Part shown: piece by piece, positions 1 through 64,000 of the stretch | Position numbering within the stretch: position 1 is the stretch's first letter | How the letters are laid out: every line of letters starts with the position of its first letter | Assembly: GCA_964434115.1 (NCBI GenBank) | Contig: CAYSSX010000009.1 | Location: forward strand, 19,992 to 83,991 | DNA from: an uncultured bacterium | GTDB lineage: Bacteria; Omnitrophota; Omnitrophia; Omnitrophales; Aquincolibacteriaceae | Length of the DNA: 64,000 nt | Direction: 5' to 3' | The notes under the pieces: model-generated | Databases searched by the model: none | The model's input: the letters and a program-made list of their open reading frames with translations, nothing else | Told to the model about the DNA's origin: nothing | Position numbers and translations under genes: made by a program

Positions 1-779
1 CCCGAAGAGGGAAACTTTCCTTTCCGGACGTCGTTTTGATACTGACGGACCGCTTGAGCGGCTTCACGGCCGAGGGCCGCATAACGCCGGACAAACTTGG
101 GTGACACGGCCCCCTGAAAACCCAGCATGTCGGGAAGCACCAGCACCTGCCCATCCGTTCCGCGTCCGGCCCCGATACCGATGGTCGGACACTTCACCGC
201 GCGCGTAATTTTCGCCGCGAGCTTCGCGGGCACGCATTCCAGCACCAAAGCAAAAACGCCGAGCTTATCCAGTAATACGGCATCTTTCAGGATTTCCTGC
301 GCTTCTTTGGGGCCGCGGCCCTGAACACGGTAGCCGCCAAGCTGGCTCGCGCTCTGCGGTGTCAGGCCCAAATGCCCCATGACCGGAACGCCGGCCGAGA
401 CAAGGGCTTCGACCTGTTTACGGATTCTGGCGCCGCCCTCCACTTTCACAGCATCCGCTCCGGCTTCTTTCAAAAACCGCTGCGCGTTACGAAGCGCCCG
501 CGCGGGCGTGTCGTAAGAACCAAAAGGCATGTCCGCGGTAACCAGGGAACGTTTGACTCCGCGCGTCACCGCGCGGGTGTGGTGAAGCATGTCACGCATC
601 GTAACCGGAAGCGTGCTCTCGTAACCAAGAAGCACCATGCCCAGCGAGTCTCCGACAAGAAGAATGTCCAGCTCCGCGTCATCCAGAATGCGCGCGAAGA
701 GATAGTCGTAGCAGGTCAGAACCGTAATTTTTTCTCGGGATTTTTTCTTACCGCGGATATCTTTGACGGTGAGTTTCAT
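1..779 (-). CDS. panB: 3-methyl-2-oxobutanoate hydroxymethyltransferase (ketopantoate hydroxymethyltransferase). N-terminal part only; the C-terminus runs past the window start.
   Basis: Minus-strand translation from ATG at 779..777 reads MKLTVKDIRGKKKSREKITVLTCYDYLFARILDDAELDILLVGDSLGMV..., the PanB N-terminal signature. There is no stop before position 1, so it is absent from the ORF track. Confidence 0.8.
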   Translation of the reverse strand, partial: MKLTVKDIRGKKKSREKITVLTCYDYLFARILDDAELDILLVGDSLGMVLLGYESTLPVTMRDMLHHTRAVTRGVKRSLVTADMPFGSYDTPARALRNAQRFLKEAGADAVKVEGGARIRKQVEALVSAGVPVMGHLGLTPQSASQLGGYRVQGRGPKEAQEILKDAVLLDKLGVFALVLECVPAKLAAKITRAVKCPTIGIGAGRGTDGQVLVLPDMLGFQGAVSPKFVRRYAALGREAAQAVRQYQNDVRKGKFPSS

Positions 780-801
780 AAAATCAGGACGAGAAAAATC
801 G

Positions 802-1698
802 TCACAATCCCTTCTGCCATTTGTAGGCCTGAATGAGATTGCGCATCAGCATGGTCACGGTCAAAGGTCCCACGCCACCCGGAACCGGAGTAATAAAAGA
901 GGCGCGCTCAGCGGCGGGTTCAAACTCAATGTCGCCGACCAGCTTGCCCTCGACCTCGGTGGTACCGACATCAATCACCACCGCTCCGGGCTTGATCCAC
1001 GCGCCTTTGATCAAACGCGGCTGGCCGCAGCAGCCGATGACGATATCACTTTCAGAAACAATTTTTTCGAGGTCCGCGGAAGAAGTTCCGCTGTTGCAAA
1101 CGGTCGTGGTCACGCGTTCATCACCCAAAAGGAGCTGAAGAGGCCGCCCCACAATCGCACTTTGTCCCACAATCGCGGCTTTTTTTCCGCGAAGCGTCAC
1201 ACCCGAAGCTTTGATCAAAGAGTAAGCCGCGTTGGCCGTCGGAGGAATGAGGTTGGCCTTGCGAAGCACAATGAGCCCAAGGCTTGTAGGGTGAATGCCT
1301 TCCACATCCTTGCGCGGATCAAGCGCCAGCATCACGCGGTCCGCATTGAAACCCGCGGGTAAAGGCATAGCCACAAAAATGCCGTGGAATTTTCCGCTTT
1401 TGGAATTGGCGCCGTAATATTCAAGCTGCTTCAGGAGGTCGTCCTGGTTTTTGATCACATCGGGTCCGGTTTTTTCAAAAACCAGTCCGAGTTTTGCCGC
1501 CAGTTTTTCCTGCTGTCCGATATACCAGGAGGACGAAGGGTCCTGATTGGCTTGCAGAACTAACAGGCCCGGCACTTCCGCGCCCTTGGCGCGGCAGCTC
1601 TCTGCAAAGGCTTTGATTTCCTCCTGCAGAGGCGCGGTCAGGGACTTACCTTCAAGAAGCTTTGCTTGGCTCACTGGCATGGACCTTCCCCTGTTCAA
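802..1698 (-). CDS. folD: Bifunctional methylenetetrahydrofolate dehydrogenase / methenyl-THF cyclohydrolase
   Basis: 298-aa ORF with typical FolD length and NAD(P)-binding Rossmann segment (AAIVGQSAIVGRPL). It sits in an operon with a FTCD-C cyclohydrolase gene and panB. Confidence 0.9.
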   Translation of the reverse strand: MNRGRSMPVSQAKLLEGKSLTAPLQEEIKAFAESCRAKGAEVPGLLVLQANQDPSSSWYIGQQEKLAAKLGLVFEKTGPDVIKNQDDLLKQLEYYGANSKSGKFHGIFVAMPLPAGFNADRVMLALDPRKDVEGIHPTSLGLIVLRKANLIPPTANAAYSLIKASGVTLRGKKAAIVGQSAIVGRPLQLLLGDERVTTTVCNSGTSSADLEKIVSESDIVIGCCGQPRLIKGAWIKPGAVVIDVGTTEVEGKLVGDIEFEPAAERASFITPVPGGVGPLTVTMLMRNLIQAYKWQKGL

Positions 1699-2281
1699 AA
1701 CGGTGTTTGAGTTCTTCGAGTGTCTTCTCGGCCTTTTCTTTCTTGGCCGCGTCTTTCATGTATTTCACATTGATCATGGCCGTGTGATACGCGCCGTGAA
1801 ACGCGCCTTCCAAAAGGCCTTCGCTTACGGACAAATCGTTTTTAATGGAACCCGTGACACGTTCAAGAAGAATGGCATTCCACTCGCGCGCCATCACCAC
1901 AAGAAAAACCAGGTCCGCCTGAAGCCGGAAAGAGTTTTGAAGCGCGTCTTCCATCTGGGTCGGGTCTCCGCCCCACGCTTTATTCACCTGCTCGTAAACT
2001 TCAGGGTCCAGATTCACGATCTGAAAAGCATCGCGTTTTGTTTTCTCAAGCGAAGTCAGAATTTTTTCAAGAGTCTCGCGCCGTTCGACTTCGCGCGCCT
2101 CTTCATCCATGCTGAGACCGGTTTTCTTTTTGCGGTTTAAAGTAATCTGGATCACCATCTGGGAAAGCCCCATAGCCAGAGCCGCGACATAAGCCGAAAC
2201 ACTGCCGCCCCCGGGCACGGGTTTATCACTGGAAAGTTCATGAAGATAATCTTCGAGAGAAAGCTGGGTAAATTTTTTCAT
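1652..2281 (-). CDS. fchA: Methenyltetrahydrofolate cyclohydrolase / formiminotransferase-cyclodeaminase C-domain family protein
   Basis: 209-aa ORF with PVPGGGSVSAYVAALAMGLSQMV, characteristic of the FTCD_C cyclodeaminase/cyclohydrolase family. It lies adjacent to folD. Confidence 0.75.
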   Translation of the reverse strand: MKKFTQLSLEDYLHELSSDKPVPGGGSVSAYVAALAMGLSQMVIQITLNRKKKTGLSMDEEAREVERRETLEKILTSLEKTKRDAFQIVNLDPEVYEQVNKAWGGDPTQMEDALQNSFRLQADLVFLVVMAREWNAILLERVTGSIKNDLSVSEGLLEGAFHGAYHTAMINVKYMKDAAKKEKAEKTLEELKHRFEQGKVHASEPSKAS

Positions 2282-2406
2282 GATGGCCCCGGGGTGAAAA
2301 ATCTTGGGAAATAGATTTTTGTAGTATAGGAAGCCCCGGAAGGCCTGTCAACGCGCGAAAACCCCAGAGGACGAACTTTCCGGCCCTGTGTTATATTACC
2401 CGGCGC

Positions 2407-3252
2407 ATGAACACGCTCAGCGTTATCATTCCCACTTACAACCGCCGCCCCGTCCTGGCCCGGGCACTCCGCTCGGTTTTGGACCAAAAACCGGCCCCGG
2501 ACGAAGTCCTGGTGGTGGATGACGGCTCCACGGACGGCACCCCGGAATGGCTGGCCCGGGAGTTCCCTTCCGTAATCCTGATTCGACAGGCCAATCAAGG
2601 CCCTGCCGCGGCGCGGAACCGGGGCATTGAAAAAGCTTCGGGAACCTGGCTGGCCTTTCTGGACTCGGATGACGAATGGCTGCCTGGCAAATTGAAATCC
2701 CAGTGGGATTTCTTTCATGCCCATCCTGAATACCGCATGGCCCAAACCGAAGAGCTCTGGATCCGGAATGGACAGCGTGTGAACCCTATGAAAAAGCATC
2801 AAAAGCACGGAGGCTGGATTTTTGACAAATGCCTGCCCCTTTGCCTGATCAGCCCTTCCGCGGTGATGCTGCAAAAAAGTCTTTTGGAAGAAACCGGCGT
2901 GTTTGATGAATCCTATCCGGCGTGCGAGGATTATGAACTTTGGCTGCGGATCACGGCGCGTTATCCGGTGGGGTTGATTGCAAGGCCCGGCATCAAAAAG
3001 TACGGCGGCCATGATGACCAGCGGTCGCGCGAGTTCCCGGCCATGGACCGTTTTCGCATCCGCGCCTTGATCAAAACCCTTGAAAGCGGACTCCTAAATT
3101 CGGAACAAACGCAAAGCGCACTGGCCATGCTCGCGGAAAAATCCTCGATTTTTTTCGCCGGCGCGGAAAAGCGGGATCCGCATGAAGAAGCGGAATCACT
3201 CAAGAAGAAATTGCATGAAATCAAAAACCGCTTTCCGGAATCCGCCCTGTGA
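2407..3252 (+). CDS. Family 2 glycosyltransferase (GT-A fold)
   Basis: VIIPTYNRRPVLARALRSVLDQ ... VVDDGSTDGT ... LDSDDEW (DxD) ... CEDYELWLR, the canonical GT2 architecture. Confidence 0.85.
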   Translation: MNTLSVIIPTYNRRPVLARALRSVLDQKPAPDEVLVVDDGSTDGTPEWLAREFPSVILIRQANQGPAAARNRGIEKASGTWLAFLDSDDEWLPGKLKSQWDFFHAHPEYRMAQTEELWIRNGQRVNPMKKHQKHGGWIFDKCLPLCLISPSAVMLQKSLLEETGVFDESYPACEDYELWLRITARYPVGLIARPGIKKYGGHDDQRSREFPAMDRFRIRALIKTLESGLLNSEQTQSALAMLAEKSSIFFAGAEKRDPHEEAESLKKKLHEIKNRFPESAL

Positions 3253-4349
3253 AACTCTATACGCCTGAAAGAATCCTTCTCGATAAAAAAGCCAAGGCCT
3301 GGCCGCTGACTTCAGAAATCATTGCCCGCCTCCCGGGCGTACCGGTCGAAGAGATTGAAAGCGTCCGCCCCTCGATGGAAGAAACCAAACGTAAAGCCGA
3401 CCCCATCGGCGCTGGAAAAAGAACCCTGTTTCTCACGGTAGATGAAGGGCGTTCTTTTAAACCTTTTCCCGAAGCGGAGCAGTATCTATCCTGCGATTAC
3501 TACACGCTTCATGTGGCCGAAGGCTGCGACCTGGAATGCAGTTACTGCATTCTGCAGGCCTACTTGACCAACCCCTTTCTCACGGTCTTCGTCAATGTTC
3601 CGGAAATGCTGGCCAATCTTCAGTCGTTTTTGTCCGCAAGTCCGGAACGTTTTTTCCGGATCGGCACGGGCCAGCTCGCGGATTCCCTTTCGCTTGATCA
3701 CATCACCGGTTTTTCAGAGTTGCTTGTCCCGTTTTTCGAAAAACAAAATAACGCGGTCCTGGAATTGAAAACCAAGAGTGACAACATTGAGCGCCTGCTT
3801 AAAATTTCCAGCCGCGGCAAAACAATTGTCTCCTGGTCCGTCAATATGGAAGCGCTTCAAAAGCAGGAAGAACACAAAACCGCGACGCTGGATGAGAGGC
3901 TTGCCGCGGCCGCGCAAATCTGCGAAAAAACCGATCACCGGGTGGGATTTCATTTTGACCCGCTCGTGGATATGCCCGACTGCGAAGAAGCTTACAGCGC
4001 GATTTTAAAGAAACTCTTCGATAAAGTTCCGGAAGAACGGATCGCTTGGATAAGTCTGGGGTGTCTTCGGTTTATGCCTGAACTTAAACCCATCATGGAA
4101 AACCGGTTTCCGAAATCAACGCTTCCGGCGGGAGAGTGGGTCAGAGGCATGGACGGCAAAATGCGCTATTTCAAACCGCGGAGAATCGAGCTGTACCGTT
4201 TTATGGTCAACGAAGTGAGGAAGCACGCTCCGGAGGTCACGCTTTACCTTTCCATGGAATCCCCGGAAGTGTGGCTGGAAGTCTTCGGCACGGAGCAAAA
4301 CAAGGAAAGCGTTTGCCGGCTGCTGGACCACGCAGCCCAAAAAACCTGA
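3249..4349 (+). CDS. Spore-photoproduct-lyase-like (SPL family) radical SAM protein
   Basis: The radical SAM cluster motif GCDLECSYCILQAY (CX3CX2C followed by LQ) matches SplB-type DNA repair lyases. The start overlaps the GT2 stop (ATGA). Confidence 0.75.
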   Translation: MKLYTPERILLDKKAKAWPLTSEIIARLPGVPVEEIESVRPSMEETKRKADPIGAGKRTLFLTVDEGRSFKPFPEAEQYLSCDYYTLHVAEGCDLECSYCILQAYLTNPFLTVFVNVPEMLANLQSFLSASPERFFRIGTGQLADSLSLDHITGFSELLVPFFEKQNNAVLELKTKSDNIERLLKISSRGKTIVSWSVNMEALQKQEEHKTATLDERLAAAAQICEKTDHRVGFHFDPLVDMPDCEEAYSAILKKLFDKVPEERIAWISLGCLRFMPELKPIMENRFPKSTLPAGEWVRGMDGKMRYFKPRRIELYRFMVNEVRKHAPEVTLYLSMESPEVWLEVFGTEQNKESVCRLLDHAAQKT

Positions 4350-4359
4350 AGCTTGTGCT

Positions 4360-4743
4360 TTAAAGGCCCTGAAGCGGGAAATTAAAGTTGGGACGCCAGC
4401 CTTCGGGAAGGAATGCCAGCAAGCATCCCAGCACGGCCAGCCAGAAGATAATCGAATAGATCAAAATCGCAACATTCCCCATCCCCATGCTCAGTTTGCC
4501 CGGACGGCGGCCCACGTTCATCAGGTTGGAAATGCGGATTTCCATAATGTAGATCTTGAGAAGAAGGATTTGATACTTAAAGAAGACTGAAAGAACCAGG
4601 CCCCAGATCGCCAGGTCGCGATAAAGGGAATTCCCCTCATAGAAGTGATAAACGAGAATCAGAACAAAGGCGAGAAACACCACCATGTTCGAAAGCGTTC
4701 CGAAAACCGCGAAAATACGTTCATCATTCTTACGATAATTCAT
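4360..4743 (-). CDS. Small integral membrane protein (3-4 TM helices), function unknown
   Basis: 127-aa ORF with hydrophobic helices (VVFLAFVLILVY, AIWGLVLSVFF, IFWLAVLGCLLAFL). No motif recognised. Confidence 0.5.
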   Translation of the reverse strand: MNYRKNDERIFAVFGTLSNMVVFLAFVLILVYHFYEGNSLYRDLAIWGLVLSVFFKYQILLLKIYIMEIRISNLMNVGRRPGKLSMGMGNVAILIYSIIFWLAVLGCLLAFLPEGWRPNFNFPLQGL

Positions 4744-5004
4744 GAGGACTTGTCCTTTCCCAAAAGAATGGGTTCCCGGTTTTTATCGGCGCCTTTATCC
4801 GGTTTCTTCACCGAAAAAGCGTTCCCCTGTTTTCAGGCCGCAGCCGGACTTCCGGAACACCCGGAACAGCCCTCTCGCCGGAAGGCGGGGCCAAATCCCT
4901 GAAAAACCTCAAATTCCCCCTTTACAAACGGCCTGAAAAAAGAAATCATACGTCACCCGGATCCGTTTTTCCGGAGTCCTCGGAAAGATTCCTGAGCTTC
5001 CCTC

Positions 5005-5739
5005 GTGAAAAAAAAATCCCTGAACCTTCTGGCGATCGAAACTTCAAGCCCCGTGCTCAGCGTAGCCCTTAAAAAAGGCAAAGCCAAGCCGCAGGAAAAA
5101 CGCCTTAAAGGATTTCTTCAGCACGCGGAAAACCTTCTCCCGATGATTGATCAATTACTTCGCAAGGCCCGCATCAAGGTCTCGGACATTGACGCCTTTT
5201 TAATCGGCCGCGGACCGGGTTCTTTTACCGGCCTCCGCATCGGCTTCGCCACGCTTAAAGCTTTCCGTTTGATTCAAAAAAAGCCCTGTTACGGCGCCTC
5301 CAGCATGGACTTGATTGCGGCGGCCATTCCGGCAGTTCCGGAAAAGACGCTGGCCGTTGCCCTTGATGGCCGTAAGGAAAAAATTTTCTCACGCTTGTAC
5401 CGCGCGCAAAAAGGCCAGTGGATCCCCAAAGGCCCCGCGGCCGCCCTTACTTATGAAGCCTGGTCTTCCCAGCTTCCCGGCGGCGTCTGGATCGCGGGCG
5501 ATGTGCTGCAGAATTACCGGGTAAAACTCGAGGAACGCGGACTCAAATTCAAGGCGCTGCCTGCCAAGACCTGGATACCGACCGCGCTTCCGCTCATTGA
5601 AGGTTTTGAAAAAAAGAAAGCGGTTTCCGGAATGCCCCGTTTTCTGCATAAACTGAAGACACCGCTGGAAGAGATTCCCCTTTACTTCCGCCTCTCTGAA
5701 GCCGAAGAAAGGAGAAGCCATGCCGCTTCCCACTGCTGA
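5005..5739 (+). CDS. tsaB: tRNA threonylcarbamoyladenosine biosynthesis protein TsaB (YeaZ)
   Basis: LLAIETSSPVLSVAL and GRGPGSFTGLRIG motifs of the inactive Kae1/TsaD paralog. GTG start. Confidence 0.85.
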   Translation: MKKKSLNLLAIETSSPVLSVALKKGKAKPQEKRLKGFLQHAENLLPMIDQLLRKARIKVSDIDAFLIGRGPGSFTGLRIGFATLKAFRLIQKKPCYGASSMDLIAAAIPAVPEKTLAVALDGRKEKIFSRLYRAQKGQWIPKGPAAALTYEAWSSQLPGGVWIAGDVLQNYRVKLEERGLKFKALPAKTWIPTALPLIEGFEKKKAVSGMPRFLHKLKTPLEEIPLYFRLSEAEERRSHAASHC

Positions 5740-6859
5740 CATCTCTTCGCAGATTGCCTCGGGCGCCTGGGTTGAAGTCCGGCTTGACCGGATGGTGGAC
5801 AACCTCAAGGTGATGCGGAGTTTTCAAAGTTCTCAAACCAAGGTCATGGCCGTCGTCAAGGCCAATGCTTACGGCCACGGGCTCCTCGAAACCGCCCGCA
5901 GACTGGCACCTCACGTGGATTATCTGGGCGTCTCTTCCATCCGCGAAGTTCTCGAATTAAAAGAACACAAAATCCAGGCACCGGTTTTTCTTCTTTCCCG
6001 TCTTATGCCGCATGAAATTCCTCCGGTTCTGCTGGATGGTGTGACGCTCAGCGTTTCAAGTTATGAAGAGGCGGCCGCCATTTCCGAAGCCTCGCTCGCA
6101 AAAAACAAAAAGACACTCATTCACATTAAAATTGATACGGGCATGGGACGGCTCGGAATTCCTTTTGGCCAGGCCCTCAAAGTCATTGAAAAAACAGCGG
6201 AACTCCGTGGGGTTCTCATGGAAGGTCTTTTCACCCATTTCCCAACCGCGGAGCTTGAGGATGGCTTCACGGAAAATCAGGTCCGGGATTTCACCTTGCT
6301 CCTGCAGGCCATGGAGAAAAAAGGAATTGTTTTTCCTCTGCGCCACGCAGCGAACAGCGCAGGGTCTTTAAAAATCCGGACTCCGGTTTTTAACATGATC
6401 CGGCCGGGGCTGATGCTGTACGGCCTTTACCCCGATGACTCGCTTAGAAACACGGCGGAGGTTCTGCCTGTTTTGAGTTTAAAGAGCCGAATTATCTCTC
6501 TGAAACGCCTGCAAACAGGCCAATCCGTGGGGTATGGCCGCGATTTTACCGCAGAAAAGCCGTGCACGATCGGACTGCTCTCGATTGGTTACAGCCATGG
6601 TTATCCCTTTGCTGCCGCCAAACAGGCGAGCGTCCTTTATCAGGGACAAAAATTTCCGGTCGCGGGCCGTGTTTCGATGGACTACACGGCGTTTAATCTG
6701 GGCGATGCCCGCGCAAAAATCGGCGACGAAGTAACCCTGATCGGTGAAGACCTGGGACAAAGCATCCTTGCTGAAGATCTTGCCCGCTGGGCGAACACCA
6801 TTCCTTACGAAATCGTAACCGGACTCAGCGCTTTTCTGCCGCGCGTCACCACCGCCTGA
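5720..6859 (+). CDS. alr: Alanine racemase
   Basis: AVVKANAYGHG PLP-lysine motif. 379 aa, two-domain length typical of Alr. Confidence 0.9.
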   Translation: MPLPTADISSQIASGAWVEVRLDRMVDNLKVMRSFQSSQTKVMAVVKANAYGHGLLETARRLAPHVDYLGVSSIREVLELKEHKIQAPVFLLSRLMPHEIPPVLLDGVTLSVSSYEEAAAISEASLAKNKKTLIHIKIDTGMGRLGIPFGQALKVIEKTAELRGVLMEGLFTHFPTAELEDGFTENQVRDFTLLLQAMEKKGIVFPLRHAANSAGSLKIRTPVFNMIRPGLMLYGLYPDDSLRNTAEVLPVLSLKSRIISLKRLQTGQSVGYGRDFTAEKPCTIGLLSIGYSHGYPFAAAKQASVLYQGQKFPVAGRVSMDYTAFNLGDARAKIGDEVTLIGEDLGQSILAEDLARWANTIPYEIVTGLSAFLPRVTTA

Positions 6860-6860
6860 C

Positions 6861-7409
6861 ATGTTTGAAATTCAAATCGAAACTCACGAAGAACTTGTTT
6901 CCACCAACACCCTTCTCCTCCGCTACGCGGAAGAGGGACGCCCTGAAGGCCTTGTGGTGACTGCGGACTATCAATCGGAAGGGCGCGGCAAACCGGGAAG
7001 AACCTGGCTTTCCCCTTCCGGAAAAAATCTTCTATTTTCAATTCTTCTCAGACCCGAGATCCCGGTGAATCAAGCGCCGATCCTCACCCAGATCGCATGC
7101 CGCTCGGTCGCTGAGGCGATTAGAAAAATCTGCGGAATCACTCCCGAATTTAAACGTCCGAATGATTTGCTCGTGAACGGGAAAAAAATCTGCGGGATTT
7201 TAACGGAAGCTCTTTCAAGTCCGTCGCGCCTCAACGCCGTTGTGGTCGGTGTCGGGCTCAACGTCAACAGTTCCGCCGAAGAACTTCTTCCCACCGCAAC
7301 ATCGCTGATGCTTGAAACAAAAAAATCGTGGGACCGGGACCCGTTGCTTTTGGAAATTTTGGATCAATTCAAGAATGACTTGAAAGGTTTGTATGCTTCT
7401 TCTGTTTGA
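6861..7409 (+). CDS. birA: Biotin--[acetyl-CoA-carboxylase] ligase, class I (no N-terminal HTH)
   Basis: SEGRGKPGRTWLSP is the GRGRRGR-type biotin-binding loop. 182 aa. Sits directly upstream of coaX, the usual birA-coaX pairing. Confidence 0.85.
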   Translation: MFEIQIETHEELVSTNTLLLRYAEEGRPEGLVVTADYQSEGRGKPGRTWLSPSGKNLLFSILLRPEIPVNQAPILTQIACRSVAEAIRKICGITPEFKRPNDLLVNGKKICGILTEALSSPSRLNAVVVGVGLNVNSSAEELLPTATSLMLETKKSWDRDPLLLEILDQFKNDLKGLYASSV

Positions 7410-8145
7410 TGTCGGAAACACCTCCATTTCCTGCGGAAAAGTTGAAAAAGGGCGTTTTACCGCGTTAAAACCCTTCATTTCTAACGATATCCCAAAAAAT
7501 GTCGCTAAATTACTCAAAAGTGGAGCGACTAATAAGAATAATGTCGTTATTAGCTCTGTTGTCCCAGATATAACCCTTAAAATCAAAAATCGAGTTTCCC
7601 TTTTAAGGCTGGGGAAGACCTGGATTGCAGGAGAGGATTTACCCGTCAAAATTGATCATAAATACAAATCTTTAAATACGTTAGGAATGGACAGACGGGT
7701 TTGTATCTACGGCGCCCTCCGCCTTTACAGGCCGCCCTTCCTTATTTTGGATTACGGGACCGCGATTACTGCGGATTACGTAGACGCCAAAGGTGTTTTT
7801 CAGGGCGGCATGATTATTCCGGGTCCAGAACTCGCCTATCAGTCGCTTTTAAAGCGCGCCGCTTTACTTCCCAAAAAAGCACGCCTGCCAAAGCAAACCC
7901 CTCAGTTTCTGGGCCGATCAACCCTTGAATGCCTCCAAAGCGGCATTCTGCAAGGCTATGGCGCCATGACCGACGGGCTTGTGGAAAAGTTCCGGAAAAA
8001 ATTTGGCAAAAAGCTTCAAGTTATTGCCACGGGAGGGTTTGCGTCACAGCTTGCATCGCTTGTCACAAGTTTCGATCTTGTGGATTCTTCGCTTTGCCTA
8101 AAGTCGCTTAAGATCCTCTTTGAAGAACAGCACCCCCAGGGTTAA
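7393..8145 (+). CDS. coaX: Type III pantothenate kinase
   Basis: N-terminal LLLFDVGNTSI (ASKHA fold phosphate-1 motif). 250 aa. Follows birA. Confidence 0.85.
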   Translation: MLLLFDVGNTSISCGKVEKGRFTALKPFISNDIPKNVAKLLKSGATNKNNVVISSVVPDITLKIKNRVSLLRLGKTWIAGEDLPVKIDHKYKSLNTLGMDRRVCIYGALRLYRPPFLILDYGTAITADYVDAKGVFQGGMIIPGPELAYQSLLKRAALLPKKARLPKQTPQFLGRSTLECLQSGILQGYGAMTDGLVEKFRKKFGKKLQVIATGGFASQLASLVTSFDLVDSSLCLKSLKILFEEQHPQG

Positions 8146-8173
8146 CTCCCTCGCGTTGAACTCGAATTCCCCC

Positions 8174-8201
8174 TTGATTTCCCGGCCGTTCTGGCTAGAA
8201 T
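8174..8201 (+). promoter_or_regulatory. Sigma-70-type promoter for the groEL-groES-groEL locus (TTGATT-N16-TAGAAT)
   Basis: Hexamers read directly, spaced 16 nt, lying just upstream of the CIRCE operator and about 100 nt before the first groEL. Confidence 0.55.
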
Positions 8202-8210
8202 GAGGCCCTG

Positions 8211-8237
8211 TTAGCACTCGCAAGTTTTGAGTGCCAA
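8211..8237 (+). promoter_or_regulatory. CIRCE operator (HrcA binding site)
   Basis: TTAGCACTC-gcaagtttt-GAGTGCCAA matches the CIRCE consensus TTAGCACTC-N9-GAGTGCTAA with one mismatch. Confidence 0.85.
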
Positions 8238-8287
8238 CCTTGCCCGCCGGTTCTCATTTTCCTAAGCGGTTCATCATTAGACAATAA

Positions 8288-9958
<1,671 letters not shown>

Positions 9959-10025
9959 TTAGCGCTTAGTTTTTGAATTTCATTTTCAAAATTGTCAAAA
10001 AGACAAATTTAATCAGGAGGTTGTT

Positions 10026-10316
10026 ATGAAAATTCGTCCCTTAGGTGACAGAGTGCTTGTGGAAATTTTGGAAGCCGAAGAAAAAACCAAAGGCGGGATT
10101 ATTCTTCCGGACACAGCCAAAGAAGAAAAGTCTGAAGGCAAGGTCATTTCCGTAGGATCGGGCAAGACGCTGGAATCCGGCAAGGTTCAGCCCATTGAAG
10201 TGAAAAAGGGCGACCGCGTGATTTTCGGCAAATGGGGCGGCGATGATCTTACGATCGAAGGCAAGAAGCACAAGATTCTGAAAGAAAGCGACCTCGTCGC
10301 GGTATACGAAGGTTAA
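10026..10316 (+). CDS. groES: Co-chaperonin GroES
   Basis: 96 aa. MKIRPLGDRVLVE...KGGIILPDTAKEK is a classic GroES. A strong RBS (AGGAGG) lies upstream. Confidence 0.95.
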   Translation: MKIRPLGDRVLVEILEAEEKTKGGIILPDTAKEEKSEGKVISVGSGKTLESGKVQPIEVKKGDRVIFGKWGGDDLTIEGKKHKILKESDLVAVYEG

Positions 10317-10395
10317 AACGTTCCGTTTTAACCGGAGTCCTGAAACTCTTGGGCTTCAACGCTTTTCACAGACTCGTTAACAGGAGAACTCTCAA

Positions 10396-12039
10396 ATGGC
10401 AAAACAACTTGTATTCTCGGAAGAAGCGAGACGGCGCCTGAAACGCGGCGTGGATATTCTCGCCAATACCGTTGGTGTAACGCTCGGACCGCGCGGAAGA
10501 AATGTCATTATCGACCGCAAGTTCGGCGCGCCGACAATCACCAAAGACGGCGTTTCTGTAGCCAAGGAAATCGAACTCAAGGACCCTTATGAAAACATGG
10601 GGGCCCAGATGGTTCGTGAAGTTTCTGAAAAGACTTCAGATGAAGCCGGCGATGGGACCACAACGGCTACAGTCCTTGCGCAGGCCATCATCAATGAAGG
10701 TTTGAAGAATGTCACCGCCGGGGCAAACCCCATGGCGCTCAAACGCGGCATTGATAAGGCAGCAGAAAAGGTTGTTGAAACCGTCAAGTCGCTTTCCAAA
10801 GCCGTCAAGAACAAGCAGGATATTGCAGCGGTCGGAAACATCAGCGCGAATTCCGACACCAGTATCGGCAACCTTCTTGCAGACGCCATTGATAAGGTCG
10901 GCAAAGACGGTGTGATCACGGTCGAAGAATCCAAAACACTCAAGACAGATCTTGAGCTTGTGGAGGGTATGCAGTTTGACCGCGGTTACATTTCCCCGTA
11001 TTTCGTCACGGATTCTGAGCGCATGGAAGTGCACTTCAAGAATCCCTACATTTTCCTTTATGAAAAGAAGATCAGCTCCATCAAGGACCTTGTGCCTGTG
11101 CTGGAAAAAGTGGCCCGTCTCGGCCGCCCTCTTCTGATCATCGCGGAAGATGTGGAAGCTGAAGCCCTTGCAACGCTTGTGGTCAACAAGATCCGCGGCA
11201 CGCTTCAGGTTGCGGCCGTGAAGGCCCCTGGTTTTGGAGACCGCCGCAAGGCCATGATGGAAGATATCGCCATCCTGACCAAAGGGCGCTTCATTTCCGA
11301 AGACCTCGGCATCAAGCTTGAAAATGTTGATACCGATGCCCTGGGTTCCGCCCAAAGCGTTGTGATCGATAAAGACAACACCACGATCATCGGCGGGGCC
11401 GGTTCTCAAAAGGACATTAAATCCCGCTGCGATCAAATTCGCGGCCAGCTTGAAAAGTCTGATTCCCAGTACGACCGTGAAAAATTCCAGGAACGCCTCG
11501 CGAAACTCGCGGGCGGCGTGGCCGTGATCAAGGTCGGAGCGGCGACGGAAATTGAAATGAAGGAAAAGAAGGCGCGCGTGGAAGACGCTCTTCATGCAAC
11601 GCGGGCCGCTGTTGAAGAAGGTATTGTCCCGGGCGGCGGTACAGCGCTTCTGCGCTCCATTGCCAGCCTGGCTTCGTTGAAGCTGAAGGGAGATGAGGCC
11701 ACGGGTGCGGATATTGTCCGCCGCGCTCTGGAAGAACCTGCCCGCCGCATCGCGAAGAATGCCGGCTTTGACGGTTCCGTCATCGTAAAAACCGTTTTGG
11801 AAAGCAAGGAAACCAGCTATGGTTTCAATGCCGACAAAGGGGATTTTGAAGATCTCGTGCAGTCCGGGATCATTGACCCTGCCAAGGTCGTGCGCACCGC
11901 GATCCAAAACGCGGCCAGCATTGCCGGTCTTTTCCTGACCACCGAATGCGTGGTTTCAGAAAAACCGAAGGATGAAGAGGAAGACGGCAAGAAAAAGAAA
12001 AAGCCGAGCTACGCTTCTTCCATGGGTGACGATTACTAG
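10396..12039 (+). CDS. groEL: Chaperonin GroEL, copy 2, with non-canonical charged C-terminal tail
   Basis: 547 aa with all GroEL motifs. C-terminus is [25 protein letters not shown] rather than GGM repeats. Confidence 0.95.
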
Positions 12040-12063
12040 AATCGCATCTGACTTAAAGCAAAA

Positions 12064-12097
12064 GGCCCTTCCGGAATTCCGGAAGGGCCTTTTTTTT
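12064..12097 (+). terminator. Rho-independent terminator after groEL copy 2
   Basis: GGCCCTTCCGG-aatt-CCGGAAGGGCC stem-loop followed by T8. Confidence 0.85.
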
Positions 12098-12177
12098 GCT
12101 CTGTCAGATTGTGGAGCCGGTTCTATGCGTCCCCTGAAGCCCCAATGGCTTCAGGATTCTGGACACAACATGACGTT

Positions 12178-12558
12178 CTATCGGTCATAGCGGTCGCGGT
12201 GATGCCGGAAAAGATCGCTGGTTTCCTTGACGGACATAAACTCCGCGTAAGGAACCACGCGTTTTCTTCCGCGGGGAATTTTACTGCTGCGGCGAAGCGG
12301 GTGACGGACAAGCCCCCCCACTTTATAAAGCGTGGTTTTGCCTTTACTGTCCATGTCCGTATAAATTTCATTCAGCCGGACCCCTTTTTTCATGGAAAGG
12401 ACTTCGGCTACAAAGGTTCCCTGCTGGGAAATAAAGGCGATAAAATCCACTTCATGCCCGGACAGATTGGCATATTGGCCGCTGGAACGGATATGGCGCA
12501 GAACACCCGTGGTCACGTCCACGACCATAATCAGCCTTTCGTCATCTGCTTCTGTCAT
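12178..12558 (-). CDS. Small PD-(D/E)xK-fold nuclease-like protein (Hjc/YraN-like topology), function unknown
   Basis: About 126 aa from ATG at 12558 (RBS GAGGT). ER...G.V.R...SSG then VDFIAF ... FVAEVLSMKK parallels the Hjc/YraN motifs E..., D-l-I-A and E-V-K, although the lysine is displaced. The basic Arg/Lys-rich C-terminal tail is consistent with nucleic-acid binding. Confidence 0.45.
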   Translation of the reverse strand: MTEADDERLIMVVDVTTGVLRHIRSSGQYANLSGHEVDFIAFISQQGTFVAEVLSMKKGVRLNEIYTDMDSKGKTTLYKVGGLVRHPLRRSSKIPRGRKRVVPYAEFMSVKETSDLFRHHRDRYDR

Positions 12559-12657
12559 TTTGACCTCACACCCATTCAAATGAAGTTTTCATGTTTTGAA
12601 ATTATAATTTGCGTATACTATACAGGTTTTTAAAGCTTGTCCGTAGCCGAATTTATT

Positions 12658-13527
12658 ATGCCTCTAAAAAAATCCCGGAAAAGAGCCGTGAAAAAAAAGT
12701 TTAAATTCACACCCAAATTTGGGCTTCTTCTTTTTTTGATCCTCACCCTGGGCATTCTTGTGTTGAACCGGGAAAACATTTCAGCCTGGGGCGGACATTC
12801 GAAGCCCAAGAAAAAAGCCCCGGTGGTTGAGAAAAACAAAATCGTATTCGTTATCGATGACATCGGTTACCACCTCCAGGAGGAGGTCCGGCTTACCAAG
12901 CTGGGAGACAAGGTCACCTACGCAATTCTTCCCCTGCTCCCCTATTCAAAATATTTCGGCAATCTGAGCAAGAAAACCGGGGCTGAGGTCATTCTGCATA
13001 TGCCGCTTGAGGCCATGGACGGCACGATCCCCGGGCGGGGCTTGATCACCCGCGCCATGCCGGCCAAGGAAATCCTCAAAATGGTGGACACGGATTTAAA
13101 TTCCGTCCCCAATCACGTGGGCTCGAACAATCACATGGGGTCGCTGGGAACTTCCGACCCCGCGCTGATGAAAATCATTCTGGAAGACATCAAGCGGCGG
13201 AATCTTTTCTACTTGGACAGTTTCACTTCTTCGGATTCGGTGGTCGTTCCCGTTGCTCAGGAGCTCGGGGTCCCGGTGCTGAAGCGGGACGTTTTTCTTG
13301 ATAACATTGATGCCAAGCAGGCCATCCGCGATCAGATCAAGCAGCTTAAAAGCATTTCCCGTAAAAAAGGTTACGCCATCGGTATCGGCCATTACCGCGC
13401 CAACACCCTCGAAGTTCTAATTCAGGATATTCCGGTTATGGAGCAGGAGGGGTTTGAGATGATCTCTCTGCAGGAACTTCTCGATTATCTGGGCACCCGG
13501 AAATCTTCGCCCGCACACGCTGCCTAG
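12658..13527 (+). CDS. Divergent polysaccharide deacetylase family protein (YibQ-like), membrane anchored
   Basis: Basic N-terminus plus a TM helix, then IVFVIDDIGY ... ILPLLPYS ... HMPLEAMDG ... NHMGS, typical of the YibQ / divergent 4-His polysaccharide deacetylase family. The ORF track offers an alternative TTG start at 12637. Confidence 0.7.
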   Translation: MPLKKSRKRAVKKKFKFTPKFGLLLFLILTLGILVLNRENISAWGGHSKPKKKAPVVEKNKIVFVIDDIGYHLQEEVRLTKLGDKVTYAILPLLPYSKYFGNLSKKTGAEVILHMPLEAMDGTIPGRGLITRAMPAKEILKMVDTDLNSVPNHVGSNNHMGSLGTSDPALMKIILEDIKRRNLFYLDSFTSSDSVVVPVAQELGVPVLKRDVFLDNIDAKQAIRDQIKQLKSISRKKGYAIGIGHYRANTLEVLIQDIPVMEQEGFEMISLQELLDYLGTRKSSPAHAA

Positions 13528-15317
13528 GACTTCCGGGTTTTCTTTACGGCCGTCCGGCGCACGGATTTCTTTTTCGGTTTCGTTTTTTCCTCAAGAACAT
13601 CCGCAGGCTTTACTGAAACGCACGTTAAGAGATGGATTTCCATGCTTTTCTCTGGGTTCAGCCGGGACATCTGCTCCTGAATCCTCTGAAAAACAATTCC
13701 CCAAAAAGGCATCAGCAGAACGCGTTCCTCCGCGCTCATCCACTCATCCATGAATTTCTGTTTCAGATCCGCTTTAAGAAAACGGCCTGCGGCGCGGTCT
13801 TCAAACCCCAGCTTTAAAAAGGCTTCAACCTCCGGACGGGTGAGGCGGTCCGACTTTCCCTTCCCTGAAAGCACAAAACGCACCCAGAGGTTTCCGCAAA
13901 GCGTCAAAAGAGTTTCTTCCGCGCCGCCTAATCCGGAGCCCCGCAGGATGCGCGAAAAAAGACCCGGGACCCGCTGGTTCAGGAGGCCATGAAGGCATTC
14001 CATCTGTTCCAGCGCCAGAGACGCGCGCTGAACATCCTGACGGCTTCGGAACTGCCGGTGGTGATAGACGTTTTCGGTAACCGCTTCGTCGTAGCAAAGC
14101 GGAAAGGGCTGAGCCAATCCGCGCAGAATAAATTCATACGGCGATTCCAAAAAGGTGAAGAAAATTTCCGCGTCCCCTTTCCAGTAATCGGCCAGAAGCC
14201 ACTCCACACGTTTTCTCATCGGGTCAAGGACTCCAAACCCAAAACGGAAAATCGCTTCCAGCCAGCGTTCCTTTACAAGCTTAAGGCCTTGCTGAATGTC
14301 CCCCTCGCTTAAAATTTCAAGACCCAGGCTGACTAAAGCCCGCGCGCGGTCCACCGCATTCCTGACTTTTTCTTCGGACGTAAAATCCATGCCGTTGCAA
14401 ACCACAATCTTGTTAGACAGCCAGGCCAGTTCTTCATACACGCCTTCACGGATTGACGGTTCTTCTTCCGCAAGCGCAATCAGCACATCGTCGAGAAAAA
14501 TCTTCGAGAGGTTCCAAATCACGGGGTAACGCGGCTGGGGAGACGCATGCTCCCGGGCTTCGGCGAGTTTTTCTTTTAACGGGAATTTGAAAAACTCTTC
14601 CCGGCTGAGCGGCGTGTACGCGCGCATGGCTGTTTCAAAATCGGGAAAACCACGGTCGGTCAAACGGATTTCACGGTTGCGGTAGGCGGCCTCTTCCATT
14701 TCATATTCCATTTCACCAAGAATGCCTTCAAGCAGGGCGAAATAACGGGGGCGGTCGTTCTCAAAAAGAATCTCAAGCGCGCGCTTGACCGTTTCAAGGC
14801 TTTCTTCCTCCACCAGGATGTAATACATGCGGTCGAGGGTGAAGTACGGCTGGTCTCCCACGATATCATCCACCACCGTTTCCCAATCAGGCTTTAGAAC
14901 CCGGGCGAATTTTTGAAAGCCCGCGATAATGGTTTCATAATCCGATTTATGAATCCAGCGCAGCAGCACCGCGTCATCGGCGGCGAGAAGCGTTCCAAGC
15001 CAGCGGACAAACTGCCCAGGCTCAATCTGGTCGCGCTCCCAGCAGTCCATATCCGCAAGGAAAGAAAGCTGGTCCACGCTGGCATAGCGCAGGATTTCGG
15101 CTTTCTCATCAAGATCCACTTCGCGGGTCATCAAGTACAGCTCTTCGCTCGACAGCCCCCGGGTCAAACGCCCCGGTTCATGGGCAAGCAGAATGAGCTC
15201 GCTTTTTTCAGTCAGCGGAGTCTCGGAGAAAATTTTGACCTGATCTTCCGGGGTAAGGGCTTCAAACTCTTCGCGGTTCATGGTGGGTATTTTACTGGGT
15301 GGATGCCCCGGTTGCAC
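13524..15317 (-). CDS. Large acidic conserved hypothetical protein (597 aa) with Lys-rich C-terminal tail
   Basis: Long uninterrupted ORF with no nucleotide-binding or catalytic motif that I recognise. The C-terminus is KTKPKKKSVRRTAVKKTRKS. It overlaps the YibQ-like stop convergently by 4 nt. GTG start at 15317 or ATG at 15281. Confidence 0.75.
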   Translation of the reverse strand: MQPGHPPSKIPTMNREEFEALTPEDQVKIFSETPLTEKSELILLAHEPGRLTRGLSSEELYLMTREVDLDEKAEILRYASVDQLSFLADMDCWERDQIEPGQFVRWLGTLLAADDAVLLRWIHKSDYETIIAGFQKFARVLKPDWETVVDDIVGDQPYFTLDRMYYILVEEESLETVKRALEILFENDRPRYFALLEGILGEMEYEMEEAAYRNREIRLTDRGFPDFETAMRAYTPLSREEFFKFPLKEKLAEAREHASPQPRYPVIWNLSKIFLDDVLIALAEEEPSIREGVYEELAWLSNKIVVCNGMDFTSEEKVRNAVDRARALVSLGLEILSEGDIQQGLKLVKERWLEAIFRFGFGVLDPMRKRVEWLLADYWKGDAEIFFTFLESPYEFILRGLAQPFPLCYDEAVTENVYHHRQFRSRQDVQRASLALEQMECLHGLLNQRVPGLFSRILRGSGLGGAEETLLTLCGNLWVRFVLSGKGKSDRLTRPEVEAFLKLGFEDRAAGRFLKADLKQKFMDEWMSAEERVLLMPFWGIVFQRIQEQMSRLNPEKSMEIHLLTCVSVKPADVLEEKTKPKKKSVRRTAVKKTRKS

Positions 15318-15331
15318 TTGGGTTTTTAAAT

Positions 15332-15362
15332 AAAAAGGGCGCTCATCTGAGCGCCCTTTTTT
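15332..15362 (-). terminator. Intrinsic terminator (bidirectional hairpin) downstream of yaeQ-like gene
   Basis: GGGCGCTCA-tc-TGAGCGCCC hairpin flanked by A5 and T6 runs. Confidence 0.75.
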
Positions 15363-15534
15363 GCCGTCCCTGTTGGAGATTCCTGTTCAGGAAGTTCCAA
15401 AGAGTTAATGCGCCTAAAAGGTACCCGGTAAACGGCTTTTTTTCAAGGGGTGATTCTAATATTTTTTAATATCTCTGATCCCCTTATTCATAGCGGGTTT
15501 GGCGTTATTAAAAGGGGTTTAAAAAGAGGTTTTG

Positions 15535-16050
15535 CTAACGGTGGAGATGGGTCTCAAAAACCCCGTCATTAAGGGCAAGCCCGATCACACCTTCCATAAC
15601 GGGGTACATTACGACCTGATTCGTCCGCTCCAACGCCTCCGCAATCCCAGGCACAAAACCATCATCAAAAGCCACGTACTCAATCCGCGACTCATCTTCG
15701 ACTTTCTTCTCAATCAGCTTTTTGAACTGATAAAGCTCGCGGTGGGTCTCTTTCATAAAAATAATCCGGGACCGTTTAAGTTTTTTGGCCAGGCTCTGAA
15801 CCTTGAGCGTGGTGACTTGCCCGCAGTCGATCCAGATATCCGGAACCTGCTCTCCCGGCTGCAGAAGCACCAGGTCAGGCTTGTAATGCATCCCGATATC
15901 GACTTCGACCTTCAACTCGGGGTCATAAAAAAGCATATAGGCCAAAAGCTTCAGCACCACGTGTTCGCGCCGTTCACTCACGGCTTTGACCAGAATCAGT
16001 TTCTTCTTGGTCTTTGCAAGCTGGATTTCAAAACTAAACTTCTCAATCAT
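15535..16050 (-). CDS. yaeQ: YaeQ family protein (predicted restriction-endonuclease-like fold)
   Basis: 171 aa. VLKLLAYMLFYDP and IWIDCGQ correspond to the YaeQ MMVRLLAFALH and WIEVGQP regions, and the length fits the family. Confidence 0.55.
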   Translation of the reverse strand: MIEKFSFEIQLAKTKKKLILVKAVSERREHVVLKLLAYMLFYDPELKVEVDIGMHYKPDLVLLQPGEQVPDIWIDCGQVTTLKVQSLAKKLKRSRIIFMKETHRELYQFKKLIEKKVEDESRIEYVAFDDGFVPGIAEALERTNQVVMYPVMEGVIGLALNDGVFETHLHR

Positions 16051-16149
16051 GCCTGCCTCGCGTCACCTTGGTTAACCCTGAAGAATTTTGTAAGCATACG
16101 GGGGTTTTGCGGTACCGACAAGGTTTTTGTCTGCCCGTGCAGCATCCGG

Positions 16150-16178
16150 TTGACATCCCTTTCTTTATTGCCTATCCT
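16150..16178 (+). promoter_or_regulatory. Sigma-70-type promoter of the glycosyltransferase operon (TTGACA-N17-TATCCT)
   Basis: Perfect -35 hexamer with a 17-nt spacer and a plausible -10, about 50 nt upstream of ATG 16228. Confidence 0.5.
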
Positions 16179-16227
16179 GAGTTTCAATTTTCGCGGCCAC
16201 CCCTTCCGGCTGGAGAGATTACACGGA

Positions 16228-17025
16228 ATGTCGACCTTCCAGGATCCTGTAAAAAAAGAATGCCCTCTCGCAATCCTTACGCTGTTTAGCGGTCAGCAGT
16301 CTTTACTGGACCCTTTTTTTGAAGCTTTAAACCGACTCGAAAAACCCTCTGGGACAGAATTCTTTGCGGTGGACAACAGCCGTGATGAGGCCTTTCACCG
16401 GGAACTCTTGAAGCACCACCCCAGCCCTGTCCGCTTTCATCCGCAGCTGTCCCTTTATTCCGGCTCCCCTTATTCCAGAGAATCTCAAATCCGGAAAGCG
16501 GAGCACTGCGCAATGTTGTACGCCTTTTCAAAGGCCTTCATCAAAAGCAGGGACCTCTTGATTCTGGAGCACGACATTCTGCCTCCCGCAAATGCCCTTG
16601 TGCGTCTTCAGGAAACCCGCGTCCGAAAAAAAGCTGACTTTGTTTCCGGCACCGTGATCTCAAGAATCACAGCCCAGTTTTTAGCCTGGCGGATCAGCGG
16701 GGGAAATTTCGAAAACTGGCCAAGGCATGTCTGGATTTCAAGAAGTCCCAAAAGGGTCATGGCCACGGGCTTCGGCTTTCTCCTGCTCCGGAATGAACTC
16801 TTTCAAAAGATGCCCCTTGAAGCAAAAAAAATCTCCCGCCCTTTTTGGGGATGCGACCTCAATGCCGGGGCTTGGGCTTATGAACAGGGGCTGCGGTGGT
16901 TTATCGATGGGCGGGTTCGCTGCAAACACATAGGCTCGGATTTACAGCCGGCCGAGCTCGGAAGCTTTTCCAGCGTTAAGGCCGGCGCCATGCTCAATCT
17001 TCAAAAGAGCGTGCACCGCCTATGA
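16228..17025 (+). CDS. GT-associated protein, paralogous to the inter-domain region of the downstream 1083-aa glycosyltransferase
   Basis: In-frame ATG with GGAGAG RBS. The upstream part of the 497-aa track ORF overlaps yaeQ antisense and is low-complexity, so it is rejected. CDLNAGAWAYEQGLRWFIDG resembles ELCLGAYAHKKGFRWFTGG of the next gene. The stop overlaps the next start (ATGA). Confidence 0.6.
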   Translation: MSTFQDPVKKECPLAILTLFSGQQSLLDPFFEALNRLEKPSGTEFFAVDNSRDEAFHRELLKHHPSPVRFHPQLSLYSGSPYSRESQIRKAEHCAMLYAFSKAFIKSRDLLILEHDILPPANALVRLQETRVRKKADFVSGTVISRITAQFLAWRISGGNFENWPRHVWISRSPKRVMATGFGFLLLRNELFQKMPLEAKKISRPFWGCDLNAGAWAYEQGLRWFIDGRVRCKHIGSDLQPAELGSFSSVKAGAMLNLQKSVHRL

Positions 17026-20000
17026 TTTCCGCGTCTTCTATAAAAGGAACTGCGGTCATTGTCACATGCCGCAATTACGGCCGGTATCTCGCTCAATGCC
17101 TGGAAAGTCTCTTCATTCAAACCGTTCCTTTTGATGACATTCTGGTTGTGGATGACGGCTCCACGGATGCCACCGCCGAGGTATGCTGGCGCTACGCTTC
17201 GCAGGGGGTTCGTTATGAACGCACCGATTTAGGCGAGCAGAATGCCGCCCGCAATCACGGCCTTCTGAAAACCCGTCATGAGTTTGTTGTTTTCGTGGAT
17301 GCCGATGACTGGCTCGCCCACAACTACCATGAAAAAATGCGTGCGGCGCTTGAAAAAACACAGGCCGGGTTTGCTTACTGCGGCGCTCACGTCATTAGAG
17401 ACGGTGCTGCCGGCGAGTGGTTTCCCGGAAGAATGCACCCGATGAGGCCTTTTGATTTTTATGACCTCTGGCGGGCAAACACCATCCTGCTTCCCGTGAT
17501 GCTGCGTAGAAGCGCCTGGCCTTCCCGTCTTGCCTCCCTCGGCTTTGAAGGTCCGGACGGCAAACGGTTTGGAGAAGACTGGGCTTTGTGGCTTTCGATT
17601 CTTCACAGGGGATGGAACGCCATTCAGGTTCCCGAAAGGCTGTCCTTTTACCGCTTTCACTCAGGCAACACGTCACGGACCGTCGTTTCAAACCGGCCGC
17701 TGGAGGCCGCGGCCAAATGGGGTGTCCGCAAACAGTTTCTGGTTTATGACCTGTCCGTGATTCTTTTGATGAGTGATGATTCCCGCTTGAATGCCGAAAT
17801 GCTGGATTCCATCACGCAATCGGAGCTTCCTGGGCACACTCAAATTTTTACGGTTTACAGCTCACCCGGGCCTCACCCTTCAAAATGGGGACGCCATTGG
17901 CTTCACCCTCTCTTCTGCCCCCTGCCGGAGGCTTCGCCGGTCCGCGACACATGGCTGCGCGAGGCTCTGGAATCGGCCCGCCGCTGTGCCCGCGGAAAAG
18001 AAATCCTCGTCGTTATAAAAATTCCTCTGCCCGCCAATAGTTTGACACGTTTCTTGACGGAAAAATTATCCACGCGAGCGGATTTCTTTTCGGCCCGGAT
18101 CTCGTCTGGCCACCCCAGCTCCGTCATGGCTTGGCGGGCAGTCAAAGGGAATCCTGAAAAAGGCGCTTACTCTGTGCCGGTGATCCGTCGTCCGCGGCGA
18201 GTTTTTGCCGCGGCCCTGGATTTAGTTTTGATCAGCGCGGAAGCCTTTCACGATCCTGATCTTTTCTCCTGCGCGGGGCAGAAAACATCTTATAGCCCTC
18301 TGGAGTTGTGTTTAGGCGCTTATGCGCACAAAAAAGGGTTCCGCTGGTTCACCGGAGGCAGCCTGCGGGCCAGAAGATTTCAAGAAATAACGGCGCCTGA
18401 AAAAATGAAACGGCTCCGCGAATTCTCGGATTGGCCAAAGGTTTCCCTTGTGATTCCTGTCTTGAACGGAGAAAAAACACTTCCCGATTTATTGCGAAGT
18501 CTGGAATACCTTGATTACCCTAAGGAACTCTTGGAAGTCCTGGTTGTGGATAATGGCTCCTCGGACAACACGGCGGCCATCGCCCAATCTTACCAAGGGG
18601 TCCGTTTTTTCCGGGAACCGCGGAAAGGATCCTACGCGGCCCGCAACCGGGGGATCAAAGAAAGCATTCATGACTTCATCGCTTTCGTGGATTCAGACTG
18701 TACCGTCACCCCTCCATGGCTCAAAGAGCTCACCGCCGCGATCACTGCGGATGCTGCCTGTGGAGCTGTTGCCGGCGACAATTTTTCCATCCGTCCGGAA
18801 AGCCGCCTTTCACAAATAGAAAGGGCTGCCGGGTTGTTCCGGAATTACCGCGGCTCCTCCCGGATGCCCGCCTATGCAATCACGATGAATGCCCTTTACC
18901 GGCGGAGCGTTTTTAAAGACGTGGGGATGTTTGACGAATCCGTATTTTCGGGAGCTGACACCGAAATGTGCTGGCGCATGCAGGCTCAGAGCTCCTGGAA
19001 ACTTCTTATCTTAAACCGGAAAGCCTGGGTGACTCACAAAGATCCTGTAAGTCTGGTCTCTCTTGCTCGGCGCTATTGGCGCATTGGAGGCGGCCATGAA
19101 GCCCTGTTCAACAAATACCCCGGATATGTGAATTCTCTTTATTTCTGGATGCCGGGGAGTTTCCCGGAGGTTTTTTTACAGTCTCTGAAAAATCTCACCG
19201 TGGGTTTTCTTTTCAACAAATCAAAACTGTCTTCCCTGGAAATTTTTTTATCCGCATTTCGCAGCCTTGTTCTCAAGGCAAGCGTGATTTATCACACACG
19301 GATCCGTGAGAAAAAAAATGCCTCCCGCGTTCCCTCGGCAATCCAAATCTATCTGAGCCGGGAGCCTCTTACGCCCGCAGGTAAAAGATTCTGCCATCTC
19401 GCGGATAAGGCCTCGGAGGCCTCTCCTTGCATCCATGCCGACTTTGTTCAGGACTCCCGTTACAACAAAATCGTGCTTCTGAGCTTCCTGACGGGGGCTA
19501 CAACCCTTTGGAGATGGCCGCATAATTTATTTTCAACCGGGATCTGGAGAATTCCGGGATTGAGCGCGGAACAAAATCTCCGCTTTCATGCCGGAAGAAT
19601 TTTAAAAAGCCTCCGGGCCTCTAAAGAAACTCCCGTTGAGTTATCCGGAGATCTCGATTTTGAATCGCTGAAAAGCTGGCAGCGGGCTTTAGGCATCGCA
19701 AGAACACGGCTCACACCCAAAAACACTTTTCTGGGTGCCGCAGCGGTTTCTTTTCCCGCTGCGGGCTGCGTCGTAACGCAAAGCGCCGGGATTTTGGACG
19801 CACTATTCTACAGGGATTTATCGCTCCATTCTTTATGGCCCATCGTCATTGCCGGTGTTTTCTCTCCCTCTGAAAGAGAAGCTCTGGAGGCTTTGACCTG
19901 GAACGCGTCCAATCTTTTCATCCTGAACACAAGGACTCAGGAAGAGGCTCGGGCTCTGGGGCAAGCGAAACTCGCGATCAACATTTTCGCCTGGCGCGAA

Positions 20001-20273
20001 CACCTTCCAAAATCCTGTGACGTCTTTGAAGCTGCAGACAAAGCAGCGCGGCTCCCACAGATCCATATTGAACCCAACGCTTACCGCGTGGAGGAAGGCG
20101 GCCGCTTTTTACAGTTTCAAAACAAGGAGGAGGCCATGCGCTGGATTTTGGCATGGCAAAAATTCCCGGGATGGGATTGGACACTTTTTTGGCGTGGTCA
20201 TCAATCTCCCGGAAGCGCCCCCGAATCCGAACCGCTCCCCCAAAACCCTCTCTCCCTGGACCCCTCCTCTTAA
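17022..20273 (+). CDS. Multidomain glycosyltransferase with two GT2 (GT-A) domains plus two uncharacterised domains
   Basis: GT2 domain 1 is at residues 1-230 (AVIVTCRNYGRYL...VVDDGSTD...FVDADDW). GT2 domain 2 is at about 470-700 (SLVIPVLNGEKTL...VVDNGSSD...FVDSDCTV). The linker domain is paralogous to the upstream gene. The roughly 380-aa C-terminal domain is unknown. Confidence 0.85.
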   Translation: MISASSIKGTAVIVTCRNYGRYLAQCLESLFIQTVPFDDILVVDDGSTDATAEVCWRYASQGVRYERTDLGEQNAARNHGLLKTRHEFVVFVDADDWLAHNYHEKMRAALEKTQAGFAYCGAHVIRDGAAGEWFPGRMHPMRPFDFYDLWRANTILLPVMLRRSAWPSRLASLGFEGPDGKRFGEDWALWLSILHRGWNAIQVPERLSFYRFHSGNTSRTVVSNRPLEAAAKWGVRKQFLVYDLSVILLMSDDSRLNAEMLDSITQSELPGHTQIFTVYSSPGPHPSKWGRHWLHPLFCPLPEASPVRDTWLREALESARRCARGKEILVVIKIPLPANSLTRFLTEKLSTRADFFSARISSGHPSSVMAWRAVKGNPEKGAYSVPVIRRPRRVFAAALDLVLISAEAFHDPDLFSCAGQKTSYSPLELCLGAYAHKKGFRWFTGGSLRARRFQEITAPEKMKRLREFSDWPKVSLVIPVLNGEKTLPDLLRSLEYLDYPKELLEVLVVDNGSSDNTAAIAQSYQGVRFFREPRKGSYAARNRGIKESIHDFIAFVDSDCTVTPPWLKELTAAITADAACGAVAGDNFSIRPESRLSQIERAAGLFRNYRGSSRMPAYAITMNALYRRSVFKDVGMFDESVFSGADTEMCWRMQAQSSWKLLILNRKAWVTHKDPVSLVSLARRYWRIGGGHEALFNKYPGYVNSLYFWMPGSFPEVFLQSLKNLTVGFLFNKSKLSSLEIFLSAFRSLVLKASVIYHTRIREKKNASRVPSAIQIYLSREPLTPAGKRFCHLADKASEASPCIHADFVQDSRYNKIVLLSFLTGATTLWRWPHNLFSTGIWRIPGLSAEQNLRFHAGRILKSLRASKETPVELSGDLDFESLKSWQRALGIARTRLTPKNTFLGAAAVSFPAAGCVVTQSAGILDALFYRDLSLHSLWPIVIAGVFSPSEREALEALTWNASNLFILNTRTQEEARALGQAKLAINIFAWREHLPKSCDVFEAADKAARLPQIHIEPNAYRVEEGGRFLQFQNKEEAMRWILAWQKFPGWDWTLFWRGHQSPGSAPESEPLPQNPLSLDPSS

Positions 20274-20349
20274 CCTGTCTTGACGCAGACTGGAATTTGA
20301 CTTAAAGTTAAAGCCCATACCAAGGGCTTGTCCCGGAAAAACCTTCCCT

Positions 20350-22035
20350 ATGATTTATCCAAAACTTTTTACAACGCTCAAGACTTATTCTTTTAAAGCC
20401 TTCACAGCAGACTTTGTTGCCGGGTTTATTGTAGGCATTGTGGCGCTCCCCCTTGCGATTGCTTTTGCCATAGCCTCGGGAGTCTCTCCTGACCGGGGCC
20501 TTGTGACCGCTGTCATCGCCGGATTTATCATTTCATTCCTCGGCGGAAGCCGTGTTCAGATCGGGGGCCCGACAGGCGCTTTTGTTGTCATCGTTTACTC
20601 GATCATTCAAAAGCACGGCGTCGACGGTCTAATCATTGCCAACATCATGGCGGGGGTCATTCTCATCCTCATGGGGGCCGCAAGATTCGGGGGGGTCATC
20701 AAGTTCATTCCCTATCCTGTCACCGTGGGATTCACAAGCGGCATTGCCGTCATTATTTTCACATCTCAAATTAAAGACCTCTTCGGACTAGAGATGGGAA
20801 CAGTTCCCGCCGAATTCGTTGAAAAGCTGCAAGCCTACGGCGAGCACCTTCACACCCTGGACCCCGTTGCAACAGCGCTCAGCGCCGCCTGTCTGCTGAT
20901 TCTTATTTTCTGGAAACGCGTCTCTCAAAAAATTCCCGGTTCACTCATCGTACTGGCTTTCGCGACAGCCGCAACGGCCCTTCTCCACCTTCCGGTTGAA
21001 ACCATCGGAAGCCGTTTCGGTTCGATCCCCAGCACCTTACCCGCTCCGGTTTTTCCTGCGGTGACCTTCGAGAGAATCCGTGAACTCATTCCTGCCGCAA
21101 CCACGATCGCTATTTTGGCAGGTATTGAGTCGCTGCTTTCCGCGGTCATCGCCGATGGCATGATCGGGGGCAAACACCGCTCCAACATGGAACTCATCGC
21201 CCAAGGGATCGCAAACGTCATCACACCGCTTTTCGGCGGCATTCCCGCCACCGGCGCGATCGCCCGCACATCGACCAACATTCAAAACGGCGGAAGAACG
21301 CCTGTCGCGGGGATGGTTCACGCTTTAACGCTCCTGGTCATTATGCTTTTTTTCGGGAAATGGGCGGTGCACATTCCGCTCTGCGCGCTCGCGGCCATTC
21401 TTGTCATCGTGGCTTATCACATGAGCGAATGGCGCTCTTTCAAAATGATCCTTAAAAGCCCCAAAAGCGATGTCATCGTGCTTTTGACCACTTTCGGCCT
21501 CACCGTTTTAGTGGACCTGACGGTAGCGATTGAAGTCGGAATGGTACTTGCGTCCTTTCTTTTTATGCACCGCATGTCACTTGTCACCAATGTCGATGTT
21601 GTCACGCGCGATTTTTCAGACGATGACGATGAAGAAAAGGACGACCCCAACGCGATTTCTACAAAATCCGTTCCCGAAGGTGTCGAGGTTTATGAAATCA
21701 ACGGCCCATTCTTTTTTGGAGCCGCGTACAAATTTCTCGAGTCTCTCAACGCCACGGGCATCAAAAACCCGAGGGTCCGTATCCTCCGGATGCGCAATGT
21801 GGGTGCTATTGACGCAACCGGGATGAGTGTCCTGAAGCAGGTTTTCCAGGCCTCGCAAAAGAAAAATATCGCCTTTGTCCTTTCGGGTATCAAAGCCCAG
21901 CCACGCCGGGCGCTTGAAAACTCAGGCTTACTGGACCTTATTGGCCCTCAAAACGTCCTGGCCAACATTGACGAGGCCCTGAACCGGGCCCGGGAAATAC
22001 TGGAATCGGGCTCCGGAATACCTTCAAAAACCTGA
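20350..22035 (+). CDS. SulP family inorganic anion transporter with C-terminal STAS domain
   Basis: Multi-TM N-terminal domain with the SulP signature region, and a C-terminal STAS fold ([16 protein letters not shown]...). 561 aa. Confidence 0.9.
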
Positions 22036-22126
22036 CCCAGCCGCAAGATCTCCTCTTTACGCTTCCTTGAATTTTCGCTAATATAGGTTCCTTCATCCCC
22101 CCCCTACAAAAAGGCTGCGGTAGTTT

Positions 22127-25100
22127 ATGGACCTGTTAAAAACAATCGGCTTCTCCTTGGACTCCGCGGACGCCCAGCCGCAGGATGATAAAGTTGTTCA
22201 ATACATCAACCTGAAACTGGCGGCGCTGGGCTACCCGGTCTTCGGCAATAAAGGCGATACGGAATTTCTCGAAATCGCGAAACCCCTGCTCAATAATCAC
22301 CGCGAAAAAAATCGTCTTCTTTCCAACTATCTTTGTCCGGCAGATAAACGCATTCAGGATTTTCTCGATGATTACCTGAAAGACGTTGCGACCAAAACAC
22401 CCGCGCGCCTGCCCGGGAACTCCTTGATTCTTGACCGGCATGGCCTCGCGCGGATGATGTCGCTTCCCCCTGACCGCGATAGTTTTGTTTCCGACATCAT
22501 CAGTTCCTACAGAATCAAGCAGGGGGTGCTTCACAACCCGCGCAACGACCGCCGCACCACTCAAGGCGTTTTTCACGTGGCCGAGGGCGGCTTCCCCATT
22601 CCTGATGACAAAAAAGCAGTCCCTAAAAGTGTTTTCAGAAATCTTTTGATCGCGGCTTTCCAGCCGACCCTGGACCTGCTTCGTCTGCCTTTCACCTCTT
22701 CTCAGGAAAATCAGGCTGAGCTTTTTGTGTCTTTACTGCTGCGTCCTATCGTCTGCCCCGCGGTGCCCGGGTACATGCCGGAAAAGTCGATGGAAATACG
22801 CTTTATTGCGCCCGGCAACATGGTGAGCAATCTTGACTTCGTCGAGTCAATTTTTGGCAATGCCGGAGATCCTTTTTTGCCCGAAAATGATGCGGCTCTC
22901 GACGTGGATCATTGGACCGGACACACCGGCTGCGTCATCCTCGCCCCTCATCTGGCACGCCTCAAGAAAAAGGACCTTGGCCTGCCCCATTACGATCAGG
23001 CCACGGAACGCCAGCGCCGGGACGGGATGTGCTGGAAAAAAGAAGACGAGTTTTACAATGACGGCGGGGCTTTCAAAGTCACATGCCGGGACGGCCGCGG
23101 CGTTATTGTCACCATCATCGCGGATAATTATTTCGGGTACTGCAAAAAGGAAGTCAAAACTCAAATCAGCTACTCCGCGAATCTCTACGGCCTTTGCGAG
23201 GAAGAGCACGCCGGGGGCGCCATTGCCTTCCCAAGCTATGACCTTGGAGAAGAGTTCGCGCTTGATGAAGTGCTGCTGAAAAGCGACGCGAGTTTTGAAG
23301 ATATTTCCCGCCTTTACGGCGACATGATGGACGTCAAGCCGGAAGGCTATGGCATTGATAAAACTTATGCGGATATCATTTATGTCCCGGGAGACGCGAA
23401 GTTCGACCTTCCTAAGAAGATTGTTTCCTGGATCCGGAACGGTAAAGAAGAAACCATCCAGCTTATCGCTTCAAACACCTACGTGCTTCCATCAGGCTAC
23501 AAAATCCACGCAAAAAAGCATACCGGCGGACACAACTGGATTCTTGTCGGAACCGTCGCGGAAGGCACGCTCTGCCACAAACCCTGCACGGTTTCGGGCG
23601 GAGGAAAATCGGAAATTTCAAAATCCATTGTCGATGCCATGATTCAAGGGCCTGTTTTTACGGCCAATCTTCACCAGGACATGAATGAGATTGCCGGCAT
23701 TCTGGCCCGCGATTTCAGCACCCGTTTCCGTACCAAGCCCAATCTGGACAGGCCCAGCCGGTCTATTTTGAGCCCCAAACGCTCCCTGGGCTCTGTCATC
23801 AAACTTTTTACGCCTGCCTCAGAATTCACCGACGAATACAACGCCTGGCTCGAATCACTGCCGCCTCATATCAAAGACATGATCTTTGTGGTGAAACGTT
23901 ATTACAAACCCGACTGGCAGGATAAGTGGCGCGAACACTTCAATGTCGACATGATTAATGGGTACCTCGGGCATGAGCTCAAGTACGGCAGCCGGAAACT
24001 CGTTGCCAATTACCTCCGCGTGGGCCGGGAAAAAGACGGGTCCTGGCGTATTTACAAAGTCCGGCAGGATTTTAGCCCGGCCCAAAAGGTTCAGGCCGAG
24101 GATGACATTACGGCTTCTGTCATCGTGTCCCGCCAGCTTCTCAAACACCTGAATCCGGAATACGACAACCCGAGCGTCAAATTGGTGATCAACTCCGAAT
24201 ACCGTCTTTTCCAGCGCCCGGATGATGCGATTCACCGCGGTTATGACAAACAGGCCGAAGCCGATCTGTCCAGCCCCGGCTCCTTTCTTTCCAATTACGA
24301 ACCTTTGACACGCTATGACGCCAAAGAACTTATCCTGGACGCTATGAGTTTTGACCTTTACACGGACCCCGTGAAAGAAATGGTTCAGAAATTCGCGGGC
24401 GAATCCAGCGGCACTTACTTTGTGGTTCCTTCTCATCCACGAATGGTGGACGGAAAGCCTTCAAAAAATCCGCGCTACCTTCAGAACCGTCCGGACCTCA
24501 TGAACCCGCGTCAAAAATATCTGGCGGAAGTCGGCACCCGCCTGATGCGCAAAGTCCCTTTGAATGAACCCGTGGTTTTTCCGGTCAATGAAGTTCTTCC
24601 CGGAAGACGCAACAATCCTCCGGACAAAAAGGCCGGCATTCCTCCTCTTGCGGTCTATAACCCGATCCATTACCAGGAACTGCCCGAATTGTTCATGGAT
24701 TTCATCTGCAGCGTCACCGGCAAATCCCCTTCAACTACCGGGTTTGGTTCAGAAGGTGCTTTAACCAAAGGGCCGTTTAACGCGCTGTGGCCGATTGTGG
24801 ATTTAAACAATGCCCTTGTCTCTTACATGGTCACCGGCTATCACGGCTTCACGACCGCCGCAGGCTACATCGGCCCGAATATCCGGGTTGATCACGACAT
24901 CAGCCTTCTGATTCCTGAAATCTGGTCCCGCATGACGGTTCAGGAAAGAAGTCCCGAGTTCCTCATTAAAAACGGCTATTTGGAAAAGCTGGAAGATTTT
25001 CATCATAACGGCCAGGAAATTCCGGCCGCGTTTCTCGGCTACCGGATCACTTTGCGTTTTGTGCAGGCTTTTCTTGGAAGAATTTTCAACAATCCGAACG

Positions 25101-25639
25101 CGGTCTTTAGCCTGGAAATGCTGAAGCCTGAAAAGCAGGATCTTCAGATGTTTGTGGACGGCATTCTGAACATCGTGGCAACCCAGAAAAGAGTTGCGGA
25201 AAATTACTTTAAAGACGGCAGTATTGAAGCGGCATGCCCTCCTCTTAAAGCCCTCCTCCACATCATGGTTCACGGACAATACGAAGGAAAAGACCTGACC
25301 CATTCCGATATTCGGGCCATGTTTACACGCGAGTACCTGCTTCAAAGCGATTGGTACCGCGAGCGCCTCAAGACCCGCCAGGACCGTGAAACGGTTTTGT
25401 GGGAACGGCACACCAAGTATTTGAGGGATTACCTCAAGAAGGAAAGTCATGCTGAAGCCATTGACCAGCTTCAGCTGAAGGAACGTCTCAAATCCGCAAA
25501 GCACGAATACGAACGGGTCACTTCACCCGCTTACCTCGAGTCCCTGAACGGAACCATTGGCGCCGATCCTTTTTACGGCCAGCTCAAACCATTTCCTTCT
25601 CAGCAGGAAATGGCGGGAAGCAGCCTCTCCAGCCGCTAG
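22127..25639 (+). CDS. Very large (1170 aa) soluble protein of unknown function; candidate PPi-type phosphoenolpyruvate carboxykinase-like enzyme (hypothesis)
   Basis: Single uninterrupted ORF 91 nt downstream of the SulP gene with no intervening terminator. It carries a P-loop-like CTVSGGGKSEISK segment reminiscent of PEPCK kinase-1a motifs. There are no ATP-grasp, biotin, TPP or repeat signatures. The size matches the roughly 1150-aa PPi-PEPCK family. The functional call is inference only. Confidence 0.85.
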   Translation: MDLLKTIGFSLDSADAQPQDDKVVQYINLKLAALGYPVFGNKGDTEFLEIAKPLLNNHREKNRLLSNYLCPADKRIQDFLDDYLKDVATKTPARLPGNSLILDRHGLARMMSLPPDRDSFVSDIISSYRIKQGVLHNPRNDRRTTQGVFHVAEGGFPIPDDKKAVPKSVFRNLLIAAFQPTLDLLRLPFTSSQENQAELFVSLLLRPIVCPAVPGYMPEKSMEIRFIAPGNMVSNLDFVESIFGNAGDPFLPENDAALDVDHWTGHTGCVILAPHLARLKKKDLGLPHYDQATERQRRDGMCWKKEDEFYNDGGAFKVTCRDGRGVIVTIIADNYFGYCKKEVKTQISYSANLYGLCEEEHAGGAIAFPSYDLGEEFALDEVLLKSDASFEDISRLYGDMMDVKPEGYGIDKTYADIIYVPGDAKFDLPKKIVSWIRNGKEETIQLIASNTYVLPSGYKIHAKKHTGGHNWILVGTVAEGTLCHKPCTVSGGGKSEISKSIVDAMIQGPVFTANLHQDMNEIAGILARDFSTRFRTKPNLDRPSRSILSPKRSLGSVIKLFTPASEFTDEYNAWLESLPPHIKDMIFVVKRYYKPDWQDKWREHFNVDMINGYLGHELKYGSRKLVANYLRVGREKDGSWRIYKVRQDFSPAQKVQAEDDITASVIVSRQLLKHLNPEYDNPSVKLVINSEYRLFQRPDDAIHRGYDKQAEADLSSPGSFLSNYEPLTRYDAKELILDAMSFDLYTDPVKEMVQKFAGESSGTYFVVPSHPRMVDGKPSKNPRYLQNRPDLMNPRQKYLAEVGTRLMRKVPLNEPVVFPVNEVLPGRRNNPPDKKAGIPPLAVYNPIHYQELPELFMDFICSVTGKSPSTTGFGSEGALTKGPFNALWPIVDLNNALVSYMVTGYHGFTTAAGYIGPNIRVDHDISLLIPEIWSRMTVQERSPEFLIKNGYLEKLEDFHHNGQEIPAAFLGYRITLRFVQAFLGRIFNNPNAVFSLEMLKPEKQDLQMFVDGILNIVATQKRVAENYFKDGSIEAACPPLKALLHIMVHGQYEGKDLTHSDIRAMFTREYLLQSDWYRERLKTRQDRETVLWERHTKYLRDYLKKESHAEAIDQLQLKERLKSAKHEYERVTSPAYLESLNGTIGADPFYGQLKPFPSQQEMAGSSLSSR

Positions 25640-25659
25640 CCCTCAAAAGCCCGGCTTCG

Positions 25660-26994
25660 TTAGATCAGATACTTCTGAAATAAGACCGCAAAGCCCAGGA
25701 AAGACAGAAAACCGACAATGTCGGTCACTGTGGTGAGCACGATATTCGAGGACTGGGCCGGGTCAAAACCAAGGCCTTTCATCACAAGCGGAATCGCGGC
25801 GCCCGAAATTCCCGCGGCCAGAAGGTTCACCATCATCGCAAGCGCCACGACGACCCCCAGCATCACGTTTCCCTGCCATAGCCAAGCGACAAGCGCCGTC
25901 ACAGTTCCAATGACAAGCCCATTAACAACTCCGACAAAACCCTCTTTTAAAACAAGCTTCCAGCTTTCTCCGGGACGGATTTCCCTCATCACGATGGCCC
26001 GCATCACAACGGCCAGCGACTGGGCGCCGGCATTTCCGCCCTGCCCTGCAACAATCGGAAGATAAACAGCAAGAACGGTAATTTTCGCAATAATCCCTTC
26101 AAACATCGAGACCACGGCACCCGCCGCAAAAGCCGTCACCAGGTTGATGTGCAGCCAAGGCAAACGCTTTCTGAGGGAAAAAGAAACGGGTGAGAAGGCC
26201 CTCTCATCACCGCCGGCGCCGAACATTTTCTGAAGGTCTTCGGTCGCTTCTTCCTGAATGCCCTGAATAAGCTTTTCAGCCTTCACAATGCCTAGCAGCC
26301 GGCCGTCCGCATCCACCACGGGTGCCGCAAAAAATTTCCTTCTGCTAAGCTCATCCGCCATTTGCTCGCGGTCCATAAAGCAGCTCACTGAAAAAACCTC
26401 TTTGCGCATCACTTTGGAGAGGGCCGCATCGGGAGACGCAAGCATCAGATCCCGCATATTGATAACGCCGACAAGGCGGTTCACATTATCGACCACATAG
26501 GCATAAGAAGCCGGGTATTGGCGCTGAGCAAGGATGCGGATCTTGTTAATCGCATCGCGCACCTGAAGGTCTTCATGAAAAGACAGCATGGCCGTTGTCA
26601 TGATCCGGCCTGCACTGTCTTCCGGATAAGCCAAAAATTCCAGAATACTTTTCTTGAGCTTGCCCGGCAGGGTCTGCACAAAACGCTCTCGTGATTCCGC
26701 ATCCAAATGCATAAGGATCGCGGCGCTCTGCTGAGGATCGAGCTTTTCAACAATCGGCGGAAGCAGTCCGGAGGGAATATTTTTGAGAAGCGCGGCAGCG
26801 GCCGTTAACTCCAAGTGGGGGAAAATTTTAGCCGCAAGCTCCGAAGGAAGCTCTTTCAAAATGTTAAGGGCTTCCTCTTCTCCAAGGCTTTCCAGGCTGT
26901 GGGCCGCAGCCACAGGGTCCGATTCAAAGTATTTTCTGACAAGCGGCAGCATAGTCACGGCTGGCTCCCTTTTTTCTTCGGTATTTTCACTCAT
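25660..26994 (-). CDS. mgtE: Magnesium transporter MgtE
   Basis: N-terminal domain, CBS pair and the C-terminal five-TM MgtE domain (GNAGAQSLAVVMRAI...TVTDIVGF). 444 aa. Confidence 0.9.
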   Translation of the reverse strand: MSENTEEKREPAVTMLPLVRKYFESDPVAAAHSLESLGEEEALNILKELPSELAAKIFPHLELTAAAALLKNIPSGLLPPIVEKLDPQQSAAILMHLDAESRERFVQTLPGKLKKSILEFLAYPEDSAGRIMTTAMLSFHEDLQVRDAINKIRILAQRQYPASYAYVVDNVNRLVGVINMRDLMLASPDAALSKVMRKEVFSVSCFMDREQMADELSRRKFFAAPVVDADGRLLGIVKAEKLIQGIQEEATEDLQKMFGAGGDERAFSPVSFSLRKRLPWLHINLVTAFAAGAVVSMFEGIIAKITVLAVYLPIVAGQGGNAGAQSLAVVMRAIVMREIRPGESWKLVLKEGFVGVVNGLVIGTVTALVAWLWQGNVMLGVVVALAMMVNLLAAGISGAAIPLVMKGLGFDPAQSSNIVLTTVTDIVGFLSFLGFAVLFQKYLI

Positions 26995-27485
26995 GACTTT
27001 GCCCCCAAAGATCTTATCCTCCGCCGTTCTTCCCCCGCGGCGTAACGCCTTTTTTCTTCTTCCGTCTCAAGCTGCAGCCTCGGGACTTCAACGGGTTTTC
27101 CCCGAAGATCTACAGAAACCATCGTAAAATAACAGGAGTTCGTATGGCGCCTTTGACCTGTTTTCAAATTCTCAGCAATGATCTTGATTCCGATTTCCAT
27201 CGAACTTCTTCCAACATAATTGACCGAGGCCTTAAAGGTGACGAGTTCACCGATTTGAATAGGCTCGTGAAAATCAACGCGATCCACGGATACGGTGACG
27301 CAGTTGGGACCCGCATGCCGGGAAGCACAGACATAAGCGACGCTGTCCGCAACCGAAAGGATGGTTCCACCGTAAACCGTGCCCGCGAAATTGGCATGAT
27401 GAGGCATCATCAGCTGGCTCATTTCGGTTTTGGAATCTGCTGCTTTTTTCATCCCCATAACCTGCTCCCGTCCATTTGACTTCAA
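26991..27485 (-). CDS. Acyl-CoA thioesterase (hotdog fold, YciA-like)
   Basis: HANFAGTVYGGTILSVADSVAYV hotdog thioesterase motif. The stop overlaps the mgtE start (ATGA). Confidence 0.8.
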   Translation of the reverse strand: MKSNGREQVMGMKKAADSKTEMSQLMMPHHANFAGTVYGGTILSVADSVAYVCASRHAGPNCVTVSVDRVDFHEPIQIGELVTFKASVNYVGRSSMEIGIKIIAENLKTGQRRHTNSCYFTMVSVDLRGKPVEVPRLQLETEEEKRRYAAGEERRRIRSLGAKS

Positions 27486-27636
27486 TTTTATTTTGACTAT
27501 ACTACTCGTGCTTTTAACCGTTGTGAAGCTTTAGGTCAATCTCGATAGTGAGAATTGAGAAAAAATCCGCAAGTTTCAAGCTTGCACTTTTTTCGTGCAG
27601 CCTGCCAGCTTCACCTGCAAGAAGAGGGAAAGAACT

Positions 27637-27843
27637 ATGGCTCAAGGTGTCGTGAAGTGGTTTAACAATCAAAAAGGTTATGGGTTCATTACTCCGGATG
27701 GCGGCGGCAAGGACGTTTTTGTTCATCATTCCGCAATTCAGGGGCAGGGATTCAAGACCCTTAATGAAGGGGAAGCGGTTGAGTTTGAGATCGTCCCCGG
27801 GCCGAAAGGCGAGCAGGCTGCGAACGTGGTGAGAGGCAAATAA
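27637..27843 (+). CDS. cspA: Cold-shock protein (CspA family)
   Basis: [18 protein letters not shown] ... VFVHHSAI with RNP1/RNP2 motifs. RBS AGAGGGA. A long 5' leader lies upstream, as is typical of csp genes. Confidence 0.9.
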
Positions 27844-27870
27844 CTCCTTTCATCAAAAGCTCTTTGGTAA

Positions 27871-27904
27871 AATCCCCTGCCCTTAACAGCAGGGGATTTT
27901 TTTT
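27871..27904 (+). terminator. Rho-independent terminator after cspA
   Basis: TCCCCTGC-ccttaaca-GCAGGGGA hairpin followed by T8. Confidence 0.85.
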
Positions 27905-27910
27905 CGAATC

Positions 27911-27939
27911 TTGCAATTTTGGAACAGATGGTTTAAGAT
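27911..27939 (+). promoter_or_regulatory. Putative sigma-70 promoter (TTGCAA-N17-TAAGAT) of a short transcription unit
   Basis: Hexamers read directly. It sits between the cspA terminator and a second terminator about 230 nt downstream. Confidence 0.45.
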
Positions 27940-27965
27940 TCAGGCATTCTTCGGAAGGTAAAAAA

Positions 27966-28094
27966 ATGAACCGTAATCTCCTTAAATTTTATGCATGTGT
28001 AAAACCCATGATGACGATCATGGCGAAGGCATGGATTATGCCGTCCGCCCATCGTCGTGAAGCCTTGGGTTTAAGGGGGTTGGCACCGGTTTAG
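27966..28094 (+). CDS. Candidate small ORF (42 aa) within a promoter-to-terminator unit; alternatively a small RNA
   Basis: ATG preceded by GGAAGG at ideal spacing. It encodes MNRNLLKFYACVKPMMTIMAKAWIMPSAHRREALGLRGLAPV. A strong terminator lies 40 nt downstream. Confidence 0.3.
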   Translation: MNRNLLKFYACVKPMMTIMAKAWIMPSAHRREALGLRGLAPV

Positions 28095-28130
28095 CAGGTA
28101 AGTCTTTATAACAGGTTCCAGGCAAACTTA

Positions 28131-28170
28131 AGCCCATGGCTGAAAAATCAGCCATGGGCTTTTTTTTTCA
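28131..28170 (+). terminator. Rho-independent terminator
   Basis: AGCCCATGGCTG-aaaaat-CAGCCATGGGCT hairpin followed by T9. Confidence 0.85.
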
Positions 28171-28195
28171 CAAAATCCAAACCAAGAGGTGATGT

Positions 28196-28411
28196 ATGAA
28201 ACAGACAGTGCAATTTCCGAAATCAAAAAGATTTATCAAGATCCAGCGTCATCCCGTAAAGCTGACAGCGCTCTTGTACCTGAAGGAGGCTATTGCTCAG
28301 GAAAACTACGAAGTGTGCGCTGAGTTCATCAGAACCGCCAAAGAGTTCGGGGCTAGCGCTCCGGAAATTCAGGCGATTCTGGAAGATTCGAGACGGGTTC
28401 CTTCGGGGTAG
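28196..28411 (+). CDS. Small hypothetical protein (71 aa)
   Basis: Good RBS (AGAGGTGA). Non-repetitive helical sequence. The 3' end overlaps the convergent hydrolase gene by about 59 nt. Confidence 0.4.
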   Translation: MKQTVQFPKSKRFIKIQRHPVKLTALLYLKEAIAQENYEVCAEFIRTAKEFGASAPEIQAILEDSRRVPSG

Positions 28412-29417
28412 TTTCCGTCTTCTCCTCCGCTCTGCGCCAGGCCAGGTCTATGGCTTCAAGGACCTTGTCTGGCGCGGCGAAAGAGGGCTGATGGCCAATG
28501 CCTGGAAGCACCATCAGCTCTGAGGAGGAAACTGCCGAATGAAAACGTTCTGAGTGACGTTCCTTGGGTGCAATCACGTCAGCATCACCCGTGAGCAGGA
28601 TAACGGGTTTTTTAATCTCGCTTAAACGCGCATCGGCCTGTTCAAGGCCTTTGGGAAGATTCCGGATGTCCTCGGCATTGGCTTTAAAATTGAGCGGCCG
28701 CCGCGCGAGAGACGCGGCCGTTTCAAGGTATTCTGAGGGGACCGAACCGGAAGAGAACACACGCTTCGTGATCCCCTTTTGAATGATCATACCTAGCGGC
28801 TCGACCAAGGCTTTAAGATAAATCGATCCCAGTACGGGCCAGGCAGGCGCCCGGTGGATGATTCTCGGGGGTCCGTCATACGGAGTAACATAGCCGGAAA
28901 TAAGCAAAAGCGCGGAAACATCGTCGGGATAATCCAGCAGGTATGCCAAGGCGACCGCGCCGCCGAGGGAATGCCCGGCAATGACGGGCTTTTCAATTCC
29001 AAGAGCTTTGACAGCTTCGTGCAAAATACGGGCATGATCAAAAATCGTCATGCTCGTTTTCCAAGGCCGCTCGCTGTACCCATGGCCGGGACGGTCAAAG
29101 GCAACAGCATCAAAATGTTCCGCCGCGCGGGAAAAAACAGAAAGGGTGAAGTCATTAACGGAACCAAAGCTGCCGTGGATGAAAACAACAGGACGGCCCG
29201 TTCCTTGACGGACATAGTGCAGGCGCAATCCTTCGGCCGTAACAAACGATCCCAAGGGCGGATACCGGCGTTCCGTTTCCGCAACCTGCCAATCAGAGTA
29301 AACGCGAAGCCCGCATAGAACCAAGGCTAAGACGGCAAAAAAAGCGGCAAGGCCTTTCAGGAACTGGGATACTTTCATTCTTTGACTCTCAGGCTTTTGC
29401 GGACAGGAGGGCTTCAA
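28353..29417 (-). CDS. Alpha/beta hydrolase (membrane-anchored or secreted)
   Basis: N-terminal hydrophobic anchor, HGSFGS oxyanion region, and the GHSLGG nucleophile elbow (GxSxG). The start may be the second Met (29378). Confidence 0.8.
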   Translation of the reverse strand: MKPSCPQKPESQRMKVSQFLKGLAAFFAVLALVLCGLRVYSDWQVAETERRYPPLGSFVTAEGLRLHYVRQGTGRPVVFIHGSFGSVNDFTLSVFSRAAEHFDAVAFDRPGHGYSERPWKTSMTIFDHARILHEAVKALGIEKPVIAGHSLGGAVALAYLLDYPDDVSALLLISGYVTPYDGPPRIIHRAPAWPVLGSIYLKALVEPLGMIIQKGITKRVFSSGSVPSEYLETAASLARRPLNFKANAEDIRNLPKGLEQADARLSEIKKPVILLTGDADVIAPKERHSERFHSAVSSSELMVLPGIGHQPSFAAPDKVLEAIDLAWRRAEEKTETTPKEPVSNLPESPEFPER

Positions 29418-29967
29418 GTTTTTGCGTCAAATCAGGGTCCAGCGGATCCACGGCAGAATCAAAACGCGCGGATATCTGGCCGTCTTTATCAATCAAGAAT
29501 TTATTAAAATTCCAGGTGATAGGGCCTTCGTACCCCGGCGCATTGACAAGGTAGCGGTAAAGCGGGTGCGCATTCGGACCCGAAGTCTCGATCTTTGAAA
29601 ATAAATCAAAGGTCACGTGAAATTGAAGATCACAAAATATTTTAATATCTTTGTCGGTCCCCGGCTCCTGCCCGCCGAAATCATTGGAGGGAAACGCGAG
29701 AATCTTGAAACCCTTTTCTTTGTAATTTTCATAGAGCTTTTGGAGAGACGCATACTGCGGCGTGAATCCGCACCCCGAAGCCGTATTCACGATCAGAACC
29801 GGATGCCCCTCGTAGCTTGAAAGGGGCACGTGCTTGCCCGTAATGGATTTCGCGCTGAACTCATAAATTCCTTTGGAGCCTGAAAAAACCTGCGCACCAC
29901 CCGCAGTCATCGAAGCACCCAAAAAAAAGAAAATTCCGGCACACTTTAAAAAGCGCATTTTATTCAT
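29389..29967 (-). CDS. Glutathione peroxidase family protein with signal peptide (periplasmic)
   Basis: NTASGCGFT catalytic Cys motif and FPSNDFGGQEP, both GPx signatures. N-terminal signal peptide. Confidence 0.85.
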   Translation of the reverse strand: MNKMRFLKCAGIFFFLGASMTAGGAQVFSGSKGIYEFSAKSITGKHVPLSSYEGHPVLIVNTASGCGFTPQYASLQKLYENYKEKGFKILAFPSNDFGGQEPGTDKDIKIFCDLQFHVTFDLFSKIETSGPNAHPLYRYLVNAPGYEGPITWNFNKFLIDKDGQISARFDSAVDPLDPDLTQKLEALLSAKA

Positions 29968-29986
29968 AAAACGTCTTCACTCTCCG

Positions 29987-31951
29987 TTAATAATTCCGGC
30001 GAAGCGTAAGCACTGTCACGTCATCCCGTAAATCGCCTGATTGAAACTCTTCAAGACGGAACAGGACCCGGCCGCAAATGGCCTGCGGTGATGCCAGTGC
30101 ATTTTCTTTCAGGAACTCCTCAAAGCGGGCGTAGCCCCAAAACTCATCCTTTTCATTCCGCCCTTCTGGCACGCCGTCTGTAAAAAAAACAAGGGATTCC
30201 CCGGCCTGGAGCGTATCCTCGCCTTCACCGTATTTTTCTTCCGCAAAGGCGCCCAGAACAGTCCCTGTGGTTTTTCCAAAAACCCGGACATTCCCCTCCT
30301 TATTAAGCACATAGGGACGCGGATGCCCTGCGTTCGCATACCGGACCACTCCGGTTTTGACATGATAATAGGCCAGAATCATGGTGACAAAAAGCCCCTG
30401 CTCATTGTCGCGGGAAAGGATGCGGTCAACTTTCGTAAGCGCCTCGCCCGGAGAGAGGTGGTCATCACCGGTATCACGCACCAGAGTTCGGGCTACGGCC
30501 ATAAGCATGGCCGCGGGAATGCCCTTGCCGGAAACGTCCGCAACCACCAGCGCCAATTCATTTTCGGAAACAAAAAAGAAGTCGCAAAAATCACCGGCCA
30601 CGTGGCGTGCCGGGGCATTCACGGCATGAAGGTCAAACTCTTTATGATCCGGAAAGGGCGGAAATTTACGCGGCAAAAGCGATGCTTGAATTTCACGGGC
30701 CACGCGCAGTTCACTTTCAACCGCTTCGCGTTTTGCGGTCTCGTGGGTCAAGGCTTTAACATAGGCCTTGAGAGCGGCCACCATGCCGTGAAAACTGTCC
30801 GCCAGCTGGCCGATTTCATCATTCGGGTATTTCTGATTGTCGGCGATCTCAAGGTCTCCCCCGGCCACACTTCGGAACTCCATGGATAGCCGGCGGATAG
30901 GCCGGGTAATTTCCGAAGACCCGATCACAAGAATCGTTAAAATCACGCCGAGGCTTAGAAACATGACGGCGCTGAATTGGGTCAAACGCGTCCAGACCGG
31001 AGTCATCACCTTGGATTCCGGGACAGCTGCCGTGAAAACCCAGCCCGTGGAAGAGATCGGCGCGTAAAGAAAAAGACTGTTTTCCTGATAGGGGTAATGC
31101 TTGATTCTTGCGGCGCCTTTATCCCCTGAAAGCATCTGCTTTGCAAAAAACGTAAGCTCCGGCCGTTTTTCTTCCTCCGCAATTTGGAAAATATTCTTTT
31201 TCATGATGAACTCGGGATTGGGGTGAGAAATGAAACGTCCGTCGGGCGTGAGAATAGCAAAAAACAAATCTCCGAATTCTTTGCTGCGCGTCCACTTTTG
31301 AAGTTCTTCAAGGTGCACTTCCACAGCTGCCACGCCTAAAAATTTTCCGTCCCGTTTCATGGGAACAGACTGAGTGGCCATGATCACGCCGCCGGCACCT
31401 TCGTCATCATAAGGGCCAATCCACACCGCTTCCCCGCGCCCTTTAGCCTCTGAGTACCAAGGCCTCTCAAGATAGTCGTAAGCCTCTTTACCCACATCCA
31501 TTCTGCGCAAGGTAATGTCCGGGCCCATGGCTTCCCGCCCCCGCCAAACCGCAGGGGCCATAAGCTTTTGTGTGGGGTCAAGGGCATACGGTTCAAAGGC
31601 CAGACCCGCTCCATAAATCAACTGATTCTGCCTGACATTGGCATCGAGAATTTTATAGAGTTCTTCTTCTGTGAGGTTGGCATGAAGTTCGACAAAAGCG
31701 GCCATCGAACGCGCGGTCTGGGCAACCACGTTCATGTTTCCATTGATTCCTTCGGCATAGTGCGCCGCAACTTCCGCCAGGTAACGCTCCGTTTGTTTTG
31801 TCGCGGTGCGTTTCAGCTCATGGTATCCGATTTTGAGGACGGCGAGATAAATCCCAAGCAGCGGAATGGCGATGGACAAAATGAGCTTCCACCGGATGGA
31901 GAGCCGGATCATCCTTGTGGCGATCTCGGCACCTTTGCGGATTTTATTCAT
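29987..31951 (-). CDS. Membrane sensor phosphatase: Cache-like periplasmic domain, HAMP, and PP2C/SpoIIE serine phosphatase (RsbU-like)
   Basis: Two TM segments flank a roughly 270-aa extracytoplasmic domain. A HAMP-like linker follows, then a PP2C domain with the metal-binding motifs (HVAGDFCDFF, VADVSGKG, TDGVPEG). Confidence 0.85.
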   Translation of the reverse strand: MNKIRKGAEIATRMIRLSIRWKLILSIAIPLLGIYLAVLKIGYHELKRTATKQTERYLAEVAAHYAEGINGNMNVVAQTARSMAAFVELHANLTEEELYKILDANVRQNQLIYGAGLAFEPYALDPTQKLMAPAVWRGREAMGPDITLRRMDVGKEAYDYLERPWYSEAKGRGEAVWIGPYDDEGAGGVIMATQSVPMKRDGKFLGVAAVEVHLEELQKWTRSKEFGDLFFAILTPDGRFISHPNPEFIMKKNIFQIAEEEKRPELTFFAKQMLSGDKGAARIKHYPYQENSLFLYAPISSTGWVFTAAVPESKVMTPVWTRLTQFSAVMFLSLGVILTILVIGSSEITRPIRRLSMEFRSVAGGDLEIADNQKYPNDEIGQLADSFHGMVAALKAYVKALTHETAKREAVESELRVAREIQASLLPRKFPPFPDHKEFDLHAVNAPARHVAGDFCDFFFVSENELALVVADVSGKGIPAAMLMAVARTLVRDTGDDHLSPGEALTKVDRILSRDNEQGLFVTMILAYYHVKTGVVRYANAGHPRPYVLNKEGNVRVFGKTTGTVLGAFAEEKYGEGEDTLQAGESLVFFTDGVPEGRNEKDEFWGYARFEEFLKENALASPQAICGRVLFRLEEFQSGDLRDDVTVLTLRRNY

Positions 31952-31987
31952 GGATGACTCGGAAGATAACCAGTGCGGAACGAGGGG

Positions 31988-32554
31988 TCATGATTTCGCG
32001 TCCGGTTCTTCGGCAAACTCAAGTGCGGCTGAGTTCATACAGTAACGCTTGTGGGTAGGCGGAGGCCCGTCATCAAACACATGGCCCAGATGCCCGCGGC
32101 AGCGCGCGCAAAGGACTTCGGTGCGCTTTTCAAATAAACTGGAATCTTCTTCCAGATGAACATTTTCCGGGGCAACCGGCTGCCAAAAACTTGGCCATCC
32201 GGTTCCCGAATCAAACTTGGCGCGGGAACTAAACAGTTCTGTTCCGCACCCCGCGCACCGGTAGACCCCCGCTTTATGATTGCCGTCATAGGCATTGACG
32301 AAGCGGGGTTCCGTTCCTTTTTGCCTGAGAATATAAAACTGATCGGGATTCAGCTGTTTCTTCCATTCCTCTTCCGTCTTTACAACTCGCGGGAGTTTTT
32401 TGACTTCCTTTTGAGAAACACTGTAGATCAAAACCTCTTCCGGGGTCTCTTCTTTTCCCTGGGTCTCAAGGCGCTCAGGGGTTTTTCCCATACCGAGGCC
32501 CGCGGCAGCCGCAAGGACCATCATCATTGCCAACGCTCGTTTTTGCTTTTTCAT
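31988..32554 (-). CDS. msrB: Peptide-methionine (R)-S-oxide reductase MsrB with signal peptide
   Basis: CAGCG...C and CARCRGHLGHVFDDGP SelR/MsrB motifs. The probable start is MKKQKRALAMMMVLAAAAG (signal peptide). The track ORF extends upstream from an alternative GTG at 32683. Confidence 0.8.
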   Translation of the reverse strand: MKKQKRALAMMMVLAAAAGLGMGKTPERLETQGKEETPEEVLIYSVSQKEVKKLPRVVKTEEEWKKQLNPDQFYILRQKGTEPRFVNAYDGNHKAGVYRCAGCGTELFSSRAKFDSGTGWPSFWQPVAPENVHLEEDSSLFEKRTEVLCARCRGHLGHVFDDGPPPTHKRYCMNSAALEFAEEPDAKS

Positions 32555-32895
32555 TTTCTGTATAAACACCCTTCCAGAATGACCCGTTGAGAGGCCGGTC
32601 TCCAACCTCGTGCCCGAGGTACTGCTTTCCACCCATTCCATTGTCTCGCCGGAATTTAACACAAAAAAGGGCTTACGCACCACTGCGGGGCGGGGACTTG
32701 AAATCTTTTAAAATGGCCGGCTTCTGCGCGAGAAGTGTAGCAAACTTCGCCGTTGGGACAAAGCTAAAACAAGGGGCTTTTGAGGAGGAAACAGCGTGAT
32801 TTTTACCTGCCGGACTCCCGGGCCTCTCCGCCTCAGACCTGAGGCTTATCCTCCGGTCCAGACGCTGTTTACAGCCGCGGATCCCGGAAAGAGTT

Positions 32896-33225
32896 CTACC
32901 ATTTTTTGAAAACAAAAAAAACTGCTCCGGCCATCAATGCAAATCCCACAAGGTAATTCCACTTGAGGTCTTCTTTAAGGTAAAAAACGGAGAACACACA
33001 AAAAACAGCCAGCGTGATGACCTCCTGGATAGTTTTCAATTGCGCCGTGTTGAACTGATAAGACCCGATACGGTTTGCGGGCACCTGAAAACAATACTCC
33101 GCAAAAGCAATCAGCCAGCTGACAAGGATCACTTTCCAAAGGGCTTCGTGCTTAAATCTAAGGTGGCCGTACCAGGCAAATGTCATGAAAATATTCGAGA
33201 CAACCAGAAGGAGAATCGCTGTCAT
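32896..33225 (-). CDS. Small DMT-superfamily membrane protein (DUF486-like, 4 TM)
   Basis: 109 aa, four hydrophobic helices, similar to half-size EamA/DMT proteins. Confidence 0.6.
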   Translation of the reverse strand: MTAILLLVVSNIFMTFAWYGHLRFKHEALWKVILVSWLIAFAEYCFQVPANRIGSYQFNTAQLKTIQEVITLAVFCVFSVFYLKEDLKWNYLVGFALMAGAVFFVFKKW

Positions 33226-33258
33226 AAAACCCTATCCTCAAGAGTTGAGAAAATCTTC

Positions 33259-33813
33259 TTAGAAAATAAGAGTCAGGCCTGCCATAAGAATAAAAATACC
33301 GCCCGCGGCTTTCTGGATCAAGCCTGGCTGAAGGCGGTGTCCGATCCACTGCCCTAAAAAAGCGGCGGCGGCCGAAATCAAAAAAAGAGCCGTCATGGCG
33401 CCCGCTAAAACAAGCCCGGGCTGATAACGCGCTCCGAACAACGCGGAAGCAATTTGGGTCTTATCTCCCCATTCCGCAAAAAAAATAACAAGAAACCCCG
33501 CAAGCAGCGGATGCTTGTCATGATGCTTGGCTTCCGCCTCATCGTCATCGCTTTTCTCCAGCAGCATCTTCACTCCCAAAAAAAGGAACAGCCCCGCGGA
33601 AAGAAGTTTGATCCATAGCATCGGAAAGGCCTTGCCTGACCAGGCCCCGAACAGCACGGCACTTCCGTCGACAATTAAGAACGCGAACATGGCTCCAAGA
33701 ACCAGCATCAAAGGATGACGTGTCTTGGATCCGAGCAAAAGCACGGCAAGCATGGTTTTATCGCCAAACTCGGCGGCAAAAATGGAGACCAAAGGAATCA
33801 GGAAATCCTGCAT
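33259..33813 (-). CDS. GDT1/TMEM165 (UPF0016) family cation transporter
   Basis: Two E-x-G-D-K-T motifs (AAEFGDKT and AEWGDKTQ) in the two repeat halves. Probable start at MQDFLIPL (33813). The track ORF extends to 34002. Confidence 0.8.
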   Translation of the reverse strand: MQDFLIPLVSIFAAEFGDKTMLAVLLLGSKTRHPLMLVLGAMFAFLIVDGSAVLFGAWSGKAFPMLWIKLLSAGLFLFLGVKMLLEKSDDDEAEAKHHDKHPLLAGFLVIFFAEWGDKTQIASALFGARYQPGLVLAGAMTALFLISAAAAFLGQWIGHRLQPGLIQKAAGGIFILMAGLTLIF

Positions 33814-33820
33814 AAAACCT

Positions 33821-34246
33821 TCACCCGGGAAATCCGTTAAGGGCTGCATCCCGGAATTTTTCGTGGATTTTGTCCCGAACTTGGCGGAATTCCCGGAGAA
33901 CATCTTCCGTAATTTTCCGGTCATGCGGAGGATCGGGAAAAGCCCAGTGAATAGGAATTCCTGCCCCCGGAAAAACAGGGCACGTTTCCCGGGCATAATC
34001 ACAAACCGTAATCACGTAATCAAACGCCTGTCCCATAAAAATGCTCACGGATTTTGACGTTTGCTTGGAAATATCGATGCCGGCTTCTTTCATGACTTGA
34101 ATGGCCGTCGGGTTCACGATGCAAGGCTTTGTGCCTGCGCTAAAAACCTCAAACCGGCTTCCGCCATAATGCCGGAGAAAGCCCTCCGCCATTTGCGAGC
34201 GGCAGGAATTGCCTGTGCAAAGAATCAAGACCCGTTTTTTTGTCAT
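33821..34246 (-). CDS. arsC: Arsenate reductase, thioredoxin-coupled LMW-PTP family
   Basis: LCTGNSCRSQMAEG P-loop (CX5R) and downstream Cys residues. Probable start MTKKRVLIL. Confidence 0.75.
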   Translation of the reverse strand: MTKKRVLILCTGNSCRSQMAEGFLRHYGGSRFEVFSAGTKPCIVNPTAIQVMKEAGIDISKQTSKSVSIFMGQAFDYVITVCDYARETCPVFPGAGIPIHWAFPDPPHDRKITEDVLREFRQVRDKIHEKFRDAALNGFPG

Positions 34247-34337
34247 GCCGCACATTTTAACACAATTCTGTCCGGCCGATGAGAGGGAGAAAGTCTCTCT
34301 CCTCTGCGTATTGGCAATCACCGCGAAAACGTTTAAG

Positions 34338-35798
34338 ATGCTTTATTTTCTGATTGGAGCCGTCATGAAGCTGTCGAGAACGCTTTTCTTTTACGCCGTC
34401 ATCCTCACCCTCTTTGCGGGAGGCGTCATTTTAATTTTACTCGCGGGCAAAAACCTTGAATCCGTCCGCCAAGCAGACTCTTTGATCTCAGCTCCCCTGG
34501 CCCCTTCGCTTCCCCACCCCTCTTCGGCTAAGGGGCCTTCGCATCAGACTCTTAACGCAGCTTTGGGAAACCCTCTTAGTTTGTTTCTTATTCAAGCCAT
34601 TCTCATCATTACATGTGCCCGGACATTTGGGCTTCTCTTTAAAAAACTGGGCCAGCCTTCGGTAATGGGTGAAATCACCGCCGGACTTTTCTTAGGACCT
34701 TCTCTCTTCGGAGGCATTTTTCCGGACTATCTGCCTTTGTTTTTCCCTGAATACTCCCTGGTTTATTTGAAGAATTTGAGCCAGGTCGGGATTCTCGTTT
34801 TCATGTTTTTGACCGGTATGGAAATTGACAAGGGTCATCTAAAAAAGAACGCCCCCTCCGCTCTTGTCATCAGCCATGCGGGAATTCTTTTTCCTTTTTT
34901 TCTGGGCGCCTGCCTGTCCTTTTTTATTTATAAAAATTACGCTCCCGCAGGGGTCGCCTTTGCCCCCTTCTGTCTCTTCATGGGAATCGCTATGAGCATT
35001 ACGGCCTTTCCGGTTCTTGCGAAAATTCTGGAAGAAAAGAAACTGCTCGGAACGCCTGTGGGTACAACGGCACTCAGCTGCGCGGCCGCGGACGATGTCA
35101 CGGCGTGGACCCTTCTCGCAGGCATTGTGGCCGTGGCAGAATCAGGGTCTCCCCTGATCTTTATCCGGACAGGCCTTTTAAGCGCAGCCTTTGTCCTTCT
35201 CATGTTTAAAGTCATTAAACCATGGTTCAGACAAGGTCTACTCGACAGCTTTCAGCAGGGGAAAAACATTCTTACCCGGGTTTTGATTCTTATCTTTACA
35301 TCAGCTCTGGCCACAGAGTTGATTGGCATTCACGCGCTTTTCGGGGCTTTTCTCGCTGGCACTCTGATTCCCGGAGAACCCAGGCTCCGTGAATATTTGC
35401 GCGAGAAATTGGGCTTTTTAAGTCATCTTCTTCTTCCGCTTTTTTTCGCCCTCAGCGGACTGAAAACACAAATAGGCCTGGTCTCAGGAACGGCTTCATG
35501 GACACTGTGTCTCATCATTATTATCATTGCCATTGCCGGAAAATTCGGCGGCACGGCCGCTGCGGCAAAGTTTACCCGTATGAAAAATGAGGAATGCCTG
35601 GCCATAGGGGCACTCATGAATACGCGAGGCCTCATGGAGCTGATTGTCCTGAACATAGGGCTGGAGCTAGGGGTTATCTCTCCGGTTATTTTTGCCATGA
35701 TGGTGATGATGGCTTTGATTACAACCCTGATGGCAGGGCCGATTTTAACGCCTCTGATCAATCGCTTAAAAAGCGCGGCACAAACACCCCTCACTTGA
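34338..35798 (+). CDS. Cation:proton antiporter (CPA2/Kef-NapA type)
   Basis: Twelve or more TM helices with GEITAGLFLGPS and MGIAMSITAFPVLAKIL, characteristic of Na+(K+)/H+ antiporters. An upstream start at 34209 would overlap arsC. Confidence 0.85.
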   Translation: MLYFLIGAVMKLSRTLFFYAVILTLFAGGVILILLAGKNLESVRQADSLISAPLAPSLPHPSSAKGPSHQTLNAALGNPLSLFLIQAILIITCARTFGLLFKKLGQPSVMGEITAGLFLGPSLFGGIFPDYLPLFFPEYSLVYLKNLSQVGILVFMFLTGMEIDKGHLKKNAPSALVISHAGILFPFFLGACLSFFIYKNYAPAGVAFAPFCLFMGIAMSITAFPVLAKILEEKKLLGTPVGTTALSCAAADDVTAWTLLAGIVAVAESGSPLIFIRTGLLSAAFVLLMFKVIKPWFRQGLLDSFQQGKNILTRVLILIFTSALATELIGIHALFGAFLAGTLIPGEPRLREYLREKLGFLSHLLLPLFFALSGLKTQIGLVSGTASWTLCLIIIIIAIAGKFGGTAAAAKFTRMKNEECLAIGALMNTRGLMELIVLNIGLELGVISPVIFAMMVMMALITTLMAGPILTPLINRLKSAAQTPLT

Positions 35799-35807
35799 TC
35801 CGAAAAG

Positions 35808-35845
35808 AAAGCCCCCGGAGAGCACGACTTCTCCAGGGGCTTTTA
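35808..35845 (+). terminator. Rho-independent terminator after antiporter gene
   Basis: GCCCCCGGAGAG...CTCCAGGGGC hairpin followed by TTTTATT. Confidence 0.7.
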
Positions 35846-35897
35846 TTGACGGGAACGGTCCCTTAAGGGAGGTTAAGAGCCTGCTCAACCGTTCTCG

Positions 35898-36917
35898 TTA
35901 GACCTGATAAAGCTGATCAAAAACTCCATTGTCCGCAAAGAACTTTTCTTGTGCTTTTTTCCAGCCGCCGAACGTTTCATCCACCGTCACAAGCTCCACT
36001 TGAGGAAATTTGCCTTGGTACTGCGCTGCCACAGCAGCATCACGCGGACGATAGAAGTTATGCGCGATAATTTCCTGAGCCTTCGGGGTGTAGAGAAAAT
36101 CCAGATAAGCCTTGGCAATTTCTTCTGTTCCCCGTTTTTTTGCAACCTTGTCCACCACGGTCACGGGCGGTTCCGCAAGAATACTCAGCGAAGGAACCAC
36201 GATTTCATAGTTGTCCGCGCCTTTTTCCTTTTGAAGGAGGAATGCTTCGTTTTCCCAGGAAAGAAAAACATCTCCGATTTCGCGTTCCACAAAAGTCGTA
36301 GTCGAACCGCGCGCCCCCGTGTCTAAAATCGGCACGTTTTTATAAAGGCTTCCCAAAAACTCCTTGGCTTTCGCCTCATCCCCGTTCGATTTTTTCAGTG
36401 CATACGCCCAAGCCGCCAGAAAATTCCAGCGGGCGCCGCCGGAAGTTTTGGGATTCGGCGTAATGACGGAAACTCCCGGCTTGATAAGATCATCCCAATC
36501 CTTAATTCCTTTAGGGTTCCCTTTACGCACCACAAAAACAATAGTCGACGTATAAGGAGAACTGTTTTCAGGGAGTTTCTTTTGCCAGTCTTTTGGAATC
36601 AGTTTTGCTTTTTCATAAAGCGCGTCAATATCATAGCCTAAAGCCAGAGTCACGACATCGGCATCAAGCCCGTCAATCACCGAGCGGGCCTGTTTACCAG
36701 AACCGCCGTGGGATTGGTTGATGGTAACTTTCTGGCCTTTCTCATTCTGCCATTTTTCGGCAAAGGCTTTATTGATCTCCGAATACAGTTCACGAGTCGG
36801 GTCATAGGAAACGTTGAGAAGGGTTACTTCTTTCGCTTCCGCATAACTGGTCCCGGAAAAACCCGGAACCAGCGATGCGAGGAGTAAAAACACGTTAAAC
36901 CACTTGTTCGACTTCAT
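35898..36917 (-). CDS. sbp: Sulfate/thiosulfate ABC transporter periplasmic binding protein
   Basis: Signal peptide plus the Sbp/CysP family sequence ([14 protein letters not shown] ... [15 protein letters not shown]). No cysTWA genes are adjacent. Confidence 0.85.
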
Positions 36918-37172
36918 GACAAATTTCCTTTCGGGTTCAGATTTTATTTTAGAAAGCGACCTGTGTCCGGGTCAGCAGGACGTTTTCAACTTCCCTGTCT
37001 TTGCCTAAACTTTGCTGGCCGCTGTCAAAAATATTGAACCACAGCTTTCTTCACAAGCCCCTCATTAAAACAAAGCAAGTATCGGCACCACAATAAGACT
37101 ACTACTTCGATGGATTATATAGCTTTATTTCTTAAAGTCAAGTCCTCGTTATAAAAATTCATGCGTTGATCT

Positions 37173-38336
37173 TTAATTTAAGCAGAGCCCAAGGAAACCC
37201 GCGGCGAATAAGACCCAGGGAGATGGAATTTTGAACTTCAGAAAGGCCATTAAGCTAAGCAGCAAAATTAAAACTGATAAGGGATCCGCACAAAGAGGTT
37301 TTCCCAAATTAATTGTTACCATAGCCATGAGCGATAAGGAGGCTGTATTAACGCCGTCAAGAAATGCGCTCATGTTTTGTGACGCACGCAGCTTAGGAAT
37401 AAACGGCGCACTTATGGCGACAAAAACAAATGCGGGAAGAAAAATGCCAAGGGTTGCGATAAGGGCTCCCTTGGTGCCCATAAGAAGATACCCGACAAAG
37501 GTGGCGGTTGTGAAAACGGGCCCCGGCGTTATTTGCCCTACCGTAATTGCATCAAGAAGCTGGCTCTCGGTAAGCCAATGATAACGATGCACCAAATCTG
37601 CCTGCAAGAAAGCAAGGAGCACATACCCGCTTCCAAATAATAAGGAGCCCGCTTTAAAAAAAACCCAAAACAGCGTCCCGGTTGTGAGAGATGCGGATGC
37701 AGCGCCCCCCGCAGAAGCAAGCCCTGGCACCAGGACAGGAAAAGCCAAGGCCCCAAGAAAAGGCTTTTGGGAAGACTCCTGATGTGCAGAGAAAATTTTA
37801 TTCCTTAGGAGCGAAATAATTCCGCCCAGAAAAATGACAACGACTTCATGCAGCCCAGCCAGAGCGGCCGCCAGCATGAGCGCTGAAAGCAAAAAGAGAA
37901 AGCGTGTCTTCAGAGCGGTGCGCGCTAAACCCCAAAGTGCCTGGAGAATGACGGCCATCATCACGGGTTTTAACCCGTAAAAAAATCCCTCCATTTTCGG
38001 CAGGTCTCCAAATGCCGCATACCCCCAGGCCAGTCCTGTCACAATGATCACTGCGGGCAGAATGAAACAAAGCCCTGCGGTTATGAGACCCGGTATTCCT
38101 GCGCGCTGGAAACCTATATGGATGGCCATCTCGGTAGAGTTCGGGCCTGGAATCAGATTCGTTGCGCCGAGAAGGTCGAGGAACTTTTCCCTCGTGAGCC
38201 ATTTTTTTCTGCGGACAACCTCTTCTTCCATCATCGCAATATGAACCGCTGGCCCGCCAAAAGCCGTGGTGCCCAATTTAAGAAAAAGGGCGGCAATCTC
38301 AAGGAGAGCGTTTGTTTTAGGAAAGGAGTTTTTCAT
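37173..38336 (-). CDS. chrA: Chromate transporter ChrA (long form, two CHR domains)
   Basis: FLKLGTTAFGGPAVHIAMM and a repeat in the second half. 387 aa. Confidence 0.85.
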   Translation of the reverse strand: MKNSFPKTNALLEIAALFLKLGTTAFGGPAVHIAMMEEEVVRRKKWLTREKFLDLLGATNLIPGPNSTEMAIHIGFQRAGIPGLITAGLCFILPAVIIVTGLAWGYAAFGDLPKMEGFFYGLKPVMMAVILQALWGLARTALKTRFLFLLSALMLAAALAGLHEVVVIFLGGIISLLRNKIFSAHQESSQKPFLGALAFPVLVPGLASAGGAASASLTTGTLFWVFFKAGSLLFGSGYVLLAFLQADLVHRYHWLTESQLLDAITVGQITPGPVFTTATFVGYLLMGTKGALIATLGIFLPAFVFVAISAPFIPKLRASQNMSAFLDGVNTASLSLMAMVTINLGKPLCADPLSVLILLLSLMAFLKFKIPSPWVLFAAGFLGLCLN

Positions 38337-38377
38337 GCGCGGGAGCGATGTTACGCGGAATAAAAAGAGAGTTCAAA

Positions 38378-38416
38378 TAAAAAACCCCGTCCTTTTTGAG
38401 GACGGGGTTTTTTTTA
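38378..38416 (-). terminator. Intrinsic terminator (bidirectional) downstream of second csp gene
   Basis: CCCCGTCC-tttttga-GGACGGGG hairpin flanked by A6 and T8. Confidence 0.85.
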
Positions 38417-38431
38417 CTGCGAGGGCTGCGA

Positions 38432-38635
38432 TTAGTTCTTTACAACGTTAGCGGCCTGGTCGCCTTTGGGTCCTTTAACGACATCAAAAGTGACATTGTC
38501 ACCTTCGTTGAGGGATTTGTAACCCGTTCCCTGAATGGCTGTATGATGCACGAAGACATCATTACCGCCGGACTGGGGGGTGATAAAACCAAAACCCTTT
38601 TCGTTATTGAACCACTTCACTGTACCTTGTGGCAT
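38432..38635 (-). CDS. Cold-shock protein (CspA family), second copy
   Basis: [20 protein letters not shown]...VFVHHTAI. Confidence 0.9.
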
Positions 38636-38999
38636 AATTGGTAATTTCCTTTCTTGTGAAGCGACAGGCCCTGAAAACTAAAATAACCGCGAGCTGTCGT
38701 TATGACATGCTGGCGGTTATCAAAATCTTTTTGATAAGAGCTGACTTCACATCATTGAAACAACGGGGGCATTCTATCAGAGAAAGTCTGCGGCGCAAGC
38801 ATTATTTTTAAAGGGTCAAAAATACCATTACAAGGCCTAAAACCCCCATTTTTTTGAATTATTTTCACATGGCATGGATTTCCTTTGAGATCTTAATTAA
38901 ATCAGCTTTAAAAAAGCTCTAACATTCGCGATCATTCTTTTCAACCCCTTACGGCACAAGGGGTTTGACAAATTTAAAATCATGAGGTAGCCTTCGCAC

Positions 39000-39782
39000 A
39001 TGTTTAATTTTTCCCTGAAGAAATTCCTCATTCTTGCATCGATTCTGACTCTCGGCTTTAGCGCCAAGGCTTCAGCGGCCATTGTGGTGGACGGCCTTGT
39101 CAGCGACTGGGGCGTTGCTCCCGGAGCTTACGGCGCATCTGATTGGACTCCTAATTCCGGCGCTTTTTTCGCTCAAGAAGATCAAAACCCTGCGGTGGAT
39201 TACTTAAATCCCGGCTGGGGCGGCCAGAGCTTTGATGTGGAAGCCCTCTACTTTAAACGTGAAGCCGATTTTGCTTATTTCGCGGTGATCAGCGGATTTC
39301 CTCTTGAAGGCCGTGTTTATCAGGGCGGAAATTATTATGCGGGTGATTTTGCCATCGATTTTGGCAGCAACGGAAGCTATGACTTTGGCGTGGAAACAAG
39401 CGGTGCCAATCAAGGGAAACTCTACGGGACACCGACTTGGCAAAACCCTCTTTTCACAATCTGCGGCCCCTATGCGCTGGCCGGAGGAACCCTTCTCGGC
39501 GACACCACCTTTGCCTACGATAAAACAACCTACATTGGTACGGGGCATTACGCTTTTGAATTCAGCATTCCCATTTCGCTCTTCGGAAGCTTTTGGACTG
39601 ACAGCTCCTACGTTCCCAACTTCACGGCGAAATGGACCATGAGCTGCGGCAATGACTGTTTGGATCTTAATATCCCCAATGTTCCGCACTCCCCGGAACC
39701 GGCTACAGCCGTCATGATGATGCTCGGCCTTTCAGGTCTCGCCTTCAGTTCTGTCCGGAAGAAATTTTTTCTTCAGAAGTAA
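39000..39782 (+). CDS. PEP-CTERM sorting-domain secreted protein
   Basis: Signal peptide. The C-terminus PHSPEPATAVMMMLGLSGLAFSSVRKKF is the PEP motif, a TM helix and a basic tail, which is the exosortase recognition architecture. Confidence 0.8.
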   Translation: MFNFSLKKFLILASILTLGFSAKASAAIVVDGLVSDWGVAPGAYGASDWTPNSGAFFAQEDQNPAVDYLNPGWGGQSFDVEALYFKREADFAYFAVISGFPLEGRVYQGGNYYAGDFAIDFGSNGSYDFGVETSGANQGKLYGTPTWQNPLFTICGPYALAGGTLLGDTTFAYDKTTYIGTGHYAFEFSIPISLFGSFWTDSSYVPNFTAKWTMSCGNDCLDLNIPNVPHSPEPATAVMMMLGLSGLAFSSVRKKFFLQK

Positions 39783-39868
39783 CCCTTCTCTTTTTTCACA
39801 CAAAATAAAAAAGGCGCTGCAAAAGAGCTTTTAAGCTTTCTTGTAACGCCTTTTCTTTTTTTAAATTT

Positions 39869-40174
39869 TTAATTTGCCGAAGCTAATAATTCTTTGGCCT
39901 TTGCCCGAGCTTCACGCTCTGCCTTTTTTTCGTTCTTACGAGCCTCTTTTTCCGCGCGCCGGGCTTTCTTTCTTGCTTCCTTTTCTGCTTTCCTGGCATC
40001 TTTGCCGGAAAGGCCCGGGGGAACATCTCCTTCTTTCCACCCTTTCTTTTCACCCTTCATCCATCCGGCGGGATTCCACTTACTCTTACCCTCTTCAGCA
40101 AAAGCTTGCGGACCCATCGAGAAAGAAAAAACAACCATCGCCGCCACTGCAATGGGTAGGAATTTATGCCGCAT
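39869..40174 (-). CDS. Secreted low-complexity protein with Lys/Glu/Ala/Arg repeats
   Basis: Signal peptide (MRHKFLPIAVAAMVVFSFS), then AEKEARKKARRAEKEARKNEKKAEREARAKAKE. Confidence 0.5.
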   Translation of the reverse strand: MRHKFLPIAVAAMVVFSFSMGPQAFAEEGKSKWNPAGWMKGEKKGWKEGDVPPGLSGKDARKAEKEARKKARRAEKEARKNEKKAEREARAKAKELLASAN

Positions 40175-40208
40175 TTTAAGATCTCCTCATTTAATTGCGT
40201 TAAACCCA

Positions 40209-40958
40209 TCAGTTTTTCAAATCAAAGGGTTTGTCCGCGCTCTGCAAGCGCTGCCAGGAAAGCACTCGCCCCTGAGCATCCATCACCAAGGCATCATAAG
40301 ATCCGTTGGCATTCATTTTTTTCCGGAGTCTATTTCCATTCTCTTCAAAGGCTTCTTCCAATCCTTCAAATCGCTCGGCCCGCTCTATGAGACGCGCGGA
40401 AAAAAGCCCGCCAGTCTGCCCCTTTCGCTCGAGAATATTGCCGGTCTCATCCAGTGAAATTTTGTCTTTGGCCTCATCACCGCTGGAAAGCCTGCGATGG
40501 CGGACGGCTGTACGGAGCTGGCCCTCTTCATCATAAGTGTAATGGTAGATTTCCTTGATCGCACCGCCAAGCCCCTGGACCGAAACCTCCACAACCCGGC
40601 CTCTGTCCCACTGATAAAGCCGCATCTCAACAAACCCAAGGTCATCGTAAATGCTTCTTTGTTTAATTCTGCCCCGTGAGTCAAAAAGGTCTTCATGGAG
40701 CAAGCGCCCGCGCGAATCTTTCACGGTTCTACGGACAGGCTGATTGCTGCGGTATTCGATCTCGGAGACTGTTTGAAAATCATGATCAATGGTTTTAGCG
40801 GTGAGCTTTTGACCGATATCGCTATACCGGGTTTCGCCGACAATATCACCGGAGTCATTTCTCGTAACATCCGAGTAGCCCTGGCCCGGGCCATGATTAA
40901 CGCGGTCTGTTTGGGAGTACGCGGGACCTGCAAGGAGGAACAAAAAAGACACGGCCAT
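40209..40958 (-). CDS. Secreted YD-repeat (Rhs-like repeat) protein, small
   Basis: Signal peptide MAVSFLFLLAGPAYSQ. Several G-x-x-x-Y-x-YD-x-x-G-R-L-type repeats (YHYTYDEEGQLRT, YDALVMDAQGRVLS, RYSDIGQKL). Confidence 0.65.
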   Translation of the reverse strand: MAVSFLFLLAGPAYSQTDRVNHGPGQGYSDVTRNDSGDIVGETRYSDIGQKLTAKTIDHDFQTVSEIEYRSNQPVRRTVKDSRGRLLHEDLFDSRGRIKQRSIYDDLGFVEMRLYQWDRGRVVEVSVQGLGGAIKEIYHYTYDEEGQLRTAVRHRRLSSGDEAKDKISLDETGNILERKGQTGGLFSARLIERAERFEGLEEAFEENGNRLRKKMNANGSYDALVMDAQGRVLSWQRLQSADKPFDLKN

Positions 40959-41007
40959 CAGACGGTTTAAAAAAAACTTCACGATGTCCCCCTTTCCTGC
41001 TCTCAGG

Positions 41008-41781
41008 TTAAATCCGTTCTCCACTTAGAATAACAATGGGGTAGGCAAAATAGATCTTACCTGTTTTTTGACGGACTCCAAGCCCTAATAAATTACGGCC
41101 AAGGTCTTCCTTCATCAGCCCTCTTATCTTATCCGCGTCTCCCGGATTTGGAAAGGACGCCTGAAGCTGCTCCTCCAGCTCCATCTCAACCTTGTAGAAA
41201 GCCTTTTGAATATTTTGGAGTCCTTCGTTTTGCGCCAGAGCCAGAAGTTCCTTGAGTGATAAGGCACGGACATGCGAAGGATCTCTCAATTTCTCCAAAT
41301 GATTATAGGCTTCCGCCTGCCCTGGATCTTCAGAAGTGAATACATCCACAACCATGACACGGCCTCCGGCTCTCGTCACACGAATCATTTCTTTTAAAAC
41401 CCCCCGAGGATCCGGGAAATGGTGAAAGGAATAGCGGGTTACAGCCAACGAAAAAGAACCGCTCTTATAAGGCAGCGGCTGCACATCCCCAACAATCCAG
41501 TCCAGATTGGAAAAGCCTTTTTCCTTCTGAAGTTTCCTGGCGCGTTCAATCATCGCCGGCGTCAGATCAATCCCGGTCACGCGCCGGACCTTCGGAGCAA
41601 ACGCACAGGCCACAATACCCGGGCCGCAGGCAACATCCAGAACCTCATCCCGGGAATTCGCCCCGGAGAGTTGAACAACAAGATCAAGCGACTCCCGGCT
41701 GGTATGTCCTTTCATCTCGGAAAAAGGAACAGCCTGCTTTGTAAACTGTTCAAGAATGCGCTGCCGGTGTAAGTCTTCCAT
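41008..41781 (-). CDS. Class I SAM-dependent methyltransferase
   Basis: VLDVACGPGIVACAF motif I, acidic post-I GIDLTP, motif II DWIVGDVQ. Confidence 0.8.
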   Translation of the reverse strand: MEDLHRQRILEQFTKQAVPFSEMKGHTSRESLDLVVQLSGANSRDEVLDVACGPGIVACAFAPKVRRVTGIDLTPAMIERARKLQKEKGFSNLDWIVGDVQPLPYKSGSFSLAVTRYSFHHFPDPRGVLKEMIRVTRAGGRVMVVDVFTSEDPGQAEAYNHLEKLRDPSHVRALSLKELLALAQNEGLQNIQKAFYKVEMELEEQLQASFPNPGDADKIRGLMKEDLGRNLLGLGVRQKTGKIYFAYPIVILSGERI

Positions 41782-41830
41782 GTGATGTTTCCCCTTAATA
41801 AGAATAGCCCATCCGGCGGAATGGGCTAAA

Positions 41831-41865
41831 TAAAAAACCCATCCTTTTGAGGATGGGCGCTTTTG
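41831..41865 (-). terminator. Intrinsic terminator downstream of ion-channel-like gene
   Basis: CCCATCC-ttttga-GGATGGG hairpin followed (minus strand) by TTTTTTATTT. Confidence 0.8.
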
Positions 41866-42011
41866 GATTCTACTTTGTCTGGAACAACCCCTTAAAAACG
41901 CCTCCCCTTACCGCTCAAAAAGCGATAGAAGCCGGGAGAAAAACTGTTTTTTAAGATTCATGTTCTTCATTGGTTCGGGATTCTACCAAATTCCCGGCGC
42001 AAACAAAATCC

Positions 42012-42431
42012 TCATTTCCCTTTCTTTTTAAGATATTCCAGCTCTTCTTCCATTTTGAGTTTTCCAAGATGCAGGAGTTTTCCGAAGAAAGGACCAAAAA
42101 GGAAGCCGAAGGAAGCGACCATGGATCCCACGGAAATAAAGGCAATCGCACAGGTGAACAATTTTCCGGTAACGGTCGCAGGGGTCACATTGGGGGCCGG
42201 GCCCTGGCCAGTCGCAATCATGCTCGTAAAATAAAATGCGTCAACGAAAGAAAATTTCTCGATCCAGTGAAGCCCCAGCGTCCCCACGCCAAGAACGGCG
42301 GTGATCAATCCAAGACAATAAAGCCCCCTGTTCACTGGGGAGTGATAATGATGCTTTCGAGTTTCATGGGTTTGGTTTCCAGACATGCTGTCCCCCTTGT
42401 AAGGCCGTAAGATTATCGGCTGACTTGGCAA
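42012..42431 (-). CDS. Small 2-TM pore-loop ion channel-like protein with atypical filter (TGQGP)
   Basis: TM1, a pore helix (FVDAFYFTSMIATGQGPAP) and TM2 match K+ channel / Ion_trans_2 topology, but the selectivity sequence is T-G-Q-G rather than T-V-G-Y-G. Confidence 0.55.
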   Translation of the reverse strand: MPSQPIILRPYKGDSMSGNQTHETRKHHYHSPVNRGLYCLGLITAVLGVGTLGLHWIEKFSFVDAFYFTSMIATGQGPAPNVTPATVTGKLFTCAIAFISVGSMVASFGFLFGPFFGKLLHLGKLKMEEELEYLKKKGK

Positions 42432-42446
42432 AAAAACAAACCCTGT

Positions 42447-43208
42447 TCAGGCGGAAAGTGCTCCGAGCGTTTGGGAAAGTTTTTCGGGAAGGGGTGACTC
42501 AATCCGGAGAAGCTCCAGCGTTGCGGGGTGCTGAATTTCGATCATCGACGCATGCAGGAACAAACGCCGCAAACCAAATTCCCGGCGGAGCTTTTTGTTT
42601 AAAGGAAAATTACCGTAGATCTCATCGCCAATGAGTTCATGCCTGCGGTACGCGGCCTGGACCCGGATTTGGTGAGTACGGCCGGTGTGGAGTTCAATCT
42701 CGACAAGCGAAAGCCCCTGTTTGGGAAAGAAGTGCTTCACCCGGTAGGAAAGCTTCGCATTCGGCGCGCCTGAATGCATGACTCTCGATCTCACGCGTCC
42801 CGCCTGCCTCTGGGTTCCAATCGCGTCCTGCCAGCGGCCCGTAGCAGGCTGCACCCGGCCGGTCATCAGGGCCGTATAAATCTTCCGGATTTGTCCGTCC
42901 TCGAAAAGCTTGCGGCATTTCTCAGCCATAGGCTTTGTGCGCGTTGCGACCAGCACGCCTGAGGTATCCTGGTCAAGACGGTGAATCAGCCAAATCGTTC
43001 CTTCCGGCGTCTGAAAAGAGCGTTCTTCGAAATCATACGCGCCCTCAAAGGCAGCTCTCGTCTGGGTTTGATCCCCTTTGGCTCCCTTGCTGGGATTGGG
43101 GTGAGACAGAACCCCTTCCGGCTTATCCACCACAATAAGCCCGTTTTCGTCATAAAGAACCGGACAGCGGGTCATGGAAAGTTTTTCTGGCTTTGACATA
43201 AGGCGCAT
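42447..43208 (-). CDS. RluA-family pseudouridine synthase
   Basis: HRLDQDTSGVLVA catalytic Asp motif. Confidence 0.85.
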   Translation of the reverse strand: MRLMSKPEKLSMTRCPVLYDENGLIVVDKPEGVLSHPNPSKGAKGDQTQTRAAFEGAYDFEERSFQTPEGTIWLIHRLDQDTSGVLVATRTKPMAEKCRKLFEDGQIRKIYTALMTGRVQPATGRWQDAIGTQRQAGRVRSRVMHSGAPNAKLSYRVKHFFPKQGLSLVEIELHTGRTHQIRVQAAYRRHELIGDEIYGNFPLNKKLRREFGLRRLFLHASMIEIQHPATLELLRIESPLPEKLSQTLGALSA

Positions 43209-43281
43209 AGGATAAGCGTTTCGAGGCTGACGTGGAAGGAAAAAGAAAATGTCTTTTGCGCGGCCGCTTTAAATCAAAAAA

Positions 43282-45258
43282 TTATTCATAGCGAAGCGCG
43301 CGGATGGGATCTAAGCGTGAAGCTTCTTTGGCCGGCCAAAGGCCAAAAATAATGCCGACCCCGGCGGAAAAAACAAAACCCAGAATCATCGAATCCGGAG
43401 AAACAACGGTTCGCCAGCCGGCGAAATGGGTAATCAGAACGGAACTGAGAACTCCCAGGAAAATTCCGGCAATTCCACCGATAAACGTGATCGTAAGCGC
43501 CTCGACGAGAAATTGAGAAAGGATATCGCCCGGCGAAGCTCCAAGCGCTTTTCGCAGGCCGATCTCGCGGGTTCTTTCCTTCACGGAGACAAGCATGATA
43601 TTCATAATTCCAATGCCTCCGACCACAAGCGAAATCGCGGCCACGGCCCCCAAGAGCGTGGAGACAGTCTTCGTGGTCGCGGAAAGGGCGTTTTGAAGAT
43701 CGGCAAAATTCCGGATTTGGAAACTCTCACGGTTGTCCGGTGCGAGCCTATGCCGGCGGTTAACAAGTCTTTTAATGTCTTTTTCAGCTCCGGGGATCTC
43801 TTCAGGCGATGCAATTTGAACATCCATCTGATCAATAAAATCCTTCCCGAAAATTCTCCGCATCGCGGTCGCAAGAGGAATCATTACCACATCATCCTGA
43901 TCACGGAAAGTGCTCGATCCCATCGAAGGAAGAAGCCCTATCACCTGGAAATTGCTCCGGTTGATTTTGATCATTTTCCCAACCGGATTTTGACTCTCTT
44001 TTCCGAAGAGTTCACGCGCCACAGTCTGACCGATAAGGGCCACCCTTTTTCGGGCCAGGTCTTCTTCGGAAGTGAAAAATCTTCCGATCACCGGTTCCTG
44101 ACCGCGGATCTGAAAATACTCCCCGGTCGTTCCTGTCACGCGGGTACTCCAGTTTTTACTGCCGAACACGACTTGCGCCTGACCTGACACTTGGGGGGCC
44201 ACAGCCTTGACCCCGCTGACGGTTTCCTGAATTGCAGCGGCATCTTCAATGGTGAGGCGTGTGGCGGCTCCGGCCTCCATGTTCACCCCTTGCACCCGCA
44301 CATTTCCGGGACGCACCGAAAGCATGTTAGACCCAAGCCGCGCAAGTTCCTGAGTAATCGATTCACGCGCTCCCCGGCCCAAAGCCATAATGGCAATGAC
44401 GCAGGCCACACCGATCAGAACTCCGAGCATGGAAAGCATGGAGCGGAGTTTGTTTGACCGGACCATTCTCAGAGCCTGCCGGAGATTTTCACGCAATTGA
44501 AGCGGAGAATAGGGGCTCCTTGCTGCGGCAGGGGCAAGCGCCTGAAAGGTTTCTCCTGAACTGTTTTTTTTCAGGGGCTTGCTTCTCTCGTCCTTAACAA
44601 TCCGGCCATCGTGCATACGTATAATACGGTCTGTCTGCTGAGCCACTTTTTCATCATGCGTCACAATGACAATCGTCATTCCTCCGGCATGAAGTTCCCG
44701 GAAAATAGCCATCACCTCTTCGCCTGACTTGGAATCCAGGTTTCCAGTCGGTTCATCGGCGAGAATCAGAAAGGGTTCCTGAACAAGCGCGCGGGCAATC
44801 GCGACACGCTGCTGCTGTCCGCCGGAAAGCTGGTTCGGAGTGTGGTCAAGGCGATTGGCCAGCCCGACCCGTGTCAGCATTTCTTCGGGCTTTCCGTGAA
44901 GCTTCTGCATGCGCGTGGAGTCCGCGTAGAAAAGAGGCAGTCCGGCGTTCTCAAGCGCGGAGGCCCGCGTCATCAGATTAAACTGTTGAAACACAAAGCC
45001 AATAGCCTGGTTTCTCAAAAAGGCCGCTTGTTCCTCCGTCAACTTTGAAACATCACGGCCGCAAAAACGCAGCGTTCCTTGATCGGGGGTGTCCAGAAAT
45101 CCGAGAAGATGCATCAGCGTGGATTTACCGGAACCGGAAGCTCCCATGATGGCGACAAAATCACCCGCTTCAATGGAAAAGGAAACATCCTGAAGGGCTT
45201 TGACCTCAATGGTCCCGATCCAGTAGGTTTTGGAGAGATTTTCAGCTTGGAGGATCAT
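43282..45258 (-). CDS. macB: MacB-type ABC transporter (fused ATPase plus FtsX-like permease)
   Basis: Walker [10 protein letters not shown], signature LSGGQQQR, Walker B ILADEP. A C-terminal four-TM FtsX domain follows a large periplasmic loop. Confidence 0.9.
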
Positions 45259-46256
45259 GAACGGTTAGCGGGCGGCCGATTGCCGGTCGCTGAAAAAGGG
45301 TTGCCGCCCTGAGGGGTTTGTTTACGCCGCACAATAACGATTTCATCACCTTCGTTTAAACCTTCGAGGATCTGGGTCATGCTTCCGTCTGTTTCGCCGA
45401 TTTTGACAGCAATGGGAGAAGGTTTCCCGATCACAGCTTTTTTATAAACAACAAACCCTCCCGATCCCCGCTTCTCATCACTTTTGGAACTTTTGGCGCG
45501 TGAAGTAACAGCTTCAGAAGGCACAAGCAATGCGTCCGGGCACTCAGAAACAATAAAGGTCACATCAGCCGTCATACCGCTCCGGAAGGAGGGGGGTACT
45601 TCTCCGGGCAGAATATCCACGCGGTAAACATTCACGTTGTTGAGTAAGGTGCTTTCGTAACTAATGTGATCCACATTCGCTTCCAAAACCCGGTCAGGAT
45701 AAGCATCCAGGCGGATCTGGGTTTTTTGACCAAGCTTGATCAGGGATAAATCCGTCTCATCAACCTGCGCGTTGACAATTAAGCGGTCGGAAACCACCAC
45801 CACAGGATCCGCGGTAGTCACGGTCTGTCCAGGCTCTACCGACCGGACAATCACGGTTCCATCCATGGGCGCAATCAGCGGGGCGGGTTTGTAGGCCTTT
45901 TCCCAGCGCTCTACAGCTTCGGGTCCTTGCGCCCGGGCCGCGTCCAGCAGGGCCGCGCGTTCCGTGGAGCTCATCCAGGCCATCACCTGCCCATGTTTCA
46001 CCTGCTCACCTTCCCTCACAAGCATTTCCTCAACACGGCCTGCGATGGGAGGCTTGACCTCGAGACGGTTCTGCGGTTTTACTTCACCGGTCGCGGAAAT
46101 CGTCACCGTCAAATTGCCGCGTTTTACTTTCGCGGTACGCAGGATTTCAAGTTCTCCGGCACGCTTTCCGCAGCCCATCATGCCGGCAGGGATGAGTACA
46201 GAAAGAATCACAACCAGGCTTGTCCCAAGATACTTTTTCCTATTTTCAATTTTCAA
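45255..46256 (-). CDS. macA: Efflux periplasmic adaptor (membrane fusion) protein, MacA/HlyD family
   Basis: N-terminal lipobox-like anchor plus the coiled-coil and beta-barrel pattern of MFPs. Overlaps macB by 4 nt. Confidence 0.85.
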   Translation of the reverse strand: MKIENRKKYLGTSLVVILSVLIPAGMMGCGKRAGELEILRTAKVKRGNLTVTISATGEVKPQNRLEVKPPIAGRVEEMLVREGEQVKHGQVMAWMSSTERAALLDAARAQGPEAVERWEKAYKPAPLIAPMDGTVIVRSVEPGQTVTTADPVVVVSDRLIVNAQVDETDLSLIKLGQKTQIRLDAYPDRVLEANVDHISYESTLLNNVNVYRVDILPGEVPPSFRSGMTADVTFIVSECPDALLVPSEAVTSRAKSSKSDEKRGSGGFVVYKKAVIGKPSPIAVKIGETDGSMTQILEGLNEGDEIVIVRRKQTPQGGNPFSATGNRPPANRS

Positions 46257-47589
46257 GCAGCAGCTCCTCCAGGGTCAGCCCCTTTGAAAAATCCCACTCC
46301 GCCTCCCGGACCAATGCCGCGGCAAGAGCTTCCACATAATTTTTTTGGGAGTCCGAAAGATCTTGTTCCGCCAAATCGAAATCCTGATAGTTCACAAGCC
46401 CCGTGGTGTATTGGGAGCGGATAATATCCGACCGCTCAATCGAGGCTTCCAGAAAACGGCGGCGGACCTCGACCGCGTCCACGGCATTGCGGAGCGCCAT
46501 CCAGGCCTCAGCCTGCTGAACCGCGGTTTCATCACGAAGGCTTCGCGCGGCCGCCATAGATCCTGAAAAATCAGATTTCGCGCGCCGTATGCCCTGAATG
46601 TTACTCCCTCCTTCAAAAAGAGGGACGGACACCCGGAGGCCGAGAAAAGAATCGTCGCGGAGGCCGGAAGCTGTTTCTCCGGAATTTCCATACGCATAGA
46701 CGCCTTCGGCCTGCGGCCACAACTCTCCTTGAGCGGAAAGCACCCCGGCTTTTAAACCTTCGGCCGTTTTCAGGGCCTGCTGGACTCTCGGATTTTTCTC
46801 AGCCAGCTTTGAAAAATCCGGTTCCTCCGCGCTGAGCTTCGGCGTTAACGCTTCCAAATCCCCTTCCGCGTGAAACGGCACAATAAAGTCACCGCCAAGC
46901 TCACGGCTCATGCGCATGGACTGGCTTTGAATCAGCCGTTCAGTTTGGCGCACGTCAAAGGCGGCCTGCCCTGCGATCGCGCGCGCCCGAAGGCTGGAAC
47001 CCAAATGTTCCCGTCCCGCCTCATACCGGAGCTGAATCAAGTCAGCATTTTTTTTGCGCCGCTCTTCAATATTCCGGAAAGTCTCAAGCAGGCGTTCAAG
47101 ACGCATCAGATCAATATACACGGATCGCAGCCGGAAACGCACTTGTGCGCTGGTATCGAGATAGGCATACTCCTCGGCTTCAAGGTCACGCCGGGCTTTC
47201 AGAAAATCACCCGTAATGCGCAGTCCGGTAAACAGGGGCTGGGTCACGGTCAAGCCAAGCCCCAAGCCATCTTGAGAAGGGCCTGTGCCTGAAGTCCGGC
47301 TGTAGCTCCGGTCAAGGCTGCCTTCGGCTGAAGGCAGATACTCTGATAGGGCGATGTCGCGGGAACGGGCTGCGGATTCTACCTGAAAACGGGCTTCGTG
47401 AAGGTCGGGGTTATTTGCGGCAGCTTCGCGGGCCACCTGTTTCCATCCTAAAGCTTCAGAACCCGCGGCGTGGCGGATTTGAAGCTCCTGGAGCTTGACT
47501 CCAAGACAGCCGCTGAAAAAAAGAACTCCGGCCAGCATAAAGAGCCGGCGGATAGAAAACGGCATGCTGGAGATTCGAAGGATTTTCAT
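46246..47589 (-). CDS. TolC-family outer-membrane efflux protein
   Basis: 447 aa, signal peptide, two repeat halves of the OEP family. Confidence 0.85.
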   Translation of the reverse strand: MKILRISSMPFSIRRLFMLAGVLFFSGCLGVKLQELQIRHAAGSEALGWKQVAREAAANNPDLHEARFQVESAARSRDIALSEYLPSAEGSLDRSYSRTSGTGPSQDGLGLGLTVTQPLFTGLRITGDFLKARRDLEAEEYAYLDTSAQVRFRLRSVYIDLMRLERLLETFRNIEERRKKNADLIQLRYEAGREHLGSSLRARAIAGQAAFDVRQTERLIQSQSMRMSRELGGDFIVPFHAEGDLEALTPKLSAEEPDFSKLAEKNPRVQQALKTAEGLKAGVLSAQGELWPQAEGVYAYGNSGETASGLRDDSFLGLRVSVPLFEGGSNIQGIRRAKSDFSGSMAAARSLRDETAVQQAEAWMALRNAVDAVEVRRRFLEASIERSDIIRSQYTTGLVNYQDFDLAEQDLSDSQKNYVEALAAALVREAEWDFSKGLTLEELLLEN

Positions 47590-47764
47590 TTTGGACAGAT
47601 TCTTGAATCAATTAACCGGGGATTTGGTTCCGTTGCTTCTTTAGACGCCTGAATACGGAAAAAGTGTCACCGTATTTTGGAGACATACTAACGCATCCCA
47701 GCCCTGATAAAAACCTTTTTCCCTTAAAATCACAGGAGAGCTGCGGATCGTTCGAGGAGAAAGA

Positions 47765-48529
47765 CTACGCCCTTTGAGGGGCCCTCAAAGCGTCTTCAAT
47801 GCGGAAGCGGATTGGAATCACAAGCTTTGACTCGGTGGCCATAAATCCCATTTTTCCGGGATTGAACTTCCATTTTTTGACGGCTTTCAAGGCGGCCTTA
47901 TCAAGCAGGGAAAACCCTGAGCTTTGCTTCAATTCAACGCTCTGGGAGTGTCCATACTTATCCACCACAACAGAAAGCAGCACAAGACCTTCCTGTCCTT
48001 TAAGAACCGCTTCACGGGGATAAGGCGGCGGTGGATTTTTCAGGTAGCCGGGACGCCCCTCTGCCGAAGCTTCCCCCGCGGAAAAGAAAGTCGTGGAACT
48101 CTCGCCCGGTTCCTGAGAACTTCCATCCCCTTTATGCTCAGGATCCTCCGACACACGGGTGTTGGGCGTTTCTTTTTCTACAGGCGTCTCGTCTCCGGGC
48201 TGCACCACGGGAGCAGGAATTTCCATCTCCGGTTTTTCTTCAGCAGCCTCAGGCGGAGGGACTTCGATTCCCTGAGTGGTTTGTTCAGGAAGCGCGGCGA
48301 TCATCGAGATCTCCATGCCGCCGTCAGTCAGCGCGATCGCATATTCAGCAGGCTTTACAAAGGCTGCCCCCCCCAGGATAAAAAGAAAGGCGTGCACGGC
48401 CAAGGCCAGAAAAAAACTCAGGAGATAAGGCCGTTTTTCTTCCGCCGGATTTTTCCAGGCTGAAATTTTACGGGCCCCGGAGCAGCCCGGTAAAACAAGA
48501 GTTTCTTTTTCGAGCATCAATGTGGTCAT
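47765..48529 (-). CDS. tonB: Energy transducer TonB
   Basis: N-terminal TM anchor, Pro/Glu-rich spacer (PPPEAAEEKPEMEIPAPVVQP), and C-terminal TonB domain (GLVLLSVVVDKYG...ALKAVKKWKFNPG). Confidence 0.85.
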   Translation of the reverse strand: MTTLMLEKETLVLPGCSGARKISAWKNPAEEKRPYLLSFFLALAVHAFLFILGGAAFVKPAEYAIALTDGGMEISMIAALPEQTTQGIEVPPPEAAEEKPEMEIPAPVVQPGDETPVEKETPNTRVSEDPEHKGDGSSQEPGESSTTFFSAGEASAEGRPGYLKNPPPPYPREAVLKGQEGLVLLSVVVDKYGHSQSVELKQSSGFSLLDKAALKAVKKWKFNPGKMGFMATESKLVIPIRFRIEDALRAPQRA

Positions 48530-48975
48530 GGTTTTTGAACCTCAGGGACAGCCGCTTCCTGGGAAGTTTGACCATTCCCCGTTTGAAGCGCAACTTTTGT
48601 AATTCCTAACTTTCTCACTTCATCAAGCACCTGAACAGCACTGCCAAAATTCGCCTTCTCATCTCCGTGGATAAAAATTTTCATTTCCGGGTTAGCCTCT
48701 TTTAGCTGCTTAAGCCGGCCCGAAAGCTCCGCAAGATTGATTTTCTCTTTGTCCAAATAAAGAAAACCTTCCTCCGTCACAGTCAGGGTGGTGAAGGCTT
48801 TGCGTTCCTGCGGCGCACTCGTCGCGGCCACGGGAAGGTTCACAGGGATTCCCTGATTTTTGATCATCGATAAAGAAACCATCACAAAGGTCGCGAGCAA
48901 AAAGAAAACGATATCAATCAAGGGGATGATCTCAATCCTTGCACGCTTGCGATGGGAGGGTGACGGAATTCTCAT
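48526..48975 (-). CDS. exbD: Biopolymer transport protein ExbD/TolR
   Basis: 149 aa, single TM (IPLIDIVFFLLATFVMV), ExbD family. Confidence 0.85.
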   Translation of the reverse strand: MRIPSPSHRKRARIEIIPLIDIVFFLLATFVMVSLSMIKNQGIPVNLPVAATSAPQERKAFTTLTVTEEGFLYLDKEKINLAELSGRLKQLKEANPEMKIFIHGDEKANFGSAVQVLDEVRKLGITKVALQTGNGQTSQEAAVPEVQKP

Positions 48976-49586
48976 ACGCGGGAAGGCTGAGTCAGAAGAA
49001 GTTCCAAATGTGTTGAAGCATCTTCAATCTCATGCCGGGCCTCCTCCAGACGGCCATTTAAATAATTGAATGGCAGCAGCGATACAATCGCAATCGAAAG
49101 GCCAAAAGCCGTGGCAATAAGCGCTTCCGCGATGCCGCCTGTAATGGCTGCGGGAGCATCCAAATCCTGCCCGCCCAAAAGACTGAAAGCGTGGATCATT
49201 CCGGTCACCGTTCCCAAAAGCCCGAGCAGCGGCGAAAGGGTAATAATGGTGTCGAGAACCACAAGCCCCTGATTGAATCTTTTAAGCTCGAGACTGGCGG
49301 CCCTGAGAAGGGCGTTCGAAAACGATTTCTCAATATTGGAAAGTCCGTAGACAAGCGTTCTCGCAACAAAATCCTTACTCCCCTGGCCTGTGGTGATGGC
49401 AAGATCCACATCGCCATCCTCTACGGCTTCCAGAATCTTCTCGACGATCTCCGGTTTTCTCCGGGCCTTCTCTTTCACAATGAAAATAATTCTTTCAATC
49501 ACCACCATTGTGGCCACAAGTGACGTGAAAAGAAGCGGCCACATAATGGGCCCGCCTTTGTGAAATAAGTCCATGAGGCTTATCAT
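48972..49586 (-). CDS. exbB: MotA/TolQ/ExbB proton-channel protein
   Basis: Three TM helices with the conserved TVTGMIHAF / GGIAEALIATAFGL region. Confidence 0.85.
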   Translation of the reverse strand: MISLMDLFHKGGPIMWPLLFTSLVATMVVIERIIFIVKEKARRKPEIVEKILEAVEDGDVDLAITTGQGSKDFVARTLVYGLSNIEKSFSNALLRAASLELKRFNQGLVVLDTIITLSPLLGLLGTVTGMIHAFSLLGGQDLDAPAAITGGIAEALIATAFGLSIAIVSLLPFNYLNGRLEEARHEIEDASTHLELLLTQPSRV

Positions 49587-49596
49587 AAAAATTCCC

Positions 49597-50319
49597 TTAA
49601 CCTTCCTTATTGTTTTTTTCTAATGAGAGCGTCATATGATGCCGTTCGGCCTCATAATCCTTGCCTTCAAAGCTGCCTTTTTTTTCAACCGTACGCGTAG
49701 TCTCGGCCACATACAGCCCCGGCCAGGGGCGTTCCAGCGTAACCCATCCGTCCTTCCCGGATTTAAACGCTTTTGTCCATCCGTTCGGACCCGTGAGTTC
49801 GACCTTTTGATCCGCAAGCGGCGCGCCTTCGAAAAAAACCTGTACCTTGTCTGAATTCTCTGATGACGGAACCATGTCCAGCGTGAGTTCCGGTTTTAAA
49901 ACCGTCTGTGTTTCACCTGCGAAACGCGCGTACAAAAAAGAACGGGCCGGCCCCGCAGCTGGCGAGGCCTGAGTCATACCTTCTTTTTTCTGGTGATCCG
50001 CGCCGGTGCGAACCGCAAGATTCACATCCTGCGCAATCACATCGCCGCCGCGGGCATTCAACCCCAGCCGGTCTTTGGATTTTCCGGAATTCAAAGCGAT
50101 ACGCTTACCGGCTTCAACCGCCCAGGCCTCCAGATGAGAAATCTTATCGAGTTTTTCACCGGTTTTTTCGCGTAAGCCTTCGCCGTATTCGCCAAAGCAA
50201 ACACCAAGGTCCCCGCTCGCATCTTTCTCAATCCATAAAGAATGCGCCTGAAGCGCGGCCGGACCGGAAAAAACAAACGCCGTCACAATCAGTAAAGAAA
50301 ACACGGAGTGTTTTTTCAT
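49597..50319 (-). CDS. DUF4198 (COG5266-like) periplasmic protein associated with TonB-dependent uptake
   Basis: Signal peptide followed by the HSLWIE start typical of the family. Embedded in the iron-uptake operon. Confidence 0.6.
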   Translation of the reverse strand: MKKHSVFSLLIVTAFVFSGPAALQAHSLWIEKDASGDLGVCFGEYGEGLREKTGEKLDKISHLEAWAVEAGKRIALNSGKSKDRLGLNARGGDVIAQDVNLAVRTGADHQKKEGMTQASPAAGPARSFLYARFAGETQTVLKPELTLDMVPSSENSDKVQVFFEGAPLADQKVELTGPNGWTKAFKSGKDGWVTLERPWPGLYVAETTRTVEKKGSFEGKDYEAERHHMTLSLEKNNKEG

Positions 50320-50362
50320 TTTGTCTTTCCTTAAACTGCAAAAATTCCGCAGAAATAAAATT

Positions 50363-51556
50363 TCATTTTGTGCCGGCCGCTAGAACTTTTTGCCCGCTGT
50401 CTTTTTTCTTAAAAAACCGGTACCAGGACATTGCGAATCCGGTCCATACCAGCATCACGGCACCGGCCGCGCCCAGGAAAACAAGAACCTGGTTGATGAC
50501 ACCCAAAGCCTCTCCCGTATGAAGGTTTCTCGCCCAGACTCGCCAAACACGGCCGCGGGGATGACGGGTGTAAGGCTCCCACTTTTTTTCTTCGCCTGAG
50601 GGGGTCAAGGTCAGTTGAGAGCGGGCATTAGGATACCACCAAACCGGCTTTTCTTGAATCCAAATACTGACCTCCCCGCCCTCGCGCTGGGGCAGACGAA
50701 GAGCGATGGAAACCCATCCCGGAGCGGCTTTCTGAATGCCCTTTTCAAGCAGGTTTTCGAGGTTCAAAACAACCTGCTCTTTTTTGATTTCAAGTGAATC
50801 TTTTTGCATGTTAATGTTATTTTTATCCTGCTTCTTTTCCCGTTCTGAAGAAGGTGCCGCTTTCCGGAAAACAGGCGGTTCGCTTCCCGCGGCCCGGTAA
50901 AGCAGGTTATTGGCCCAGGTGTAAGACATCACCAATCCGGTCAGGGTCGTCATCAAAAGAATGGGCAGGCACCAAAAGCCGATTACATTATGCCAATTCC
51001 AGTCCCTTTGCTTTCCCTGAACGGCAGCATTAAAAAAAACTATTCCCTTGAGGGAATTCCAATGCCAGTTACGCGGCCACCATAAATAAAGGCCGCTGAT
51101 CACAAGAAACAGAAAAAAGACGTTACAGGCCTGCGTCACCACCTGCCCTTTCTCCCCCCAGGCAAGCTTGCGGTGGATGTCTTCCATCTGATGAAGAAAT
51201 TGATGGGCCTTTGATTCTCCGCCCAGCACAGTCCCTGTATAAGGATTCAGATAGAGCGATCCGCCGCCTTTTCCGAAGTTTACAACCGCCGCACCCAAGG
51301 GATCTGATGCCAGGGTGATCCCGGTGACCCGCGCCCCCTTCTTTGCTTCACGGGCCTTGGCCGCAAGGTCATCCACACTCAGACGGCCCGCTTCTGGCGA
51401 AGGCTTTTCTACCGTGCGGAGATCTTGTTCCGCGAAATCCAGAATCTGATGTTCGAAGGCCATGCTCATGCCCGTAAGAGCCATGATCAGAATAATCAGC
51501 CCCGCGGTTAACCCCGCTCCCAAATGAATCCAAAATAGAACCTTCCGAAAATTCAT
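50363..51556 (-). CDS. piuB: PepSY-associated TM helix protein (PiuB-like)
   Basis: Four TM helices flanking periplasmic PepSY-like regions. Conserved WHxxxG-type helices (RKVLFWIHLGAGL, VWRVWARNLHTGEALG). Confidence 0.8.
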   Translation of the reverse strand: MNFRKVLFWIHLGAGLTAGLIILIMALTGMSMAFEHQILDFAEQDLRTVEKPSPEAGRLSVDDLAAKAREAKKGARVTGITLASDPLGAAVVNFGKGGGSLYLNPYTGTVLGGESKAHQFLHQMEDIHRKLAWGEKGQVVTQACNVFFLFLVISGLYLWWPRNWHWNSLKGIVFFNAAVQGKQRDWNWHNVIGFWCLPILLMTTLTGLVMSYTWANNLLYRAAGSEPPVFRKAAPSSEREKKQDKNNINMQKDSLEIKKEQVVLNLENLLEKGIQKAAPGWVSIALRLPQREGGEVSIWIQEKPVWWYPNARSQLTLTPSGEEKKWEPYTRHPRGRVWRVWARNLHTGEALGVINQVLVFLGAAGAVMLVWTGFAMSWYRFFKKKDSGQKVLAAGTK

Positions 51557-51561
51557 GCGTC

Positions 51562-52242
51562 TTACACCTCAGCCCAGCGGCGAAGCAAATTATGATAAAC
51601 ACCCGTGAGCTGAATGCCGGACGGATGATTCGGAAAATCCCTGCTGATTCTTTGAATCGCAAGGTCGAGATCAAAAAGAATCGAACGCTGGCTGTCTTCA
51701 CGCACCATGCTCTGGATCCAGAAAAAGGACGCCACACGCGCACCCCGGGTCACAGGGCGCACGTGGTGGAGGCTGGTCGACGGATAAAGCAGCATCTGTC
51801 CTGCCGGAAGTTTAATGTTGTGCACCCCATAGGTATCTTCAATCACAAGCTCGCCGCCGTCATAGTTTTTGGGGTCTTCCAAAAACAAAGTCGCGGAAAG
51901 GTCGGTGCGGATGCGGTGCGGCGTTCCAGGGACCTGGCGGATCGCATTATCCACATGCGTTCCAAAGGCCTGTCCGCCTTGATACCGGTTGAAAAGCGGG
52001 GGGAACACCCGAAGCGGAACCGCGGAGGAAAGAAACAAAGGATTTTTTCCAAGCGCGGCAAGTATGATGTCCCCGGCTTCCTTTGCGGCAGGATGATTCT
52101 CCGGAACCTGCTGATTGTCCTTAGCCAGCGCGGACTGATAGCCTGCCGTGACACGGCCGTCCACCCATTCCGCCTGATCAACCATCTGGCGCACGCGCTT
52201 GACCTGTTCCGCCGTCAAAACGTCAGGAATCGTAATCAACAT
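51562..52242 (-). CDS. piuC: PKHD-type Fe(II)/2-oxoglutarate hydroxylase (PiuC/YbiX)
   Basis: Near-colinear with E. coli YbiX: [63 protein letters not shown]. Confidence 0.9.
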
Positions 52243-52278
52243 TTCAAATCTCCTTTTCCCGCATGATTTTCAAGTCTT

Positions 52279-54498
52279 CTAAAACTCAAATTCCGTGGCA
52301 GCAATAAGCGAACGTCCCGCACCCGGAATAAAATGCCCGCCGCCCACACCGGCGATGTATTCCTGATTAGTCAGGTTATAGGCGTTCAGTCTCAGCGTGA
52401 TATGGTCATTAAGTTTGTGCGCAAACATCGCGTCAAAAAGCCAGTACTCCGGCGCTTTGCGCGTGTTGGCATTGCTGTTGAAACGCGCGTCGACATACTG
52501 CATGCCGAGGCCTGCCTCGCAGTCAAACGGAAGCTGGTAAGTTGACCACACACTGAAAGACTGCTGCGGCGTATTGCTGAGCTGGTGCCCCACTTCGCTT
52601 TGCGTTTTTGAACTGAGGATCCTGCTGGCAAGGACCGTGTAGCCGGAGAAAATCTTCCAGCGTTCCGTGATATTCCCGGTCATTCCCAATTCGATTCCGT
52701 TCACACGCTGATCACCCTCCACCACAACAACATCGTCCGCGGTGCTGGCAAGGCTTGTGCCTGGGTCAGTCGTACGCGCGTTGTTTTTCTTGGTATGAAA
52801 AAGCGCGGCATTCACGCCGAGCCTGTCTTTAAAAAGGTCCCATTTGGTCCCGATTTCATACGTCTGCGTGGTTTCCGGATCCAGACTCAGATTGTTTTGG
52901 GAGCTCGCGGTGCTGGCCAGCGTCAAACCTTCGGCTGTCGGATTAAAGGATGTCCCGTAGCCAAAATAAACACTGCCGTTGGGAAGCGGTTTGTAAACAA
53001 GCCCGCCGCGCCAGCTGAACTTACGGTCAATGCGCGACAAGGGTTCCCCTTCAGGGCCGGTGGCAGACTGGAAGTCGGTTGTAAAATAATCCCAGCGAAG
53101 GCCGCCATTCACTTCCCATTGTTCGTTCAGCTTAACCGTGTCAAAGACTGATAAGGCCACGGAATTCGAAACCGCCACATTTTCTCTCGGTGAAATACTG
53201 ATGACATCCATGTAAGACTGGCCGGGTTCGGGATTGTATAAATCCGCAAAAGGCTCACCGCTTCCCGTGCGAGGCCGGTTGGCGGACCTTTCATAGATGT
53301 ATTCAAGTCCCGTCACCAGCGCATGCTCAAGACGCCCCGTATCAAAATGAAGTGTCGCGTCGATCTGATCATCTATCACGGTATCCAGCATGTCACGCGC
53401 CTGCACCTGGCGGTTGATCGATTGGTTTTTGGCATTCGCGAAACGCGGTGCGGTCACAATGGAATCACGCGAGGCACGACCATACCGGAACTGATTGCGC
53501 AGGGTCAATTCATCGGTCGCGTCATATTCCACTTTCGCGGTCCACAGATGCGTCTGGGTTTTTTCGTAATCCCTGTCCAGCAGGCCATAGAAATTGTGCC
53601 AGCTTACGGGCGCAGGCTGGTCTCCCAGCCCTGTGAGAGAACCGGTAGCATTCGCCGGAGGCACCCACGGAATTCCATAATCAGGGACATTGTCCTGCCC
53701 CAAATAAAAATAGCTCAAATTCACACGTAAAGCTGTTTCAAGTCCCAAAGCCAAAGACGGCGCAATGCCCCAGCGCTTATTCGTCACTTCGTTTCTTCCG
53801 GCCGTATCCGCATCGTGAAAAAGGCCGTTGATACGAAGCGCTGTTCCGGGAATCGGAATTTCCGGAAGGGGCTGATTGAAGTCCACAGTACTTCTCTTGT
53901 AAAAGGCAGAACCAAACCCTACGGATCCGCTCATGAAACGGTCAAGGCTCGGGGCCTTGCTGACCTGATTAATCGAACCGCCCGTAGAACCCCGGCCAGC
54001 ATAAGAAGACGCGGGCCCTTTGGAGACTTCGACCTGCTCAAGGTTAAAAGAGTCGCGGGTATAGCCGCCAAAATCACGAACACCATCCACAAACATATCA
54101 GTGCGCGCACTAAAACCACGGATCGACATCTGGTCCCCCGCAGGAACGCCGCCTTCACCGGCCTGCATACTGATGCCTGGGACATTGCGCAAGGTTTCCC
54201 GGAGCGTTGTTGCGCTTTGGGCCTTGATCACGGCCTGCGGAACAACCGTGATGGTCTGCGGAATATCAAGAAGCGGTTCCGTGTATTTCGAGGAAGAGAC
54301 GTTTTCCGGTTTATAGGATTTTTTTCGGGTGTCCGTCTGGGCTGTCACAAGAACCTCGGGCGTGACGCTGGAAACGGGAACCGTGCTTTTATTCGTTTGA
54401 TCTTCCGCGGCGCGGGCGTGGCGTGTCAGGATGAACATGCCCATTGCCAGCGCAAGGGACAGAAACCTCAGCTTGATCGTATGCTTCAAATACTTCAT
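52279..54498 (-). CDS. TonB-dependent siderophore receptor (Fiu/PiuA-like catecholate type)
   Basis: Signal peptide, TonB box region, plug and 22-strand barrel. C-terminal terminal-Phe motif (...ATEFEF). The gene order with piuC matches fiu-ybiX. Confidence 0.9.
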   Translation of the reverse strand: MKYLKHTIKLRFLSLALAMGMFILTRHARAAEDQTNKSTVPVSSVTPEVLVTAQTDTRKKSYKPENVSSSKYTEPLLDIPQTITVVPQAVIKAQSATTLRETLRNVPGISMQAGEGGVPAGDQMSIRGFSARTDMFVDGVRDFGGYTRDSFNLEQVEVSKGPASSYAGRGSTGGSINQVSKAPSLDRFMSGSVGFGSAFYKRSTVDFNQPLPEIPIPGTALRINGLFHDADTAGRNEVTNKRWGIAPSLALGLETALRVNLSYFYLGQDNVPDYGIPWVPPANATGSLTGLGDQPAPVSWHNFYGLLDRDYEKTQTHLWTAKVEYDATDELTLRNQFRYGRASRDSIVTAPRFANAKNQSINRQVQARDMLDTVIDDQIDATLHFDTGRLEHALVTGLEYIYERSANRPRTGSGEPFADLYNPEPGQSYMDVISISPRENVAVSNSVALSVFDTVKLNEQWEVNGGLRWDYFTTDFQSATGPEGEPLSRIDRKFSWRGGLVYKPLPNGSVYFGYGTSFNPTAEGLTLASTASSQNNLSLDPETTQTYEIGTKWDLFKDRLGVNAALFHTKKNNARTTDPGTSLASTADDVVVVEGDQRVNGIELGMTGNITERWKIFSGYTVLASRILSSKTQSEVGHQLSNTPQQSFSVWSTYQLPFDCEAGLGMQYVDARFNSNANTRKAPEYWLFDAMFAHKLNDHITLRLNAYNLTNQEYIAGVGGGHFIPGAGRSLIAATEFEF

Positions 54499-54896
54499 GG
54501 AATATCTCCGGTAAATATGAAAGTGCTTGCTGGCTGGGTCTGTCGTTTTCCACCGCTTGTCCCTGGCTAATCAAAAGCGGCTGGAGGTTATTCGCTACTT
54601 GATCAGGATCAGCTTTCCGGCTTTTGTAACCTGAAGCCGGTAGCGCGAATCCCCATGTAAAATCAGTATTTCCCGGGTGCCCTGCAGCAGATCTTCCGAA
54701 CGGATCTCCCGCACAGAAACAGAGGACGGCTTTTTAGGACTGGGGGAATAGTTCCCCTTTTCTGAATCTTTCATCCTTGAATTCCCGGATTCCCAAACAG
54801 GTTTTTTAAAAGGCTGGCTGGGTACTTGGCGGGAGGCGTCCGTCCCTGGCTGTGTTAGTCGAAAGGGTCTGACCTTTTGACAGTCAGGATTTCGTC

Positions 54897-54937
54897 TAAT
54901 TAAGACATAATCTTAATTAGATTTTATCTTATGTCAA
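54897..54937 (-). promoter_or_regulatory. Putative promoter (TTGACA-N16-TAAGAT, minus strand) overlapped by a perfect inverted repeat operator (TAATTAAG-acataat-CTTAATTA) upstream of the iron-uptake operon
   Basis: Read directly. The inverted repeat at 54897..54919 covers the -10 hexamer. The AT-rich ATAAT-type hexamers resemble Fur boxes. It lies about 400 nt upstream of the receptor start codon. Confidence 0.4.
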
Positions 54938-54994
54938 GGCTGTTTTTTATAAGGCTCAAGGGCTTTCGGGGTGCCTTCGGAGAGTTTTAGAGGG

Positions 54995-55030
54995 GAAAAA
55001 TAAAAAGCCGGAACCCGTAAGGTTCCGGCC
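54995..55030 (-). terminator. Intrinsic terminator downstream of small membrane-protein gene
   Basis: GCCGGAACC-cgtaa-GGTTCCGGC hairpin followed (minus strand) by TTTTTATTTTT. Confidence 0.8.
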
Positions 55031-55054
55031 TTCGAAAGATTTTTCAAGATCTCC

Positions 55055-55294
55055 CTATTTTTTAAGGGACATAATCAAAAGAGCCATTCCGCCAAATGTG
55101 CCCGCCATAAGCAGCACCGCGACAAACATCATGATTAAACGGCCCTTCTCGGCGCTCGCGTCTTTCTTTTTTTTCTCTGCGTTGAGCTGCTGCATGCTCT
55201 TGCTTCCGCCCGTGCTGGAGAGAGCCTTCCGTCTCCGGCGTTCATCTTCAATTTCCGCCTGCTTTTCACGGGACAATGTCTCTTCTTCTGCCAT
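55055..55294 (-). CDS. Small protein with charged N-terminal half and single C-terminal TM helix
   Basis: 79 aa. Glu/Arg/Lys-rich N-terminus, then LIMMFVAVLLMAGTFGGMALLIMSL. Followed by a clean terminator. Confidence 0.5.
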   Translation of the reverse strand: MAEEETLSREKQAEIEDERRRRKALSSTGGSKSMQQLNAEKKKKDASAEKGRLIMMFVAVLLMAGTFGGMALLIMSLKK

Positions 55295-55422
55295 AACAAC
55301 CGCCTTTCAGTGGGGGCTTCCAGACCGGTCTTTATGACCGCGTCATTCTCAAAAGACTACCATAGATACTCTGAGAATAAAACAAATCACCCCCTAATTT
55401 TCAGGAAATTACCGGCGACCCG

Positions 55423-56116
55423 TCAGCTTCTTTCAAGAAGAATTGCCATCTGGTAGCCGTAAGCTTCAGGGGTCACTGAAAGCATTTTGTAGTATGGGGT
55501 TACGAGATTCATAAAGGACGGGAGGCTGTAAAAAACCTGCGGGTCTTTGAGGCCCTTCAAAGAAAGAATTCCAAAATCCCCGGCCGAGGCCTCCATAAAG
55601 CACCGGTCGCTTAAACATTTTTGAGTCAGCCAATGCTGAGGATGTTTGGTTGAGGGTTTCCAGGGTGTGCCGGTCATGCAGCGTAAGGTAAAGACGCCAG
55701 CCAGGGAGCTGCCTCTTCAAGGTGCGTGAAAACCGAACCCGCATAAACGAGATTAAAAAAACCAGTTTCAAAGGGAATTTCCGGAAGAACCGAGGTCTTA
55801 CAGAAGTGGAAAGGCGGAACAAGCGCTGAACGGCACCACTCAATGCTTTCCGCGTGAACATCACAGCTCCACACTTCAACTTTTGAAGTCAGCGGTTTAA
55901 GCCAGCGAAGCATCCGTCCCGCGGCACATCCAAAATCGAGAATGCGCCCCCCTTTTTCAAAAGAAAAATCCGAGGAAGCGACAAGTTCAAGCAAGGTACG
56001 GACATCTTTTTTCCCCCGGAAAGATAGCTTTCGGAACTTCTGCCGTACCCCGCCCCTAAAGACTCCGGCGGTATCGGCAGTCCCTGCTCACAAATCATTT
56101 CATCCTGCTTTTGCAT
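55423..56116 (-). pseudogene. Class I SAM-dependent methyltransferase disrupted into three reading frames (frameshift at a C6/T5 homopolymer tract about 55945-55956, plus an ATGA junction at 55674-55677)
   Basis: The middle piece (55674..55994) carries motif I ILDFGCAAGR, post-I CDVHAESI and motif II FFNLVYAGSVF, but stops right after motif II. The upstream piece (55889..56116) reads the same nucleotides in another frame up to the homopolymer. The C-terminal piece (55423..55677) starts at an ATGA overlap. Confidence 0.5.
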
Positions 56117-56127
56117 AAGAGCTTTTT

Positions 56128-57327
56128 CTAAAAACGCTTTCCTGGATAGCTCCGGGCCAGTTCACGCAGGCGAAGCAGCCTTTTTCCAGCCTCTTTCAAG
56201 GTCTCTTCTTTTTTGGCAAAATGAAATCGGACAAAATTCCGGACGTCTTCCTTGAAAAAACTCGACCCAGGGACCGCGGCAACGCCCACGGCCTGGGCCA
56301 TCCACTCACAAAACTCCACATCACTTGCGGCGCCGAATTCACCCACATCCGCCATCACATAGTAAGCGCCTTGAGGCGCGGTGTAGGGAATCCCGGCTTC
56401 ATCAAGCAGCTTCAGGAAAAGGTTTTTCTTCCGGATGTAATGGACGAGAAGATTTTCATAGTACGTGTCCGGAAAATTTAACGCCGTGACTGCAGCCTCT
56501 TGCAGCGGCGCCGCCGCTCCCACGGTAAGAAAATCATGGACCTTCCGGGCCGCATCAATCACCTTCGGTTCCGCGATCAAGTAGCCCAGGCGCCATCCCG
56601 TAATGGAATACGTTTTGGAAAGAGAGCCGCAGGAGACGGTCCGTTCAAACATGCCTGGAAGCGCCGCAAAATAGGTGTGCTTAAACGGCGGGTAGACAAT
56701 ATGTTCATAAACTTCATCCGTGATCACGAAAACATCATATTCTTCCGCGAGCCGGGCGATTTCAAGGAGTTCTTCCCGGCTGAAAACTTTTCCCGTGGGG
56801 TTGCCGGGATTGCAGAGAATCAGGGCCTTGGGCTTATGTTCAAAAGCGGCGCGGAGGACCTTTTTGTCGAACTCAAACGAGGGCGGCACAAGCGGTACAT
56901 AGATGGGAACAGCGCCTGTTAAAATCGCGTCAGCCGCGTAGTTCTCATAAAATGGAGAAAATACAATCACCTTGTCGCCGGGATTGGTGACAGACATCAT
57001 GGCCGCCATCATGGCTTCGGTGCTTCCGCAGGTCACCACAATGTTTTTCTCAGGATCGATTTCAAACCCCATGTAACGGCTTTGCTTTTTCGCCAAAGCA
57101 GTCCGGAAGTTAGGAGCTCCCCAGGTCACCGCGTATTGATGGGGCCCTTTCAAGGCAATATTTTTCAGGGCTTCCGCCAATTCCGCGGGCGGATCAAAAT
57201 CAGGAAACCCCTGTGAAAGATTCACCGCCCCGGTTTGGTTGGCGACGCGGGTCATGCGCCGGATTACGGATTCACTGAAAGTACTCGTGCGGCTGCTAAT
57301 GGAAGGCATAGATTTTCCCCTGTTCAC
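56128..57327 (-). CDS. PLP-dependent aminotransferase, class I (YbdL / kynurenine-type)
   Basis: NLSQGFPDF N-terminal motif, SKTYSITGWRLGY PLP-lysine region. 399 aa. Confidence 0.85.
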   Translation of the reverse strand: MNRGKSMPSISSRTSTFSESVIRRMTRVANQTGAVNLSQGFPDFDPPAELAEALKNIALKGPHQYAVTWGAPNFRTALAKKQSRYMGFEIDPEKNIVVTCGSTEAMMAAMMSVTNPGDKVIVFSPFYENYAADAILTGAVPIYVPLVPPSFEFDKKVLRAAFEHKPKALILCNPGNPTGKVFSREELLEIARLAEEYDVFVITDEVYEHIVYPPFKHTYFAALPGMFERTVSCGSLSKTYSITGWRLGYLIAEPKVIDAARKVHDFLTVGAAAPLQEAAVTALNFPDTYYENLLVHYIRKKNLFLKLLDEAGIPYTAPQGAYYVMADVGEFGAASDVEFCEWMAQAVGVAAVPGSSFFKEDVRNFVRFHFAKKEETLKEAGKRLLRLRELARSYPGKRF

Positions 57328-57414
57328 ACTTCAAATTCAGGACAAGAGTATAGGGAAAGGCTTTCAAGCGGGCAAGGCGAGAAGTTCCACGGGGAAATGA
57401 AAAATCCGGAAAGC

Positions 57415-58311
57415 TTATTCGGACAGGGCTGCCGCAATTCTTTCAGGCGAGGTTTTCTTTAAATCCCAGGCAAGGCCGGTCCGGGACAAAACGAAAATGA
57501 ACCATTTGCTCGGATCCCAATGATAGGCCTTGTGTCCGTTCCGGTAGTCGTTGGGAAACTTGTGATGATAGTTGTGATACCCCTCGCCATTGGTCAGGAG
57601 CGCCCAGAACCAGCTGTCGCCCGCCGACACATCCCGGTCATACTTTTTGTCCCCCGCCATGTGCGCGCTGGAGTTCACAAAAAAAGCCATATTCAGGATC
57701 AGGGTCACACGCAGGCAGAATGTCATAATAAAGGCGCCGAGAGGATGCCCTATCCACCACCCGATCAGCATGGGGATCACAAGCCCCGAGGACACGGACC
57801 ACAAATCATAATGCTCATGCTGATGCGTAATAAGTTTGTTTTTGGATAAATCGACAACATTCCTGAAATTCACATTGTGTTTGTAGAACATGATCCAGCC
57901 CATGTGGCAGTAAAAGACACCTTTTTTACTGTTATGCGGATCCAGCTCCGTATCGGTGAACTGATGGTGCTGTCTGTGCTGGGAAGCCCAGCGGAGCGCG
58001 GATTTCTGAAACGTCGCCGCCCCGAAAAAGAGGAGCAGGAAGTTGACAACTTGATTGGTTTTGAAAGTCGCGTGAGAGTATAGCCGGTGATACCCCACCG
58101 TAATCGCGAGGCTTGTCGCAATCAGATAGAAAAAAAAGAGGGCGGCTTCGGAAGCGGCCAGCCCTTGACGGGCGATATACACCGGGGTCCCGAGAATCCC
58201 CACGATGGCAATCAGCGGCATAAAGATAGCCGCCATCCAGCGGGTCGATCTTTTCGGGGGTGAATACTCGTTCCGGATTACGCTTTCATCAAGACTTACG
58301 GATTCCATCAT
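57415..58311 (-). CDS. Acyl-CoA (delta-9) fatty acid desaturase
   Basis: Three His boxes (HRLYSH, HRQHH, HNYHHKFP), four TM helices. Confidence 0.85.
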   Translation of the reverse strand: MMESVSLDESVIRNEYSPPKRSTRWMAAIFMPLIAIVGILGTPVYIARQGLAASEAALFFFYLIATSLAITVGYHRLYSHATFKTNQVVNFLLLFFGAATFQKSALRWASQHRQHHQFTDTELDPHNSKKGVFYCHMGWIMFYKHNVNFRNVVDLSKNKLITHQHEHYDLWSVSSGLVIPMLIGWWIGHPLGAFIMTFCLRVTLILNMAFFVNSSAHMAGDKKYDRDVSAGDSWFWALLTNGEGYHNYHHKFPNDYRNGHKAYHWDPSKWFIFVLSRTGLAWDLKKTSPERIAAALSE

Positions 58312-58353
58312 CTTTTTCTTCCCTGAATAAACATTTCCTTGAAAGGTTTTTCT

Positions 58354-58857
58354 TTAATCCCGGTCGGCATTCGCGAGGGCGCTGACCAGTAAAGGATTGA
58401 GGTCCGCAACCGGCCCCAGGTTTCTCTGAATTCTCTCCGCAACGTCTTTCACCGTGCTTTTCAGCACATATGCGAGTTCGCCGGTAATCCCGCGCACTGA
58501 CCGCTCCAGCCGCTGGCGTTTTCTCATATCTTTCATGGAATCCTTATTGGAGGCTTCTGACCAAATGGTCACGGAAAGCGCCCAGGCCTGGCTGTTCCGG
58601 GAATCCTTTGAAGATCCTGTTTTAAAAAAATCGAGGATTGAATTCGCTTCGTCGACCGAAATCAATTTACAAAAACCGGAACTCTCCAAAGACTTCTCGG
58701 AAATCACGAAGCGCACCTTGCCCCGGCTCGCCACAACAGGAAGAAGCGAATAGCTGACATCTCCTCCGCGCTGTTCCGGCGGAAGGATCGCGGAAACCCG
58801 GCACAGCCCGTGCGAGCCATGGAAAAGCAAATCATCTTTCAATATCGTTTCCTTCAT
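58354..58857 (-). CDS. CarD/CdnL-family RNA-polymerase-binding transcription factor (divergent)
   Basis: N-terminal Tudor-like segment LLFHGSHGLCRV compares with GDKAVYPGHGVGEV of CdnL. FCKLISVDEANSIL compares with REIISEEDVKQVYSIL. Probable start MKETILK. Confidence 0.55.
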   Translation of the reverse strand: MKETILKDDLLFHGSHGLCRVSAILPPEQRGGDVSYSLLPVVASRGKVRFVISEKSLESSGFCKLISVDEANSILDFFKTGSSKDSRNSQAWALSVTIWSEASNKDSMKDMRKRQRLERSVRGITGELAYVLKSTVKDVAERIQRNLGPVADLNPLLVSALANADRD

Positions 58858-58880
58858 AGTTACGCTCCCTTGACCTGCTT

Positions 58881-59099
58881 TTATTTGGTTCTCCATACGA
58901 TTCTTCCACGGTCCAAATCGTAGGGAGACAAATGCATCATGACAGTATCTCCGGCAATAATCCGGATATGCCGGAACTTCAATTTTCCTGCGGCATAAGC
59001 CAGCACTTTGTGGCCGCCGTCGATCACAACCCGGTACTGCGAATTGGGCAGAACTTCCTGAACTACGCCCGTAACCTCAACCGCATCCTCTGCTCCCAT
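58881..59099 (-). CDS. infA: Translation initiation factor IF-1
   Basis: 72 aa with an S1-like fold. VVQEVLPNSQYRVVIDGGHKVLAYAAGKL...GDTVMMHLSPYDLDRGRIVWR matches IF-1 nearly position by position. Confidence 0.9.
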   Translation of the reverse strand: MGAEDAVEVTGVVQEVLPNSQYRVVIDGGHKVLAYAAGKLKFRHIRIIAGDTVMMHLSPYDLDRGRIVWRTK

Positions 59100-59145
59100 A
59101 AACGCCTTCCTGACAATCGCGCCCCGGTAAAAAAATCTCCCGGCT

Positions 59146-59499
59146 TCACGATGTCTTAACTGTCTCTTCTTTTATTTCAGCAGCGGCATCTTCACTGAAA
59201 GGGCTGTCGGACTTAATTTCTTTGATCTCCGCTGTTTTCGGAGTTTCCTTCGCGGGTAGAGCATTGTTTTGGATCCCAAACTTGATCCCTTTTGCCTGGA
59301 CAACCGTCTCGGCCGAAAGCGACAGGGGTCCGGCCTCATACCCTGTGCCCTTTCTTTCAGCTCTTCCCAAGCCGGGGAAAGAAAGGCATAGCACCGCAAC
59401 GGTCAGGGCCATCCTAAAAAAAACGCGGGTTCTTTCCCTTGAATGACTCATAAACTCCTGGTTTTCAGGCTTATCTAAAGATGCCGTAAAAAAACCCAT
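59146..59499 (-). CDS. Secreted hypothetical protein
   Basis: Signal peptide (RVFFRMALTVAVLCLSFPGLGRA) and a low-complexity Lys/Glu-rich mature part. The start may be an internal Met. Confidence 0.45.
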   Translation of the reverse strand: MGFFTASLDKPENQEFMSHSRERTRVFFRMALTVAVLCLSFPGLGRAERKGTGYEAGPLSLSAETVVQAKGIKFGIQNNALPAKETPKTAEIKEIKSDSPFSEDAAAEIKEETVKTS

Positions 59500-59728
59500 T
59501 GAAAGGGGGAGGAAAGGTGAATCAACCTGATTGGGCCGGAATGCGCGAAGAAGCTTCAGGGAGTGCTTTAAGACTATTCGTCTTGCAACGCCACAGACGC
59601 TCTTATTGGAAATGGCGGGAAGTCTGTAAGAAAAATCGGTCTTCGTCTATGAGAAGCATAACAGAATCGGGGCCGGATAGATAGTACTCAAAACCTGCCC
59701 AGGCTGGCCGCTCGAGGGTTACTGCGGG

Positions 59729-61243
59729 TCAGGCGTGAAGAAACATCCGGTAAGCGGGGTTTTGGGTCTCATCTTCGTAGGGATAGCCGAGGCCGCGGAG
59801 TTTTTCTTCAAAGCGCTTTTTATCAGAAGGCGGCACCTGAAGGCCGGCCAGCACGCGCCCGTAATCCGCGCCGTGATTGCGGTAATGGAAAAGCGTGATG
59901 CTCCATTCGGAACCCACGCCATCGAGAAATTTAATCAGCGCGCCCGGCCGCTCCGGAAACTCAAAACGGAGAATCACTTCATCATTCAAAGCCGGTGCCC
60001 GGCCTCCAACCATATACCGGATGTGAAGTTTGGCGGTTTCATTGGAGCTGATATCAAGCACTTGATACCCCAGCTTTTCAAGCTGCGCGATGAGCCCCGC
60101 CTTTTCGGTCTTGGCATCATTTAATTTCACCCCCACAAAAACATGCGCTTCCTTGCCTGCGGCATAACGGTAGTTAAACTCCGTGATGGTCCGGTTTCCC
60201 AAAGTTTGAACAAACCGGCGGTAGCTCCCCGGCTCTTCCGGGATTGTCACCCCCAGCAGAATTTCGCGGGCCTCACCGACTTCCGCGCGCTCCGCGATGT
60301 GGCGAAGACGGTCGAAATTCATATTCGCGCCGCTGTTGATCGCGATCAAGGCTCCGGTCCGGTCCATGTTCCGGGCCGCATACGCTTTCAGCCCGGCAAG
60401 GGCAAGCGCGCCTGCGGGTTCCGCGATCACGCGCATATCCTCAAAAATATCTTTGACGGCCGCGCACATCTCGTCCGTGTCCACAACCAGAACATCATCC
60501 AGCAGGTCTTTGCACAGCCGGAAAGTCTCCTCGCCCGCCTGCCGCACCGCCACGCCATCCGCGAAAAGTCCGACGCGGTCCAGCACCACGCGCTCACCGG
60601 CTTCGATCGCGGCTTTCATGGAAGCTGCGTCCACCGGCTCCACGCCAATCACCCGGATCTCAGGCCTCAAAAATTTCACATACGTCGCCACGCCCGCCGC
60701 AAGACCGCCGCCCCCGATCGGCACAAAAATCGCTTCGATGGGCTCCGGGTGCTGCTGCACAATTTCCATCCCCACCGTGCCCTGCCCCGCGATTACATCG
60801 GGATCATCATAGGGATGAACAAATGTCCACCCATGCTTTCGTTCAAGCTCCCGGGAATGTTCATAGGCTTCGTCAAAGGTGTCTCCGTGAAGCACGACTT
60901 TGCCGCCCCAGTAACGGACCGCTTCAATCTTGATCGAAGGGGTGGTCACCGGCATCACAATCGTGGCCTGAATGCCCAGCTTTTGGGCGGACAGCGCCAC
61001 ACCTTGAGCATGATTTCCCGCGGAAGCACAAATCACACCCGCTTCGCGCGCTTGCTTAGAAAGGTTGGCCAGCCGGTTATAAGCGCCGCGAATCTTGAAA
61101 GAAAAAACAGGCTGGAGGTCTTCCCGCTTTAAAAGGACAGAGGCGTCCAGCCGCTGACTCATGCGCGTCATGCGGTCAAGCGGGGTCTGCACGGCCGCGT
61201 CATAGACCCTGGCATCAAGAATTTTTCGAATGTAACTGATCAT
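59729..61243 (-). CDS. ilvA: Threonine ammonia-lyase, biosynthetic (with two C-terminal ACT-like regulatory domains)
   Basis: FSFKIRGAYN PLP-lysine motif, GGGGLAAG glycine loop. 504 aa with a tandem regulatory C-terminus. Confidence 0.9.
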   Translation of the reverse strand: MISYIRKILDARVYDAAVQTPLDRMTRMSQRLDASVLLKREDLQPVFSFKIRGAYNRLANLSKQAREAGVICASAGNHAQGVALSAQKLGIQATIVMPVTTPSIKIEAVRYWGGKVVLHGDTFDEAYEHSRELERKHGWTFVHPYDDPDVIAGQGTVGMEIVQQHPEPIEAIFVPIGGGGLAAGVATYVKFLRPEIRVIGVEPVDAASMKAAIEAGERVVLDRVGLFADGVAVRQAGEETFRLCKDLLDDVLVVDTDEMCAAVKDIFEDMRVIAEPAGALALAGLKAYAARNMDRTGALIAINSGANMNFDRLRHIAERAEVGEAREILLGVTIPEEPGSYRRFVQTLGNRTITEFNYRYAAGKEAHVFVGVKLNDAKTEKAGLIAQLEKLGYQVLDISSNETAKLHIRYMVGGRAPALNDEVILRFEFPERPGALIKFLDGVGSEWSITLFHYRNHGADYGRVLAGLQVPPSDKKRFEEKLRGLGYPYEDETQNPAYRMFLHA

Positions 61244-61350
61244 AGGCTGGACCTTTTCCGGAGATCATCCCGAATCGTCGTTTCAACCGCCCGGAAAGAC
61301 ACCGCGCCTTCCCTGGTTAAGATCAAGATTAGAGGCTCCCGGCTGGACTG

Positions 61351-61734
61351 TCAATGCTTGTCCAGGCCCCACATTCCGGAACCCCGGCAGGCAATGTAGA
61401 GAAAAACAAAGCAGTAAAGGACGGCCAGCTCGCCCTGATTAATGGTAGGAAAAAACGCCGCCCCCCATTGAAACTTCCAGTGAAATTGGAAATACGCGAC
61501 CGCCATGGTTCCGCTCGCAAGAAAAGCCGCTGCCCGCGTTTTGAAACCGGCCATCACCAGAAAACCGCCGATGAGTTCGATCATGCCGCCGATCCAGATC
61601 TGTGACCCAAAGGCCGGATGATAATCCGTAAGCACGCCGAAAATTTTTTGAATCCCATGAAACAGAAACAGGGCCCCCGTGACTATTCGCAACAGGGCAT
61701 ACGCGGGACCTGAGAATTTCTCAAGAATTTTCAT
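61351..61734 (-). CDS. DoxX family membrane protein
   Basis: 127 aa, four TM, YALLRIVTGALFLFHGIQK motif. Confidence 0.8.
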   Translation of the reverse strand: MKILEKFSGPAYALLRIVTGALFLFHGIQKIFGVLTDYHPAFGSQIWIGGMIELIGGFLVMAGFKTRAAAFLASGTMAVAYFQFHWKFQWGAAFFPTINQGELAVLYCFVFLYIACRGSGMWGLDKH

Positions 61735-61773
61735 AGGACTCTCCTCATCAATTACGTAATCCTGTTCCGTATT

Positions 61774-62220
61774 TCAGTTTTTCGCCAACGCCATTCTGGA
61801 AAGCTCGGCTTCAATGCGGTCGAAGTTCTGCTCATTGGCTTTTGTCACAAAAGCCCTTAGCACCGCACATTCATCCGCAGACTTGAAGGTCATACGAAAG
61901 TTGACATCCGTACGCCCGGCATTCTCTTCAAAAGTGGCCGTCACGCGGAACTGCGGCTTTGAGAGATGATCAAACACAATGCGCTCTTGGGGAACTATTT
62001 CCACGAACACGCTTTTGTTATCGAAGTTCGTTCCGTCCGGGCCGTGCATGACAAAATTCCACTCGCCGCCGGGCCTGAGATCAAATTGATGAAAAGTGTT
62101 TGTGAAACCGTTAGGCCCCCACCAGCGGGCCAGATGTACGGGGTCTGTCCAGGCCTTCCAGACAAGCTGCCGGGGAAACGCGATCAAACGCCGGCTGATG
62201 ATTTCATTGTCTTCACTCAT
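61774..62220 (-). CDS. SRPBCC (AHSA1-like) domain protein
   Basis: VWKAWTDPVHLARWWGP motif of the Aha1/BPI-like START superfamily. Confidence 0.75.
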   Translation of the reverse strand: MSEDNEIISRRLIAFPRQLVWKAWTDPVHLARWWGPNGFTNTFHQFDLRPGGEWNFVMHGPDGTNFDNKSVFVEIVPQERIVFDHLSKPQFRVTATFEENAGRTDVNFRMTFKSADECAVLRAFVTKANEQNFDRIEAELSRMALAKN

Positions 62221-62741
62221 GCCTTCTCCGCCAGAACCTTCATATTGGCCAGGCCTTTTTCAAACTGTCCGCCCACCATTTTATCGCAATTCATCACTAA
62301 ACTCATAGCCTTGCCCATAAAATTATTTTTTCCGGACATGGTCCAAACCACGGTCGTCTGACCGCCCTCTTCCTTAAAAGTAAAAAGCGTGTCATTCGTT
62401 GCCGCGAAAGGTTTTTCAAACACAAGCTTGATCCGGATACGTTCGCCCGGAACACTTTCGGTGATCGTCATGTTTCCCACGCCCACATCCTTGTTCCCTT
62501 CCCACTTAAAATGGGCACCCGACCCCGCCTGAGGCCCGTCAAAAGTGTTCTTCGCGTTCGGATCCATCTTGGCCCAGGGCGACCAAGCCTCCCACTTATG
62601 AAAATCATTCACGTACGGGAAAATAGCTGAAGCAGGCGCTGCCATCACAGCCGACCGGGAAATACTAAACTCCGACGGTCTCGAAGATACGAGTATGATA
62701 AAAATCGCAACTGCTATAAGAAATGCCGCAAGAATATTCAT
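62217..62741 (-). CDS. SRPBCC-superfamily protein with signal peptide
   Basis: N-terminal signal/TM, then a polyketide-cyclase-like SRPBCC fold (FHKWEAWSPW...). Overlaps the neighbouring gene by 4 nt. Confidence 0.7.
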   Translation of the reverse strand: MNILAAFLIAVAIFIILVSSRPSEFSISRSAVMAAPASAIFPYVNDFHKWEAWSPWAKMDPNAKNTFDGPQAGSGAHFKWEGNKDVGVGNMTITESVPGERIRIKLVFEKPFAATNDTLFTFKEEGGQTTVVWTMSGKNNFMGKAMSLVMNCDKMVGGQFEKGLANMKVLAEKA

Positions 62742-62827
62742 TTTATTCTCCTTAATGGTACCGTTTACCTGGGGGACACGTAACTAAAGTTACTTGTCCC
62801 GCGTTGAACGGCCCCCAGACGTTTGGT

Positions 62828-63829
62828 TTATTTTATTTTTGCCAGATATTCGTCCAGCTGATTCCATGTTGCGGTAAACGCCTGCCGCATGCCCTCGCGC
62901 GCGTCTTCAAAAGTCTGGCGCTCTTCGGCTGTGGCATTGATGGGATAGCCGCACAGTGTCACCATGGTTTTATCACCGCACCCAAGCAGGGTCAGCGTAT
63001 TCAAAACCCCAAGCGGCCAGGTCTTGCTCAGGGGATGCCTTGTCACGCCGCCTTCGGCATTTGAAAACGAAACCACGAAAGTCACTTTCTCTTCCGGAAC
63101 AATCTCAAGATAAACAAAACGTCCCCACATCTCCTGTCCGTTTGGGGAGCTCATGCAGTATTGGAAAGTTCCGCCCGGCTGAAACTCCATTTTGCACCCC
63201 ACCCAACGGAATCCCTTGGGGCCCCACCACTGGGAAAGATGTTCAGACTCCGTGTTCGCACGCCAGACAAGATGCCTTGGCGCATCAAACACACGAACCA
63301 TCGTCAACCCACCCATCAGCTGGGTGAGTTTGTCCAGGCTCTGCGACCAGCCCTCCCGCATTCCAATCTTGAGCATCGAGTCACGCAAGGCCGCACTTTT
63401 ATAATGAAGCCTCACCGTCATCCGGGTTTCGCCGCGGGCTTCTTCAAACGTCACGGTCATGGGAATAATCAATTCCGGTTTCCCCTTGCCCCGGTCACGG
63501 CCGGGAAAAACCAGATCAAACCACTCTTCCGGATGTTCCGAACAATCGATCGTCATTTCCAGGCGCTCATTTTCCACAAGCCGCTGGAACTGGCCAAGGC
63601 AGGTGTAATCCTGCCCCTCCGGGGAGCGCATCACAATGCGGTACTTGCCGCCCGGCCTTGCGTCAATTTCGGAAACAGGGTTCGTGAAAAACGCCGGCCC
63701 CCACCACTGGGCCATAAACTTGGAATCCACCCACGCTTTATAAACACGCTCACGCGGTACGCCAAAAATGCGCGCAATCACAAAATCCGTGTCCGAAGCT
63801 TCCGCGGACACTTGCACTGCCTCGGTCAT
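62828..63829 (-). CDS. Tandem SRPBCC (two AHSA1-like domains) protein
   Basis: Two repeats, each with the W..WWGP motif (MAQWWGPAFF and LSQWWGPKGF). Probable start MTEAVQ. The track ORF starts 21 nt upstream and overlaps the DUF1428 stop. Confidence 0.75.
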   Translation of the reverse strand: MTEAVQVSAEASDTDFVIARIFGVPRERVYKAWVDSKFMAQWWGPAFFTNPVSEIDARPGGKYRIVMRSPEGQDYTCLGQFQRLVENERLEMTIDCSEHPEEWFDLVFPGRDRGKGKPELIIPMTVTFEEARGETRMTVRLHYKSAALRDSMLKIGMREGWSQSLDKLTQLMGGLTMVRVFDAPRHLVWRANTESEHLSQWWGPKGFRWVGCKMEFQPGGTFQYCMSSPNGQEMWGRFVYLEIVPEEKVTFVVSFSNAEGGVTRHPLSKTWPLGVLNTLTLLGCGDKTMVTLCGYPINATAEERQTFEDAREGMRQAFTATWNQLDEYLAKIK

Positions 63830-63839
63830 AACAGCTCCT

Positions 63840-64000
63840 TCATGCGGCATCGACGATTATCGTAAATCCGCCGACGGCCATGCGTTTGCAGTCAAAAGGC
63901 ATTTTTTTGGAATTGCAAATGGCACTCACGCGCGGATCTTTCATCACCTTTGCATTGACCTGATCACGGTGCGCGCGGGACTTGAACACCACCCAGGCAA
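63840..64000 (-). CDS. DUF1428 family protein, C-terminal part (N-terminus beyond window end)
   Basis: Minus-strand translation reads ...WVVFKSRAHRDQVNAKVMKDPRV...MPFDCKRMAVGGFTIIVDAA, matching the conserved YKSRAHRD / MPFD.KRM core of DUF1428. Confidence 0.65.
   Translation of the reverse strand, partial: AWVVFKSRAHRDQVNAKVMKDPRVSAICNSKKMPFDCKRMAVGGFTIIVDAA

Follow-up and report, generated by a model that had tools for sequence, protein, structure and literature searches.

Organization of the A-B locus

Two overlapping genes, here called A and B, encode proteins of 265 and 1083 amino acids (aa) in an uncultured Candidatus Omnitrophota bacterium. They are found in a 64-kb window, by which we mean the whole stretch of DNA that was analyzed, and their neighbours in the window are housekeeping genes. 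The B protein consists, in order, of the modules GT2a, X, GT2b, a linker, Y and a disordered tail that extends to residue 1083. The features, in window positions, are:

16150-16178, plus strand: promoter-like site, TTGACA and TATCCT with a 17-nt spacer (10/12 matches in a consensus scan, a weak indication)
16228-17025, plus strand: gene A, open reading frame (ORF) with an ATG start, 265 aa
17022-20273, plus strand: gene B, ORF of 1083 aa
17022-17025, plus strand: ATGA overlap of the A stop and the B start, read directly from the sequence; translational coupling
17049-17735, plus strand: GT2a, canonical GT2 (GT-A) domain, B residues ~10-238 (Pfam PF00535 and PF13641)
17751-18407, plus strand: X, putative degenerate GT-A-like domain and paralog of A, B residues 244-462 (approximate)
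18420-19166, plus strand: GT2b, of the Glyco_tranf_2_3/MftF-like clade, B residues ~467-715 (Pfam PF00535 and PF13632)
19167-19337, plus strand: linker between GT2b and Y, B residues ~716-772, amphipathic-looking and free of transmembrane segments
19338-20201, plus strand: Y, family-specific domain, B residues ~773-1060 (AlphaFold, Foldseek and HMM search)

The ATG at 16228 is assigned as the start of A because the resulting length of 265 aa is matched by the homolog P0121, which is 70% identical to A. A Shine-Dalgarno-like run, GGAGAG, is located ~9 nt 5' of this ATG, and the promoter-like site ~50 nt 5' of A falls inside the 177-nt gap that separates the divergent YaeQ gene from A. A 497-aa ORF with a TTG start at 15532 was rejected as gene A, as it clashes with the YaeQ gene, which occupies 15535-16050 on the other strand. 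The translational coupling of A and B claimed in the earlier note is evident from the ATGA at 17022-17025, and overlapping gene pairs are also found in relatives.

Transferase-like modules of A and B

A, X and Y are each without a match in Pfam, NCBIfam or PDB sequences, which upholds the statement of the earlier note that the architecture is not that of a described synthase. In its AlphaFold model (pLDDT 90.3, pTM 0.88), A is a GT-A fold, and its best Foldseek matches are GT-A enzymes, led by COLGALT1 (E 3.5e-11, TMq 0.61) and including the protein-modifying LH3, ppGalNAc-T2 and POMGNT1 as well as RmlT and TarP of wall teichoic acid. The motifs of A are D49-N50-S51, E114-H115-D116 as a variant of DxD, G208-C209-D210 with the candidate for the catalytic base, and H234. 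They follow a family pattern of D/N-N-S, E-[H/D]-D, G-[C/H]-D and a late His that is invariant across 11 family members, with EDD instead of EHD in P0131 and P0132. In the model, DNS follows strand 2 (44-49), EHD follows strand 4 (109-113), D210 opens helix 209-219 and H234 is in a late strand, which are the canonical GT-A positions. The hhalign match between A and GT2b is below threshold yet in register, and sub-threshold PF00535 matches were obtained for five of 18 scanned sequences (13 A-family proteins and five X domains). With its E-H-D metal motif, A looks like a divergent and catalytically competent GT-A enzyme.

Residues 14-244 of A and 244-462 of B are 26% identical over 237 aa (BLASTP E 6e-17), and the profile-profile comparison of A with X by hhalign gives a probability of 99.5% and an E value of 2.2e-22. 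At the sequence level the paralogy is far beyond chance, so that the relationship between X and the upstream gene product proposed in the earlier note survives proper alignment. A and X have AD..S, AWR, KRV.A and RWF..G in common, while the DNS, E[HD]D, GCD and His of A are all missing from X in the alignment, where IKI replaces EHD. Over seven X domains only Y, Q, W, A, G, S, A, P, P and R are invariant, with no acidic residue among them. As X has lost its motifs for nucleotide, metal and base alike, we read it as a pseudo-glycosyltransferase, although motif loss is no strict proof of inactivity. The GT-A model of A together with this motif loss bears out the idea that X is a degenerate GT-A domain that lacks the DxD.

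PF00535 matches B in two stretches (E 3.3e-57), and the GT2 domains are located at ~10-207 and ~475-710; in GT2b the best stretch of PF00535 is 475-634 and PF13632 covers 553-710. GT2a contains VVDDGS, FVDADDW and GEDW, while GT2b contains VVDNGS, FVDSDC, SGxD and RRxWRIGxGH. In an alignment of seven homologs (B and six relatives), D44/D45, D93/D95/D96 and E185/D186 of GT2a and D510/N511/S513, D557/D559 and D646 of GT2b are invariant. The two intact DxD motifs noticed earlier are thus confirmed, and both GT2a (DADD) and GT2b (DSD) look catalytically competent. The NCBIfam matches of GT2a are to generic GT2 families (PRK10073, TuaG and PglI-like), all of them sub-cutoff, and the top match of GT2b is TIGR03965 (MftF), at 185.7 bits versus a curated cutoff of 280.

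The part of B that follows GT2b, previously taken as one domain of ~380 aa, is instead composed of a separate, helix-rich linker of ~55 aa and a Y domain of ~290-310 aa (~773-1060), after which the tail is disordered. Modelling of the linker covered only its last 13 residues (760-772), which form a short helix (762-766) and then coil. Y was modelled with two Rossmann-like halves (AlphaFold pLDDT 83.5, pTM 0.78), and Foldseek returned 40 PDB matches at E<=1e-3, almost all of which are GT-B enzymes with TM scores of just 0.2-0.3. The earlier statement that Y has no recognizable motif holds for sequence families, but Y is not featureless, as its predicted fold is recognizable and has GT-B-type matches. 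An HMM search of 1.84 billion representative proteins yielded 18 matches to Y, which is C-terminal in the same architecture in the ten full-length matches that were scanned or aligned and in the four family members among the 18.

The GT-B transferases among the fold matches of Y raise the question of whether Y, and possibly X, is active as well, which would give four or five working sites, with Y as a divergent GT4-like GT-B that adds a sugar or a non-sugar substituent. R859, D926 and N964 of Y are largely conserved, and distant Y domains possess an LPE....G[LM]PV[VI] segment that hhalign places in register with the nucleotide-binding GLPVV segment of a true GT4 domain, which belongs to a 987-aa GT2-GT2-GT4 protein co-located in locus L011. 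The same match, however, has a probability of 3% and an E value of 0.014; the GLPVV-like segment is lost in the window lineage; and the conserved residues of Y are chiefly Trp, Gly and Pro (G825, W830, W832, W842, R859, P940, L965, P1049 and W1051), with neither an EX7E-like pair nor a Gly-rich loop as a conserved catalytic set in the conservation table. For X, one Asp is retained at the DxD position in most domains (SDR, GDK and SDH), but the X of the window has no acidic residue there. We consider such additional activities unlikely. Instead, Y most likely serves in binding, regulation or oligomerization, and X, in which structural and acceptor-side residues of the A family are retained, is most likely a scaffold or docking surface, which may pair with A as a pseudo-homodimer, or an acceptor-holding site.

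Distribution and proposed function of the A-B pair

Within Omnitrophota, A and B are conserved as a pair. An A-type domain is found upstream of the B-type gene in eight of nine lineages, either overlapping it, within ~30 nt of it or two genes upstream (L012). The domain is free-standing in the window and in loci L001, L007, L009, L010, L011, L012 and L013, and in L005 and L015 it shares one protein with another GT2 as a fusion. In four distant lineages (L003, L011/L014, L012 and L015) a gene for an ABC_tran ATPase abuts the B-like gene, and in three of them (L011/L014, L012 and L015) an ABC2_membrane gene lies beside it; this association comes solely from relatives at 30-36% identity. The window itself is devoid of genes for an ABC-2 transporter, an initiating phosphoglycosyl transferase or the synthesis of sugar nucleotides, so the synteny with export genes considered in the earlier note is present in these relatives and absent from the window. 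In L012 and L015, A has sulfotransferase genes at its flanks. A SulP/STAS permease gene follows B in all loci of the window lineage, in which the order A-B-SulP-PEPCK is kept.

On balance, we lean toward the view that A and B are a soluble or membrane-peripheral, cytoplasmic multi-module glycosyltransferase assembly for a heteroglycan of the ABC-transporter-dependent type. In ABC-transporter-dependent O-polysaccharide assembly, the polymerase components form complexes and are spread variably over single- and multi-module proteins (PMC11231755). The three competent-looking modules, A, GT2a and GT2b, would have transferase activities and probably form one linkage each in the repeat of a hetero-oligosaccharide or polysaccharide, with a lipid-linked acceptor at the inner membrane face. 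Through the ATGA coupling, A and B would be made in matched amounts. Because distant relatives carry adjoining exporter genes, we propose by analogy that an ABC-2 transporter of the Wzm/Wzt type, with its genes in another part of this genome, probably exports the product. By the same analogy, the product may also be sulfated.

The structural and family-level matches could also point to a protein or small molecule as the target, such as a giant surface protein of Omnitrophota or, as for MftF or SunS, a peptide or cofactor. In structure, A is best matched by the protein-modifying COLGALT1, LH3, ppGalNAc-T2 and POMGNT1; in NCBIfam, GT2b scores best against MftF, a mycofactocin glycosyltransferase; and L012 has an 8315-aa ORF ~8 kb upstream of its A gene, on the far side of a sulfotransferase gene and the Mrp antiporter operon. 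Foldseek ranks among GT-A folds at 10-15% identity are nevertheless uninformative on the acceptor, the wall-teichoic-acid enzymes RmlT and TarP are among the same matches, the MftF score is below its cutoff with no mft genes nearby, and three to five transferase-like modules with an ABC-2 exporter suit the assembly of a glycan polymer better. Modification of a protein or small molecule is thus improbable.

A still less probable reading is that the product, a glycan, glycolipid or compatible solute, stays inside the cell, with SulP, a PPi-dependent PEPCK and AmtB/P-II as conserved neighbours that would point to a metabolic role. It would accord with the conserved A-B-SulP-PEPCK order without an exporter nearby, the predicted solubility of A and B and a weak match of GT2b to glucosyl-3-phosphoglycerate synthase (E 1e-13). 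Against it, the neighbours are wholly different in distant lineages, where ABC-2 exporters adjoin, SulP and PEPCK are gapped from B with a promoter-like site 3' of B, and compatible-solute synthases are small, single-domain proteins.

The earlier note also envisaged a processive synthase. No transmembrane segments were found in A or B with Kyte-Doolittle 19-residue windows, the maximum being 1.42 overall and 1.41 in the linker (at residue 738 of B), under the usual transmembrane threshold, and both proteins are net basic. Because B is without transmembrane segments, processivity in the sense of hyaluronan or cellulose synthase is unlikely. Although GT2b falls within the Glyco_tranf_2_3 clade, has sub-threshold matches to PgaC/IcaA (E 7e-27), NodC and BcsA and carries RRxWRIGxGH near the QxxRW position, we give very little credence to a membrane-embedded, dual-function enzyme that both polymerizes and translocates (class I hyaluronan synthase, BcsA or PgaC type), as it falls far short of the cutoff in all NCBIfam comparisons (94 versus 422 for PgaC and 22 versus 992 for BcsA), W and R are transposed relative to QxxRW, and a separate ABC-2 exporter adjoins in distant relatives. 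Of the earlier proposal, the processive half is thus dropped, while a dual- or multi-linkage polymerase appears to be the best reading. Overall, the sequence-level observations of that note stand, and its interpretation does in part.

Comparison with known systems

Among bacterial enzymes, KfoC of E. coli K4 (PDB 2z86/2z87) and the Pasteurella heparosan and hyaluronan synthases (8vh7) also have two DxD-containing GT-A domains in one soluble chain, and they produce alternating two-linkage polymers, which corresponds to the dual-linkage idea of the earlier note. However, the matches of KfoC and heparosan synthase B to the B protein are confined to a single GT2 domain, in its N-terminal half (42 and 33 bits, respectively), the KfoC match being generic, and these synthases have no pseudo-GT-A spacer, GT-B-like tail or free-standing paralogous partner. 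MftF (TIGR03965) and TIGR04283 are the best family-level matches of GT2b; the MftF match spans B residues 468-707 (E 1.4e-54) and covers one of five modules.

Human COLGALT1/GLT25D1 and the LH3 accessory domain (PDB 9evj, 8zgc and 6fxr; PMC12003778) provide a precedent for X, as COLGALT1, the best structural match of A, has two GT-A domains in one chain, one of them non-catalytic and structural in role (PMC12003778). Unlike the A-B system, COLGALT1 is eukaryotic and protein-modifying, with 12-14% identity and no separate paralogous subunit, and the domain without catalytic function has kept its binding of UDP-Gal and Ca2+, in contrast to X, from which the motifs for nucleotide and metal are gone.

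The known ABC-dependent polymerases of O-polysaccharides and capsules include the Klebsiella O4/O7 enzymes, WbdA, WbbB and KpsC (PMC11231755, PMC9587256 and PMC10148158). The A-B system differs from them in that its sequence kinship is limited to generic GT2 domains, its module set (GT2, pseudo-GT-A, GT2 and GT-B-like) is outside the arrangements described so far, neither a coiled-coil ruler nor a terminator module was found in it and no exporter is in the window. As in these polymerases, the proteins appear to be soluble and peripheral, with several transferase modules per chain and a smaller partner transferase in the putative complex, and distant relatives of the family adjoin genes for Wzm/Wzt-type ABC-2 exporters. 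The A-B system is a variant of the known multi-module glycan polymerases rather than a new kind of system.

Architecture of genes A and B

The two adjacent genes are as follows:

Gene A, 16228-17025, + strand: 265 aa, ATG start
Gene B, 17022-20273, + strand: 1083 aa

As read from the sequence, the stop codon of A overlaps the start codon of B in the ATGA at 17022-17025. A 497-aa ORF with a TTG start (15532-17025) was also considered as the upstream gene and was rejected, as it overlaps the minus-strand YaeQ gene and the homologs begin at the ATG. The YaeQ gene (15535-16050, minus strand, Pfam E 2.5e-12) lies opposite the 5' part of this ORF, and P0121, the closest homolog of A, is likewise 265 aa long; therefore, the real start of A is at 16228.

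Pfam detects PF00535 in B with 193.5 bits against a cutoff of 23.3 (E 3.3e-57), in two stretches at residues ~10-207 and 475-710, here called GT2a and GT2b. D93/D95/D96 with E185/D186 of GT2a and D557/D559 with D646 of GT2b, in each case a DxD and an acidic base motif, are invariant in seven homologs, and FVDADDW and FVDSDCTV, which the earlier note had quoted, are both found in the B sequence. GT2a and GT2b are ordinary GT2 members. Domain X lies between them, and its proposed paralogy to A held in both comparisons made: BLASTP aligns A 14-244 to B 244-462 with 26% identity over 237 residues (E 6e-17), and when profiles built from six A proteins and from seven X domains are compared by hhalign, the probability is 99.5% (E 2.2e-22). 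Given the gene structure, the GT2 stretches, their motifs and the A/X comparison, the observation is therefore fully confirmed, far beyond chance. GT2b is followed by a linker at ~716-772 with an amphipathic-looking sequence, of which residues 760-772 are modelled as a short helix and then coil, and by domain Y. No transmembrane segment is predicted in A or B (maximum 19-residue hydropathy 1.42), from which both proteins appear to be soluble; both are net basic.

A divergent GT-A candidate, its degenerate copy and domain Y

No sequence-family relative of A was found at E<=0.01 in Pfam, NCBIfam or PDB by phmmer and family-profile hmmsearch, and among 13 A-family proteins and 5 X domains only sub-threshold PF00535 matches were obtained, in 5 of the 18 sequences (best E 0.059). 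The AlphaFold2 model of A, built on an alignment of 18 rows of A proteins and X domains (pLDDT 90.3, pTM 0.88), has a single Rossmann-like alpha/beta/alpha GT-A fold. Foldseek returned 570 PDB matches to it at E<=1e-3, and among the 50 matches listed every described one is a glycosyltransferase or glycosyltransferase-like protein, nearly all of them GT-A. The best match is COLGALT1 (E 3.5e-11, TMq 0.61), and others include Mimivirus R699, LH3, GnT-I, RmlT, TarP and ppGalNAc-T2. Residues invariant in the 11-member A alignment occupy canonical GT-A positions for nucleotide binding, DxD, catalytic base and late metal ligand: N50-S51 in a D/N-N-S motif after strand 2, E114 and D116 after strand 4 (E-H-D, but E-D-D in the homologs P0131 and P0132), D210 in a G-C/H-D motif at a helix start, and H234. 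By hhalign, A gives no signal with GT2a and a sub-threshold match to GT2b (E 0.07), which aligns the A motifs, in register, to VVDNGS, FVDSDC, SGSD and the GT2b late His. From its conserved residues and its modelled fold, A is predicted to be a probably active, though divergent, GT-A transferase.

Domain X aligns along the whole length of A and shares AD..S, AWR, KRV.A and RWF..G with it, but is without the DNS, E[HD]D, GCD and late His motifs. At the position of EHD in A, X of the window has IKI and the other X domains have SDR, GDK or SDH; none of the acidic residues is shared by all seven X domains, and the DxD, nucleotide and base residues are not retained. The suggestion that X might be a degenerate GT-A fold that had lost its DxD is thus borne out by the A-like alignment, the GT-A model of A and the absence of all four A motifs. 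X is a degenerate copy of A, a pseudo-glycosyltransferase whose motif pattern points to inactivity. No significant match to X was obtained in Pfam, in NCBIfam or, by phmmer and profile hmmsearch, in PDB.

Domain Y (B ~773-1060) was modelled from an alignment of 16 rows as two beta/alpha/beta halves with a disordered tail (pLDDT 83.5, pTM 0.78), and has no significant sequence-family match in Pfam, NCBIfam or, by phmmer and profile hmmsearch, PDB. In the 16 Y domains compared, conservation falls mainly on Trp, Gly and Pro (G825, W830, W832, W842, W886, W939, P940, L965, P1049 and W1051), and also on R859, D926 and N964. Neither a GT-B/GT4 set of nucleotide-sugar binding and catalytic residues, such as EX7E or a Gly-rich loop, nor a match to PF00534 or PF13692 was found in Y. 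Y of the distant family members contains the segment LPE....G[LM]PV[VI], which is gone from the lineage of the window and is in register, not significantly, with GLPVV of the true GT4 domain in a 987-aa GT2-GT2-GT4 protein at locus L011; a relationship of Y to that GT4 domain was rejected (hhalign probability 3%). Its conserved residues form no recognisable GT-B catalytic set, and a non-catalytic role of Y in binding, regulation or oligomerisation is more likely. An active Y or an active X is possible but disfavoured by residue conservation.

Distribution and gene neighbourhoods

A word-indexed search of 5.8 billion proteins retrieved only six full-length relatives of B (P0002-P0007, 30-42% identity), all other matches being to single GT2 domains, and 12 clusters of A at 90% identity. 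A pattern scan of one genome for each of 185,579 GTDB species found the A motifs at three loci. When 1.84 billion representatives were searched exhaustively by HMMER with a Y profile built from seven sequences, 18 proteins were returned: four already-known family members, nine more full-length proteins, all nine with GT2 N-terminal to Y and six of them with two or three GT2 stretches, and five others that include three short fragments (P0140, P0145 and P0146) and P0139. The last, of 6458 aa, has 26 separate stretches matching just positions 209-260 of the profile; it may be a repeat protein, and its similarity to Y may be due to chance or composition. The literature search found nothing specific on the A/B family in Omnitrophota. 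Since A and Y are invisible to sequence searches of Pfam, NCBIfam and PDB, the A family and the Y domain are annotation gaps in Omnitrophota envelope biogenesis.

The lineage of the window comprises the window and the loci L001/L002, L007/L008, L009, L010 and L013, of which L009 and L010 are short contigs that show the gene order in part only. Upstream of A, the order is GroEL, a PF04748 deacetylase, DUF6178 (minus strand), YaeQ (minus strand) and sometimes AmtB/P-II; from A on, it is A, B, SulP-STAS, PPi-type PEPCK and MgtE (minus strand). The AmtB/P-II (GlnK) pair is found between YaeQ and A in L001 (5253-6939), L007 (4511-6202) and L009 (167-1852). It is missing from the window (16051-16227) and from L013, which leaves YaeQ and A as immediate divergent neighbours in the window. 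The SulP/STAS anion permease (20350-22035, + strand) directly follows B in every locus of this lineage. The next gene (22127-25639, + strand) encodes a 1170-aa protein without a match in the Pfam copy used and with 94% identity in L013; from the precomputed assignment of its L001, L007 and L009 orthologs to PF26300 (PEPCK_PPi_lobe_2), it is identified as a PPi-dependent PEP carboxykinase, and it is kept downstream of SulP in the lineage.

The window also contains tandem Cpn60/GroEL paralogs at 8303-9958 (551 aa) and 10396-12039 (547 aa), both on the + strand, and a 96-aa ORF between them (10026-10316), possibly GroES; the presence of two chaperonin copies in an Omnitrophota lineage with small genomes may merit attention. 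The GroEL of the window shares a 90%-identity cluster with a protein named as GroEL of Candidatus Omnitrophota, which places the window in an Omnitrophota genome. The PF04748 gene encodes a 'divergent polysaccharide deacetylase' (YibQ-like; 12637-13527, + strand) and lies 2.7 kb upstream of A, a position kept in the relatives. An ABC-2 transporter, a sulfotransferase and a further transferase cluster are all absent from the 64-kb window, in which tblastn for Wzm/Wzt (ABC2_membrane) genes, sulfotransferases and a membrane protein of locus L003 found none; one unrelated GT2 is located at 2407-3252.

In the distant relatives, the surroundings are wholly different, yet an A-type domain is still found just upstream of the B-type gene. 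In L005 it is fused to a GT2 resembling a rhamnosyltransferase and in L015 to a GT2a-like domain, L012 has an additional GT2a-X protein, and P0007 and its relatives have an additional N-terminal GT2-X' unit. Of the five distant lineages, four (L003, L011/L014, L012 and L015) have a gene for an ABC_tran ATPase directly next to the B-like gene, and in three of these (L011/L014, L012 and L015) an ABC2_membrane gene is seen beside it. The synteny with polysaccharide export genes raised in the earlier note was thus found in distant relatives, but not in the window. Sulfotransferase genes flank A in L012 (8145-9008 and 9759-10583) and L015 (~1209-1907).

Several other features of these loci were observed. 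At the position that A occupies in other loci, L003 encodes a 507-aa multi-pass membrane protein without a Pfam match (6481-8004), whose gene overlaps P0007, a B-like gene of 1472 aa, at its start. L012 begins with the end of an 8315-aa ORF (1-727), one of the very long Omnitrophota proteins, ~8 kb upstream of A (9001-9762) and beyond an Mrp-type antiporter operon. The 961-aa B-like protein of the Omnitrophota locus L011 (9812-12697) has a Pfam-detectable GT2 in its first domain only; GT2b may be degenerate in that lineage, which has separate GT2 genes and the GT2-GT2-GT4 protein.

Proposed role and comparison with known systems

Because of the module anatomy, the soluble basic proteins, the translationally coupled partner and the adjoining ABC-2 exporters of the relatives, we lean, on balance, toward an ABC-transporter-dependent type of complex, with several modules, for glycan assembly. 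In ABC-dependent systems, the polymerase components are shared out variably among complex-forming proteins of one or several modules (PMC11231755). The proposed assembly would bring together three competent-looking GT-A active sites and two degenerate modules, in which X may hold the acceptor or offer a surface on which its live paralog A docks or pairs; we infer both the A-X docking and the export route. COLGALT1 offers a precedent for X: of its two GT-A domains, one has a structural and not a catalytic role (PMC12003778). The acceptor would be undecaprenyl-PP-linked and located at the cytoplasmic face, as ABC-transporter-dependent systems require. SulP beside B, together with the L012 and L015 sulfotransferases, is only a lead to a sulfated product, or a coincidence.

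That the modules glycosylate a protein or a small molecule is improbable: protein-modifying enzymes are among the structural neighbours of A, and the resemblance of GT2b to MftF is below the cutoff of that family, but both the module count and the setting beside exporters speak against such a target. An intracellular product that is not exported would fit the housekeeping neighbourhood of the window lineage, but does not fit the distant loci, and we regard it as very improbable. The processive synthase suggested by the earlier note did not hold up; a self-translocating enzyme of this type is unlikely because B has no transmembrane domain or channel helix (maximum hydropathy 1.42), its family scores are far under the cutoffs (PgaC, 94 vs. 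422; NodC, 55 vs. 550; BcsA, 22 vs. 992) and, instead of Q(Q/R)xRW, it carries RRxWRIG with W and R transposed. A role in mycofactocin or RiPP glycosylation was rejected on the below-cutoff score and the absence of mft context. A PNAG-like system composed of the PgaC-like GT2b and the PF04748 deacetylase (12637-13527) is disfavoured, as B is without a membrane domain and the deacetylase and A are separated by two opposite-strand genes.

A bolder version of the proposed complex, which as a whole we consider doubtful, is that A/X constitutes a new glycosyltransferase family in which dead X recruits A by pseudo-homodimerisation, that Y is a new GT-B-derived, Trp-rich and non-catalytic module for binding or measuring the chain, and that the product is a surface polysaccharide of Omnitrophota that is lineage-specific and possibly sulfated. 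If so, such a surface may be relevant to the proposal that Omnitrophota nanobacteria live attached to hosts. X and A represent a well-supported case of a pseudo-enzyme with its paralogous partner. If the model is right, this would be a clean bacterial case of a pseudo-enzyme born by glycosyltransferase duplication, with the dead copy X made part of a multi-module polymerase by fusion and the live A kept as a translationally coupled partner, for which the non-catalytic GT-A domain of COLGALT1 would be the parallel in eukaryotes. The practical impact is small, as the organisms are uncultured and the individual folds are familiar.

Because their defining features were tested and are absent, B as a whole lies outside the KfoC/PmHAS, class I synthase and MftF families. 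Compared with the tandem GT-A polymerases KfoC and PmHAS, only B 474-577 matches KfoC (42 bits), and neither homology over two domains nor a shared overall architecture was found; compared with MftF (TIGR03965), GT2b scores 185.7 bits against an equivalog cutoff of 280. Wzm/Wzt genes at the same locus, which characterise the ABC-dependent systems, are absent from the window and present in the distant relatives. In its way of working, B would come closest to the multi-module polymerases of those O-antigen and capsule pathways that depend on ABC transporters; its combination of modules is undescribed. What is new is this combination and two domain families, A/X and Y, that are recognised by no sequence library; their folds are familiar.
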